DNA of 62,815 nucleotides, the filler included, from Octopus bimaculoides (Eukaryota): assembly GCF_001194135.2 (NCBI RefSeq). It is 5 parts of 5 records of this genome, joined end to end, with 100 filler letters (N's around TTAATTAATTAA, not from the genome) between each part and the next. Parts side by side here need not be neighbours in the genome. Positions count along the whole stretch, not along the records: positions 25,250 to 54,992 come from NC_068983.1; 4 more parts are not named here. One strand, given 5' to 3'. Made by a program: the position numbers and the translations under genes. Shown one piece after another: positions 1-62,815 of this stretch (within the stretch, counting starts at the first letter, position 1; each line of letters opens with the position of its first letter). The notes under the pieces were generated by a model. That model was not told the DNA's origin. It ran no database searches and saw only the letters and a list, made by a program, of their open reading frames with translations.

Positions 1-1089
1 ATATATATATATATATATACATACACCCCACCCCACGCAGTTGAAATCTTTTGTGTAGTGAGCTTTATGCACGTTTTTCAACAATATAACCAAGAAATTG
101 GAAAGCACTTATTTGTGTGCTTTGAAAATGGAAAACCCAGAAGTAAAAGTAGACATAATGTCTATAACGACTAAATAGTATAGCCATTTGTGCAACACAA
201 GCGATTTTAGTTTTAATGAATGTCCATTATTTTGCTCTGGAAATTTAATAACTGAGCACCATCTTGATTTTAGATTAAGATCTAGAGGCAATAATGAAGT
301 CTTATTTGGAGTGTGTTTCAGACTTTGGATTTTTTTTTTAATAGATTACATCAATGCACAGAAATACTTGAATTTGAATCATCTTTTGATATGCTTATTG
401 CAAATTTATTCCTGAAAGAAAATAAATTATTAGTATAAAAAATCATTAGAATAAATACATCAGTATTACTGTTGGCTTTTGTTCAATAAATAATTGAATT
501 GGTATAAATAAATATTGTTAAATTGAAATAACGTTTATTGTTTTATATATTTTTAGCTCTTAATTGACTGTACGATCACGACAGAAAGAAAGAAAAATTT
601 ATCATTACAGTAATAATTATAAATTATAATATCCATGTCATTATTGTCTTTTGTCTCCCAGAGGATAAATTAAAATACTATAGTTCTTTCCTTTCTTTTA
701 AAAGTGCTCTTGCTACTTTGGTACAATCTTTAAAAAATTAAGTATACGTGTTGGCTTTGTAATTGGCCTGCATATTAAATGACGAGTAATATACACGCAC
801 ACTATGAAGTTCATAATCATTACTTGAAAATAAAATTACAATTTAGCTTTCAGAGAGAAGAAAAATTATACATTATTCCTGTATTCATCGTGTGGTTTGA
901 TGTGTATTAACTACATACATATAATAGTATATGGCCAATTATCTTAATTCTCATTAAACTCAATACAAATATAAAAATATAAAAACGTAAAATTCTGTTT
1001 CTTTTTCATCACTTGCAGTATAATTCATAATTTTTTTTAATGTAAATATTAACACATTTTCAATAAAAATCTTCAAATATTAGTTAGGA

Positions 1090-1910
1090 TGACGCTGCAT
1101 ACTTTTTTTCAAGGGTAGTTTGTCTACGCTGTAGGTGATGGATTTATTAAGTATTGCCGTAACTTTGTAATGATTGTCTTTTTGCATGTGTTGTGTGCGT
1201 TGTAGAGATATAAGTAATTCCTTCTTTAGGTCTTCAGCGCATAGCGTTTGTAGTAACTGAATGTTAATGTTTATCAGTCTCTGGTGAGTTAGGATCGAGC
1301 CGAGCTTCGGTAAAAAACATTGAAGCCTGTGATTATCCTGATTTTTTTTTTTTTTTTTATCGGGATCTTTTACTAAAACTGTAGAAGGTTATTATTTTGA
1401 GGCTCATTCAGCTGCTATTTCTGATAGGTTAAATGGATGTGTTCACGTTCCCTCATCGACTAATACCATTCTGTTTAAAATATTAGTTATATGTGTTTGA
1501 TATTGTTTAATGCTGCTAGTAAGAAAAGAATGGATGGCCACTGGCGGGTGATGCAGATTTAATTGCTGTGTAGCGATATCTGAAATATTAAGACGGGATG
1601 AGCGAGATGTCATTTGCTATGAAGTGGTCTGTAGTTCTTTTGTGCAGGCATGCGAAGGTCGAGTAGGTTTGAATCAAAGTAAATTAGTGTGAAGAAGGAT
1701 CGTTGTGGTCGTCATTTCAAAAATTAAAGATTTAAGATTTTCGTTATTGTGCATAGACTTGACGACCGGGAAAATGATTCATTATGAATGTGACTAGTAT
1801 TTTATGTATAAATAGAGAGAGGGGAGTGAAATCTAAGGTGTTGATTATGTTGGTAATTAGTTTGCTACGTGTAAGCTTTTACATTCTCATTGAAGCTGCC
1901 ATATATTCTT
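1090..1910 (-). mobile_element. Possible highly decayed LINE ORF2 remnant (APE endonuclease-like segment)
   Basis: Minus-strand broken frames give TYSTF...TTDHFIAND, loosely resembling the C-terminal T(F/Y)...IDH motif of APE endonucleases. Many stops; weak support. Confidence 0.25.
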
Positions 1911-2171
1911 TGTCTTAAGTGTGTATAAACGCAAGCGCTTGTGTGTGATTAAGGGAGCACAAGTCCGTCGGAACTAATCACACAAAGGTTTTTTTTAAAT
2001 GTTACCTGCTTCGGATGTAATGATTCAAGAAAGAACTATATCTAAAGGTCAGTATAGATTTTAACAATAAGAAATTCTATGCAACTAATTATGTCAGGGT
2101 TTTAAGTTGTCGGTGGGTAAAGATATTACACATCTGGTCAGAGATGCAACAGCCGTATTTTATTATTTCAT

Positions 2172-2228
2172 TGTTAGGGTATGTGACCCTAACAATTTTA
2201 TAGGGTGTGTGACCCTAACAGTTTTATA
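2172..2228. repeat. Short tandem duplication (~26 bp) containing a 9-bp-arm hairpin
   Basis: TAGGGTATGTGACCCTAACAATTTTA followed by TAGGGTGTGTGACCCTAACAGTTTTATA; TGTTAGGGT/ACCCTAACA is a perfect inverted repeat. Confidence 0.8.
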
Positions 2229-3250
2229 AAGTCTAAAAGTCTTCAAAATTTTATGTTAGAAAGAAATTTTTATCGAGTGCCTATTAAACGGCATTGTCTT
2301 TCGTTTTCTGAATACACATTTTCCCTTTTGAACGATTGTTTTATTTGAGGTTGATATGTTTATTCATGATCTTCAAATTCTATAAGTAACTGGGAAGTGA
2401 TGCGTTTTTTTTTTCTCTATGTCGTTTTTGTAATGCATGAGTATGTATAAATATGTAGTGGGCTTTAGACAAATTAAAGATGATATCAGTGTTTCATAGG
2501 CAGTTTGAATATAGACTTTTGTGTGATGCAACGTAGATTTTTAATTAGTGAAAATAATCCTGCAAGCTCATTAATTTCTTCAGAATTGTTTACATATATG
2601 GTAACAACGAGGACGTTAAAGGAATTTTAAATCCAACTACATTTATTATAGTTCACATTATTACTGCATGTAAAATTTTGTGTATTTGGGAATCTGTAAT
2701 GTTCGGAAATTTTCAAGAAAATTTGAGGATATTCATATATAGTATTTACTAATAGAAGTGCAGAAATCTTTATACCTAATTTTATAGTTATATATAATTA
2801 TTTGGATTATATCTACTTATAGAAAATTAATGATGTGATTTTTGGAGAGAGATTTAAAATATTCTCCTACAAATGAAGTATAAAACCACACTAAAAGTGA
2901 TATCACTTTAAGTTTTGATAAAATATTATCCTATGAGTGTTTAGTTATTTTCATTATGTTAAGTCATGAAAGGGCTCGATTATATGAGAAATGTGAAGAA
3001 CAATCAATATTTTATTCTTGTTTATTAATCTTCTTTAGATATTCCAATTTAGTTAATTTAACTTTTCTACATAGAAGAAATGAGAATAAAGCTTGTATAG
3101 TAAAGAATTTTCCTTTTGTCTAATGCTAGTATGTTGATATAGTTTGAATATTAGATATTGCATATTTTGGTGTTGAATTTGCCTGGAAGTTATAATTTAA
3201 GATTTTTGATTAATGAAAATCAATCTTCTTCAAAAGATAGTAATTACTTA

Positions 3251-3539
3251 TTATCCGGTAGGCAACTCATTCGATTTTAATCTACATTTAAATTTATCAT
3301 CTGCATTTTCTCCTTTGTTGTCGAAGAAAAATGCGCAACACTTCCATCTTTTTATGCAATAGACGGGTTTCTGAATTAGAAACTCAAAGTAAATATCCTT
3401 GGAAGGATTTAACGTTCTTGTTCTACCATTTTTATTATTGGAATTAAAAATGGACTGTACAGAGTAGAAGGTTAGTCTTACAACGAGCTTGCCTATGAGG
3501 CAAAGATGGCCAGAAATTAAAGAGAAAATATTCGACACT
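3251..3539 (-). CDS. Candidate orphan terminal exon, product unknown
   Basis: Open 95-codon frame in non-microsatellite sequence, preceded on the minus strand by CTAAC and CTCTTCTCATGCAG (branch point/acceptor-like). No recognisable domain. Confidence 0.2.
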
Positions 3540-5139
3540 GCATGAGAAGAGCCTTAGATATTAATTTTTTATGTAAGTTAGCAATATTATGCATTTGTTT
3601 CAACTTCCTGTGAATTTTCCGAACTCATTGACAAAACAGCTTGCTGGATTGTTATGATATGTTGTGAAAAAATAAGACAAGGAAGAAAAGAAAAAAGAAG
3701 GAAATCAACGAAAGAATACAAGTTTATAAACGGAGTCAGCAAATTTTGAAAATGCTTTACAATTTAATTCCATGTTTCGATAACGTATAATATTATAAGG
3801 ATCAGACATGGGCTTAGATTTAAAGAACGAGAGAAAATATTTGAGAAGCGTTAAATTCTGCATAAGAATAGCTGCTAAAAGTATGTAGGTCAGCTAATGA
3901 TTTGAATATAAGGAATTAGTTTTGAGCTTAAAGAGGAGAAATAACATCTTTTTTGAAGTTACAGATATGAATGTTATTTCTGTAAGTTAATGTTTTGGGT
4001 GATAAAAACAGAAGTTTATTGAGGGTTAACAGAGTGAGTGAGTTTTGGGGTTAGACAATTTAGCTATCTTAATAAATTGCAAAAATGTGAAAGAATACAA
4101 TATTATGCTTCGCTGGTAAAACTATTGAATTCAAGAAGTTCTCTGTTGACTAATTGAAATGAAATCTAATTAGTAGAAATAAGAGAAAAATCATGTTAAT
4201 CATTGAACAAAAGCTAAAATGGGTTTGTAGTTATCTTAATAAGATTAGAATAGCTAATCATGTTATGTATTATGATGGGATCGATTAGATTTAATACATG
4301 TACGTATACATTAAATCAAAAATATTAAAACGGATCTATTAATGGGAAGACTAAGATAATTTTTGAATTAGTAAAAGATGAAAGATATATACTTGGAAAC
4401 ATACATGGGTTGAAAAATGAAGGAAAAGCAAAATGTTTTGAAAAGTAAAAAGGAAGGTCATAACTGTCCCTTCTTTTTTTTTTCTATAAATAACTACATA
4501 CATCCCCTCCATGAAAGAATTCTTGAGATTTTTCTCGTAATATCTGTCTTATCACTCATTGATTCTATGCTTTAAATTGAAAAGCATTCCAACAGAATTT
4601 TTTCGAAAACATATTTAAGAAAAGACAATGCAACCACTTTTAGGAATAGGAATATCAATATTAAACATTTGCATTACATTATGTGTATATATTACAAACA
4701 TTTGAAAAGAAATATAAGAAATGAATACGAAATCAGTAATATCGTAATACGATAGATACTCAGCGCTAATGTTGTTGACCCTTGTATAACAGGTGGTGGT
4801 GCAATAGGAGTTACTGAGAGGTAAAAGATCTCTATCTTGCGCGCTTTAGATTATAATCTGCAATGTTATTCGATGTTTACGTCACACCTTTTCTCTATAC
4901 AAATATATAAAAACACTACCCTCATTATTATATTAGAAGATGAATCATGAATACTCTATTATCATACTAATGCACACATCAATGGACAAAAACGTGGAAT
5001 GCAAGTGTGAGCATTGAAGAGTAAGTTGAAAGTTTTGCATGATGATTTGCCGAGAGTGGAAGAAGTAACTTCTGATTCATGTTTTGTTTTCGATTATAAA
5101 GACTGGCTTCAGAAACATATTAATATGATGTGCCGTTAT

Positions 5140-5545
5140 GTATCCTAGAAACTGAAGAAAATTGTTATTGGACGAGGTTTTACAGCAGTACAAGTGTGCA
5201 ATGTTGATGAAACAGCTTTTCGGGAAGCGGATACCTGCTACGACTTGTAATTCTTATGAAGAAAAATCAACACCGGCCTTTAATGCTTCAAAAATCGTCT
5301 AGTGTTTCTTATAGAAGAAAATGCTGCTACTGATACGAAATCAAAGCACCTACATTTGTCCCAAAATACATGCATTTCCAAGAGTTGTTATTTGGCATTC
5401 AAATAACTTGGATGACTAAGAGTCTTTTCCCAAACTGCTTAGCAATATTGTTTTGCCTTGTTGTAGAAAGTTACTGTGTTAGGTGAAATATTATTTCTAA
5501 CAAAACATTGAGCAGTTTGGGCAATGCACCCAGTCAGTTAGAAAG
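5140..5545 (+). mobile_element. Tigger/pogo DDE transposase remnant
   Basis: Translates (with frameshifts) to KLKKIVIGRGFTAVQVCNVDETAF..KRIPATTCNSYEEKSTPAFNASK..ENAATD, then WMTKSLF and GNAPSQ. This matches the Tigger consensus ..QVFNADETGLFWKRMP..EKSAPGFKASKDR..GNA.GD / WMT / LDNAPSH. Confidence 0.85.
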
Positions 5546-5992
5546 CTTATATGATATTACTTATAATTTGAGAGTAAAATATATCCCCCAAGGTCACAGG
5601 TTGTTTGCCCTAATCAATTGTATTCACGACTTTGTAGGTTTTCCACTGATAGAAAAAATCTACATTAAATCTACAGGTAAATGATGTAGGGTTTAAAATA
5701 ATTATTAGTGTTATTAATGTTTCGAGTTATTAGTGTGACATAAAGAAAATTTGTTGAAAGAGGAGCTGATGATGTTAGGATAAAAGCAAGCAACAGGACC
5801 AGAAGTGAGTGTAGAAGTCCCACCCAGGCGATTTCAGTTGACTGCTTGCTAAGAATATGGGTTGAGAGTTAGCTTTTACGGAAGGAAGTTAACAAGTCTT
5901 TGCTGATAACGATTCTAATAATGAATGTAACATAAAGAGATGAAGTCATAATGAGCTGACATGTTAAATCTAATATTCTTTTCTACCCCATG

Positions 5993-6190
5993 CACAAGGC
6001 CCGAAATTTTGGGGGAGTGGACCAGTCGATTAGATCGACCCAGTACGCAACTGGTACTTAATTTATCGACCCCGAAAGGATGAAAGGCAAAGTCGACCTC
6101 GGTGGAATTTGAACTCAGAACGTAAAGAGAAACGAAATACCGCTAAGCATTTCGCCCGGTGTACTAACTTTCTGCTTGCTCGCCGCCTTG
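5993..6190 (-). mobile_element. tRNA-derived SINE (family A)
   Basis: Reverse complement reads AAGGCGGCGAG..GTTCTGAGTTCAAATTCC (B-box)..CTTTCATCCTTTCGGGGTCGATAAATTAAGTACCAGT; the same body recurs at 7245, 37322, 46140, 53075, 54844 and 61980. Confidence 0.9.
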
Positions 6191-6704
6191 ATAAATCTAC
6201 TATTAACGGTGAAATCTAGTCCAAACAAAAACAGTTCAATCTGAGGAATGCAGTGGTGTTCAGCGTGGACAAAAATGTATTCGCCGTATTACTTCTGAGG
6301 TAAGAATGAAAATGAGAAAATGAAAGAGATGGGAATATGAAGGGAAAAGAAGTCCTACTTCATTAAAATTAGTCAGCTGAAACTGTGCCCCTATGTTTAG
6401 CCCCTTGTGGGCAATAAAGAAATATGAAACTGTGTTTATACAAATATGATTAATGGTGCCAGGAAGGGAGGGGCTACATGCTGAGATCAATGAAAAACAA
6501 TGACAGTGAATTGGTCCACGCACATACAAGATCAGGTGGAAATGGGATCGCAAATGTACTGGTAAAAGTAATACGGTCATAAAATCGCTGAAGAGTTCGT
6601 TAAGAGGTTCGTGGATCGAAATTAGTGATCATACTTTACATATTCGTAAGTTAAGAATTCTGTAATATGAGCTTATAAAGATATATATATATCGCCATGA
6701 TAGA

Positions 6705-6985
6705 TCGCTGACCACTACATTTATTTTTTTTTCTCCTTGTTTTTCTCCTTATTTCTTTCTGTTGAAGAGCGTAGCTCGAAACGTATATATATATGGGAGA
6801 ATATACAAATAATAACAACAGACGAGGACAGGTGGTGTAAATAACAAAAGTATATATTAGTATGACGCTCGGGAATACGGAAAGTCTTTGACGTTTCGAG
6901 CTACGCTCTTCAACAGAAAGAATACGGAGACAAGGAGAAAAACACGGAGAAAAAAAATTGAATAGTGTTCAGTCAACGGTCAATC
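6705..6985. mobile_element. Penelope-like-element terminal (pLTR-type) inverted duplication
   Basis: Perfect 32-bp inverted repeat 6753-6784 / 6891-6922 within longer imperfect arms; each arm carries a hammerhead-like core. Confidence 0.65.
6885..6921 (-). ncRNA. Minimal type-I hammerhead ribozyme-like motif (A6U variant)
   Basis: TCTTT CTGTTGA A GAGC-GTA-GCTC GAAA CG TC AAAGA: 5-bp helix I, 4-bp helix II, palindromic ACGT helix III, GUC cleavage triplet. Confidence 0.55.
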
Positions 6986-7034
6986 ATAATAATGGCCGAT
7001 CATAACAATGGCTGACCGGAAGTTAGAAATTCTT

Positions 7035-7134
7035 NNNNNNNNNNNNNNNNNNNNNNNNNNNNNNNNNNNNNNNNNNNNTTAATTAATTAANNNNNNNNNN
7101 NNNNNNNNNNNNNNNNNNNNNNNNNNNNNNNNNN
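7035..7134. other. Artificial scaffold linker N44-TTAATTAATTAA-N44
   Basis: Exactly 100 bp; palindromic 12-mer with stops in all six frames; identical at four places in the window. Confidence 0.95.
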
Positions 7135-7244
7135 ATTTGGATATTCCCTAACTATAACAGTTCAAAATATAAAATTTTAATTTAAGGTGGGGGTGGGTGG
7201 GTTTTTTTTTCTTTTCTTTTTTTAAATTATTTTTATCATTATTA

Positions 7245-7490
7245 TTAAGGTGGTGACCTGATAGACTTGTTAGCACAAGGGGTGAGTGGTATTTTGTCTG
7301 TCACTATGTTCTGAGCTCAAATTCCGCCAAGGTCAACTTAGCCTTTCATCCTTCCGGAGTCGATGAATTAAGTACCAGTGAAAAACTGGGGTCGATGTAA
7401 TTGACACATCCCCTCCCCTGAAATGGCTGCCCTTGTGGCAAAATTTGAAACCATTATTATTATTATCATTATTATTATTATTATTATTGC
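7245..7490 (+). mobile_element. tRNA-derived SINE (family A) with (ATT)n tail
   Basis: GTTCTGAGCTCAAATTCC B-box, CCTTTCATCCTTCCGGAGTCGATGAATTAAGTACCAG body, ATT-repeat tail. Confidence 0.85.
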
Positions 7491-8069
7491 TTCACCAGCA
7501 GGAATATACACATTCTCAGTGGATGTGTTTCACTTTTATATGAATACTTCTAAGCACTGTATAGATGTATGTGTGCGCATTTGGCTCTGTGTGCACACGC
7601 GCGTGTGTATTTGTGTGGAAATTTCTAAATGTAAAATGAAAAAAAGGTTTTAATAAATGAACAAATCTCATTGAAAATTATAACAATCAATGTAAAGAGA
7701 CAAACGCAAGAAAAAAATAGTATAATTAAAAAAATGAGAAAATTAAATGAAAATTAATGACAAAAATGATGATGATAATAATAATAATAAAAGTTGGAAA
7801 AAATTTTTTTTTTTTTTTTTGCCATTTTTGTTATATTTAAATGAAATGTTATTTCAAATCTTGCAAACATTAACTACCTTTATCCTACTCTGTGCTGTGC
7901 CTTTAATTTATGAATGTTTTTTTTTACAACCTGCAGGGAAATGGAGTTCAGGAATAATAAATTAGTAGGTCAATGGGCTGACAGACTTGGTTGATCATTG
8001 ACACAATCTGAGCTTAAAATCTTACCCAGCTTAACTTGACTGTTTCATGCATTGACCCATGTTCGCATA

Positions 8070-8161
8070 GTGCTTTTTACGTGCCACCTGCACAAGGAGC
8101 CAGTCAGGCAACACTGGCATCGCCTGACTGGCTCCCTGTGTAGGTGGCACATAAAAAGCAC
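8070..8161. repeat. 40-bp-arm hairpin (MITE-like)
   Basis: Arms 8070-8109 and 8122-8161 are complementary at 37/40 positions; 12-nt loop. Confidence 0.9.
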
Positions 8162-8169
8162 CATCACAC

Positions 8170-8204
<35 letters not shown>

Positions 8205-8655
8205 TATTTATTTACACAAATATACATGTACTCATATATGTACTCACCAGGCACGTACCATCAGTAATTAGCAAAATACAGGTACAAGAATTAGTTGGAG
8301 GTAGATTTACTTCTGCCTTCATAACACATAAAGAAACCATTGTTGTAAGAATGTATGCAGCACGTGTACTACAGTAATACTATGCATAGCTTTAATACTG
8401 AGATTGAAAGGCAGGGGCGAATTATGCCTACCTAATCTACAAAAAAATAATATATTTTGTATTTGATGCAGAGTAATCAGAGTAACCTTCATAGATTTAT
8501 TGAATTAGGTGCATATTTTGCCATAAAAGGAAAATGTTATTATCGATCTATTTCATTCAGGGTATGCACTGCCTACGTTGCCTACCCAGGCGGCACGTCC
8601 CTGGTATTCAGACACTAACACACACACATTTATATATATATATATATATATATAT

Positions 8656-8870
8656 CATCATCATCATCATCGTTTAACGTCCGCTTTCCATGCTAGCATG
8701 GGTTGGACGATTTGACTGAGGACTGGTGAAACCGGATGGCAACANNNNNNNNNNTTTCCATGCTAGCATGGGTTGGACGATTTGACTGAGGACTGGTGAA
8801 ACCGGATGGCAACACCAGGCTCCAATCTAATTTGGCAGAGTTTCTACAGCTGGATGCCCTTTCTAACGCC
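8656..8870 (-). mobile_element. Young RTE-type 3' terminal fragment with (GAT)n tail
   Basis: Reverse complement ends CCATGCTAGCATGGAAAGCGGACGTTAAACGATGATGATG; near-identical copy at 14399-14545. 8685-8744 is duplicated across the 10-N gap. Confidence 0.8.
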
Positions 8871-9135
8871 TGGTGGTTGTCTACTCCTTATGCAGAGCTT
8901 GACCACTTCCAGTACCTACACCTTAGAACCATCATGGCATCTGTTGTGGCTTTTTAAAACCAGACAAGGTTTTGAAAAGACACCCACATAGATTGCATGT
9001 TCAACTTGGACCACCAAGAGCTGCAGTTAAGTTCTGATCTTTGTGGATCTTAAAATGTCTTTTGAGGCTTCTGTTAAATTTGCAGACCTGGCATACATTG
9101 CACTGGAAGGTGTGCACAGACATAGGTAGAACATA
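8870..9135 (-). mobile_element. LINE (probably RTE) 3' end encoding two degenerate C2H2 zinc fingers
   Basis: FQCNVCQVCKFNRSLKRHFKIH, then after a stop TCNLCGCLFKTLSGFK/(frameshift)SHNRCH, stop at 8916, short 3' UTR ending GACAACCACCA. Confidence 0.6.
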
Positions 9136-10625
9136 TGTATATATAGTACGATTTATTCACAATCAGAGTTGTTCGAAAATCGAGGTGCTGCTATATACAT
9201 ATGTATAATATAATATAGGTGTTTATGTTTTGTATCTTGGGTGGGTTATTTTGCCAATGGTAAACGCATGCACTAGTTTTATTTTATTTGTTTTATTATT
9301 ATTAGTCAATTCTTTAACATGTAATCAATTAATCCTTCTATCACTCAGTCATGTTATTGATGAGGTTGCACATTGTAGCAAAAGGACTTTGGACATATCT
9401 AGATTATTGATTGATTGACTAATAATAATAATAGATCAAGTGAAATAGAACCAGTGCATGTGTTTATTGGCATAATGACCCGCCCAAGATACAACAAAAA
9501 TTTGTTTCAACACAAGTTCACATAAAAAATCTTACAAAAATGACATGTATATATGAGTGCATGTGTACACACACACACACACATACACACATGCAAAAAA
9601 TTTCATCTGACCCATGCAAGCTTGAAAAAGTAGAAGTTAAATGAAGATAATATACACTCATGCTTATGTGTGTGTGTGTGTGTGTATAGACCGTTGAAAA
9701 TTTTTGTTTTTCATGTGTCATGTATATATTGGTGTATACACATAAATCATATTGGTATATATATATGTGTGTGTGGGCGTTACACACATGTGTAATGTAT
9801 ATATATATATATATATATGCATTACACATGTATCATTGGTGGTATAATTGAATCGGGTGTTAATGACATCGGTGGGTTTTTTTTTTTCCCTGTTTCCAAA
9901 ACACATATTTGTGTACATGTGTTAAAAAAGCAATCTGCCATTCAATGGTTATATCTAATCATAAAATGCCAGTTTAACATATTCAGGTTTACCTTATTTT
10001 TTGAAGTGAAAAATATCAGCATCTTACCCAGTTTTTGTGTTTTTTTTTTTTTTTTTTTTTTTTTTGCCTTTATCATTTCCAGGGTTTGCAATGCAAGACA
10101 AAAGAACCAATTTTCATTTGTTTTACCCCATCGTTTCCCAATTCCATGTCCTAATTCTACTACTAAAACGAGAGGCAGTTTATACTGTATACAGATATAT
10201 GTAAAGTGGTCCCGTCAACTTGGCAGGGAGATAAATGCATTTTAAGAATAGTTGGGCTGTTAAGACGTTGTGCTATTAATTATAATATATGGTCATAAAT
10301 TCAAATATATCTACAACTTCTCAGTTTTCACTTAAAATTTTTTTTTTTTTTTTTTACCTGATTGATAAAAATTTAATGAAACAGGTGGCTATTATTACTT
10401 CTACAAAGTTGAATGTTTAGTTGATAAAAAGGACCACTTTGTGTAAAATCAATTTTGCTTTTATATTAAAGAATGTAAAACAATAAAAAATCTCACTGCA
10501 ATAATCAATGTACTGTTATGTGTGTTCATGTTTGCTTGTTTGTTGTACATCTGTTTTTCCATGTTAGCATGTGTGTGTTGTGTATGCATGTTTGGGGGGA
10601 AAGAAAAAGAAATCTCTTAAGGCAC

Positions 10626-10669
<44 letters not shown>

Positions 10670-11039
10670 GCTGATCTTTCAAAAAAAAAAAAAACCGAGA
10701 AAGGACGCTGGTCTGTGAGAAAAGCAGAACAAGAAAACAAAAGGAAAGGAAAGAAAACCAAGAGTTGCGTCCCCTTTGTTGAAATCTTAATCTAACAAAC
10801 GTCTGCTAATTCAAAAAGGAAGGAGGCCAAAGTGTGAAACAACATGCTCAATCTTGAGATTAGTTTCTTTTTCTGCCTTCCCTCATTCCACCTTTTGCTT
10901 TCACCTTTCTCTCACTTTTTCTTGTGCTTTCTCATAGACCAATGTTCTTTTGTCAGTTTTTCAAATAAGACCAACTACAGCCATGCTGGGGGCACCGCCT
11001 TGAAGGATTTTAGTCACATGAATCAATCCCAGAATTTTT

Positions 11040-11155
11040 AAGTCTGGTATTTATTCTATCAGTCTCCTTTGCTGAACCACTAGTTTACATAATGTCAAAG
11101 GTCTTGGTCATTGCCTCTGTAAGGCCCAACACTTGAAAGGTACTCAGCCACTTTG
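11040..11155 (-). mobile_element. SINE fragment (family B)
   Basis: TTCTATCAGTCTCCTTTGCTGAACCACTAG matches the family-B body seen at 20385-20670. Confidence 0.5.
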
Positions 11156-11179
11156 CCATATATATGTATATATATATAT

Positions 11180-11258
<79 letters not shown>

Positions 11259-11324
11259 TATATATATATACATACACACACATATATATATATACACCCA
11301 TATATATATATAATGTATGTATGT

Positions 11325-11730
11325 AGGTGCAGGTGTAGCTGTTTGGTTAAGAAGCTTGCTTTCCAACCATGTGGCCTTGGTTTCAGTCCCACTCTACAGC
11401 ACCTTGGGCAAGTATTTACTCTTATAATGCTGGTCAGATCAAAGCTTAGTGAGTGGATGGAAACTGAAAGGAACCCTTCATGTACATGTGTGTGTGTAAC
11501 TTTGTCTTGACATCATAGGACTGTTATAAATGAGTACCTCTATCACATAAGCGGAGTCCCTCATTTCCCATTGTCCATCAAAACATGATTGCTCATGGGG
11601 ATCTGTTATCTTGCTTCAGGACAGGTTAGGATTTGCAATAGAAAGGGCATCCAGTTATAGAAAAATTTGCCTTAATGAATTCCATCTCACCCATACAAGC
11701 CTGGAAAAGTGGATGTTAAATGATGTCGAT
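11325..11730 (+). mobile_element. tRNA-derived SINE (family B) ending in an RTE-like 3' tail
   Basis: Head GTAGCTGTTTGGTTAAGAAGCTTGCTTTCCAACCATG..; tail GAAAGGGCATCCAG..TGGAAAAGTGGATGTTAAATGATG, homologous to the RTE 3' end at 8656. Confidence 0.7.
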
Positions 11731-12269
11731 GATGAATGTCAACAGAGATTTCTTTTTCTTTTCCTTACCATTTTACTTGGTTCTTCCTAGGTTTCTACCT
11801 AATTGGTCTGTGCCATACATTCCTACTAATTTCTCTTTGGCAGATTTTACCCATTTGTTTTCCTCGTGGCTTCCACTACTTCATTATCCTTGGACTCACT
11901 GGATTTTCTACCAGTTATGTACTTCTAAAACATTTTTTTTTCTTCCTTTCATAAGAAAACACTTTACCGTCTGTGTGTGCTCACATCTGTCACATTCCTC
12001 TGGCCTTTCCATGTGCATCACCTAACTTCATTTCTTTTATCAGTTCCTCACCATACTAAAGACATTTCTTCCAACCTCCTTGGACTTTCTGCCAGTGTTA
12101 TGTAATTTATATATATATAAGGCTACTTCATGCTCTTCTTACCCCCCTATCTTTACTGGCCCTTAATTGGATGCTGCATGGAAGGGAGCAAAAAATTATA
12201 CTTCATTGAATCAAATTCACAATGTACATTACATTACCTTCCTGTTGTCCTTCTCAAGTATACAATTTT

Positions 12270-13480
12270 AGGTCCACAAACATCAACATTGGTATAATGA
12301 AAGGGAGATCTGTTGAGATTGTTGAAATGATGGAATGTCGTTATGTCAATATGTGTGGTGTGCAAGAAGCGAGATGGAAAGGATCCTCTGCTAGATTCCC
12401 CATGATTAAGAAACAGAGGTTTAAATTCTTCTGGGTGGGTAGGAGTGATGGAGTGGGTGGTGTAGGCATACTCTCAGCGGGAAAGCAGGTGGATAAGGTA
12501 ACTGAGGTAGTCAGAGTGTGCGATAGTGTTATTAAGTTGGGACTTATCATAGATTAACAATTACATTTATCTCTGCCTATGCTCCACAGGCTGGGTTAGC
12601 TGATGATCTGTAGGACCGATTATATGAGGTTGTTTTGCAAACTACCTCAACAACAAATGACAGAGACTTCGTTATTGTGGCCAGCAACTTGCAGTCTTAG
12701 AAAACAGTCTGATGGGAATATTAGCCAGGTTGATTACCTTCTCACCAGACAAGGAGATAGGTGGATGCTCAAAAATGCAAAATCTTTTTCCAGGTGAAGA
12801 GTGTACTCTCCAACATCGGCTACTAGTTAGTGACTTCAGAATTGGGGCTAGAAAGACTCAAAGACATAAACCACGCTGGAAAAGGAGATTATGGAAGCTT
12901 AAAGACCCAGCAAACCAACAAAAATTTAGAGACATTCTACTGGAGGCTTATGATGATAGAGAGGAGGAGGAGATATACAGCTTAGAGGACACCTGGAAGT
13001 TCCTGTGTGGGACAATTTACTGAGTGCCATTGTGCTAGGCAACCGGTTTCCATAGCAAAAGGAATAGGCGAAGGTAAGAAGTTATGTGTGAGGATCAGAG
13101 GTGTGAGGTGTTCAGGATTGCAAAGCAGTGTATCAGAGAGAATAGAGATGTGGTAAGTTGGAAATGTTCAAATGAATGATGGTATACTTGCATTTAGTGA
13201 CTCAGAGAAGAAAGATGTGTGGAGATGCCATTATGAAAGGTAGTTAAATGTGGAGAATGATTGGGAGAAGGAGATTCTTTCAAATATCGAACCAATTGAG
13301 GGACCAGCCATCAGAGTGGATAGCAGTGGAATAGACAAGGCAGTTAAGAAAATGAAGACAAGGAAAGCCCCTGGACCATCAGGTATTACTGCTGAGATGA
13401 TTAAAATATCAGGTAATGTGGGAAACAGCCTAGTCACTCAGGTTATTCAGGAAGGCATCATCCCCAAAGACTGATGTAGT
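12270..13480 (+). mobile_element. RTE-clade LINE ORF2 remnant (APE endonuclease to RT domain 0/1)
   Basis: GIMKGRSVEIVEMME..CGVQEARWKG..GVGGVGIL; ISAYAPQAG; QVDYLLTR; EECTLQHRLLVSDF; KAVKKMKTRKAPGPSGITAEMIK. Multiple stops and frameshifts. Confidence 0.92.
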
Positions 13481-13482
13481 GG

Positions 13483-13829
13483 TACTTTGAGGGCAGCTAC
13501 TTTGAGGGCAGTTACTTTGAGGGCAGCTACTTTGAGAGCAGCTACTTTGAGGGCAGTTACTTTGAGGGCAGCTACTTTGAGAGCAGCTAATTTGAGGGCA
13601 GCTACTTTGAAACAGTTACTTTGAGGGCAGCTACTTTGAAGACAGTTACTTTGAGGGCAGCTNNNNNNNNNNNNNNNNNNNNNNNNNNNNNNNNNNNNNN
13701 NNNNNNNNNNNNNNNNNNNNNNNNNNNNNNNNNNNNNNNNNNNNNNNNNNNNNNNNNNNNNNNNNNNNNNNNNNNNNNNNNNNNNNNNNNNNNNNNNNNN
13801 NNNNNNNNGGCAGTTACTTTGAGGGCAGC
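13483..13829 (+). repeat. 15-bp minisatellite TACTTTGAGGGCAG(C/T)
   Basis: 12 visible units (one is 14 bp) before the gap 13663-13808, and at least one more after it. Confidence 0.95.
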
Positions 13830-14398
13830 TACAAATTATGCCTAACTAATTTACAAAAAAAAAAAAAAAAAATTGTATTTTATGCATAGTAATCAGAGCA
13901 ACCTTCATAATTTTATTGAATTAGGTGCATATTTTGCCATAAAAGGAAAATGTTGCTATCAATTTATTTTATTATACTGCCTATCTAGGTGGCACATTCC
14001 TGATATACATAATATATATATTATGTAATTATACATATATATATATATATATGCTTGCTCTCCACTTTTAAACATTCCACCTTCAAACTTCTCTGCATCA
14101 TGATCTGAAATGTAAGGTTTTTTTCTACCCTGATGACAGAGGCTTGATTTATCCATTGGTTATTTGATTCCATTACAGACCGCATATTTTGGTGAACTAC
14201 ATCTACTAACATTAAGATGGATCTCTGAGCCCCCAGAAAACAGCTGTTGTACTAATAAACACCATACCACTTTCCCTATAATTTCCTCGGTCATTTGTAC
14301 TCAGAGAAAGTTTGATCTATTAATATATAAATATCTATATATTTATACTTAAATATTTATCATCTGAAAACCTTCAGTCTTTGCTTTCTTTCTGTTTA

Positions 14399-14545
14399 CA
14401 TCATCATCATCATCGTTTAACGTCCGCTTTCCATGCTAGCATGGGTTGGACGATTTGACTGAGGACTGGTGAAACCGGATGGCAACACCAGGCTCCAATC
14501 TAATTTGGCAGAGTTTCTACAGCTGGATGCCCTTCCTAACGCCAA
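14399..14545 (-). mobile_element. Young RTE-type 3' terminal fragment
   Basis: One visible mismatch relative to the 8656-8870 copy over ~140 bp. Confidence 0.8.
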
Positions 14546-14744
14546 CCACTCAGAGAGATACATATTTTGTATATGAAACCCAAGCTATTATATCTAATTT
14601 GTTTATCCACATAGTTGCCTCTATATATACATACCGGTACAGCCCAACATGCTGAGACCCCCTGTTCGGTCATGACTGACCATGGGATTGCACCTAGAAA
14701 GTTACCCTCCGAGGCACAAGTCCGGGCAAGGTTGTNNNNNNNNN

Positions 14745-14895
14745 NGCAACTCATTTCTACAGCTGAGTGAACTGGAGCAACATGAAATAAAGTGTCTTGC
14801 TCAAGAACACAACACGCAGCCCGGTCCGGGATTTGAACTCACAACCTCGCGATCATAAGCTCGACGCTCTAACCACTGAGCCATGCGCCTTCACA
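14745..14895 (-). mobile_element. tRNA-derived SINE head and body (family C)
   Basis: Reverse complement GTGAAGGCGCATGGCTCAGTGGTTAGAGCG..GAGTTCAAATCCCGG has A-box and B-box but no acceptor stem. Confidence 0.8.
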
Positions 14896-15244
14896 CCCCA
14901 ACATACACATGATATAGGACTAATTCTCAGACAGACTCAAAGCAGACCTAGACGAAGGAGAGCATGTTATTGACGAGGTGAATAGCAAAGAAAGGACTTT
15001 GATAAACAACTGATTGATTGCTTAATGAACAGATTAGACAAATGATCAATTAGTTGGTTGATTAGATAACTAACAATAAAGTGAAATTGAACCAGTGCAT
15101 GTGTTCATTATCATTGGTGTGATCACTCTCCCAATATACTATATATATAAAGCTGACTTTGCGTTTCATCCTGTTCGGAGTCAATAAAATAAGTACCAGT
15201 TGACCACTGGGATGGATGTAATCAACTTAATTACCACTAGGTAT

Positions 15245-15540
15245 GCGTTTAAAAAAACTACGTCCCTCTGCTAAGCCAAGTTGAGCCAGTGCGGCAGAGT
15301 AGGGTCATCAAATTATCTCAAGTTCAAATTCATGGCTTCCACATCAGACCATGGTTGGTGGAGAGAACATGCTTGAAGTCCCTGTTTTGCAGTGAACAGA
15401 ACATGGGCAATCCATTCCAATCATTCATACAACTGGCATTTCACATCTGGTTTCTGATCTTCAGGCTGGATAAGAAGTGGGTGCTCCATATCCTATCTGA
15501 TGATTGGGAATGTGAAATTCAAACAACCAGACATGAGATA
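15245..15540 (+). mobile_element. mariner-type transposase remnant
   Basis: RLDKKWVLHILSDD resembles the mariner KLDKWVPHELS (WVPHEL) motif; the remainder is decayed. Confidence 0.45.
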
Positions 15541-16367
15541 TTAATTGTTACATTCATAAATGCCCCCCCCCGCTTGATATTGTGCGTATGTATATATATA
15601 TATATATATATATTTAACTGTTTGAAGCAACTGATTTCTTCTGTTAATATTCCAAACTTGAAGTTCTTGTGAATTCGTTCAAGCGCAAAAGTAATTGACC
15701 AACTGGTTGGAATTCATAAGACGGTCACAAGAGCTAGAAACTCGGTCTAAGGACAAAATGAATCATCACTTTCAAACGAATAAATTCTACATGTGCTAAG
15801 TACTTCTCACAACGCGTATACACATGCATACACAAATATATATACGCTATGTATTTTGTCCTAATAAATTCATAACATATACATTGCACTAAACGTGCTT
15901 CAAATTTTGGATCTATGCATATTTTAATCTTCAACAAATAATCGAAAGACTCATGTTTACAGAAACGCTACGATATATAACATGAACTGGGAAACCAGAT
16001 ATATTTTCATACAAGCTATATCTAAACGTTGTATTTAGAATTTCGTAAACAATAAATAATAAAATACACAAAATAACAGTATAATGTTTTCGTATTTCCT
16101 AAGGCAACGTTAACAATAAGATAATTTTTCGGAGCATTAACCTCTTCTTGAGAACTGAAACCGTTTTTAATATTTATATCGACACTACCTGTCGATCGGT
16201 TTCATCTTTTATCTCTGAAGATGAGGTTAATGACCTCCTCCTTCGATTGGAATCTTTTTAACAAGTCCTATTAGACATTAATATCAGTTTCGCCGTCAAA
16301 CATTCCATTCGACTGTAAGTCTGAATTCTCCAATAGTTTTCTTTATCTTTAGTGAATATTCCCTTAC

Positions 16368-16432
16368 AAAAGAATCACTTTTACGCACGACGCTAAGACA
16401 TTAACGGGTGATATTTTGGACACTAACGCCAT
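16368..16432 (-). CDS. Candidate first coding exon MALVSKISPVNVLASCVKVIL..
   Basis: AGATGGCG start context followed after 65 nt by a GTAAGG donor; lies beside the promoter motif cluster. No matching next exon identified. Confidence 0.25.
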
Positions 16433-16674
16433 CTACATAACTAAATCAATTATTACATTAACATTTTACATTCTTGTTTTGTTTTCTACAACTTCCAAAA
16501 GACAATTTTCAGCTAGATCTAAATTCTTTCGCTCTTAGCCTGACGGGAAACCTTTTACTCTTTAAGCATTTCTTGTTAAATACGATTGATAACATGACGC
16601 AAGAAATGGCGCCCAACTAACTTCCTGTTTAAATTTTCTACCATGACATTTACTGTACTACTTCTGCGCATGCG
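16427..16674. promoter_or_regulatory. Housekeeping-type promoter motif cluster (YY1, ETS, NRF1-like)
   Basis: CGCCATCT 16427-16434, AAATGGCG 16604-16611, ACTTCCTG 16620-16627 and TGCGCATGCG 16665-16674 in unique sequence. Confidence 0.5.
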
Positions 16675-16928
16675 TCTAATATTTATTATATAGTTGTCTT
16701 GTAGAGTATCAACATTGGAGCTAGTTTTATTTCTTAACAAAGCATTTCAAAAAGCTTATATATAAATATGTTTTGCATTATATTAGATACTTGATTTTTT
16801 TTTTATAAACTTTAAAAATATTTTTAATAAGGAAATTACAAATATAAATATATTATTTATTTACAAAATATACACACACATAGTCCAACATTAAAAACTA
16901 CATTATATATATATATCTATAATATAGA

Positions 16929-16962
<34 letters not shown>

Positions 16963-17257
16963 CACAGAAATATATCCATACAATAATACTTCCTTGAATA
17001 TGTCTTACTCTCGTCCACGTGAGATTAGGTATTGTTGACTCTGCCTCTCCCTCTCTCTTTGTGTATGTATGTGTGTGTCTCTCTCTATATATATGTATAT
17101 ATATATATTGTTGCTTGGCTGAAGAGAAGGCAAAATTATTTAATGATAATGGAAATAAGAAAGAAATAGAGAATTTCTGAAAGAAAAGAAATTATTTTTT
17201 TCCGTTCATATTTTTAAACTCTTTCTAACGACATATCAGAAAGAGGTCAGTTAGTAT

Positions 17258-17362
17258 CCGCCATTTTCGGATCTTCCTTCTTCACACGGGTGTATTGTTG
17301 CTGCATGTTTTCATGACAACGTCATTGATTTAGACATTGTATATTGGATTTTATTCTATCAG
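17258..17362 (+). promoter_or_regulatory. Candidate TSS / non-coding first exon
   Basis: CCGCCATTTT (YY1 consensus) at 17258-17267, a pyrimidine-rich leader, then a CAG|GTAAAT donor at 17362/17363. Confidence 0.4.
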
Positions 17363-17940
17363 GTAAATTCTAAAATTATCATATATGTTGTTAAAGTATC
17401 AATTTTTTTGAATGCTGTATTTTTTTCACCCCAAACCGTCCCCGAACTTAGCACCAACCTCCAGTTGTTTACAGATTTATGAAAAAAGAAGCAACAAAAA
17501 CATTCTATTTCCGAGTTTATTTCTGAGTTTATTCATATTTTAACTTCATTCCATAATCGACCCGTCGACATATTACAGTTTACTTCACAAGCATTTAATC
17601 TATTCGGTCGAATATAGTTAAATTCGTTGAATACTTTCGAAAGTCTTTCATTTTCTCGCTGGTGAAACTATGTCGACCCTCCATTTTGTAACCACACTAC
17701 ACATGTCTTAACATATTTATACTGAATATCTCTCCCCCAGGAAAATATATTCACTGTTTTATTGTATCACAGACGTTCTATATTAATTCTTACTCACACA
17801 ATATATTCTTATGATCGTTTTTTCATTTCGTATTATTTTAAAACAATTTTATAGATTTTTGTTTTGCATGGTATCAAATTACTTCGTTAGCTATGATACT
17901 TAAATGCCTCTCAGATATTTGTGTGTGTGTGTGTAATATA

Positions 17941-17990
<50 letters not shown>

Positions 17991-18000
17991 NNNNNNNNNN

Positions 18001-18039
<39 letters not shown>

Positions 18040-18226
18040 TATATTACACACACACACACACATATATAGATATTGTGATATTTTATTTATCTATCTATAC
18101 ACACAATCGCAAATACGTTATCAGATGGCAGCGTGATATTAATTTTTTGTGGGGTTCGATTTTCACTTTCCAGATTTCTAGAATCAACAAAAAGGAAATA
18201 ATGATATATTTATGTGATACACACAG

Positions 18227-18285
<59 letters not shown>

Positions 18286-18725
18286 TGTGCGTGTGTAAAC
18301 ATTTTGTGCGAGTATTTTTGTGTATATGTGTGTTAATATGTTTGTGTTAGAATATGATTTTACATGCGTGTGCGTGTGTATAAATACACCTATATATGTA
18401 TATATGCCTGTGTATATTACTGTATATTCCAAACAAGAGATATTTACAAATAAATGTAAATATTTAGCCAACGATAAGAGCCACGTACTCGATCGCAATG
18501 TCAGCTAAAAATAACAGCTAAGATAGCCTTCAACTCATTACTCTACTGTTTTGGTAAGAATAAATTGAAAGGCTCTTTCATCCTTGATATGCTTAATCAG
18601 AACTGATAGACAAAAGCGATAAGAAACACATACATGCGTGTGTTTAGTGCTAACCCACCAAACTCTTGGTCATTGAGTCACTCTGCTATTTCACTCAAAT
18701 TTTAAATATCTATCTATCTATCTAG

Positions 18726-18763
<38 letters not shown>

Positions 18764-19099
18764 CTCTGTTTGGTGATGCAAACTGGAAAATAGAATTCAA
18801 AACTAGTATATAAATATTTTAAAAATTTGACTGAAGTCGTAGAGTAAACTCAATGGCCAACAGTTTATATATTTATATATATATATATATATGCACACAC
18901 ACACACACACGACTTAGTACTCCGTTCTATATGTTTATGCATGCGTAGATATGTAAAAATAATCCACTATATTGTAATGTGTGTGTGTATATATGTATGT
19001 ATATATATATAATTGACTCTCTCTCTGTCTCTCCCTCTCTCTCTGTATGTATATATATATATATATTCGTGCATACATGTATATCTACTCACAAATATT

Positions 19100-19330
19100 T
19101 GATGGAATCATCATTTTACGCCTGATTTCAATGCAGGCATGGGTTAGACGGATTGTCATGTTCCGAATCTTACTATATTGGAAGCCGCTGCTTTCTCTAG
19201 ACTGTCTGTAGGTGTCATTTAGTTTGGTTTCTACGGCTGGATGCTCTACCTATCACCGACCACTTCACAGATTGTGCTGGATGTTTTTTTGTTTTCTTTG
19301 GTTGCACCAGTATTAGAGAGATTGTCTTGC
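19100..19330 (-). mobile_element. Old diverged RTE-type 3' tail copy
   Basis: ATCATCATTTTACGCCTG..GCATGGGTTAGACG..TTTCTACGGCTGGATGC is homologous to 8656/14399. Confidence 0.6.
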
Positions 19331-19841
19331 TCACCAACCACACTTAGAGAGCAGAAAGGGCTGGGATACGACTCCACCATGGCACCAGCACAGGAGGAGT
19401 CGCTTTGTCCACAGAAAATATATAGAAAGTACTCAGCTTAAGAAATGTAGACTGTAGAAAGGAATTGGGAAGAAAACGATGACAGGAGGAAATCTAGAAA
19501 TAGGTTGAAGAGAAGGGTAAGGACATCAGTGTCGGGTGCTTAATATCCTGAGGCATGTGCATTTGTCTTAAGAGGCTGAAGAAACGAATTGGAAACTAAA
19601 AACGATATCAGAAAGACAGAAATGGGTGGATGAATGTAGCATGGGTATGATGGGAGATTAATTGGGTAGCAGGCTGGAGGGTAATGACTGGTACATGACA
19701 AGATGTGGAGAAAAATAAGGGTCAGTGATGAGACAGTAGCAAAAGTAAGAATGTACAGTCAGTTATTCATATATTCATACAAATAACTCATCTTAGTTTA
19801 TATATGTATATATACACAAAAATAATTGATTATATATATAC

Positions 19842-20190
19842 AGGCATGGCTGTGTGGTAAGAAGCTTGCTTCCAAACCACATGGTTCTGGGTTCATTCCC
19901 ACTGCATGGCACTTTGGGCATATTTTTAACTATAGCCTCAGGCTGACCAAAGCCATGTGAGTGGCTTCTGAAAAAAGCTCATCATATATATATATATATA
20001 TATATATGTATATTTATGTATTTATCTCCATCCCCATCGCTTGATAACCAATGTTTATGTTTACATGCCTGTAACTTAGCGGTTTGGCAAAAGATACCAA
20101 TAGAATGAGTACTAGGCTTACGAAGTGCAAGTCCTGGAGTCAGTTTTTTTTTACTAAAACCCCTTAACATTGTGCTCCACCATGGACAAG
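19842..20190 (+). mobile_element. tRNA-derived SINE (family B) with internal microsatellite
   Basis: GGCATGGCTGTGTGGTAAGAAGCTTGCTTCC..CTGGGTTCATTCCC head; 3' body TAACTTAGCGGTTTGGCAAAAG..GAATGAGTAC. Confidence 0.8.
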
Positions 20191-20195
20191 TAAAA

Positions 20196-20230
<35 letters not shown>

Positions 20231-20384
20231 AATATATATATACATATATATTATATAGCAAATCAAAAATAAGACCAAAAGCAGGAAAAACACTAAAAAT
20301 CAAAAGGACGTACACAATGAATTTATTTAGATTGATTCTCAGAGGAAGTTTAAGATTGGAATAAAAGAAGGGATGTGATGCTTC

Positions 20385-20666
20385 GTGGTACTCATTCTAT
20401 CAGTCCCTTTTGCCAAACCACTAAGTTACAGGGATATAAACACACCAACACTGGTTGTCAAGTAGTGGTGTGGGAATGAACACCTACACAAAGACACACA
20501 CACACACACATATATATACGATGGGTTTCTTTCAGTTTCCATTTTCGAAATCCACTCTCAAGGCTTTGGTTGACCTGAGGCTATAGTAGAAGACACTTGC
20601 CCAAGCCACGCAGTGTGACTGAACCCGGAACCATGTGATTGGGAAGCAAGCTTCTTACCACACAGC

Positions 20667-20670
<4 letters not shown>
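20385..20670 (-). mobile_element. tRNA-derived SINE (family B), inverted relative to the 19842 copy
   Basis: GGTACTCATTCTATC..TTTTGCCAAACCACTAAGTTAC..GAACCCGGAACCATGTG..AAGCAAGCTTCTTACCACACAGCCAC. Confidence 0.8.
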
Positions 20671-20700
<30 letters not shown>

Positions 20701-20742
20701 TATATATATATAAATATGTATATATATATATTTATATGTATA

Positions 20743-20842
20743 NNNNNNNNNNNNNNNNNNNNNNNNNNNNNNNNNNNNNNNNNNNNTTAATTAATTAANN
20801 NNNNNNNNNNNNNNNNNNNNNNNNNNNNNNNNNNNNNNNNNN
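20743..20842. other. Artificial scaffold linker N44-TTAATTAATTAA-N44
   Basis: Same 100-bp construct as 7035-7134. Confidence 0.95.
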
Positions 20843-21177
20843 ATAAAATAGTTGTATGCTGTCAACTTAATGTAACAGTCCCAAGAAGGAAATAATACTA
20901 CTGCTATTTAGCCCTAGGAAGCAGCATCGCTTCCTGTTGGCCTTGACACATTTCCTCTGTCCTTATGTTTACAAGGGGGAGACAAGCACCTCCACCCAGC
21001 TAAACCTGGATCCAGAAACTAGTTTCTGAGTCTTTGCTCGTCACCAGTCTGGAGTAGCATGGCTTGCTAGTTGGAGATGCCTGTGAAGCTCTTGTAAACA
21101 TATAAGAATTCTAGTGAAATACATTCATTGATTTCATGGGACTGTCACATTAAGTTGACAGCATACAACTACTTTAT
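20843..21177. mobile_element. MITE-like element with ~45-bp terminal and shorter subterminal inverted repeats
   Basis: ATAAAATAGTTGTATGCTGTCAACTTAATGTAACAGTCCCA vs reverse complement of ..TGGGACTGTCACATTAAGTTGACAGCATACAACTACTTTAT; inner pair TATGTTTACAAG / CTTGTAAACATA. Confidence 0.8.
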
Positions 21178-21409
21178 CGTATTACTACTGCATAAATTTC
21201 TGAAAGTAACTAGCATGTAAAAAACCGTTTAGGTAAAAACTAATACAAGGTATTTAATTCCATAACCATAATTATAATAAGTGCAACTACTGAGTAGTGA
21301 TACATGATAGAAGTAGACGCCAAATGGCTCTAAAACTACCTTATTTATTACATAGACACAGGCTGAAAGCGAGGGAATGAACAAAAAAGGATTTTTTAAA
21401 AAGGTTTAG

Positions 21410-21459
21410 CCATAGACCGATTTCTGGTTTAAGGATATAATACCTTTTACTATCTTCAG
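21410..21459 (-). ncRNA. Second hammerhead-like motif downstream of the Penelope element (weak)
   Basis: CTGAAGA..AAGG-TATTATAT-CCTT..GAAA TCGG TC; the 5' strand of helix I is hidden in the N gap. Confidence 0.3.
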
Positions 21460-22354
21460 NNNNNNNNNNNNNNNNNNNNNNNNNNNNNNNNNNNNNNNNN
21501 NNNNNNNNNNNNNNNNNNNNNNNNNNNNNNNNNNNNNNNNNNNNNNNNNNNNNNNNNNNNNNNNNNNNNNNNNNNNNNNNNNNNNNNNNNNNNNNNNNNN
21601 NNNNNNNNNNNNNNNNNNNNNNNNNNNNNNNNNNNNNNNNNNNNNNNNNNNNNNNNNNNNNNNNNNNNNNNNNNNNNNNNNNNNNNNNNNNNNNNNNNNN
21701 NNNNNNNNNNNNNNNNNNNNNNNNNNNNNNNNNNNNNNNNNNNNNNNNNNNNNNNNNNNNNNNNNNNNNNNNNNNNNNNNNNNNNNNNNNNNNNNNNNNN
21801 NNNNNNNNNNNNNNNNNNNNNNNNNNNNNNNNNNNNNNNNNNNNNNNNNNNNNNNNNNNNNNNNNNNNNNNNNNNNNNNNNNNNNNNNNNNNNNNNNNNN
21901 NNNNNNNNNNNNNNNNNNNNNNNNNNNNNNNNNNNNNNNNNNNNNNNNNNNNNNNNNNNNNNNNNNNNNNNNNNNNNNNNNNNNNNNNNNNNNNNNNNNN
22001 NNNNNNNNNNNNNNNNNNNNNNNNNNNNNNNNNNNNNNNNNNNNNNNNNNNNNNNNNNNNNNNNNNNNNNNNNNNNNNNNNNNNNNNNNNNNNNNNNNNN
22101 NNNNNNNNNNNNNNNNNNNNNNNNNNNNNNNNNNNNNNNNNNNNNNNNNNNNGTATGTGCATTTTTTCAATGTGCATAAATAACACAGGAAGAAAATAAA
22201 TAGTTTCCAGGGTAGCAAAAATTCACTTAAGTGCCAAAGATATTACAGCCTACTTATAAAGGTAAAAATTCCAGGGTTAAGTGAAATGCTTTTGTATAAC
22301 ATAGATAAATTAAGAAATGGAGTCAAATGCAGGTGTTATTATTCAAATCTTTAT

Positions 22355-22441
22355 ACTGCCGACATATGCTTCGAAGAAAACATTGATATTATTCCGGAGG
22401 GAATAAAGTGATGTAAAACAATGCAATCTTCTCATCAGGGA
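22355..22441 (-). ncRNA. Type-I hammerhead ribozyme-like motif in the Penelope 3' region (A15.1G variant)
   Basis: CC CTGATGA GAAGA..TCTTC GAAG CATATG TC GG: 5-bp helix II with G10.1-C11.1, palindromic CATATG helix III, GUC triplet. Confidence 0.6.
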
Positions 22442-22734
22442 AAAAAGGAGAAAAGAACACATCAGTAAACCATTTTAGCCGAATGTGATTACCGCGTATA
22501 TGATGAAGTGGAAGGCTGGCAATTTATTTTTAAAAAACCGTACATAGATTTAACGTCAAAGGTAATTTAGAGAAAGAAGAGGAGAAAGAAAGAAATAACA
22601 GAATATTAAGAGTGGAGAAATATAGTGTGAAAGAGGAATGGGAGTAAATCTTAAAAGCGTGGAAATAGATATATGTAGTGGAATTTAAATGTAAGAAGAC
22701 AGTTAACGGTCGAATTTTGTAGATTGGTAGAAAT

Positions 22735-23941
22735 TACTTATAAGAACTAAAGGTATGTTTTTGCCGGTGTTTACAACGATAAACGCGTTCTTTAAACGTG
22801 TTTACAAGAGAATTCTCTGAGAAAAGGATGAGAAATTGTTCTTCGTTACAGAACGGACAAAAAAGATTTAAATTTTATCATATGGGAAGATAGAATATTC
22901 CATTCCAAATCAAATTGTTTATTATGTTACTTTAGAGACCAAATTAATTTACTAAGCCCAGTATTGTTGCGTTTATTGAGATATCTAAATGTAGAGTAAT
23001 TGTTAGATATTCTTTTCGACAACTGAGATGATGAACTAGCTGTGTAAAAAAAGACATCAGACCCGGAAGTAATTTTACATTGATAAACAGAGTTTCTAGT
23101 CTTAGAATTATTGCTAAGGAAACGAATGCGATTCGAATTTGTATCAGAAATATTAATATTGTTGTTATTATTGTTCAAAGAATGGGTAGCATTAATAATA
23201 TCAATGTTATTATTTTCATTAAGTGGATTTGTATTTAACAACTTATTGTTATGCAAAGAGATGATTTATGAAAGTTTTTTTGGTGTTTGAAAACCCTATC
23301 CTAATTCGGTGTGAATTGATAATGGAATGGTATCTTGAATTTTTGGGGAAATTCTTACGAAATTTTTGGGAATTCTGACGAAATTCATGAAACTTGTAAG
23401 GGAGGTTGGATTTGATCTGCTTACCATATGGAATTATCAACCAAACAGTTTTGCTAGGACACACCTTGTTATTGGGGTAATTATCATTAAAAGTCCTAGA
23501 CTTATTTTCATTACGTATAAAGGGATGTAAAGAACGGTTATCTCCCTTACGCTTTTCGGTTTAGTGTAGTTATTCGAACTAAAATTTATATTGTTAATAC
23601 CGTTATGACGTGTTTTCATGTCCTGATTAATAGAGGTAAAATTAATGTCAATAAGGTCAATATTGGTAATTTTTTTCTTTATAACCTGCTTTAAGAGAGG
23701 CAGAGTTATAAAATTCGGCTTTATCGTTGAAGGTATCAACATTAGCAGATAATCTAGAAAGTCTAAGTGAAATATTTCTAACTAAAATCCTTGTAATAGC
23801 ATTTGAATGATTACTGAAAGAGCTAATATATTTTAAATTAGTTGAGAGTTTATGGTATGGGAATAATGAATCATTATATAAGTTAAGGGTGATATCCAAA
23901 AAGTTGGCTTTAGTCATATCATCATCGAAAATAACGTTTAA
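22735..23941 (-). mobile_element. Penelope-like element ORF 3' half (RT thumb, linker, GIY-YIG endonuclease), frameshifted
   Basis: ANFLDITLNL..YISSFSNHSNAITRILVRNISLRLSRLS..; TVWLIIPYGKQIKSNL..FPKNSRYHSIINSHRIRIGFS; SVYQCKIT..YTASSSSQLSKRISN..TGLSKLIWSLK; CPFCNEEQFLIL..RCKHRQK. Confidence 0.9.
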
Positions 23942-24442
23942 GNNNNNNNNNNNNNNNNNNNNNNNNNNNNNNNNNNNNNNNNNNNNNNNNNNNNNNNNNN
24001 NNNNNNNNNNNNNNNNNNNNNNNNNNNNNNNNNNNNNNNNNNNNNNNNNNNNNNNNNNNNNNNNNNNNNNNNNNNNNNNNNNNNNNNNNNNNNNNNNNNN
24101 NNNNNNNNNNNNNNNNNNNNNNNNNNNNNNNNNNNNNNNNNNNNNNNNNNNNNNNNNNNNNNNNNNNNNNNNNNNNNNNNNNNNNNNNNNNNNNNNNNNN
24201 NNNNNNNNNNNNNNNNNNNNNNNNNNNNNNNNNNNNNNNNNNNNNNNNNNNNNNNNNNNNNNNNNNNNNNNNNNNNNNNNNNNNNNNNNNNNNNNNNNNN
24301 NNNNNNNNNNNNNNNNNNNNNNNNNNNNNNNNNNNNNNNNNNNNNNNNNNNNNNNNNNNNNNNNNNNNNNNNNNNNNNNNNNNNNNNNNNNNNNNNNNNN
24401 NNNNNNNNNNNNNNNNNNNNNNNNNNNNNNNNNNNNNNNNNN

Positions 24443-24519
<77 letters not shown>

Positions 24520-24546
24520 GTGTGTGTGTGTGTGTACACACACATA

Positions 24547-24640
24547 CACGTGGTCTGATCAATAAGTATCCGGACTGTTGTCATAGCAACGAAGCTAAGG
24601 CACGCAGAGTGAAACCACTTGGCACAAATTGACCTTGATC
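24547..24640 (+). mobile_element. Probable Tc1/mariner-type terminal fragment
   Basis: CGTGGTCTGATCAATAAGTATCCGGACTG after a TA/CA microsatellite resembles mariner-family TIR starts; no partner TIR seen. Confidence 0.4.
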
Positions 24641-25106
24641 AATCTGTGAGATGAATGAGGAATTTAAGCAAGGAATTTAAGCAAGTGGTATATAAAAAAA
24701 GATAATGTGGAGGGAAGAAGTTCAGGAAATACCACTCCCCTTGCTAATTTCTATGATTCAGCCAAAACAGCACTATTGAATACTACCGGTCAATGAATTT
24801 GCATAAATTCCTCATTCCTCACATGACCTTATATTTTCTTGTTTTTTCCATCTTTTAATACTTAATTGTCTCTACATTCATAATCTACTCTCATACTGTG
24901 ACCTCTCCAACGTTTACATGTACATGTCTCCAGCGTTTACATGTACCTCTTTGCGACAATGTAAACTTCCATTTATTCAAGATATCCTTGGCCTGAAGAG
25001 TTAGACTGCGGTATACACCTTGCCTGGATATTTACCACTTCTGAGGTTCCGCTGGTTATGAAACATATGTAGCTTGGCTCTTATCTACTCCATTCCGTAA
25101 CTCTTA

Positions 25107-25149
<43 letters not shown>

Positions 25150-25249
25150 NNNNNNNNNNNNNNNNNNNNNNNNNNNNNNNNNNNNNNNNNNNNTTAATTA
25201 ATTAANNNNNNNNNNNNNNNNNNNNNNNNNNNNNNNNNNNNNNNNNNNN
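25150..25249. other. Artificial scaffold linker N44-TTAATTAATTAA-N44
   Basis: Same 100-bp construct. Confidence 0.95.
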
Positions 25250-25424
25250 ATATATATAACATACAGAAAATTGCACTACTGGGTACTGCACACATTCTAC
25301 GCAAAACACTTTTAATACAGTAAACATAAGAGCACCACAGCAATCCACAGCACATACCCAAGGCGCACAGAGCTGCGCTCGGTAGTGAAGTGAAAGCACG
25401 TTATAAAAATAAAACTACTGAACC

Positions 25425-25426
<2 letters not shown>

Positions 25427-25485
<59 letters not shown>
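25427..25485. repeat. (ATA)n microsatellite
   Basis: Pure ATA run. Confidence 0.95.
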
Positions 25486-25486
<1 letters not shown>

Positions 25487-25840
25487 CTCTCTATTTTCCA
25501 CATGAAAAGGTGAATTACAAGGGCGGGTTGCAAAAACCAGTTGCGCTTTACATCATGTAAAGCAGATAACCAAAAGAAACAAATGAGTTGAGAATTAGAT
25601 TATTAAATATAAAAAATGTATAAAGTATGTTCACGAAAAGGAAGAGAGTGACCTACAGTAAATGTCCATATGAATCAATCGATATATACATATATGTCTA
25701 TGCGTATGTGTGTATGTATGTATGTATGTATGTATAAATCGAATGATTAAGACGCACATACATATACCCATACTGAAGTTTATGCATTTGTAACTGCTAA
25801 GTAATAATAGAAAAGGTCTCTGTGTGTATGATTGCGTTTC

Positions 25841-25909
<69 letters not shown>

Positions 25910-26089
25910 NNNNNNNNNNNNNNNNNNNNNNNNNNNNNNNNNNNNNNNNNNNNNNNNNNNNNNNNNNNNNNNNNNNNNNNNNNNNNNNNNNNNNNNNNNN
26001 NNNNNNNNNNNNNNNNNNNNNNNNNNNNNNNNNNNNNNNNNNNNNNNNNNNNNNNNNNNNNNNNNNNNNNNNNNNNNNNNNNNNNNNNN

Positions 26090-26310
26090 CTGTACTCTTT
26101 CACCACAACTTACTCTTACTTCCTGCTTCTGTTGTGCCTGTAATTCAAAGGGTCAGCCGTGTCACGCTGAATATCCCCGAGAACTACGTTAAGGGTACAC
26201 GTGTCTGTGGAGTGCTCAGCCACTTGCACGTTAATTTCACGAGCAGGCTGTTCCGTTGATCGGATCAACTGGAACCCTCGACGTCGTAAGTGACGGAGTG
26301 CCAACAACAT
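26090..26310 (+). mobile_element. 3' half of tRNA-derived SINE (family D)
   Basis: Near-identical to 43880-44327 and 50480-50734; ends GGAGTGCCAACAAC. Confidence 0.9.
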
Positions 26311-26311
26311 A

Positions 26312-26348
<37 letters not shown>

Positions 26349-26828
26349 CTTGTATGTATGTATTATGTGGTTGAGTGTATGTGAATGTTTATATCTGCAT
26401 GCTCAAATATATGTGGCTATATGCTTCTTTGCCAAATTCTGACTATCTATGTGTTCATATGTGCCTGCAGTCATTGCAACTGGTGTAAACGGAAGAATAG
26501 AGAATAAGATCGTTCACGGCGTCTAGTATCTAAATCCAATTTTATGCTTCATTTCACTTGAATCGATAAAATATATCTTTAATACCGGTGGGTCATTTCA
26601 ACCGATAGTAGACTAGTTAAATGCGAAGGAATTAGTTTGTGATCATATATGACTTTTACCTTGCAGTGATGCCCTATATGTAATATTTAACGTCGAAAGC
26701 TCTTTCACATGCAACCCATGAGAAGCAGAGTATGAATCTCATGAAATGATAAACCACAATCACTAGTGTAGTGCGAGACCAATAAAATAAAGTACCAGTC
26801 AAATCCCAGAATTACAACTAACCCAACT

Positions 26829-27002
26829 AAAATATAAGGACACAGATCGTATCGTATAGCCAGCTGGAGACGATGTCTCCAGGGGCTAAATTACAGCAAC
26901 ATTCGTCCTAAACCAGGACTGCCATGTTATTTTGGCAAACAATCTTTACTCCAAAGTACTGTTCCTGAACATCTCTCGTTGTGAGATTTAAAAATACTAA
27001 TT
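26829..27002 (+). repeat. 174-bp direct repeat, left copy (DR1)
   Basis: 164/174 identical to 31352-31525 by manual alignment; no TG..CA termini. Confidence 0.95.
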
Positions 27003-27043
27003 TTCTAATTTATAGATCAGTGACTAGTTGTCACTTTGAAAAC

Positions 27044-27091
27044 TATATATTTCGAACGGGAATTTGGCAGCGCCACCTCTAGCCGAACAAT
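27044..27091. repeat. Left arm of an interrupted hairpin element, ending in 17-bp target motif copy 1 (27075-27091)
   Basis: TATATATTTCGAACGGGAATTTGGCAGCGCCAC is an imperfect inverted repeat of 31326-31359; it ends in ACCTCTAGCCGAACAAT. Confidence 0.75.
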
Positions 27092-27805
27092 TTCGTTGTT
27101 TTTTGAAGAATACTAAGTGGAATTTTGTGCGAAGCCACCGTCGTTGGATGGAAGTGAATAGTGGAAGAAAAGAAAAGTTACGCGGAAGCTACTGGAGGTC
27201 GAGATACCATAGCCCTATGTGTGCTGAAGCCGAAAAGGATAGAGTGGGATGAGGAGAAGATAGCAAAATAATATGGCATGATAGAAAAAGAAGGGTCAAA
27301 CATAAAATGACCCTGCCAGAGGAGGAAAAAAGAAAAATGGAAAACAAAACGGTGATATTCAGAACATTTTCGAATGCAAATAGAATAGAACACGCGCCGC
27401 AGGAAGAGATAGAGGAAATATTGAAGGAACAAATGGGTGAAGGAATAACCTTCTTTACAAGAGGAAGGGGATACGTGACTATAAAAGTCACCTTTGCATC
27501 AGAAGAGGAGGCGAAAATGAACGACAACAGACTGATACTAGGAGAGAAATGGACGTTGGTGCCGAACTTTTGGAGCAAAAGAATCGTCAGGGTCAGGGTG
27601 GGACGAATCCCACCGTCAATAGACCCAGAATGGGTAATAGTCGCAATATTTAATTCAGAGCTGGTGAAGGGAAGTGAAAACCTGAACATTTGCATAGTAA
27701 GCAGAACTCATCAATTGAATTGAATTGAGGGGGATATAGTGTTGAAGTGATTTGCGCAGTAAGCCCAGAATATCACGACGATATTGTGCCTGTAATAAAG
27801 AATTA
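27092..27805 (+). mobile_element. Tx1-type ORF1-only unit 1 (ORF cut before the zinc knuckle)
   Basis: KSYAEATG; ENKTVIFRTFS..ITFFTRGRGYVTIKVTF..RIVRVRVGRIPPSIDPEWVIVAIF..GYSVEV; then directly the AATAAAGAATTA terminus. Confidence 0.8.
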
Positions 27806-27822
27806 ACCTCTAGCCGGACAAT

Positions 27823-29616
27823 GGCGACGAGCGACCTTGAACCCTGAGTTGAGTGAAGTTTGCGTTTGAGTATACGTGTAAATCGCTTTGTTGAAGGTCT
27901 TTCGTACTTACTGTTAATTAATTGAATTGCCGAATTATTATTTTTGCTTAATTGTTTTCTTCCTCATTTGTGGGTGAAGTTGTAACAAACGAAAAGATGG
28001 AGTCCCAGCCAGTCGGTAGCTATGCTGCAGCAACTGGGAAGGGTTTGATTGCGGATGTACAAGTGAGAGAAGTGAAATTTGAGGAGAAAAGATTGGAGTT
28101 TAACGAAATCATCGCAAAGGAGGTACCAGCCTGAGGCTGACCCCGCCTAAAGAAGTGACAGAGAAGACGACGAAAAGGACAGTAGTCTAAAGACCGCTGT
28201 CCACAGCAAACGGTAGAAATATCTACGGTGGAAGCAGTGGTGGAATGTCTAAAGGACATAAAGGAACTCACAACATTTTATACTAGAGGAAAGAAGTACG
28301 GAACAGTGGAGGTTCGGTTCGCGACCGAACAGGACGCGATAAAGTACTCCACTATGCCGTTGAGGTCATCAAGTGGGCACTACTGCCAACCTACTGTGGC
28401 AAACGTGCGGCCAGAGTTAGGATTGGCAAAGTGCCCCAGAGATCGATGAGCCGTGGTTGGTGGCAGCCATCCTCTTCAATACAGAGGAAGAAACAAGAAT
28501 TCTCAAGGTTACAAGAACAACAGAGGTAAACTGCTGGGGATACGGCCTCGAGGTGACGGTCCAAATCAGTTTCCCGGATTTGCATAAAACCACAGAAGAG
28601 ATTATATTGCTTGAGGATGTAAAACTGAGAGGGGTAGTGGAGGGAAGATCTTCCATCTGCTACCATTGCGGAGTACGAGGACACATGAAAGCGAGGTGTC
28701 CCCAGAAATACGAAGAGGAAGTAGAGCAAGAGCAGCAGGAAGAGGAAGAAGAACAAAGAGTTGAGGCACAAATGCAAGTAAGCAGAAAGAATACAGAAAA
28801 TGTGGGAGAAAAGTATACAGTAGGAAAAAGAAAGAAGAGAGAAGAAAACGTGAATTCGCCACCCAAGAGTCCGCTGGAAAAGAGAAAGGAGAATATAGAA
28901 GAGACTCAGTGTGTAAGACCAGCCATACCAAAGGGAATTATTACGGAGGAGAAAATAAGTGTGCGGAAAAGAAAGGAAGATAGAAGAGAGATACCAACAA
29001 CAACGAGTGAGAGAGATACAGAGAATGATGAGACACCGATACCAGGAATGTCAGAAGAGAATAATGATGGAAAGCGGGAAGAGATACCAAAAGGAAAACA
29101 CATTAGGACTATGATAAACTATTAAAAAAAGTGTGGAAATCAAGAAAAGAATTACAAAGATGAAACCTGTAATTAGAGTTAAGTTAGCGGAGAGTGAGTG
29201 TAGTGACAGCTACAAGGCATTTTTGCTTGAGAGAGTGAGAGGGGAGAGAGGTTGAAGGAGCTATTTGGAGAGAAAATCGAAATATCGCCGATACAGGTTC
29301 GGTACGATGAGTTGCCACCAGTGGTGTCATTTAAGGACTTAATAGAACACATAATGTAAATGAAAGTAAGTAAAATGTTTAAAATTTTAAATAGAGACAA
29401 ACGATGCACGAAGTGAACAGTGAACTCTAGGTTAAATGTTATAAATGAACAGTTATATAACACTGCCTGCGAGTGGGGAGCAGGTAAGACATTGCATTTT
29501 TCATTTTATCATTTAATCATTATAATTCATTATTTCATTCGTTATAAGTTTTATGTACCCCCACTGTGATGTGTTGTCTGTCTTTGTAAGAACCTATGTG
29601 ATCAAATAAAGAAACT
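27823..29616 (+). mobile_element. Tx1-type ORF1-only unit 2 (gag-like, CCHC knuckle, 3' UTR, poly(A) signal)
   Basis: ATG 27997 MESQPVGSYAAATG; TTFYTRGKKYGTVEVRF; VEGRSSICYHCGVRGHMKARC; E/K-rich tail; short extra C-terminal segment; no ORF2; AATAAAG at 29605. Confidence 0.88.
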
Positions 29617-29633
29617 ACTTCTAGCCGAAGAAT

Positions 29634-31244
29634 TGTTTCGTGCAGACGAGGTCTTTTTGCGTCGTGAATTGGAACAAGGTCGTCGTATCGTGTGTTGGAT
29701 TTGTGAATTGTTGTGTTGCGTCGCAGCGGAGTTTTTTTGGTGAAGCTGTCCCTCAACAGTTTGAGGAGGAATGGTTGAGACTTATTCGGACATGAGTGAG
29801 TCAGAGGAGTCATATTCGGAACTGTCGTCGTCTGAAGAGGAGCTGGTAAAATCTGTGAAGAAGATGGACAGAGCTATAAAAATGAAAAGTTTTGCGAAAG
29901 TAACAGAGGTGCCAAGGAAAGAAGTAAACCTCAAAATTTTGAAAAACTATGAAAAAATGCTAAAAAAAGGAAGGTGGTGACATGAAATTGTTACCACCAC
30001 AAGAAATACTAAGAGAAATAGAAGAAAGGAAGATTGTATACAAGGTCTATTCTGTCAAGGAGAAAAGGTTAGAGAATGAACAGACGGACGAAATTGTAAA
30101 GGCGTTGAGGCCAATCTGGCAAGATTGCCAGAGGAAACCAATACAGCATCGTTGAGGTGTATTTCAAGAACAAGGTAAAAACAAAGGAAAGCTCAGAAAA
30201 ATCAATGAAAATGGAAAGGGTAATCCTTCTACCCACATACCTTGGAAGAACTTCTTAGGTCAGGGTGGAGGGACCGCCCCCCTCCCCTGAAATAGACGTA
30301 GCTTGGGTGGCGGCGGCTGTGCTTCTAGGAAGCGAGAAAGAGGTCGCCGTACTCCAGGCTACAGGAACGGAAGCCACTAATTGGTACGGTGAAATTTTGG
30401 AACTAATAATACAGAGTGAGGTGGAAAACTTAGAGTTGCTCGCGGAAACGGTGACAGTTGGAGAAACAATGATGAAAGTGTGGGTAGAGGGCAGAATCCC
30501 TCGTTGCTATAAATGTAGCCAAAAGGGCCACATTAGAGCGGACTGCCCTCTGAAAAATAAACCAATCCAGGAAAGAGCAGAGAAGGAACTGGAAAGGATA
30601 GAAAAAAGAAATGAGGAAGATTGATGGCAAGATACGGGAAGAAAACAAAGGAAGAGGAAAAAGGACAGCTTAAGTGAACCCAAGCCCCTACCCACCCCAC
30701 CCATACCCTCAACCTCATCCTCCCCCTGAAGATACCAAACTCACCCATTCCCCTCCGACACAAAAAAGAAAAAAAGAGCAGCAGTCACACAAAAAAACGC
30801 AAAACGTCCTTCCCTCTTGTTTTGTTTGCGCCTTATTAAAAGGTGTAAAAAAGGATGTGGTAGAAAAGCTAATGCAATGGAAAGACGTAAAAGTGACAGA
30901 CATGAAGGGAATGAAAACAGAAAAAATGGTTTTAGGCGCATTGGTACCAGGACACAGAATGAAAATAATAAGAGACTGTAAAGAAAGCGCGGAATACAGA
31001 CAAATGGTATTCGACATAAATGAAGTACCGGAAGGAATAGATTATGATAAATTACTGGGCCTATACGGTATTAACTTTAATTGGATATGGAAGGGCGATA
31101 ATGATGCTGCTGAGTTGCACATTCTTCATACAGCATTATCATGTGTCATTCATATTTTCATAATTTTATTTTAATTGTTATATGTCCCCACATGTCTTGT
31201 GTTGTCCACTCTCTGTATTATAGTTTTATCGTGATAAAGAGTTA
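29634..31244 (+). mobile_element. Tx1-type ORF1-only unit 3 (gag-like, CCHC knuckle, extra C-terminal domain)
   Basis: KSFAKVT; RKIVYKVYS..RGNQYSIVEVYF; PPSPEIDVAWVAAAVL; VEGRIPRCYKCSQKGHIRADC; Pro-rich linker; CFVCALLKGV..LGLYGINFNW; GATAAAG at 31233; no ORF2. Confidence 0.88.
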
Positions 31245-31359
31245 ACCTGTAGCCGAACAATTATTCTGTGCTAATGAAGGGAAATAACCCGGAAATTGCG
31301 ATACACAGATATTGTTTTGAGTTGAGTGGGGGTGCTAGATTCCCTTGTTCGAAAATATA
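31245..31359. repeat. Target motif copy 4 plus remainder and right arm of the interrupted hairpin element
   Basis: ACCTGTAGCCGAACAAT, then TATTCTGTG..CACAGATATTGTTTTGAGTTGAGTGGGGGTGCTAGATTCCCTTGTTCGAAAATATA, which pairs back onto 27044-27091. Confidence 0.75.
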
Positions 31360-31525
31360 AGGACACAGATCGTGTCGTATAGCCAGCTGGAGACGATGTC
31401 TGCTGGGGCTAAATTACAGCAACATTCGTCCTAAACCGGGACTGCTATGTTTTGTTGGCAAACAATCTTTACTCCAAAGTCCTGTTCTTGAATATCTCTC
31501 GTTGTGAGATTTAAAAATACTAATT
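31352..31525 (+). repeat. 174-bp direct repeat, right copy (DR2)
   Basis: 10 substitutions relative to 26829-27002. Confidence 0.95.
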
Positions 31526-31643
31526 CACTAACTCAAAATTTCAGACTTTGGGCCTTGGCTAGAAACAATTACATATTTACAACACCAAGTAATTTGTAAA
31601 ATGAGAAATGAAATGTTTAGCAATGCCTACTTTGGCTCCAGAC

Positions 31644-31871
31644 CAGTGGTTCTCATCCATTTTTCGCCTGTAGACCCCTTTGGTCCCTATTTTACTCTAC
31701 TGGACTTCCATAACCATTCGATGCATATAAAAGAAAATCCTACTGAATTTTAATAATTATATATTATTAGGGATAGTATTTTAAAAATTTATTGTAGAAT
31801 ATAAGCAATGTATTACACATAAAGTTTAACAGCAGAATCTTATATGGACCCCCAAGGTTTGGGAACCACTG
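31644..31871 (+). mobile_element. hAT (Charlie-like) MITE with 8-bp TSD
   Basis: Termini CAGTGGTTCTCA..GGGAACCACTG; flanks CTCCAGAC / CTCTAGAC (7/8, NTCTAGAN-type). Confidence 0.85.
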
Positions 31872-33183
31872 CTCTAGACTATGATATATATTTTGGCCTC
31901 TTCTTAAAATAATAAGGACTATATTACATTCATCAGCAATTATCTTGTCTTGGTGCCTTTTTCCGACTACCTCATATCCTAGTATGCAATTACAATTCCC
32001 TAATGACTGACATCTTTTGTGCATTTATTAGTGGCCAGTAAGTTTAATTATGGCATGGAAAAGCTGTTCATAACACAAACACTAAGTATAGTGTTTTATG
32101 AAACTGTGGCAGTTATTTGCTCATCTCTTCTGGTATTCAATAAATTAGTTATTTCCTTTTCTTCGTCTCCTAAGTTTTTAAGTACTACATAACTACAACC
32201 ATTTCCTAAGCTTCTCTACGCCAAAGAAACAAATTTTACGTAATTATTGTTGTTTCCCCATAGCTGGTCGGTTGCTGAATTATTTTTTGTTTTAGTTTTA
32301 TCGTGTTTATTCATTTACTTTCTGTTTTTTTTTATGTATAATTTCAAGAATAGACTTAAAATCAAGTTGGCAACAGCTCCAACTCCTCAACTGTAAGCTG
32401 TCATTCAAAATTACTACTAATAGGCAGTTCCTCCAATCGTAGACATATTTTGTTGTTCTTTCCCTGTAGGCAATATAATTTTATTTTACAATTTATTTGG
32501 GAATCTTAAATGTTTTGAAGATTCCTTTTGAAATAAACAAACCTGTCAATCTAAGACAGATAATGTAGGCGTCTATTTAAAGCTGATAATAAATACAATT
32601 GTGTTCAACAGTATTTCATATGAAATGACGACCAGGATAAAGCTGAAAGCTGCAATCAATTCTGAAAAATATTGAAAAAGTAAGCATAATAAAAGTGACA
32701 AATACGCAGAGAATTTAAAATATGTATGAAATTGAAATTGGAATTTATTTTTTTCGCTACTATCCGGAATTTCATGAAGATTAACAAAATTAAGTTTCGA
32801 TTTTATGATAATTATAAATTGTTATATCATTCTGAACAACAATATTTCATATTGTTTGCATTGCGAAAGATTAGTCTCGTCTGCTTCACAAGACAATAGT
32901 TTGTTTCATTTAAATCGGTTTTTAAACATTTGATGATCTTTGTTTTGCTTTGGTTTATTTTTGTTCAGAAAACAATAATCCTCTTTTGATATATTAAGTG
33001 ACATTACGTATATGTCTCGCTTTGGCGACAGGCTTAGCTGTGCAACATTTAACCTATGCGCGGGCGTTCTTTGCACATCAGCTTTATGTCGTAACGAGTT
33101 TTCCTCAATGCACTTGAGAAAACAAATGAAATCTGTTCACAGTCAGTTTACATCTTAACGAAAATCAATATTTTTCTACTTAC

Positions 33184-33347
33184 ATTTCTTTCACAAATCG
33201 ATGCCAAATGGTTTGGAATGTACAAATAGCATCAGCCTTCTGAAAAGCTGAATTAATGGGAGTTTGCCAGTTGGGATTATAGCCTCTACACAAAAGGCTG
33301 TTGACATGGAACATAAACATCACACGCATCTGCAGCATAGGGAGTAT
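33184..33347 (-). CDS. Candidate orphan exon ILPMLQMRVMFMFHVNSLLCRGYNPNWQTPINSAFQKADAICTFQTIWHRFVKE
   Basis: Open frame bounded by TTGTAG| and |GTAAGT; no homology recognised. Confidence 0.25.
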
Positions 33348-33514
33348 CTACAAGCGTAGCGCTGAAGTTTCAAATCTTATTGTTTTTCTTATAAACAATT
33401 TTGCGATTCACTAACTGACAAAATTGTATATGAAATATTGATATAATTTTGATGTAGAAAGATACCGGACAAGGAAAAAGGGAAAGGAGAGAGAGAGGGG
33501 GGGGTCTGTGTGTG

Positions 33515-33554
<40 letters not shown>

Positions 33555-33810
33555 NNNNNNNNNNNNNNNNNNNNNNNNNNNNNNNNNNNNNNNNNNNNNN
33601 NNNNNNNNNNNNNNNNNNNNNNNNNNNNNNNNNNNNNNNNNNNNNNNNNNNNNNNNNNNNNNNNNNNNNNNNNNNNNNNNNNNNNNNNNNNNNNNNNNNN
33701 NNNNNNNNNNNNNNNNNNNNNNNNNNNNNNNNNNNNNNNNNNNNNNNNNNNNNNNNNNNNNNNNNNNNNNNNNNNNNNNNNNNNNNNNNNNNNNNNNNNN
33801 NNNNNNNNNN

Positions 33811-33943
33811 GAGAGAAAGAAGGAGAGAGAGAAAGAAGGAGAGAGAGAAAGAAGGAGAGAGAGAAAGAAGGAGAGAGAGAAAGAAGGAGAGAGAGAAAGA
33901 AGGAGAGAGAGAAAGAAGGAGAGAGAGAAAGAAGGAGAGAGAG
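33811..33943. repeat. 16-bp polypurine minisatellite GAGAGAGAGAAAGAAG
   Basis: About 8 perfect units after the gap. Confidence 0.95.
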
Positions 33944-34589
33944 CGCTTCATATCTCAGACAACATCGAATTAAATGACTTTTCTCTCGTTAGAAATATAT
34001 TCTCATATAGAATTAATCTTTTGGTAAAATAAACTACTGCGGAGTATTATGTTTATGATGATTAGACATAATAAGCAGATGAAAGCATACTAAGCGATTA
34101 AACTATCGAAAAGCTACTACAGAATATGTCGGATTGCTATAAACATGTATGTGTGTGTGTGCGCGCGCGCGTGAGCATTGGGGAACGGCCAGTGTAACCT
34201 TTTATCAGCAAGTAACGAAAGGTAACTTTACACGTGTTTCACCATTATTGATGCTCTACTGTGGAAGTATGGTCGTTCCATTTGTTGGTGTAAAATAAGT
34301 AAAATATTGACATGAATGACTACATTTCAGTGAAGATCCCCAATAACGGCGATGTGGGCAGTCCTACAATATTGTGTATCTTTATTAAATGCGTTAATGA
34401 ATAGTTATGTTCTTTCTGAAATAATATCACAATCACTAAGTTTGATAGCATCAAACAAAACTTCTTTTTGCATAAAAGAAACTCAACATTATACACAAAC
34501 ACACACACAAACCCACGCAAATATTTGTATTCGTATGTGTGCATGAAGAAAATGCATATTTGTATATATGTGTGCGCGTATGTATGTGT

Positions 34590-34794
34590 GTTAGCTTTTA
34601 CTTGTTTCACTCCAGCAGCCAAGCTGGAGCACCACCTTGAAGGGTTTTCGTCGCACAACACCCCCTCCTCGCCCGTACTCATTTATTTTTTAAGCCTGGT
34701 ACCTGTTCTATGTGTTTCTTTTGCCGAACCACTCGTCATGGGAATATTAAAAAAACACCGGTTTCCAAGCAGTGGTGAGGGACAAACACATAGA

Positions 34795-34795
<1 letters not shown>
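34590..34795 (-). mobile_element. SINE 3' portion (family B)
   Basis: GCTGGAGCACCACCTTGAAGGG..CCTGGTAC..TTTTGCCGAACC..GGGACAAACAC. Confidence 0.6.
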
Positions 34796-34832
<37 letters not shown>

Positions 34833-35283
34833 GTTATAATATTATAACTCGTACGTAACCTTATCATTTCGCATTTGTCTTGCTTCTATATGTTGGTTCC
34901 CTGACGATGAANNNNNNNNNNNNNNNNNNNNNNNNNNNNNNNNNNNNNNNNNNNNNNNNNNNNNNNNNNNNNNNNNNNNNNNNNNNNNNNNNNNNNNNNN
35001 NNNNNNNNNNNNNNNNNNNNNNNNNNNNNNNNNNNNNNNNNNNNNNNNNNNNNNNNNNNNNNNNNNNNNNNNNNNNNNNNNNNNNNNNNNNNNNNNNNNN
35101 NNNNNNNNNNNNNNNNNNNNNNNNNNNNNNNNNNNNNNNNNNNNNNNNNNNNNNNNNNNNNNNNNNNNNNNNNNNNNNNNNNNNNNNNNNNNNNNNNNNN
35201 NNNNNNNNNNNNNNNNNNNNNNNNNNNNNNNNNNNNNNNNNNNNNNNNNNNNNNNNNNNNNNNNNNNNNNNNNNNNNNNNNNN

Positions 35284-35314
<31 letters not shown>

Positions 35315-35946
35315 ACAGGCTTCTTTCAGTTTTCGTCTACTAAGTCTTCTCACAAGTCTTCTCAAACGACTTTGTTCGGCCTAACGCTACAGCATTCTAA
35401 GAAATAATACAAGTCGAAGGATGGCTGTGCGCAATATGAGAGATCTGAAAGAGTTTCTTATTGGTTATGGAGCAGGAGAGAGAAGTTGAGCTGGAAGCCA
35501 AGAGGCGATGATGAGCAGTGATTTGGTCACCTCTGCTGACCTGACAACGAGAGGATGTTACGGTTCAGAGTTGAAACACCCGATGATCGTTGGATACCGT
35601 CTAATTATATCAGTTCCTCCTGGGATATTCCAACCATTTCTATTGTTGTTACTCAACACAGGGTAAGCTTTATTTGTCACTGCTTTTAGTCTATTCGGAT
35701 GTCATACCCTAGATAATTCCTCATCCAGACAGAGATAAAGGCGAAAAACCACTGAACGACACTAATGTTATTGGCTGGGGCACAACATGAAGTTAAGGAC
35801 CTATCAAAACTAATTAGAAACAGGGCTTCTTGGCGCAGCTATCTGAGATGCATTTCGGTTGCTGCTACTTTACACAAGCAACAAACCTGTAGGCGTATGT
35901 GTGGGTGTGTATGTGGCTGTCAATGGATTGATTATTTTACTCATGC

Positions 35947-35979
<33 letters not shown>

Positions 35980-36337
35980 TGTGTGTGTGTATGTAACTGT
36001 GTGACTTTACATTCTCTACGATTGCCATTTTGTAACTTTTAGTATGCGTATTATGTTGAGGTATATATATATATATATNNNNNNNNNNNNNNNNNNNNNN
36101 NNNNNNNNNNNNNNNNNNNNNNNNNNNNNNNNNNNNNNNNNNNNNNNNNNNNNNNNNNNNNNNNNNNNNNNNNNNNNNNNNNNNNNNNNNNNNNNNNNNN
36201 NNNNNNNNNNNNNNNNNNNNNNNNNNNNNNNNNNNNNNNNNNNNNNNNNNNNNNNNNNNNNNNNNNNNNNNNNNNNNNNNNNNNNNNNNNNNNNNNNNNN
36301 NNNNNNNNNNNNNNNNNNNNNNNNNNNNNNNNNNNNN

Positions 36338-36375
<38 letters not shown>

Positions 36376-36437
36376 GCCCATGTGTGTGCGTATACATCCC
36401 CAACAAACCGCCTATGCTTGTGTTGCTTTTGTGACAA

Positions 36438-36591
36438 ATGAAAGAAATACTTGAATACTTTCTTTCCATTTTGATATTCCTTTGTTTCGTATGTACAATT
36501 GTGTTTACTGGCGCATCTCAACAGCTGGGAACAATAAAGGTCAACCAGAGAAATTCTTTGGAGTCAATACGAATATATCGCTCCTTATTAT
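36438..36591 (+). CDS. Candidate signal-peptide-like first coding exon
   Basis: MKEILEYFLSILIFLCFVCTIVFTGASQQLGTIKVNQRNSLESIRIYRSLL followed by a phase-1 |GTAAGT donor at 36592. Confidence 0.3.
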
Positions 36592-37321
36592 GTAAGTTAC
36601 TAAATGCCAATGATTCTCTTCCTATGTCCTGGCTCTGTTTGTCTGTCCCCTTACACACACGCGCACACAAACATACATACATATATGCATACATACATAC
36701 GTATATACACATATATGCGTGGGTGAGTGTGTGTATGTATTAAAGTAAAAGTTCAAATTTCGTAAATTCGTGTTTCATGTCTCCGCTTGTAATATAAGAC
36801 ATGCACAATAATACGGTAAACCATTAAAGGGAATATTCTGAAAAAGAAACCGAAAATAGAAACGTTTCTATTCTCATTGTTTAGATTTTCTTTGACAGTC
36901 GCAGACATGAAACTCAAAGTTATGAAGGTTGAAATTTCAGCTAATCATTATAATATGCTATCGGTATCGACTACTTAGTTTTTTTGTTTGTCTATACTGG
37001 AGTGCTAGCGGTCAAGCGCTCAAAAACACACACACGCGCAGAGATGCACACACACACACACACGCCCAGAGATGCACACACGCACACACATACACACACA
37101 CACATACACACACACACACACACACATACACACATACACGCACGCTCAGACTTACACACATACGCATAGACGTACGCACACACACATTGTATCTGGCGAC
37201 CCACCGGCTTTCTGAAGCTTTGTGTTTTTAACACGTAGGTCTCTTTGAGAAAATTTCTTTGAAGTAAAATTCCACAGCTGGTACTGACATATTCTATTAT
37301 ACACTGACATATTCTATTATA

Positions 37322-37420
37322 AATTAAGTACCAGTTGCGTACTGGAGACGATCTAATCGACTGGTCGACTGGCCCCCTCCCCAAAAATTTTGGGCCTTGT
37401 ACCTAGAGCAGAAACGAATA
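37322..37420 (+). mobile_element. SINE 3' fragment (family A)
   Basis: TTAAGTACCAGTTGCGTACTGG..CCCCTCCCCAAAAATTTTGGGCCTTGTACCTAGAG. Confidence 0.8.
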
Positions 37421-38284
37421 TTATACACACCAGTATTTTAACCTGAGACAGTTTCAAGTGTGGATATTAATTTGATTTCAGCCTGGCTAGCTTTCGTTCT
37501 AATCAGTGAATAAAATATATATGTAGTTATGTGTGTGTATATACAAATTTGTATATGTAAGCGTACATGAGCGTATGTATGTAAAGTCGTAGAGGCGTAA
37601 ATTCAAATGTGTATGCGTATATGTATAGATGATGGCATGTATATGTACATATGGGTGTGTATATATTTAAATCTTATAGAACGATGTATATGCTCAAGTA
37701 AGTCCGTCAACTGAATGACCAGCAGATTCTTGAAGGTTAACCAATTACAAGGTTAACCAATTACAAGTGTAACTGGCAGTACAAAGAAATAGACTAGCAC
37801 GCCCTGTAATATGAACCTCAATACTTATCATCTATAGCAGAGCCACACATTTGGATATACTGAGTGGTTACTATTACCTCCCATAGTCACAACAGACAGA
37901 AAAGATGCGATCGAAGCCGAAAATTTGTGTTTACGAAACACAGAAACAATATTTATTTACCACCTAATGAAACACAACATAATGCAGGGAAACGGTTACA
38001 TAACCAAATACCTGCAAACCAGGAGAATTACATTACGTGGAAACAATTGTAGTGATTACAAATAAATGTTTCTCTGTACTTCTTCTTGTTGACACCAACT
38101 TATTCAATTATGTATGTATGCATGTACATATGTATACGTAGTTATACTCACACGCCTCACTAACACACTACCATAATCATTCGTTTACCTGTATATCTAG
38201 TTGTATACATATTCATGCATACGTACACACACACACATATATATATATAATCAGATGTGTGTCAATGTACATACAAACGAGTTC

Positions 38285-38705
38285 TTCGTCATCATCATCA
38301 TCATCATCTTCATCTTCTAGTCCACTTCTTCTTTTTCTTCTTCGTCTTCTTCTTCCTCTGTTCCTCCTTCCCCTCATCCTCTTCCTTTTCTTCTCCTACT
38401 TCTCTTTTCTTTCCTTCTCGTCGTCCTCCTCTTTTTCTCCTCCTACTCCTCTTTCTTTTGTCTCTTCTATTGTCGTTGCTGCTACTTTAATCTTTTTCAC
38501 ATCTTGATGGCGATGATGACATGATATTAACGAAAAAGATTACGATTATGACGATAAAGACCACGATGATGATTACAAAACGATGACGATGACGACAAAG
38601 ATAACGATGATCATGATCATCACCATCATCGTCGTCGTCGTCATCGTTGTCATTGTTGTTATTGTCACCATTATCTTCATCATCATCATCATCATCATCA
38701 TCACG
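38285..38705. repeat. Compound trinucleotide microsatellite (TCA/CTT/GAC/GAT)
   Basis: Mixed triplet tracts that account for the overlapping low-complexity ORFs. Confidence 0.9.
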
Positions 38706-39295
38706 CTCAGTCCCGTTCATTATTTCGCTTCGTTGAATCACTAGAACCTCATCTTACCACACTGCCCCGAGGTAAATAATCCAGATTATTGATTATGACC
38801 ATCAATTTATACAAAGCAAATGAGTGAACATGTGTTATTGACACATGTGCCACAATATCTAACAATGAGACAAACTTCATAAGACTACTGCTAGAAGCTT
38901 CGAATAATATTCTTTAAAGAAACATGGTAAAACAGATGTAAAATATTGTTTATATACATGTATTTTTTGTCATTTGTTTCTTTTATGTGTTTTTCTTTTA
39001 TTGTTCTCTGCTATTTTGATCCATTCTCGCGAACATTGTGGCATTTCATCAGAATTAGTCATCAAAATACATCCCAGGGAAGCACCAATATAAAAGATAG
39101 AGACTTGTACAAGAATTTAGCTGTTGAAATTAGATATTGGAATTGTATCAGATCAGCTGGAGGAGAAAAAACAATAGTGTGAACAGAGAGGGGAAAAAAA
39201 TAACATTACAAAATCAATCGATAACAGCAGCACGAAAACGAACAATAAGAACTATAACAACAATAATAACAATTTCTTGATTTTTTTTTTAATAC

Positions 39296-39451
39296 TGCGT
39301 GATATAGTTTGAAATAGTGATCCATTTAGAATAAATAGTAAGCTCCTGAGGTGGCTATGTCTGTCATTCGAGTTTGATTGACGGTTTCGAGTTTCTTTGC
39401 CGTCAATGTTCCAAGAAAATACATGGGCATCAGGGTTTCCTATTTTGCTCA
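39296..39451 (-). CDS. Candidate phase-1/phase-1 exon, weakly Ig-like
   Basis: Strong acceptor TTTTTTGTGCAG|; reads SKIGNPDAHVFSWNIDGKE.., similar to the Ig B-C strand GNP....W; the donor GTATTA is weak. Confidence 0.3.
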
Positions 39452-40602
39452 CTGCACAAAAAAATTACTAAGATTTTCATACCTATTTAAAAAGTCACTA
39501 GCTAATGTCATAGCTTAAAGGGCAAAGTCCCGTCGTAACGATATTATCAATCTGATTTCAATTAATTACCCGAAGGATGTCATTTTATTTTGTTACTGAC
39601 ACCGGAATAATAATAAAAATTAGAACATGACTATTACAGCTAATTATTTAAGCTCATTTATAAATTTGAAGAGATCTTCAAATGGCTATGTCGTAAAGAC
39701 GCCAGAGGAGTTGATAGTTCATACTCTGTGACCGTAGCCTGTACACTTACCTCTGAATAATTGGTTCAACCAGTTGTAAATAAAGCAAAACCGTTGTTTG
39801 TACAGTGTACAGCGAGATATGAAACGATGATTTTTCATATTTATTCTTAATATGTTCCAGCAGATTCGAATGCAAATACGCTAGTCGCTTCTTTGTTGGT
39901 CATAGGAAAGCAACTTCTCGAACTCATTATCATTGTAGAAAGAAGTTATTATCCTGTGACGAATACAATAGCGACAAGCATATTTGCGTTCGTATCTGCC
40001 AGAATATATTGAGAATAAATATGCAGGTCATCGTTAGCTGTAAATAGATAACACATAATAGTAGAGTTTGCTACTGTGAATATCGTCAGTATAGTAAAAA
40101 CTAACAGCTACTCAACTTGTAAAAATAGCTTGAAGATTTGATTCCACTGAGCAATGTCGCCATAAATAATGTGAAGATTTCTTCAGAGAAGCCACTAACT
40201 TTACAGAAATCATGTATTAGAAATCATTACTTGAGCTTTATTAAAGTGTTGCTTAATATAACTCCAAATTGAGTAGCAAGATTTTCTCATCTCTTTGATG
40301 CTTTAAAACAAATTATACAATTCTCCCACACTTTCATACGATAGGTCATCTAGTCAATTACAGACTATATTGTCATTCTGTATTGGTCATTCTCCCCTTT
40401 TCATTTTTTCACAATAATTTCGCCATCCCATTAAAAGGAAAACGGGCTTTTGAATAATGATCTTACATGGAGAGATGATAAGTTGATTTGAAACACAAAT
40501 ATTTAAACACACAAACATTCCAATTTTCAGTAACTGTATTTTATTTTTCTATCGATAGAAAACTTTTCTTTTGATGACTTAAATGTCATCAATAATATGA
40601 CA

Positions 40603-40750
40603 GCCATTTCTTAATTTCTGATTGGTTCAGACCAACCTTCCGCAGCTTCAATAATTTGCGTAATTGCATTGGTCAAAGGTCACTTCCTCCTACACAATGT
40701 TATATATATGGTTCATCCTAACTAATTCATGTTGACGTTTCAATTTGCAT
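40603..40750 (+). promoter_or_regulatory. Promoter-like motif cluster (2x CCAAT, NR half-site, ETS, TATA, octamer)
   Basis: ATTGG 40621 and 40668, AGGTCA 40677-40682, ACTTCC 40682-40687, TATATATAT 40701-40709, ATTTGCAT 40743-40750. Confidence 0.35.
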
Positions 40751-41277
40751 GTATGATAGCATAAGATTTAGACGTCAGCAACGACTGTAAAATCTACCCT
40801 ATTCAACTCTTAGCGCTGCCATCGATACCAGCATCACCACAAACTCCATCATCACCATCATCTTTATCATTAATCTGATCATCAACCCACGTGACAAACT
40901 AAATTAAACGTCAAGATAATAAGGTTTCTGCTGCACATTTATAAATTCGAAACATGCATAACGGGATTAAATATTTAAAAAGAGCCGACATCACCACCCC
41001 TATCACTAACATTACAATCGTAGACAGCAGTCCCACGACCTCTAGCTGCAGCAAAACCAACATCATCGCCACCGACAACAGTAACATCAGTAACACTACC
41101 TCTAACGCTGTTAATATTACTTTCAACACTATTACAACTAGCATTGATACCATGTACAGTGACGCACTACTACTACTACTAGCACTACCACCATAACTCC
41201 AAAGCTACCACCAGCAGCGCCGCTCCAAAAGCAAAATCATCACTAGCTGCTTATTATCAACATTCTTCTTGTCTCCG

Positions 41278-42060
<783 letters not shown>

Positions 42061-42389
42061 AAAGTCATTACCATCAAGCTGAATACCCTGAAAACCACCA
42101 CCATCAAAATAATCAATTTCACCTTATCCATCATCACTATTATCTCTATGATCATGAGCAGCATAGATAACAGTGAAATGTAAAGAAAAAAGAGCCCCAA
42201 TTGTTTTAGGATTCCACCCCTAGTCGTCGAAGAAACTACTTAAGTTCTAGATCATTCTATTGCATCATTGCTCTTTAAAGTACCTTTTTCTCAGTTTCGT
42301 AATGGAAAGGGGCCCATTCAGCCATGTCAATCTCACCGCCCTTACTCACACAAAAGAGGGCAGCACTTTGATCACCACCCACAACTTGA

Positions 42390-44530
42390 AAAAAAATTGA
42401 TCAGAGTTTGTCCAGAGAGGAAAAGTTACACTTCAGTTCTCCACACATAATATCCTTCAGCTTAAACACCAACCAAATGAAAACCAGCCGCTTTTCCTTA
42501 CAAAAGAAAGGCAGTGAAGCGATCTTAATAAACTCAGCTGACAGCTGCGTCCGATCTAAACTTGTCAGTATATGTTCAACGCTTGTCCATAGGCTTGCAT
42601 GCACAGATACTTCACCTGAATGAATACGTGTAGGTTGGTTTCGTCGGCATGCGAGCATCTCATGCAAGTTTCGTTTTTAGAGCTCCCATGCTTGTGGAAC
42701 TTGTCCCGAACAGGTAATACTTGTAAGATCTCCAGGCGAAGGGCTTTTAAAAGCTGTAATTATTTCCAACTGAAAGCCCTCCAGAAGAGACTGATTGAAT
42801 CAATATTGTTCTCAAGCCATTGCTTCTCACGCCCTCCACCGATTGACATAAAACGTGTCGCATGAAAAGCAACCACACCTGTTTTTTGTCATCTTCGCTA
42901 CCTCACTGCACACGTGCGCTTCATCAGCAATGACATCTCGAGAATTAAATCCCAACCAATGGAAGAAGTCAAAAAATATACGCTATAATCTTGTTAGATT
43001 CTTCATTGGACATTTTTCATAGAACATTTTTCTGCGATAACTTCATCTCAAGCTATTTCTGATGAATCCAGCCACCCTGCTCACGACTACTTTTCAGCTC
43101 TTTCTCCACCAACAGGTTCGATCCCAACCAAACACTGAGTTCCTTAACCAGACTCTCAGTCCAATAACAGAAACTGTCGCTGGGCGACTTTGATTTTCTC
43201 CTCCTGGTGCCGAATTACAAGTCCACCTACTTGCGTACTGCGTACCCCTGCTCTCTCATGGTACGGTGCCAACCGATTCGATTTTCGAAGTGTCCGATGC
43301 AGTAAACAATGAGGACACCGTATGTAGTCACCGTATACAGTGAGGAAACCTAGGTAAAGCTCTCCCTATGTCCGATTTCAAGCGCAATGTGCTTCAAGAT
43401 CTCCAACCTCCGCAATAAGGGATCCGAGACTTAAACATACGGACGAGAGACGAGAGAGTATCCTTGAAGGATTGATCGTGTAATACGAAACTGTTCCAAG
43501 AGGTGGTTGTTTAGTTTGGGCATTGCATAGATGTCATTGTAGATTGTGATGATCTAACCTCTCGGAACAGGCTACTTTTAGAATAGCTACCAGTGTCGTA
43601 AGCTTTAGATTGATTTAATTTTGTCCCCACTGAAACCGGTTCTATTTCCGGTACACTCTATGATGTATTGCATGAGGTGGAGATTGTTTTGGATAGAGCT
43701 ATCTTGGATCTCATAAGGTTAATGTCTCTGACTGGGAGGCGCAATGGCCCAGTGGTTAGGGCAGCGGACTCGCGGTCATAGGATCACGGTTTCGATTCCC
43801 AGAACGGGCGTTGTGAGTGTTTATTGAGCGAAAACACCTAAAGCTCCACGAGGCTCCGGCAGGGGATGGTGGCGAACCCTGCTGTACTCTTTCACTACAA
43901 CTTTCTCTCGCTCTTACTTCCTGTTTCTGTTGTGCTTGTAATTCAAAGGGTCAGCCTTGTCACACTGTGTCACGCTGAATATCCCTGAGAACTATGTTAA
44001 GGGTACACGTGTCTGTGGAGCGCNNNNNNNNNNCGAAAACACCTAAAGCTCCACGAGGCTCCGGCAGGGGATGGTGGCGAACCCTGCTGTACTCTTTCAC
44101 TACAACTTTCTCTCGCTCTTACTTCCTGTTTCTGTTGTGCTTGTAATTCAAAGGGTCAGCCTTGTCACACTGTGTCACGCTGAATATCCCTGAGAACTAT
44201 GTTAAGGGTACACGTGTCTGTGGAGCGCTCAGCCACTTGCACGTTAATTTCACGAGCAGGCTGTTCAGTTGATCGGATCAACTGGAACCCTCGACGTCGT
44301 AAGCGACGGAGTGCCGACAACAACGACAATGTCTCCGACTACACTACCAGCGACAAGCACCAGCCACTTTATAACCACCTATGCCAAAATTTTCAAATCT
44401 GTGTCTAGTAGAGTTATGAACCCGAAGTTGCTTGTGATGTTCCCTTTGTTCGGGTGTTTCTTTAACAGCATCATTACACACTGCAAAGAAAACTGGGAAT
44501 GCTTCCAGTTTGTTGTTAGCTGAAGTAGAT
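42390..44530 (-). mobile_element. Tx1/L1-type LINE ORF2 remnant (RT to C-terminal zinc-binding region), interrupted by a SINE
   Basis: MMLLKKHPNKGNITSNFGFITLLDTDLKILAK (44370-44520); FRITRSILQG..DPLLRRLEIL (43380-43520); LPVRDKFHKHG..TCMRCSHADETNLHVFIQ (42600-42720). Confidence 0.88.
43734..44327 (+). mobile_element. tRNA-derived SINE (family D) with 13-bp TSD
   Basis: A-box TGGCCCAGTGG, B-box-like GTTTCGATTCC; TSD AATGTCTC(T/C)GACT at 43721-43733 and 44328-44340; 195 bp duplicated across the 10-N gap. Confidence 0.92.
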
Positions 44531-44718
44531 AGCTGCCAAGACAGCAGTGAACATGTCTGGTATTTAGTAATATAGCTGGAAGGGCAGACCACCCTGCTTC
44601 GGCAATTTGTCCCTCGTAGAACAGCTTAATGCTGCTGCTGCTGTTGTTGTTGTTGTTCTTCTTCTTCTTCTTCTTCTTCTTCTTTTTCTTCTTCTTCTTC
44701 TTCTTCTTCTTCTTCTTC

Positions 44719-44750
<32 letters not shown>

Positions 44751-45686
44751 TTTAGTACTGTAGCTGCTGTTATAACTGCCACTGATGTTGTGATTTCTGT
44801 ACTCGAAATGTATGTAGCAGCTGGTGGTGCTCATCTTTCGCCCTCCCAACGGTGAAACTGCACGTTCTTGTAATGGCTTGTTTTACTATATGTGTAACAC
44901 CTCGCTTTTAAATCCTCGACAACCGTTTGCATCGGCTCACACTCTTCAAAGCAAAAATAATCGAGGATGTCAGAAGGATGTTTTGGTGCAACTAATGTAT
45001 TTAATTCCCGTTCTGTTCAGCCAGTTCAGTTCAGCCAGATAATTCCCGTTCAATTCTCGTTCAGTTCCATTCAGTTCAGCCAGATAGGTCGTGACTTGAA
45101 CTCTATTATTTTACTTTATTCTATCATCATTGCCTTAATTCTGATCTGTTTTATGTGAAGGCGGCACGCTGGTGATCCTGAGTTCAGTCACTCCGACGCC
45201 TATGAGGTAGTCGCACTTATTCAATATCTCATATGAAGCTACATATGATGGCCATCCTTTCCTGTTGTTTTCCTTTGGACATGTAAACTGCCGCAGATCA
45301 TACTTCATTCAGGTATTTTTCATTTTGTACTGGAGTCCGGAATTGCAGGCTTTTGGTCTTATAGTGAATGATCGTGTTAGAGTGATCGACAGTAAGCACC
45401 GCCAGTTCACGGCGTACAGAACTCCATAATATTTATAACGATTTCTACCATTGTCTCATTGCACGAATAAAAGATAAAGTCCTCCTGGCTGTTTTGCTGA
45501 TGTTGCTGTTGTTGTTATTATGCTTGCTGCTACTGCCGCCACCGCCGGGTGCTGGAATTATTCTCATCCCCATGAAAAGACATAGATACCAAAAACTGTC
45601 TCTGCCCGGCGGCGGCTGCAACATTGTTTGCTGTCAAGTCGAATGCTATCAGACAGCTTTCCTGACATCGTTGCGTGCATTGTGGC

Positions 45687-45821
<135 letters not shown>

Positions 45822-46139
45822 ACGAGGATAGGAAACATTATGGCGGCAGTCTTGAAATCCAAGCTTTTGGGAGTTTTTTTTTTATTTTAAAATATTAAAA
45901 TTTAACAAAAGCAGGTTTTAGCAGGAGTACGAGTCCGTGCATGGCCATCATTAAATAAAATACTAGATCTCAGTAGTATCTGTCAGTTTCTCAACAAAAT
46001 TGACCAGAGAAAATAAACTAAATGGATCCCTTTTAGGGAAAAACAATTGAGGATGTATGAAACTACAAGGACAAAATCCCGTGGTGATCAGGTCAAATAC
46101 CAATGATAACAACAACAACAAGAATAGCAATGATAATGA

Positions 46140-46275
46140 TGCTTTCAAATTTTGGCCCTAAACTAGCAACTTCGGGAGAAGGGGTAAGTCGATTATATTG
46201 ACCACGGTGATGAACTGGTACTTATTTTATCGACCCCGAAAGAATGAATGGTAAAATTGACCTCGGCAAAATATT
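46140..46275 (-). mobile_element. SINE (family A), 5'-truncated
   Basis: ACTGGTACTTATTTTATCGACCCCGAAAGAATGAA..GACCTCGG. Confidence 0.75.
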
Positions 46276-46399
46276 TATAGTAATTAATTCCATTTCCATT
46301 AACAGTGCAATATACATCGTCTCTTTTCTCTTTTTCACCTGACACATTTGACAGACATGTTAAACAGGAATTGAGTCGGATGCTAAAGCTATAGAAGAA

Positions 46400-47093
46400 C
46401 AATTATCCATATTTTATTTAAGGACGACCTAAAGTTGTACACTGCAGCTGAGAAACAATTGCCCACTTCAGTAAGCAGGACAGATATTTACTCGAGGAAC
46501 TGATATCAGATTTGGATCAGAAAAAAATGCCAAGGCAACTTTTTAGAGGAAAATTGCGGGCATTCATACTATGCTAGCTAAAGAACATGGATAAGAGAAT
46601 TAAATCAAACACGGGCCTACAAATACTAAGAGTCAATAAATTAGACTAAGTATAACGCGAAAAAACTTAATGAAAGATTAAAAATGAATATTATTTTAGC
46701 CTGAGATTAATACTTGGAACATAGCTTCTTTTTCTTTTTCTTTTTTTTGCGCGTTTCAGTCATTGAATTGTAGTCGTACAGGAGCACCACCTTAAGGTTG
46801 TAGTTTTTTAAAAATGGAGCCTATTACTTAGTTTTTAGAGTCTGGTACCTATTCCATCGATCTCTTTTGCCGAACAGCAATATTAGATNNNNNNNNNNNN
46901 NNNNNNNNNNNNNNNNNNNNNNNNNNNNNNNNNNNNNNNNNNNNNNNNNNNNNNNNNNNNNNNNNNNNNNNNNNNNNNNNNNNNNNNNNNNNNNNNNNNN
47001 NNNNNNNNNNNNNNNNNNNNNNNNNAACCGGCGTTGACTTCTTTACTTCTCCATAATCTGGCTGTAGAAGGGTCACAAAGACAAACACACACG

Positions 47094-47183
<90 letters not shown>

Positions 47184-48420
47184 CGTCAGGCTTCCACACG
47201 GTTTCCGTCAACCAAATTCACTCGCAAGATATTCTTCAGCCTGTGGCTATAATAGAATACACCTGCCCAAGGTGCCGTACAAGGACTGAACCCGAAACCA
47301 TGAGGCTGCAAAAGCAAATAGGTATCAATACTCTAAGTGTAATGATAATGCTGTTGTATATTCTCAATTGGAGGCTAACTGAGCAACAATACTAGTCGGA
47401 AAAAGAAATAAAGAGAAGTATTAACTGCGTTTAGAATACAATATACGAAATCTGATCCAAAAATATTACATTTAGCACGAATGCAGAGAATTAGGGACTG
47501 TATGCAACTAGAAAACCACTGTAAGATATCTGCTTAGGGCTAAAATAATATAATTCCGAATGCTAGAAAATAAATGCAAATATGTACAAAACATGATCAA
47601 AAGAAAAACAAAACTGTTTTCTGATTTCAAAGAAGCCAACAAATAAAAAATAAAAATGACAAAGGAAAGGAGAGACAAAAACAGAATTTGTGAAAAGTTT
47701 AAAAACAAATCTAAAAATGAGGCTACAGAGTACCTCGTAGATCAATGTCAAGAAAAGCTCCTACAAGGCCTTTACCTGGAAAGGGTGAACGGTGTGCAAA
47801 TATAGAAATAAGATTAGAAACGCGGAACTCTATAACTGACATTGAAGGGGACTTGCTTATTACAGAGTCAAAGTTTTACAACCAGAAATAATCAAAAGCA
47901 TGCAGTGGAGCTGAACACATTAGGTAACTGTATAATATGTGGTGACTAGGAAGAAACAATTGACAACATTGTCTCTAACGATCCAGTCTTAACCAACAAA
48001 GAATATATCTACATGTACGACAAAGTTGAGGCATTCGTACATTTGAAGTTTTGCCAGCATTAAGAAGTATCGACAGAAAAGAAGTAGCATAAACACACCC
48101 CAGAAAATGACTGAGTATAACAAAGCGACTATACTCAGGCACTATGTATAACAGAGTATAACAAAGCGGCTATACTCAATCCACATAGATGAGGAACCCA
48201 AGATTGAAAAGGTAGATATCGTTATCAAGATTCACCTTCTAGATAATATTTTATCGCTGAAAAAAATGGAGAAATCTTCCACCTATAAAGATCTGAGTAT
48301 AAAATTAACCTGAACTTCATAACCGAAAACAAAAACAATCTCTATAATAATAGCTACCTTGAGAATGATCAAAAACACGCCGACAATAAATAAGCAAAAC
48401 CTCAAGACTTAAAAATATGC
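46400..48420 (+). mobile_element. R4/Dong-type LINE remnant (RT, CCHC, restriction-like endonuclease), interrupted
   Basis: IIHILFKDDLKLY; TTRNNQKH..CIICGD*EETIDNIVS..KEYIYMYDKV..VHLKFCQH..KHTPE..NKATIL..; a family-B SINE and a gap lie inside. Confidence 0.8.
46750..47330 (-). mobile_element. tRNA-derived SINE (family B) with internal microsatellite and gap
   Basis: GGAGCACCACCTTAAGG..CTGGTACCTATTCCATCG..TTTTGCCGAAC; head GACTGAACCCGAAACCATG. Confidence 0.7.
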
Positions 48421-48991
48421 ACAACATATAAAAAAAATAGCAATTTTAGGCAGGCAGTGCACACTTATTACGCAGAATACTGTCAACAGAAAATACTGCA
48501 CATTCCTAAATTAGAAAATAACTCATACAACCATATATAATTTGATAGTGTTGATTAACAGAAATAAGTACATGTAAATTAAACAGTTTCCTTGCAGAAA
48601 AAGTAATTGTGTCATTTAGAGATAATCAATCAATGAAAAGCTAACGTTCTCATCATAAACAGCTTCCAGAGTATTGTTGTTCAAATAAACAGTATACTGT
48701 AGAAATAACCAGAAGTATTATAAAACATGGAATAAACTGTCGCTGACACGGAAATTTCTATATAACTATGTATCGCTCCAGTTGCTGATGCGGTTATTGC
48801 TCTTGTGACCCTGCGGTCAGTTATGGTCGAAGTTATGATCAAAAGCATTCTAATCATAATCATCCTATGTTTTTAAAGAGCATAGTGTATCGAGAACAAA
48901 CATTATCCACTGCGTTCCGTCATTTTAAGAGAGTGGGCTTATTTTTTGCAGGTCGAGTGACAACGCAAATCCTCTTTCATTTTCTCCACAG

Positions 48992-49046
48992 TGCACTTTG
49001 TTATTATTGTCTTGCTTGGAGTCGTTTCAATATTTTCATGCTTCAG
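48992..49046 (+). CDS. Candidate 55-nt exon, possibly hydrophobic (HFVIIVLLGVVSIFSCF)
   Basis: Acceptor CTTTCATTTTCTCCACAG| and donor CAG|GTAAAT; all three frames are open, so the frame is uncertain. Confidence 0.25.
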
Positions 49047-49681
49047 GTAAATATTAGCTCAAACTTCAAAGGAGAAAACTTATTCAAATATTCCTTTGGT
49101 TTGTTTCATCCGTAGAACTCTACTCCTTCCATCTGGTGCTCGGGAGTAGGAACATTGCCAGGCTGCTGACGCTATTTCTGTTGCCGTTGTATATTTTGTC
49201 GTTGTTCACAAACATGTTTGGTAGCCTTTCTACAGATAATACTGTGACTAATTATTTCTTTTATATATTGGCAACTTACACTACTTTTGCAATTTTATAA
49301 ACGGATGTAGTGTCAGATGTTGGTGGTAGTGGTGCTTAAACTAGGTCTATCTTGAATCAATAGACTTATACGTGATTCATTAACTTCTTAGGCAATGCTT
49401 GTAGCAATCCAAAGGCAACTAACTATAAAATTAAGATTTGAAGCTATATCGCAAGCAACTTGATAAGTATTTTGCAAGAAATTTATATCGGAAATAACAT
49501 TAAACGGAAAGCTTACATAAAATTTTTCATGCAACACTTGCAACATACCAGCAACTTCATAAGCTCCATTTAAATCTGACTTGCAATTTTTTTTTATCTA
49601 TGTCACACAAAAACCTAACTGAAAATTTATGAGTAATTTTATTAAGTTATCAACAGGTAATTGAACTGGAAAGATTTTTCG

Positions 49682-49729
49682 AGGCAATTTCACAGGCAAT
49701 TTCACAGGCAATTTCACCGACAATTTCAG
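49682..49729. repeat. 12-bp tandem repeat AGGCAATTTCAC x4
   Basis: Three perfect units plus one variant. Confidence 0.9.
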
Positions 49730-50345
49730 AAAACTGCTAATACTTAGTGAGGTAGTTAAATTAAGTCGTTAGGGCAGGGAAGGAAGCCAAGATGGGAAGA
49801 AGGCGAGATATAAGGAAATAGAATACAGAACCTTGCCAACAGAGAGATATTTTGGGGATAAACGTTCTGAAAATAAATTTATACCAGCACCACCTCTTTT
49901 GCTACTGAGTGTCACCACCTACCACCATTACGTACGAAATATTACTACTACTGCCACTATCATCAACCGCCAACGGTAACAACAGCAACTCTAACAGTAC
50001 TACCACAATGAACACCACTACCATCACTACCACGTCTGCCAACACCTAATAACAACAACAACTACACCACCATTGCAATCTACAGTTGCAGCAGAAACAC
50101 TAACACCCAGCATGAGGGAGAATTCATCAGAGTCACTCGACTTAATAGAAATAATAGCCAAATCTCCTTTAAACCATACACTATCGTCTCATAAAAGAAC
50201 ACATTCAGTAAAAAAAAATGGTATAGTCAAGCCTGAAATGGCCTTTCATTATAGGTCTGTCTGCTTTATCAGAGTTAACCTGGGGCTAAATAATAACAAC
50301 CATAGAAGAGTGTTTCCGGTAGTTGTGGCTTTAAGATTGTACTGT

Positions 50346-50734
50346 GGAGGCGCAATGGCCCAGTGGTTAGGGCAGCAGACTCGCGGTCATAGGATCGCGG
50401 TTTCGATTCCCAGACCGGGCGTTGTGAGTGTTTATTGAGCGAAAACACCTAAAGCTCCACGAGGCTCCGGCAGGGGATGGTGGTGAACCCTGCTGTACTC
50501 TTCCACCACAACTTTCTCTCACTCTTTCTTCCTGTTTTTGTTGTGCCTGTATTTCAAAGGGGCCAGCCTTGTCACACTGTGTCACGCTGAATATCCCCGA
50601 GAACTACGTTAAGGATACACGTGTCTGTGGAGTGCTCAGCCACTTGCACGTTAATTTCACGAGCAGGCTGTTCCATTGATCGGATCGACTGGAACCCTCT
50701 ACGTCGTAAGCGACGGAGTGCCAACAACAACAAC
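50346..50734 (+). mobile_element. Full-length tRNA-derived SINE (family D)
   Basis: Collinear with 43734-44327 minus the gap duplication; (CAA)n tail. Confidence 0.92.
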
Positions 50735-50779
50735 TGGTGATCATTAAGGTGGGAGAGAGATTTATGATGCCGGGGAGGG

Positions 50780-51030
50780 TAGTTGTTAATGATTGTCTCT
50801 ATATCTTTTGAGATTGTTGCCAAGGGTCGGAGAGTTTGCTATCCTTAGATATAGGACAAATTCTAACGAGTTTCAAAAGATTGGAATATATCCCTATAGA
50901 AAGAAAGAAAGAGATATTGAGGAGTTCTATGAAGACAGAAGCTAACCCTGAAGTGCATTGATTGGATATAGTGGCCGAGACATTGTCAGGGTCAGAGGCC
51001 TGGTTGGTATGAAGCGACTGATGGTGTTCG
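50780..51030 (-). mobile_element. CR1/L2/Jockey-type LINE RT N-terminal remnant
   Basis: LHTNQASDPDNVSA..LASVFIELLNISF..GIYSNLLKLVRICPISKDSKLSDP matches the KA.GPD..FP...K.A.I.PI.K..SDP consensus. Confidence 0.7.
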
Positions 51031-53074
51031 CACTTGGCGTGGAAAGATAATTTGGGAGATTTATTCTTGTTCGTGCAGTATGGAGTTAGATGCAAAGAGA
51101 GCGGCTAATGCCGAAGTTCTCTATACGATATCAGTGTACTCATATCTGTATTTTCTCAGTTTTTGCTTGCTGATCTATCTTTTTTAAAGATGTCGTTTGT
51201 TATTATTCATTCCCACGTCATCTCTCAACAGACAAACCTTAAATAGAACATTCCAGCTCATTTTATTTTCAGGCTATTCATGTAGAAATACATTATCTTA
51301 GGTGTTCTTCCTTTTTAAGAATGTTTGGGAAATACTTGATGTTGTTTCTTAAGGTGGAGCAACCATGTAGAAATTTTCTATTTGATTCTAGACGTTTCTC
51401 GAGTGGCAGCGCTTCTGTTTCTATGTCCCAAAGATAATAGTTCGAACCCTGTCAACAGAACTGCAAAAGTAACAATTTGAAATTTTGTTGAACACACAGC
51501 TCCATTATTTATAAAATACATTATTGTGCACTATTATAAACACTCTCTTATAACTGAATACTAAATCTTTTGTATTCACTTGAACCAAACTTTTGGCAAT
51601 TACACCCTCTCTTTCACGCATTTATTTTGTGACAGATGTTATTTGTAAGTTGTTGTTGCTTCATTTTAATGCCAAAATATAAAGAAAATGCTTTGCAATT
51701 GAGAGATGCCAAATGTCTGCACGAACCAAATTCTATGTGTTTAGCAAAGTAAGTTAATATTGTTTATCCGGAGCAGAATCGTGAGCTTGACAAACTGTGA
51801 ACAAGAAATAATTTCAAGTATTTTAAATTATTGCAATGAATAGAGGTAAATATAGGCTCAAATATTAACGTTAATGAAAATTGATGAGAAGCATAGGAGC
51901 GACAAATCCGACAATTATGCATGCACTGTGGAAATGAAAGCATTAACTTTGAGATAAATATTAATAAATTTTATCAAATCTTGATAACTACAGTGGCAAC
52001 TGGGAACAGTTTTGGTCTTTTAGTTGTAATACCGACATCATATACATCTATATATAGAACCTTTGTAACTAAATCAGGCAATAACTGAAGAAAGATAAGC
52101 TTTGCTTATTAGTCTAAGACCGATATAGAACCGGAGATCCAAGCAAATAGTTTCATTTTCTCTTCTCATTATAGAAAAAATTTTAATTAGTTAAACATTT
52201 TTTTTTAATCATTTTAGTCTAAAGTATATTAGCATTTACTTAACAAATGCATCACATGCAGATGGGGTCCCTAAGTAACTTCCTTGCTTTCTCAGTGCAT
52301 ATGCACTTGATTCTTCGGTGGAGGAAGTTAAAAGGAGTCGTAGTGACATATGAATGAGTTGATATGTTAAGATTCACTACAATCTCATACACCGCCAGCA
52401 TCTACCCCTAACTTGATGCCTCTAGGATTCTCTTAATCTCATGGAAACCATAACGTAATGCAATGCACTATCTCTGTCATAGGAACGTATCTATACACAT
52501 GCACACGCACTCACACACACACACACACACACATGCCACACATACACCAGAAAAAGACACACAGTCACACACATAACACTCATAATCACGAACACATACT
52601 ACACAAAAAATTCGTGCCGTCGACATATACGTCACGAGTCGTCTGTCTGTATGTACACACATACAAATATATGTGACTTTAGGAATGCTCCTTTCGCTCT
52701 TCCTCTCTCAGCTCTCGCTCCCCTCACACCCCTCTCTCTCTCCTCTCTTTCCTCCCCCTTTCACTTTTTGTCGCTACACACACAAACACAAACACACATA
52801 CACATGTGTGTATAGATATAAGGCATTTACAAGTAAAACCTGAGACAGCAAGACCTGTTCTCTTTTTCCTGTATTAGACCGTATATTATAAATGTATGTC
52901 TTATAAAACATTTTCATTTAAAAATAGCTTGTTACTATTTGTGTGTGTGTGTGTAATTGTGGGAGAGAGAGAGGGAGGGAGAGGGAGAGGGAGAGAGAGA
53001 GAGAGTACATCCAGAGATGGGGCTGTCTGTATGTTATTGCGTAAGTACGTGTGCATATGCCTATATATATTCTT

Positions 53075-53345
53075 TTCTACTCTAGGAACAAAGCACGAGA
53101 TTTTGGGGGAAGGGGCCAGTTGATTAGATCGACCCCAGTACTGGTACTTAATTTATCGACCCCGAAAGAATGAAAGGCAAAGTTGACCTCGGCTGCATTT
53201 GAACTCAGAACGTAACGACAGATGAAATACCGCTAAGCCGAGGTCGACTTTGTCTTTCAACCTTTCGAGGTCGATAAATTAAGTACCAGTTGCGTTTTGG
53301 GTTCGATCTAATCGACTGGCCTTGTGCCTAGAGTAGAAAGGATTA
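53075..53345. mobile_element. Two family-A SINE pieces fused head-to-head (palindromic)
   Basis: Arms 53114-53192 and 53238-53321 are inverted homologs; 45-nt loop. Confidence 0.85.
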
Positions 53346-53349
53346 TTAT

Positions 53350-54260
53350 GATTTGGGTTTGGCTCAGGTTGGGTCTTATTCCTGGTACGATTTATGTGGA
53401 TAGAATCCTTGCTATTCCTAAGAGATAAACTTTCTGTAGGAGCTCTATCGGGCATTCTATTCCAATCTCCCTCAGCCATTTCTCTATATCTTCGTTTACT
53501 GTTCCCATCGCACCAGTTATTACAAGCACGACCTTTACTGTCCTCATGTTCCAAATTCTTTCTATTTCAAATTTTAAGGGATTGTATTTTTTTTTTCTTC
53601 TTTCTTTACGATCCTGGAATTAAACGGTCATGATGGGTCGATCAGTAATCAACTTCGCTTTTCCTTATCTGTAATTGTTATGTTCGGTCTATTATTTTAT
53701 AACTTCTTATCCGTTTGAATAGGAAAGTCCCACAAAATCCAATATTTCTCCGTCTCTCATACCTTTTCGACTCAGTGATTGCAACGTGTTTCCAGCTTCA
53801 AATTCCCATTTTTGTCACAGTTTCTCAGTGTAAAACTTTTACAACCTGTCCGTGCTTTCATTTCTTATATTCTTCTTGTGTCATTCTGTCACAATGTGTG
53901 CCACTGTCTCGTTCCAAGTTTCACAGGCTCTACATTTTTCTGACACGCTCTCTCCATATATATTTTTTTCTCAAGTTGTTTGTTTTTATCGCTTGATCTT
54001 GGGCTGCTACAATTAGGCTCTCTGTTTCTTTTGTTAATTGCCCCTTTTTTACGCAACCTCAGGATTTTGTTTCATATACCTCTCCAGTGGCTCTCCAAAA
54101 TTGGTCATGTAGGGGTTTCTCTTCATCTGTCTGACTTGCTCTCTTTGTATTTCATTCTTGTGCTTACGCACTTGATCACCTGTTCTTTATTTCCTGTCTT
54201 CATTAGTTTTTCTGCGCTGCTCAAAATACTCTACTAGACTTTTTTCTTTCCATTTGTATA
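53350..54260 (-). mobile_element. R4/Dong-type LINE 3' end (CCHC, restriction-like endonuclease, terminus)
   Basis: EKPLHDQF..LTKETESLIVAAQDQAIKTN..CRACETWNETVAHIV..ILWDFPIQTDK..NNRPNI..FEIERIWNMRTVKVVLVITGAMG..LLQKVYLLGIARIL*. Confidence 0.9.
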
Positions 54261-54843
54261 CATCCTTCTACTGTTATTAAGCCCCGTCCACCCTGGTCCC
54301 TCCTCAAGTACAGTCGGTTGATATCAGCTTTCGAATGGTGGGCTCCATACATTGTCAACAACTTTCTAGTTTTTCTGTCAGGTTTCTTTATATCGTTTTT
54401 GGTTCAGTCAAGAACCTCATTAGCTTACAGCAGTTTCTGCTATAAGATTTTTGTTATAAGCTGCAATGCACTTATAGTTGAATGTTTGTGTATCATGAAA
54501 TCATAGTGTGATACGCAAGCATGTCCTTTACAAATTTATTGGATATGTGTTGCAGTATTTGTTCTTGCTCTCTGTGCTTGAGATCAGACCTATCCAAGTC
54601 AATTTTCCCTTTCGTGCTTTCAGGCTCTGTAACGTTCCAGTTCAGTACTAAATTTTTTTTTTCTTCTTCTTCTTCTTCTTCTTCTTCTTCTTCTTCTTCT
54701 TCTTCTTCTCCTCCTCCTCCTCCTCCTCCTTCTCCTTCTCCTTCTCCTTCTCCTACTCCTCCTCCTCCCTCCTCTTTCTCAACATTATTATCATCATCAA
54801 CATCATTCTCATCATCACAACCATTATTACTATTATTTTCGCT

Positions 54844-54992
54844 AAGGCGGCGAGCTGGCTGAAACGTTAGCACGCCGGGCGAAATGCTTAGCGATATTTC
54901 GTTTGTCTTTATGTTCTGAGTTCAAATTCCGCCGAGCTTGACTTTGCCTTTCAACTTTCGGGGTCGATAACTTAAGTACCAGTTGCGGACTG
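54844..54992 (+). mobile_element. tRNA-derived SINE (family A), cut by linker
   Basis: AAGGCGGCGAGCTGGC..GTTCTGAGTTCAAATTCC..TTAAGTACCAGTTGCG. Confidence 0.9.
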
Positions 54993-55092
54993 NNNNNNNN
55001 NNNNNNNNNNNNNNNNNNNNNNNNNNNNNNNNNNNNTTAATTAATTAANNNNNNNNNNNNNNNNNNNNNNNNNNNNNNNNNNNNNNNNNNNN
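54993..55092. other. Artificial scaffold linker N44-TTAATTAATTAA-N44
   Basis: Same 100-bp construct. Confidence 0.95.
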
Positions 55093-56099
55093 ATATATAT
55101 ATATATATATATATATAAATGTATGTATGCACATTAGATTTACTTTTACTCTTTATTCTTCTATTTTATTCCTCATAAACTGTGAATTTTATTGCTTGTA
55201 AACTGTAGATTTGTTTGTATAATAGGAAATAGGGTTGAAGTAATCCAGATAGATATCTAGTAAGTACTCACTAGTTAAGCAAACTCAGTTAATTACATCA
55301 AATGATCAGGTGACAATAGATCCAAATAGAATTAACATTCACGCTAATCTTTCTAGTGTGATAAGTAAATCCAACGATCGCTTTGAAGAATTTTAAGAAA
55401 TCAAAAGTATATGATATCAACATTAACTAGAATGGAGAATATTACATCTTTATTTGAGGATTGCATCGTCCTAGTCCAACGATTGCTTCTATTGTGTAAG
55501 CATCTTTAGATATAGTAAACAGTACAGAATACAAATCAATCCATACTGGATCGATTGTAAACTTCAATATATCTAAAATTTATGCTAACATAGTTTGATC
55601 AAAGCAACTTATAACAACCTGAATCAAAAGATAGCGGATAGGATCGCTATAATAAATGGAAGTAAGGAACGCAGAGAAAATGAGTGTTAAAGAGAAATAT
55701 TGTATGCTAAACAAAACAGTTTAGTATTTAAACTTGCGATGACCTCAATGGTCAACGAAAGAATTTAAAAAAAAAATACAAACACAGAAATGCTCCTACG
55801 GTACATTTAATAAGTATGCCAAGAATATTTTTTTAAATAGTTTTTAAAAGATCATGCTTATTAAATTACAGAAAAACCAATTATAATAAAGATTCTATTT
55901 ACTATAGAAACATTTCAAGGTCTTTCCATATTTATGAGAATATTTTAACATAAGATTGGTTTTTAGCATGTAATAAGCTCGATTTTGACAAATCATCCAA
56001 CCATCTCAAGCAAGTGACAAAAAAGGCAGTATAGCAACTAGCCCTTACAGCAAAGTGTCCTGGAAATAGACGCGTTCGAAACAGAGACCTCACTCCTTA

Positions 56100-57760
56100 G
56101 TTGGCCCTCTTCACAATCCCCACGCAGGTCGGACCACTGATGACCCCAAGGAATGTACTGAGCTTATTGCTGAATGCTGTGCTGGCATTTTTACTGCTGA
56201 AAATCCTAATGTGCCTTCTTCATCAACTCTGACATCAAATTCCGTAACAGCTGTGAAATTCACACCCGCAATGCCGCAATGCCGCGATGCCACATCGAGA
56301 ATAAGCACAACTATGCTTCTCTTGGTCTTCATGGTGTTACTTATGTGCTTCTCAAACGTGGTGGGTTCTTTCTATTGCACCAGCTTTCTTTTTTCCATTC
56401 TGCCTTAACTGTCACTCCAGAGCAGTGGGAAATTGCCAGTGTCGTTCCCCTGTTCAAAAAAGGTGATCGCACATCACCTGTCAACTATCGTCCAGTCAGC
56501 CTTTCTAGCTGCATCGCCAGACTGATGAAGTCCTGTGTTAGAACTTCTGGAGCTCACACAGCCTTATTCGACTCTCACAATTTGGTTTTATCCCTAACTC
56601 CAGCGGCTATAGTCAACTCATCGAGTTTCTTGAGGACATCACCTGAGTTTCTGATGGCGGCTCACGGGTGGATGCTGTCTACCTTGATTTTGCTAAAGAC
56701 TTCAACTCTGTACCACACAAACGACTCACAGTAAAACTCTCTGCAATGGGTGTGGAGGATGATTTCTATAATTGGCTTAGGTCCTTCATTCTTGATCGGA
56801 AAGAGGTAATTACAGTTCTAGGACATCATTCTTCACTCTACAAGATGACTTCTGGTGTACCACAGGGATCCGTTCTTGGACCCGTACTGTCTGTTGCATA
56901 TATTAATGATATAGATGCCAACTTGAGGAATGTTACAGTACTGAGATCTGCAGATGACATCAAGCTATACCTCGAAAAAAAAAAAGAACAGATCCTATGC
57001 ATTATAGATCTTTCCTGCAATCAGACCTGGATACAATACAGCAATGGATCTCTGCATCACCATGAAACCACCTCAAGGAAAAATCAAGCCTTTACATACT
57101 CCCTCAACAACACCAATCTCAAGAAGTCTTCTAGCGGACGTGTTCTAAGCATTATGGTAAACAACAATCTGCGTTGGACAAACCACATCTCTTAGATTGT
57201 CAAGAAGCCTGAGGGGGTGCTTGCATCAGTCAGTAAGACGTTTGTCAGATATTTATTTAAAACTGTATACGAGAATGGTATTTGCGTCACCAGTCTGGAA
57301 CCCCTATCTTGCTCAGCACATAAATCTCCTGGAAACTGTTCAGAAACGTGCAACAAAACGGATACCCGCCGTCAGACATCTATCATACGCTGAGCGTTTT
57401 GCTTCCCTGGGCGTGGACAAATTGAAGCTTGGACGTCTGGCAACTGACTTGGTAGACACCCACAAGATTATCCACCATCTTTCCAACAACACCTTGGGCA
57501 CATTTTTGAATTCCATATGACAAACACTCGTGGACATAATTATAAAATCAAAAAACAAAACAGCACCCATGACTTTCGGAAACATTTTTAGACGCCCAGT
57601 ATTGCTGAAGCATGGAATAAACAATCCGGATCAGTTGTTAGCTGTCGAGACACTACTTCAAAACTTCCATGCTTCCTGTAATCCGCCAATAGTACATCTA
57701 GTGGCCTTTTTTATTTTTAGTTGTAGTGCACCTGAGCACTATATACATTTTCCTTCATAA
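56100..57760 (+). mobile_element. CR1-type LINE ORF2 (RT) remnant with 3' end
   Basis: WEIASVVPLFKKGDR..NYRPVSL; DAVYLDFAKDFNSVPH; TSGVPQGSVLGPVL..YINDI..SADDIKLY; ASPVWNPY..LLETVQKRATK. Confidence 0.93.
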
Positions 57761-58092
57761 TATGTACTTATATAATATATTTTTTCAATGCAAAAAATAC
57801 ATTTAAATCGTAGTTAACGTTCTTGCATTTATTATAATAAAATTCGTAGAATTACATTAGATTCTTTCTTAAGCACTTATTTCCTAAAGGACACATAAGG
57901 TTTTTTCTGAAATTACAAAGGCGTTTATTATTTTCTCTGTAGCACTTATGGTTAAGTGAATTACCTCTACATCTACTCACATAATGAGGTGTTAAAACAT
58001 TATCATTAGCAGTATTATAATCAATATTAATACTCGATGTTTAATCTTAGAGGTATTATCCATATTACGGTAGGAATTACTTTCACCTAAAG

Positions 58093-58396
58093 CGATGGTT
58101 TTTAACCAGGGTCCATATAAGATTTTGTGGGGGTCCACACAACAAAAGAATCCCGGAAAATTTTTTTTCTTTAGAGCTATGTATTGGTATGTATTACAAG
58201 AAACAGCTAGGTTTTCTACTGAAATATTTTACATAGTTCAACCTACGCACATTAATATGTGAAAAGCAAAATAAGAATTTTGAAAAAAGTTTCTATAGAA
58301 CTAATTTTAAAACATAGAATGGCTATGGGAGTCCACCAGAATAAAATAGTATTTGAAAGGGGTCCATGATTTTTTTTTAATGGTTAAGAACCCGTG
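58093..58396 (-). mobile_element. Older hAT MITE related to 31644-31871
   Basis: Shares GGTCCATATAAGATT and degenerate termini; flanks ACCTAAAG / GCCTCAAG (6/8). Confidence 0.6.

Positions 58397-62815: not shown

What the first reader, a model, noticed from the sequence alone, without database searches (positions are those of the whole stretch)
26829..31525. Head-to-tail stack of three ORF1-only Tx1-type retroelements punctuated by four copies of one 17-bp site
Seen in sequence: the architecture is T-U1-T-U2-T-U3-T, where T = ACCTCTAGCCGAACAAT (27075-27091), ACCTCTAGCCGGACAAT (27806-27822), ACTTCTAGCCGAAGAAT (29617-29633) and ACCTGTAGCCGAACAAT (31245-31261), i.e. 1-2 mismatches from the first copy. 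Copies 2-4 are each preceded by (A/G)ATAAAGA at the same spacing (element 3' end); copy 1 is not. The units are clearly homologous gag-like ORF1s but too diverged to align easily as DNA, so simple recent tandem duplication cannot explain a near-invariant 17-mer. Established: Tx1-clade LINEs are often target-specific, and Xenopus Tx1L inserts at a fixed site inside a non-autonomous DNA element with a target duplication. Inference: three distinct non-autonomous families inserted sequentially at one site, each duplicating it and so regenerating a fresh target. That gives a cassette-like retroelement array reminiscent of HeT-A gag-only arrays.
Basis: partly seen in the sequence, partly recalled or inferred. 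Interest (0 to 1): 0.9.

Follow-up and report, generated by a model that had tools for sequence, protein, structure and literature searches.

The report
Stacked ORF1-only LINEs in octopus
Three decayed, gag-only relatives of a target-specific octopus LINE sit head to tail because each insertion duplicated the same 17-base site, which lies next to a hammerhead-ribozyme-like motif inside another repeat; this is a real and tidy case of transposons nesting in transposons, but a variant of known behaviour rather than a new kind of system.

Summary
Four copies of a 17-mer (T) punctuate three head-to-tail gag-like units (0.05 copies expected by chance).

The window is octopod DNA. The units are ORF1-only derivatives of an L1/Tx1-group LINE. 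In O. vulgaris and O. sinensis the same ORF1 (predicted tandem RRM plus a CCHC knuckle) precedes an ORF2 with APE, RT and zf-RVT domains. U1, U2 and U3 are three old, distinct lineages, and each has closer relatives at other loci.

T is best read as a target-site duplication.
- Relatives make 15–18-bp duplications at unrelated sites.
- One relative sits in a single colinear host repeat at the same position, with an ~18-bp duplication.
- An isolated copy in a SINE carries no T.

New here:
- T lies 4 nt upstream of a hammerhead-like motif inside a ~353-nt-cycle repeat, H, which resembles a retrozyme or Penelope-like element. Helix covariation supports the motif; Rfam does not detect it.
- H brackets the stack as a 180-nt direct repeat.
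- The whole block may have been copied here as one piece.

Not established: Tx1 clade membership, the autonomous partner, and sequential insertion versus template jumping.

Verdict: a new variant of a known kind, of moderate interest.

The parts
26817..26826 (.). Candidate left target duplication (ACTAACCCAA) of the whole H block
   Evidence: Matches 31527-31536 at 9 of 10 positions; 68 of 5000 shuffles do as well. Suggestive only.
26829..27008 (+). R, left copy: the conserved body of host repeat H
   Evidence: Direct repeat family D16, 93% identical to 31352-31531. Homologous to H copies in L001, L006, L007 and L009.
27009..27074 (+). H segment '66', between R and T
   Evidence: Colinear with the H copies of L001 and L006 (alignment).
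27075..27091 (+). T1, ACCTCTAGCCGAACAAT: leftmost copy of the duplicated target, preceded by H and not by an element end
27092..27805 (+). U1: internally deleted ORF1-only unit. It has a 5'UTR and ORF1 remnants at about 27161-27778 (intact ORF 27307-27723), then jumps to the terminal AATAAAGAATTA (27794-27805). The CCHC knuckle and 3'UTR are missing.
   Evidence: Closest relatives: L006 unit (68% DNA, 52% aa) and L007.
27806..27822 (+). T2, ACCTCTAGCCGGACAAT
27823..29616 (+). U2: ORF1-only unit. ATG at 27997, CCHC at 28658-28699, several frameshifts and stops, 3' end AATAAAGAAACTA.
   Evidence: 70% identical over about 1.6 kb, from ORF1 start to 3'UTR, to the single unit in L001.
29617..29633 (+). 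T3, ACTTCTAGCCGAAGAAT
29634..31244 (+). U3: ORF1-only unit. ATG at 29771, CCHC at 30505-30546, frameshifts, C-terminal ORF 30674-31174, 3' end GATAAAGAGTTA.
   Evidence: Relatives: L004 (65%) and L008 (74% over a short stretch; same length, 1604 vs 1611 bp; same 5' start TGTTT).
31245..31261 (+). T4, ACCTGTAGCCGAACAAT: rightmost copy, followed by the continuation of H
31262..31351 (+). H segment '90', which contains the hammerhead-like motif
   Evidence: Homologous to L001 8910-8990 and 11117-11200.
31265..31309 (+). Hammerhead-like motif (type I layout): helix I TCTGTG/CACAGA, core CTAATGA (G5 mutated), helix II GGG/CCC, GAAA, short helix III, site TA
   Evidence: Rfam is negative.
31352..31525 (+). 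R, right copy; H ends here
   Evidence: Two H copies in L006 (at 7140 and 9331) and one in L009 (at 12059) end at about the same point of R.
31527..31536 (.). Candidate right target duplication (ACTAACTCAA) of the H block

Best explanation
The block is a decayed composite of two kinds of octopus retroelement.

(1) Host repeat H. H is a non-coding repeat with a cycle of about 353 nt: T, a hammerhead-like motif, segment '90', R, segment '66'. It resembles a retrozyme or Penelope-like element. About 1.5 cycles are present here (R-66-T ... T-90-R).

(2) Three ORF1-only derivatives of a target-specific L1/Tx1-group LINE. Their ORF1 has predicted tandem RRM-like domains plus a CCHC knuckle. U1, U2 and U3 belong to three old lineages. 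All three are inserted in the same orientation at exactly the same 17-bp site T, 4 nt upstream of helix I of the hammerhead-like motif.

Mechanism. Target-primed reverse transcription with nicks staggered by 17 bp duplicates T. Each insertion therefore leaves an intact T on both sides, and later insertions give T-U-T-U-T-U-T.

Shown:
- The anatomy of the block.
- The LINE-ORF1 identity of the units.
- That the units are three distinct families.
- TSDs of 15-18 bp at relatives' insertion sites.
- That T is H sequence.
- That unit content varies between loci.

Inferred:
- That the insertions were sequential.
- That an unseen autonomous partner supplied ORF2 in trans.
- That the element RNA reads a few nucleotides into T and anneals to the nicked target.
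- That the finished stack may later have been copied to this locus together with H.
For: T is present four times against 0.05 expected. T2-T4 directly follow the element 3' end (A/G)ATAAAGA+4 nt, and T1 follows H.

The units are different families. They share no DNA similarity and are 32-41% identical as protein. Each has closer relatives at other loci or in other species.

The units are LINE ORF1.
- The profile search found 623 relatives, and all the named ones are octopod.
- In L003 the homologous ORF1 (503 aa) is followed by a 1132-aa ORF2 with Exo_endo_phos, RVT_1 and zf-RVT domains. L002 has the same layout.
- That ORF2 matches human L1 ORF2p at E=2e-71.
- The AF2 model of ORF1 has pLDDT about 90 over residues 30-240, and its best matches are tandem-RRM proteins. 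Pfam detects the CCHC knuckle.

The units are ORF1-only. No ORF2 follows any T-type unit, and the 1.6-1.85-kb architecture is shared across species.

TSD behaviour of relatives.
- L008: a U3-like unit in a SINE with an 18-bp TSD and no T.
- L007: a U1-like unit in one colinear H copy at the same position, with an ~18-bp TSD.
- L001: a mini-insert with a perfect 15-bp TSD.

T is H sequence. The uninterrupted inverted H copy in L006 runs from a single T-like site straight into the hammerhead-like motif.

Unit content varies between loci: one unit in L001, L006, L007 and L009; two units with a different spacer in L004; three here.

Sister families are also target-specific. They sit in (ATT)n microsatellites in L002 and L009.
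Against: - The L001 mini-insert carries 13 nt of T-like sequence at its 3' end inside unrelated TSDs, and its first 21 nt also look T-like. T can therefore travel on the RNA, and template jumping does occur.
- The whole block has its own candidate TSD and an R...R terminal redundancy. L009 shows that unit+H can be copied as one piece. The stack need not have formed at this locus.
- No ORF2-bearing partner with the same 3' end and flanked by T was found.
- Only nine loci were sampled, and all were reached through ORF1, so the sample is biased. There is no genome-wide census of empty H sites.
- The U1-like insertions in H may not all be independent events.
- The L004 stack uses a different spacer and no H was detected there.
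- The assembly was not checked against long reads.
Confidence: 0.68

Rival explanations
1. The stack was not built at this locus. An H-U1-U2-U3-H composite, assembled earlier by LINE insertions into T, was copied here as one piece by the H-type (Penelope-like or rolling-circle retrozyme) mechanism. The R...R repeat is then terminal redundancy from copying slightly more than one cycle. This is compatible with T having originated as a TSD; it concerns only where the stack formed.
For: - The block ends in H sequence on both sides, with a 9/10 flanking duplication.
- H copies at different loci start and end at different points of the cycle, as if they were permuted.
- L009 holds a 780-bp inverted copy that spans the unit's 3' part, the T-like spacer and H without a break, with (TA)n on both sides.
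- The H repeats flanking the units in L001 and in the window are both about 93% identical.
- The literature reports that PLE protein extends both DNA strands and that retrozymes give tandem cDNA from circular RNA (PMC11167929, PMC7229834).
Against: - An H copy of 1.5 cycles could have landed first and been hit three times afterwards, which gives the same picture.
- The L009 structure could be a local inverted duplication.
- The flanking-duplication statistic is weak (p about 0.014).
- No second copy of the same composite was seen.
Confidence: 0.35
2. The stack formed in a single event. The reverse transcriptase reached the 5' end of one unit's RNA and jumped to the T-tailed 3' end of another RNA, doing so twice, so the internal T copies come from RNA read-through tails and not from target duplication.
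For: The L001 mini-insert shows that the RNA 3' end can include about 13 nt of T-like sequence. Its 5' 21 nt resemble T, as if a jump onto another T-tailed RNA had happened. L003 shows a homotypic head-to-tail array of a full-length relative at 99.4% identity, with no obvious duplicated target at its left edge.
Against: All internal spacers are exactly 17 nt, the same length as the outer duplication. RNA tails would be expected to vary in length (13 nt in L001). The event would need three different, distantly related families in one complex. The right edge of the L003 array lies in an assembly gap, so that array is uninformative about targets.
Confidence: 0.12
3. T is part of every element (a 5' promoter or initiator, or a fixed 3' tail), and the array arose by tandem duplication or unequal crossing-over.
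For: T-like sequence is carried at the 3' end of the L001 mini-insert.
Against: The units are three different families with no DNA similarity, so recent tandem duplication is excluded. The isolated U3-like copy in L008 has neither a 5' nor a 3' T, and its ends abut an 18-bp SINE duplication. T-like sequence occurs in an H copy with no LINE beside it.
Confidence: 0.04
4. An LTR retrotransposon (or TRIM-like element) with R as a 180-bp LTR and a gag-only interior.
For: Direct repeats 93% identical flank a gag-like interior.
Against: - There are no TG...CA termini and no conserved primer-binding site or polypurine tract. The sequence after R is not conserved as a PBS between loci.
- The 'LTRs' are different-length permutations of one cycle at different loci.
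- The candidate flanking duplication is 10 bp, not 4-6 bp.
- The interior is LINE ORF1 with its own TSDs.
Confidence: 0.02
5. Assembly artefact: the units were joined falsely at the shared 17-mer.
For: The scaffold has many N gaps elsewhere, and the region is rich in repeats.
Against: There are no N runs inside the block. A 17-nt shared word is shorter than usual assembly k-mers. Analogous junctions exist in three other species' chromosome-level assemblies (L001, L004, L007).
Confidence: 0.03

Closest known systems
Tx1L inserted in Tx1D (Xenopus laevis), and the crocodilian Tx1-Mar families inserted in Mariner-N4_AMi or in LTR elements (PMC4494074)
   Same: An APE-type LINE lineage that inserts at a fixed site inside another repeated mobile element, in a fixed orientation, with a target duplication.
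   Different: The host here is a hammerhead-like, retrozyme/Penelope-like repeat, not a DNA transposon. The inserted copies are ORF1-only. Several different families are stacked at one site. Tx1 clade membership was not tested.
Microsatellite-specific Tx1-clade LINEs Kibi and Koshi (PMC4494074, citing Kojima and Fujiwara 2004)
   Same: Sister families in octopus (L002, and L009 at 7273) end in ...GAATTA directly against (ATT)n or (TTA)n on both sides. This shows that target specificity runs in this LINE group.
   Different: A different microsatellite, and the families in the window target a complex 17-bp site instead.
HAL1, the ORF1-only derivative of mammalian L1 (from my own knowledge)
   Same: A LINE derivative that keeps ORF1 and the terminal sequences, lacks ORF2, and propagates as a family.
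   Different: The octopus units have an RRM+CCHC type of ORF1, are target-specific, and exist as several deep lineages across octopod species.
R1 and R2 elements of rDNA (from my own knowledge; co-transcription is noted in PMC4494074)
   Same: Site-specific insertion in a repeated, transcribed target. The element RNA carries target-derived sequence that can anneal to the nicked site. A self-cleaving ribozyme lies at the junction (R2 5' end).
   Different: The ribozyme-like motif here belongs to the host repeat and lies 3' of the insert. No evidence was obtained here that it processes the LINE RNA. The endonuclease type differs from R2.
HeT-A/TART telomeric arrays of Drosophila (from my own knowledge)
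   Same: Gag-only elements in head-to-tail arrays.
   Different: There is no sign of a chromosome end. The units are separated by a duplicated internal target, not joined end to end by terminal addition. The analogy is loose.
Metazoan non-LTR retrozymes and Penelope-like pLTRs (PMC7229834, PMC4209133, PMC11167929, bioRxiv 10.64898/2026.07.22.740005), as the closest match for host repeat H
   Same: A cycle of about 353 nt within the published 170-400-nt range. A type I hammerhead layout with a very short, self-complementary helix III. Permuted or partial-tandem copies. Insertion in (TA)n. An inverted 5' partial copy next to a direct copy.
   Different: Rfam models do not detect the motif. The G10.1-C11.1 pair is not conserved. 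The core is intact in only 3 of 6 copies. No RNA data or cleavage data were available. Carrying protein-coding LINE units is not a described feature of these elements.

Membership tests
L1 group of APE-type LINEs (autonomous relatives of the units) | ORF2 with an N-terminal APE endonuclease, a reverse transcriptase and a C-terminal zinc-binding domain | tested here: met
   The L003 ORF2 has Exo_endo_phos, RVT_1 and zf-RVT domains. It aligns over residues 3-868 with human L1 ORF2p at E=2e-71, against 1e-24 for R2. This holds for relatives in L003 and L002, not for the window's own units, which have no ORF2.
Tx1 clade | RT domain groups with reference Tx1 elements in a phylogeny | not testable with these tools
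   No reference Tx1 or L1 clade sequences were available. The nearest named ORF2 homologues are unnamed teleost and invertebrate LINEs.
Tx1 clade | Target-sequence preference (frequent in the clade, not universal) | tested here: met
   Three families share identical 17-bp boundaries in the window. The same H position is used in L001, L006, L007 and L009. Sister families sit in (ATT)n. However, L008 lies in a SINE and L004 has another spacer.
LINE ORF1p of the RRM + CCHC type | CCHC zinc knuckle | tested here: met
   Pfam zf-CCHC above its cut-off in U2 and U3. U1 has lost it through an internal deletion.
LINE ORF1p of the RRM + CCHC type | RRM fold upstream of the knuckle | tested here: met
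   The AF2 model of family member P0006 has pLDDT about 90 over residues 30-240. The top Foldseek matches are tandem-RRM proteins (IMP3 RRM12, Sxl, U2AF65), with probability up to 1.0 but low global TM scores. No sequence-level RRM hit was found.
LINE ORF1p of the RRM + CCHC type | Encoded immediately upstream of ORF2 in a full-length element | tested here: met
   L003 has ORF1 at 4623-6134 and ORF2 at 6058-9456. L002 has ORF1 at 9965-11812 followed by ORF2 fragments up to 15113.
ORF1-only non-autonomous LINE family (HAL1-like) | ORF1 and both termini kept, ORF2 absent, and the same architecture in many copies | tested here: met
   Units of 1.6-1.85 kb in the window, L001, L006, L007, L008 and L009. 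U2 aligns with the L001 unit from ORF1 start to 3'UTR. No ORF2 hit lies next to any of them.
ORF1-only non-autonomous LINE family (HAL1-like) | Shares its 3' end with an autonomous partner that supplies ORF2 | tested here: inconclusive
   The terminal AATAAAGAATTA resembles the AATAAAAAGAATTA end of the autonomous L002 element, but no partner with the same 3'UTR and T flanks was found.
Target-site duplication (T as a TSD) | The same sequence flanks the insert on both sides and occurs once at an empty site | tested here: met
   Both sides are seen in the window, L007 and L008. A single T-like site is seen in the uninterrupted L006 inverted H copy and in the neighbouring SINE copy in L008. No orthologous empty site of this very locus was available.
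Metazoan non-LTR retrozyme / Penelope-like pLTR (host repeat H) | Type I hammerhead ribozyme | tested here: inconclusive
   Rfam finds no hammerhead even at E<=10. A manual type I fold is supported: 85.5% of cells paired against 15-51% when slid, and 6 of 11 pairs change on both sides. In six copies 50 of 60 helix positions pair (0 of 5000 shuffles reach that), helix I has three compensating versions, the CUGANGA core is intact in 3 of 6, and GAAA is present in 5 of 6. I derived the structure from these same sequences.
Metazoan non-LTR retrozyme / Penelope-like pLTR (host repeat H) | Tandem or partial-tandem units of about 170-400 nt, with TSDs longer than 4 bp | tested here: met
   About 1.5 cycles of roughly 353 nt once the inserts are removed, in the window and in L001. 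The ends are permuted between loci. A 10-bp candidate TSD flanks the block. Other copies sit in (TA)n.
Metazoan non-LTR retrozyme / Penelope-like pLTR (host repeat H) | Expressed as self-cleaving linear and circular RNA | not testable with these tools
   No transcriptome data or cleavage assay was available.
LTR retrotransposon | Identical-boundary LTRs with TG...CA, a PBS, a PPT and a 4-6-bp TSD | tested here: not met
   R starts AAAATATAAGG and ends ...ACTAATT. The sequence after R is not PBS-like or conserved. The repeat boundaries differ between loci.
HeT-A-like telomeric array | Terminal addition at a chromosome end, without target duplication | tested here: not met
   The units are separated by a 17-bp duplicated internal site, and the block lies within ordinary repeat-rich DNA on both sides.

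The most novel reading that the evidence does not exclude
LINE ORF1-only modules have colonised the site next to the hammerhead of a retrozyme and are now carried as protein-coding cargo. H-unit(s)-H composites would be transcribed from H, cut by the flanking hammerheads and copied by a Penelope-type reverse transcriptase, possibly by rolling circle on circular RNA. That would explain the R...R terminal redundancy, the permuted ends and the inverted unit+H copy in L009. This would be a two-tier partnership between a LINE lineage and a ribozyme-bearing retroelement, comparable to R2 living on rDNA transcription, and it would be the first retrozyme with a coding insert.
Probability: 0.2. Interest if true: 0.8.

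Novelty: new variant of a known kind. Interest (0 to 1): 0.55.

Why it matters
Target-specific LINEs are of interest as natural site-directed insertion systems. Here several deep lineages in one animal group share a target of about 17 bp, with a defined nick spacing and orientation, and the target regenerates itself after each insertion. That gives a natural record of repeated integration at one address.

The target's position, 0-4 nt upstream of a hammerhead-like motif in a retrozyme/Penelope-like repeat, links two retroelement classes that have been studied separately. It raises testable questions. Does the LINE use the host repeat's transcription or ribozyme processing? Is it re-amplified as cargo?

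The result also documents an abundant ORF1-only LINE family in octopods (623 protein relatives) that current annotations list as uncharacterised genes.

Tried and rejected
- Rfam scans of the window piece, L001 and L006 found no hammerhead, HDV-like ribozyme, snRNA, 5S or spliced-leader family. The only hits were microsatellite 'miRNA' artefacts.
- tRNA scan: none found, so there is no tRNA-derived target.
- LTR/PBS reading of R and of the 'TGGCAGCGCC' before T1: rejected, because it is not conserved at other loci.
- My early idea that T is simply the element's 3' terminus (from the L001 mini-insert): revised after L008 and L007 showed element ends abutting true TSDs without T.
- My early idea that the right-hand H is a 3'-truncated LTR-like copy: replaced by the view that H copies are permuted pieces of one cycle.
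- The search for homologous proteins with the 36-sequence alignment was swamped by low-complexity words and returned only 2 proteins.
- Look-ups of P0002, P0005 and of the window's own 138-aa ORF were not on record, so the window's species and an independent assembly of the locus were not obtained.
- ORF2 homologue names gave no clade label.
- MAFFT could not keep six hammerhead-like copies in register, so I counted pairs segment by segment instead.
- L005 was uninformative because its 3' end lies in an N gap. The right edge of the L003 array also lies in an N gap.

Full report
**Observation.**
The 17-mer ACCTCTAGCCGAACAAT occurs four times in the window within 3 mismatches: at 27075, 27806, 29617 and 31245, all on the + strand, with 0, 1, 2 and 1 mismatches. 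Shuffles give 0.05 expected matches. T2-T4 each follow (A/G)ATAAAGA plus 4 nt. T1 follows unrelated sequence.

The three intervening units are U1 (714 bp), U2 (1794 bp) and U3 (1611 bp). They share no DNA similarity beyond the junctions. They encode homologous proteins that are 32-41% identical, and all carry frameshifts or stops.

**What the units are.**
The protein has 623 relatives in a library of 1.84 billion representatives. Every named relative is from an octopod: Octopus bimaculoides, O. sinensis, O. vulgaris or Argonauta hians. Long protein hits carry no RT, but genomic context settles the question.
- In O. vulgaris (L003), a 503-aa homologue is ORF1 of a full-length LINE. Its 1132-aa ORF2 has APE, RT and zf-RVT domains.
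- O. sinensis (L002) has the same layout with a decayed ORF2.
- That ORF2 aligns over residues 3-868 with human L1 ORF2p (E=2e-71; R2 only 1e-24). The group therefore belongs to the L1 group of APE LINEs.
- Tx1 clade membership could not be tested, because the nearest ORF2 homologues carry no clade names.
- An AlphaFold model of a family member is confident over residues 30-240, and its best matches are tandem-RRM proteins. Pfam finds the CCHC knuckle in U2 and U3.
- No ORF2 lies behind any unit of the window's type.
- The 1.6-1.85-kb ORF1-plus-UTR architecture recurs across loci and species.

U1 is also internally deleted: ORF1 breaks off near 27778 and joins the last 12 nt of the element.

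**Three families.**
U1 is closest to units in L006 and L007 (65-68% DNA). U2 is closest to the unit in L001 (70% over about 1.6 kb). U3 is closest to units in L004 and L008 (65-74%). The three lineages were already distinct when they arrived, so local tandem duplication is excluded.

**What T is.**
Four observations from related loci bear on this.
1. L008 holds a U3-like unit inserted in a SINE. Its 5' end (TGTTT..., as in U3) and its 3' end (AATAAAGAAATC) abut an 18-bp duplication, AGAAA[C/T]GTTAGCACGCCG. The neighbouring SINE copy shows that sequence uninterrupted. The elements therefore make TSDs of about 18 bp, and T is not part of the element.
2. L007 holds a U1-like unit in one colinear copy of the same host repeat as in the window. 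It is flanked by CTGCTGGGTTCGTCTAGCTC and TGCTGGGTTCGGCTACTC, after which the host repeat continues.
3. L006 contains an uninterrupted inverted copy of the host repeat, in which a single T-like site runs straight into the downstream motif. The adjacent direct copy is interrupted at that point by a U1-like unit.
4. L001 contains a 69-bp insert, a 5'-truncated copy of a U2-like 3' end, flanked by a perfect 15-bp duplication. It ends in AGCTAGCAAAGAC, which is 13 nt of the T-like sequence that follows the full unit 1 kb away.

I read point 4 as a short 3' read-through tail on the RNA, about 20 nt past AAUAAA. At the proper target such a tail could anneal to the nicked strand, as proposed for other site-specific LINEs. 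This is inference. It also means that T can occasionally travel with the RNA.

Sister families are target-specific too. L002 and a fragment in L009 end in ...GAATTA against (ATT)n or (TTA)n.

**The host repeat H.**
With the units removed, the window reads R-66-T-90-R, about 1.5 turns of a ~353-nt cycle. The same repeat surrounds units in L001, L006, L007 and L009. Its start and end points differ between loci, as if the copies were circular permutations of one cycle. It usually sits in (TA)n and often has an inverted partial copy upstream. It also occurs without any LINE (L006 6885-7140).

Directly after T lies a motif with a type I hammerhead layout: helix I, CUGANGA, helix II, GAAA, a very short self-complementary helix III, then the cleavage-site dinucleotide (UC or UA).
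- Rfam does not detect it.
- The G10.1-C11.1 pair that is typical of published Penelope-type hammerheads (PMC4209133) is not conserved.
- In favour of the fold: 85.5% of cells pair, against 15-51% for slid partners, and 6 of 11 pairs change on both sides.
- In six copies, 50 of 60 helix positions pair (0 of 5000 shuffles reach that), and helix I has three different fully complementary versions. The core is intact in 3 of 6 copies.
- The window's copy (31265-31309) has a mutated core.

H matches published metazoan non-LTR retrozymes and Penelope-like pLTRs in size, arrangement and insertion signatures (PMC7229834, PMC11167929). I treat that identity as probable, not proven. The LINE insertion point is 0-4 nt upstream of helix I in all H-associated loci.

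**How the stack formed.**
The simplest account is repeated site-specific TPRT. Nicks staggered by 17 bp duplicate T, so each insertion leaves a complete T on both sides, and a later element of any T-specific family can enter again.

Three insertions with identical boundaries and orientation in the window are themselves strong evidence of site specificity. Unit content varies elsewhere: one unit in L001, L006, L007 and L009, and two units (U3-like then U1-like) in L004, separated and preceded by a different 11-13-nt spacer.

Template-jump concatenation in one event is a weaker rival. It would need three distant families in one complex and RNA tails of exactly the TSD length.

**Where the stack formed.**
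The block is flanked by ACTAACCCAA and ACTAACTCAA (9 of 10; 68 of 5000 shuffles do as well) and ends in H on both sides. In L009 a 780-bp inverted copy spans the unit's 3' part, the T-like spacer and H without a break, between (TA)n tracts. That shows a unit-plus-H composite can be copied as one piece, or else that a local inverted duplication occurred there.

The finished stack may therefore have been copied to this locus with H, rather than built here. I cannot decide between the two without a genome-wide search.

**Comparison with known systems.**
Target-specific Tx1-clade LINEs that insert into other transposons, snRNA genes or microsatellites are known (PMC4494074). ORF1-only L1 derivatives are known (HAL1; my own knowledge).

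New here:
- the host, a hammerhead-like retrozyme-type repeat;
- the position of the target beside the ribozyme-like motif;
- the stacking of several deep ORF1-only lineages at one regenerated site;
- the hint that such composites are re-amplified.

This is a new variant of a known kind.

**Limits.**
- Nine related loci were sampled, all reached through ORF1 proteins.
- There was no genome-wide census and no RNA data.
- The species of the window was not identified.
- The assembly was not checked with long reads.

Noticed in passing
L003 4438-19184 (O. vulgaris OX597840.1): A head-to-tail tandem array of at least 2.8 copies of a full-length autonomous LINE (period about 5275 bp, 99.4% identical), joined as ...AAATAAAATAAAACACTGATA|AGGACGTTAC.... 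The right end runs into an N gap. ORF1 and ORF2 are intact in the first copy, so the element may have been active recently.
   Followed up: partly
L002 9720-9778 and 15347-15375; L009 about 7273: A sister LINE family ends in ...AAGAATTA directly against (ATT)n or (TTA)n microsatellite. In L002 the microsatellite is on both sides. This is a microsatellite-specific lineage.
   Followed up: partly
L001 11968-12036: A 69-bp mini-insert flanked by a perfect 15-bp duplication, TTGAACTTGCACCAA. Its last 48 nt are the U2-like 3' end plus 13 nt of T-like tail. Its first 21 nt (TCAGCTAAGCCAACAAACCTA) also resemble T, which may be a trace of a template jump.
   Followed up: partly
L004 about 9750-10800 (O. 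bimaculoides CM046605.1): A second heterotypic stack, U3-like then U1-like. It is punctuated by ACACAACACAG and CCACACAACCCAG instead of T, and no H was detected nearby. This may be a different target for related families.
   Followed up: partly
L008 about 9440-9458 and 11063-11080; L009 minus strand about 37980: ORF1-only or related LINE 3' ends inserted into the common octopus SINE at two different positions. L008 has a clear 18-bp TSD. This points either to a possible secondary target or to off-target insertion.
   Followed up: partly
L006 6885-7140: An inverted pair of H (R-part) fragments with (TA)n on both sides and no LINE. It shows that H moves on its own and is laid down as an inverted plus a direct partial copy.
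   Followed up: partly
window 43101-44612 (- strand): Fragments of an unrelated LINE ORF2, 29-35% identical to the L003 ORF2.
   Followed up: no
window 43735-44327, 50346-50734 and 26137-26314: Another dispersed repeat family (D12/D13), 93-95% identical between the 44-kb and 50-kb copies and 83% to a copy just upstream of the stack.
   Followed up: no
window 34686-34729, 46832-46875, 53262-53294, 54955-54987: Pieces of the common octopus SINE (...CTTTTGCCGAAC..., ...GGGGTCGATAAATTAAGTACCAGTTGCG), the same SINE that hosts the L008 insertion.
   Followed up: no
window 25910-26100, 33620-33810, 35020-36340 and others: N runs and long microsatellites ((TG)n, (TA)n, (TGA)n, (CTT)n) throughout the piece. 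All Rfam 'miRNA' hits fall on these microsatellites and are artefacts.
   Followed up: yes
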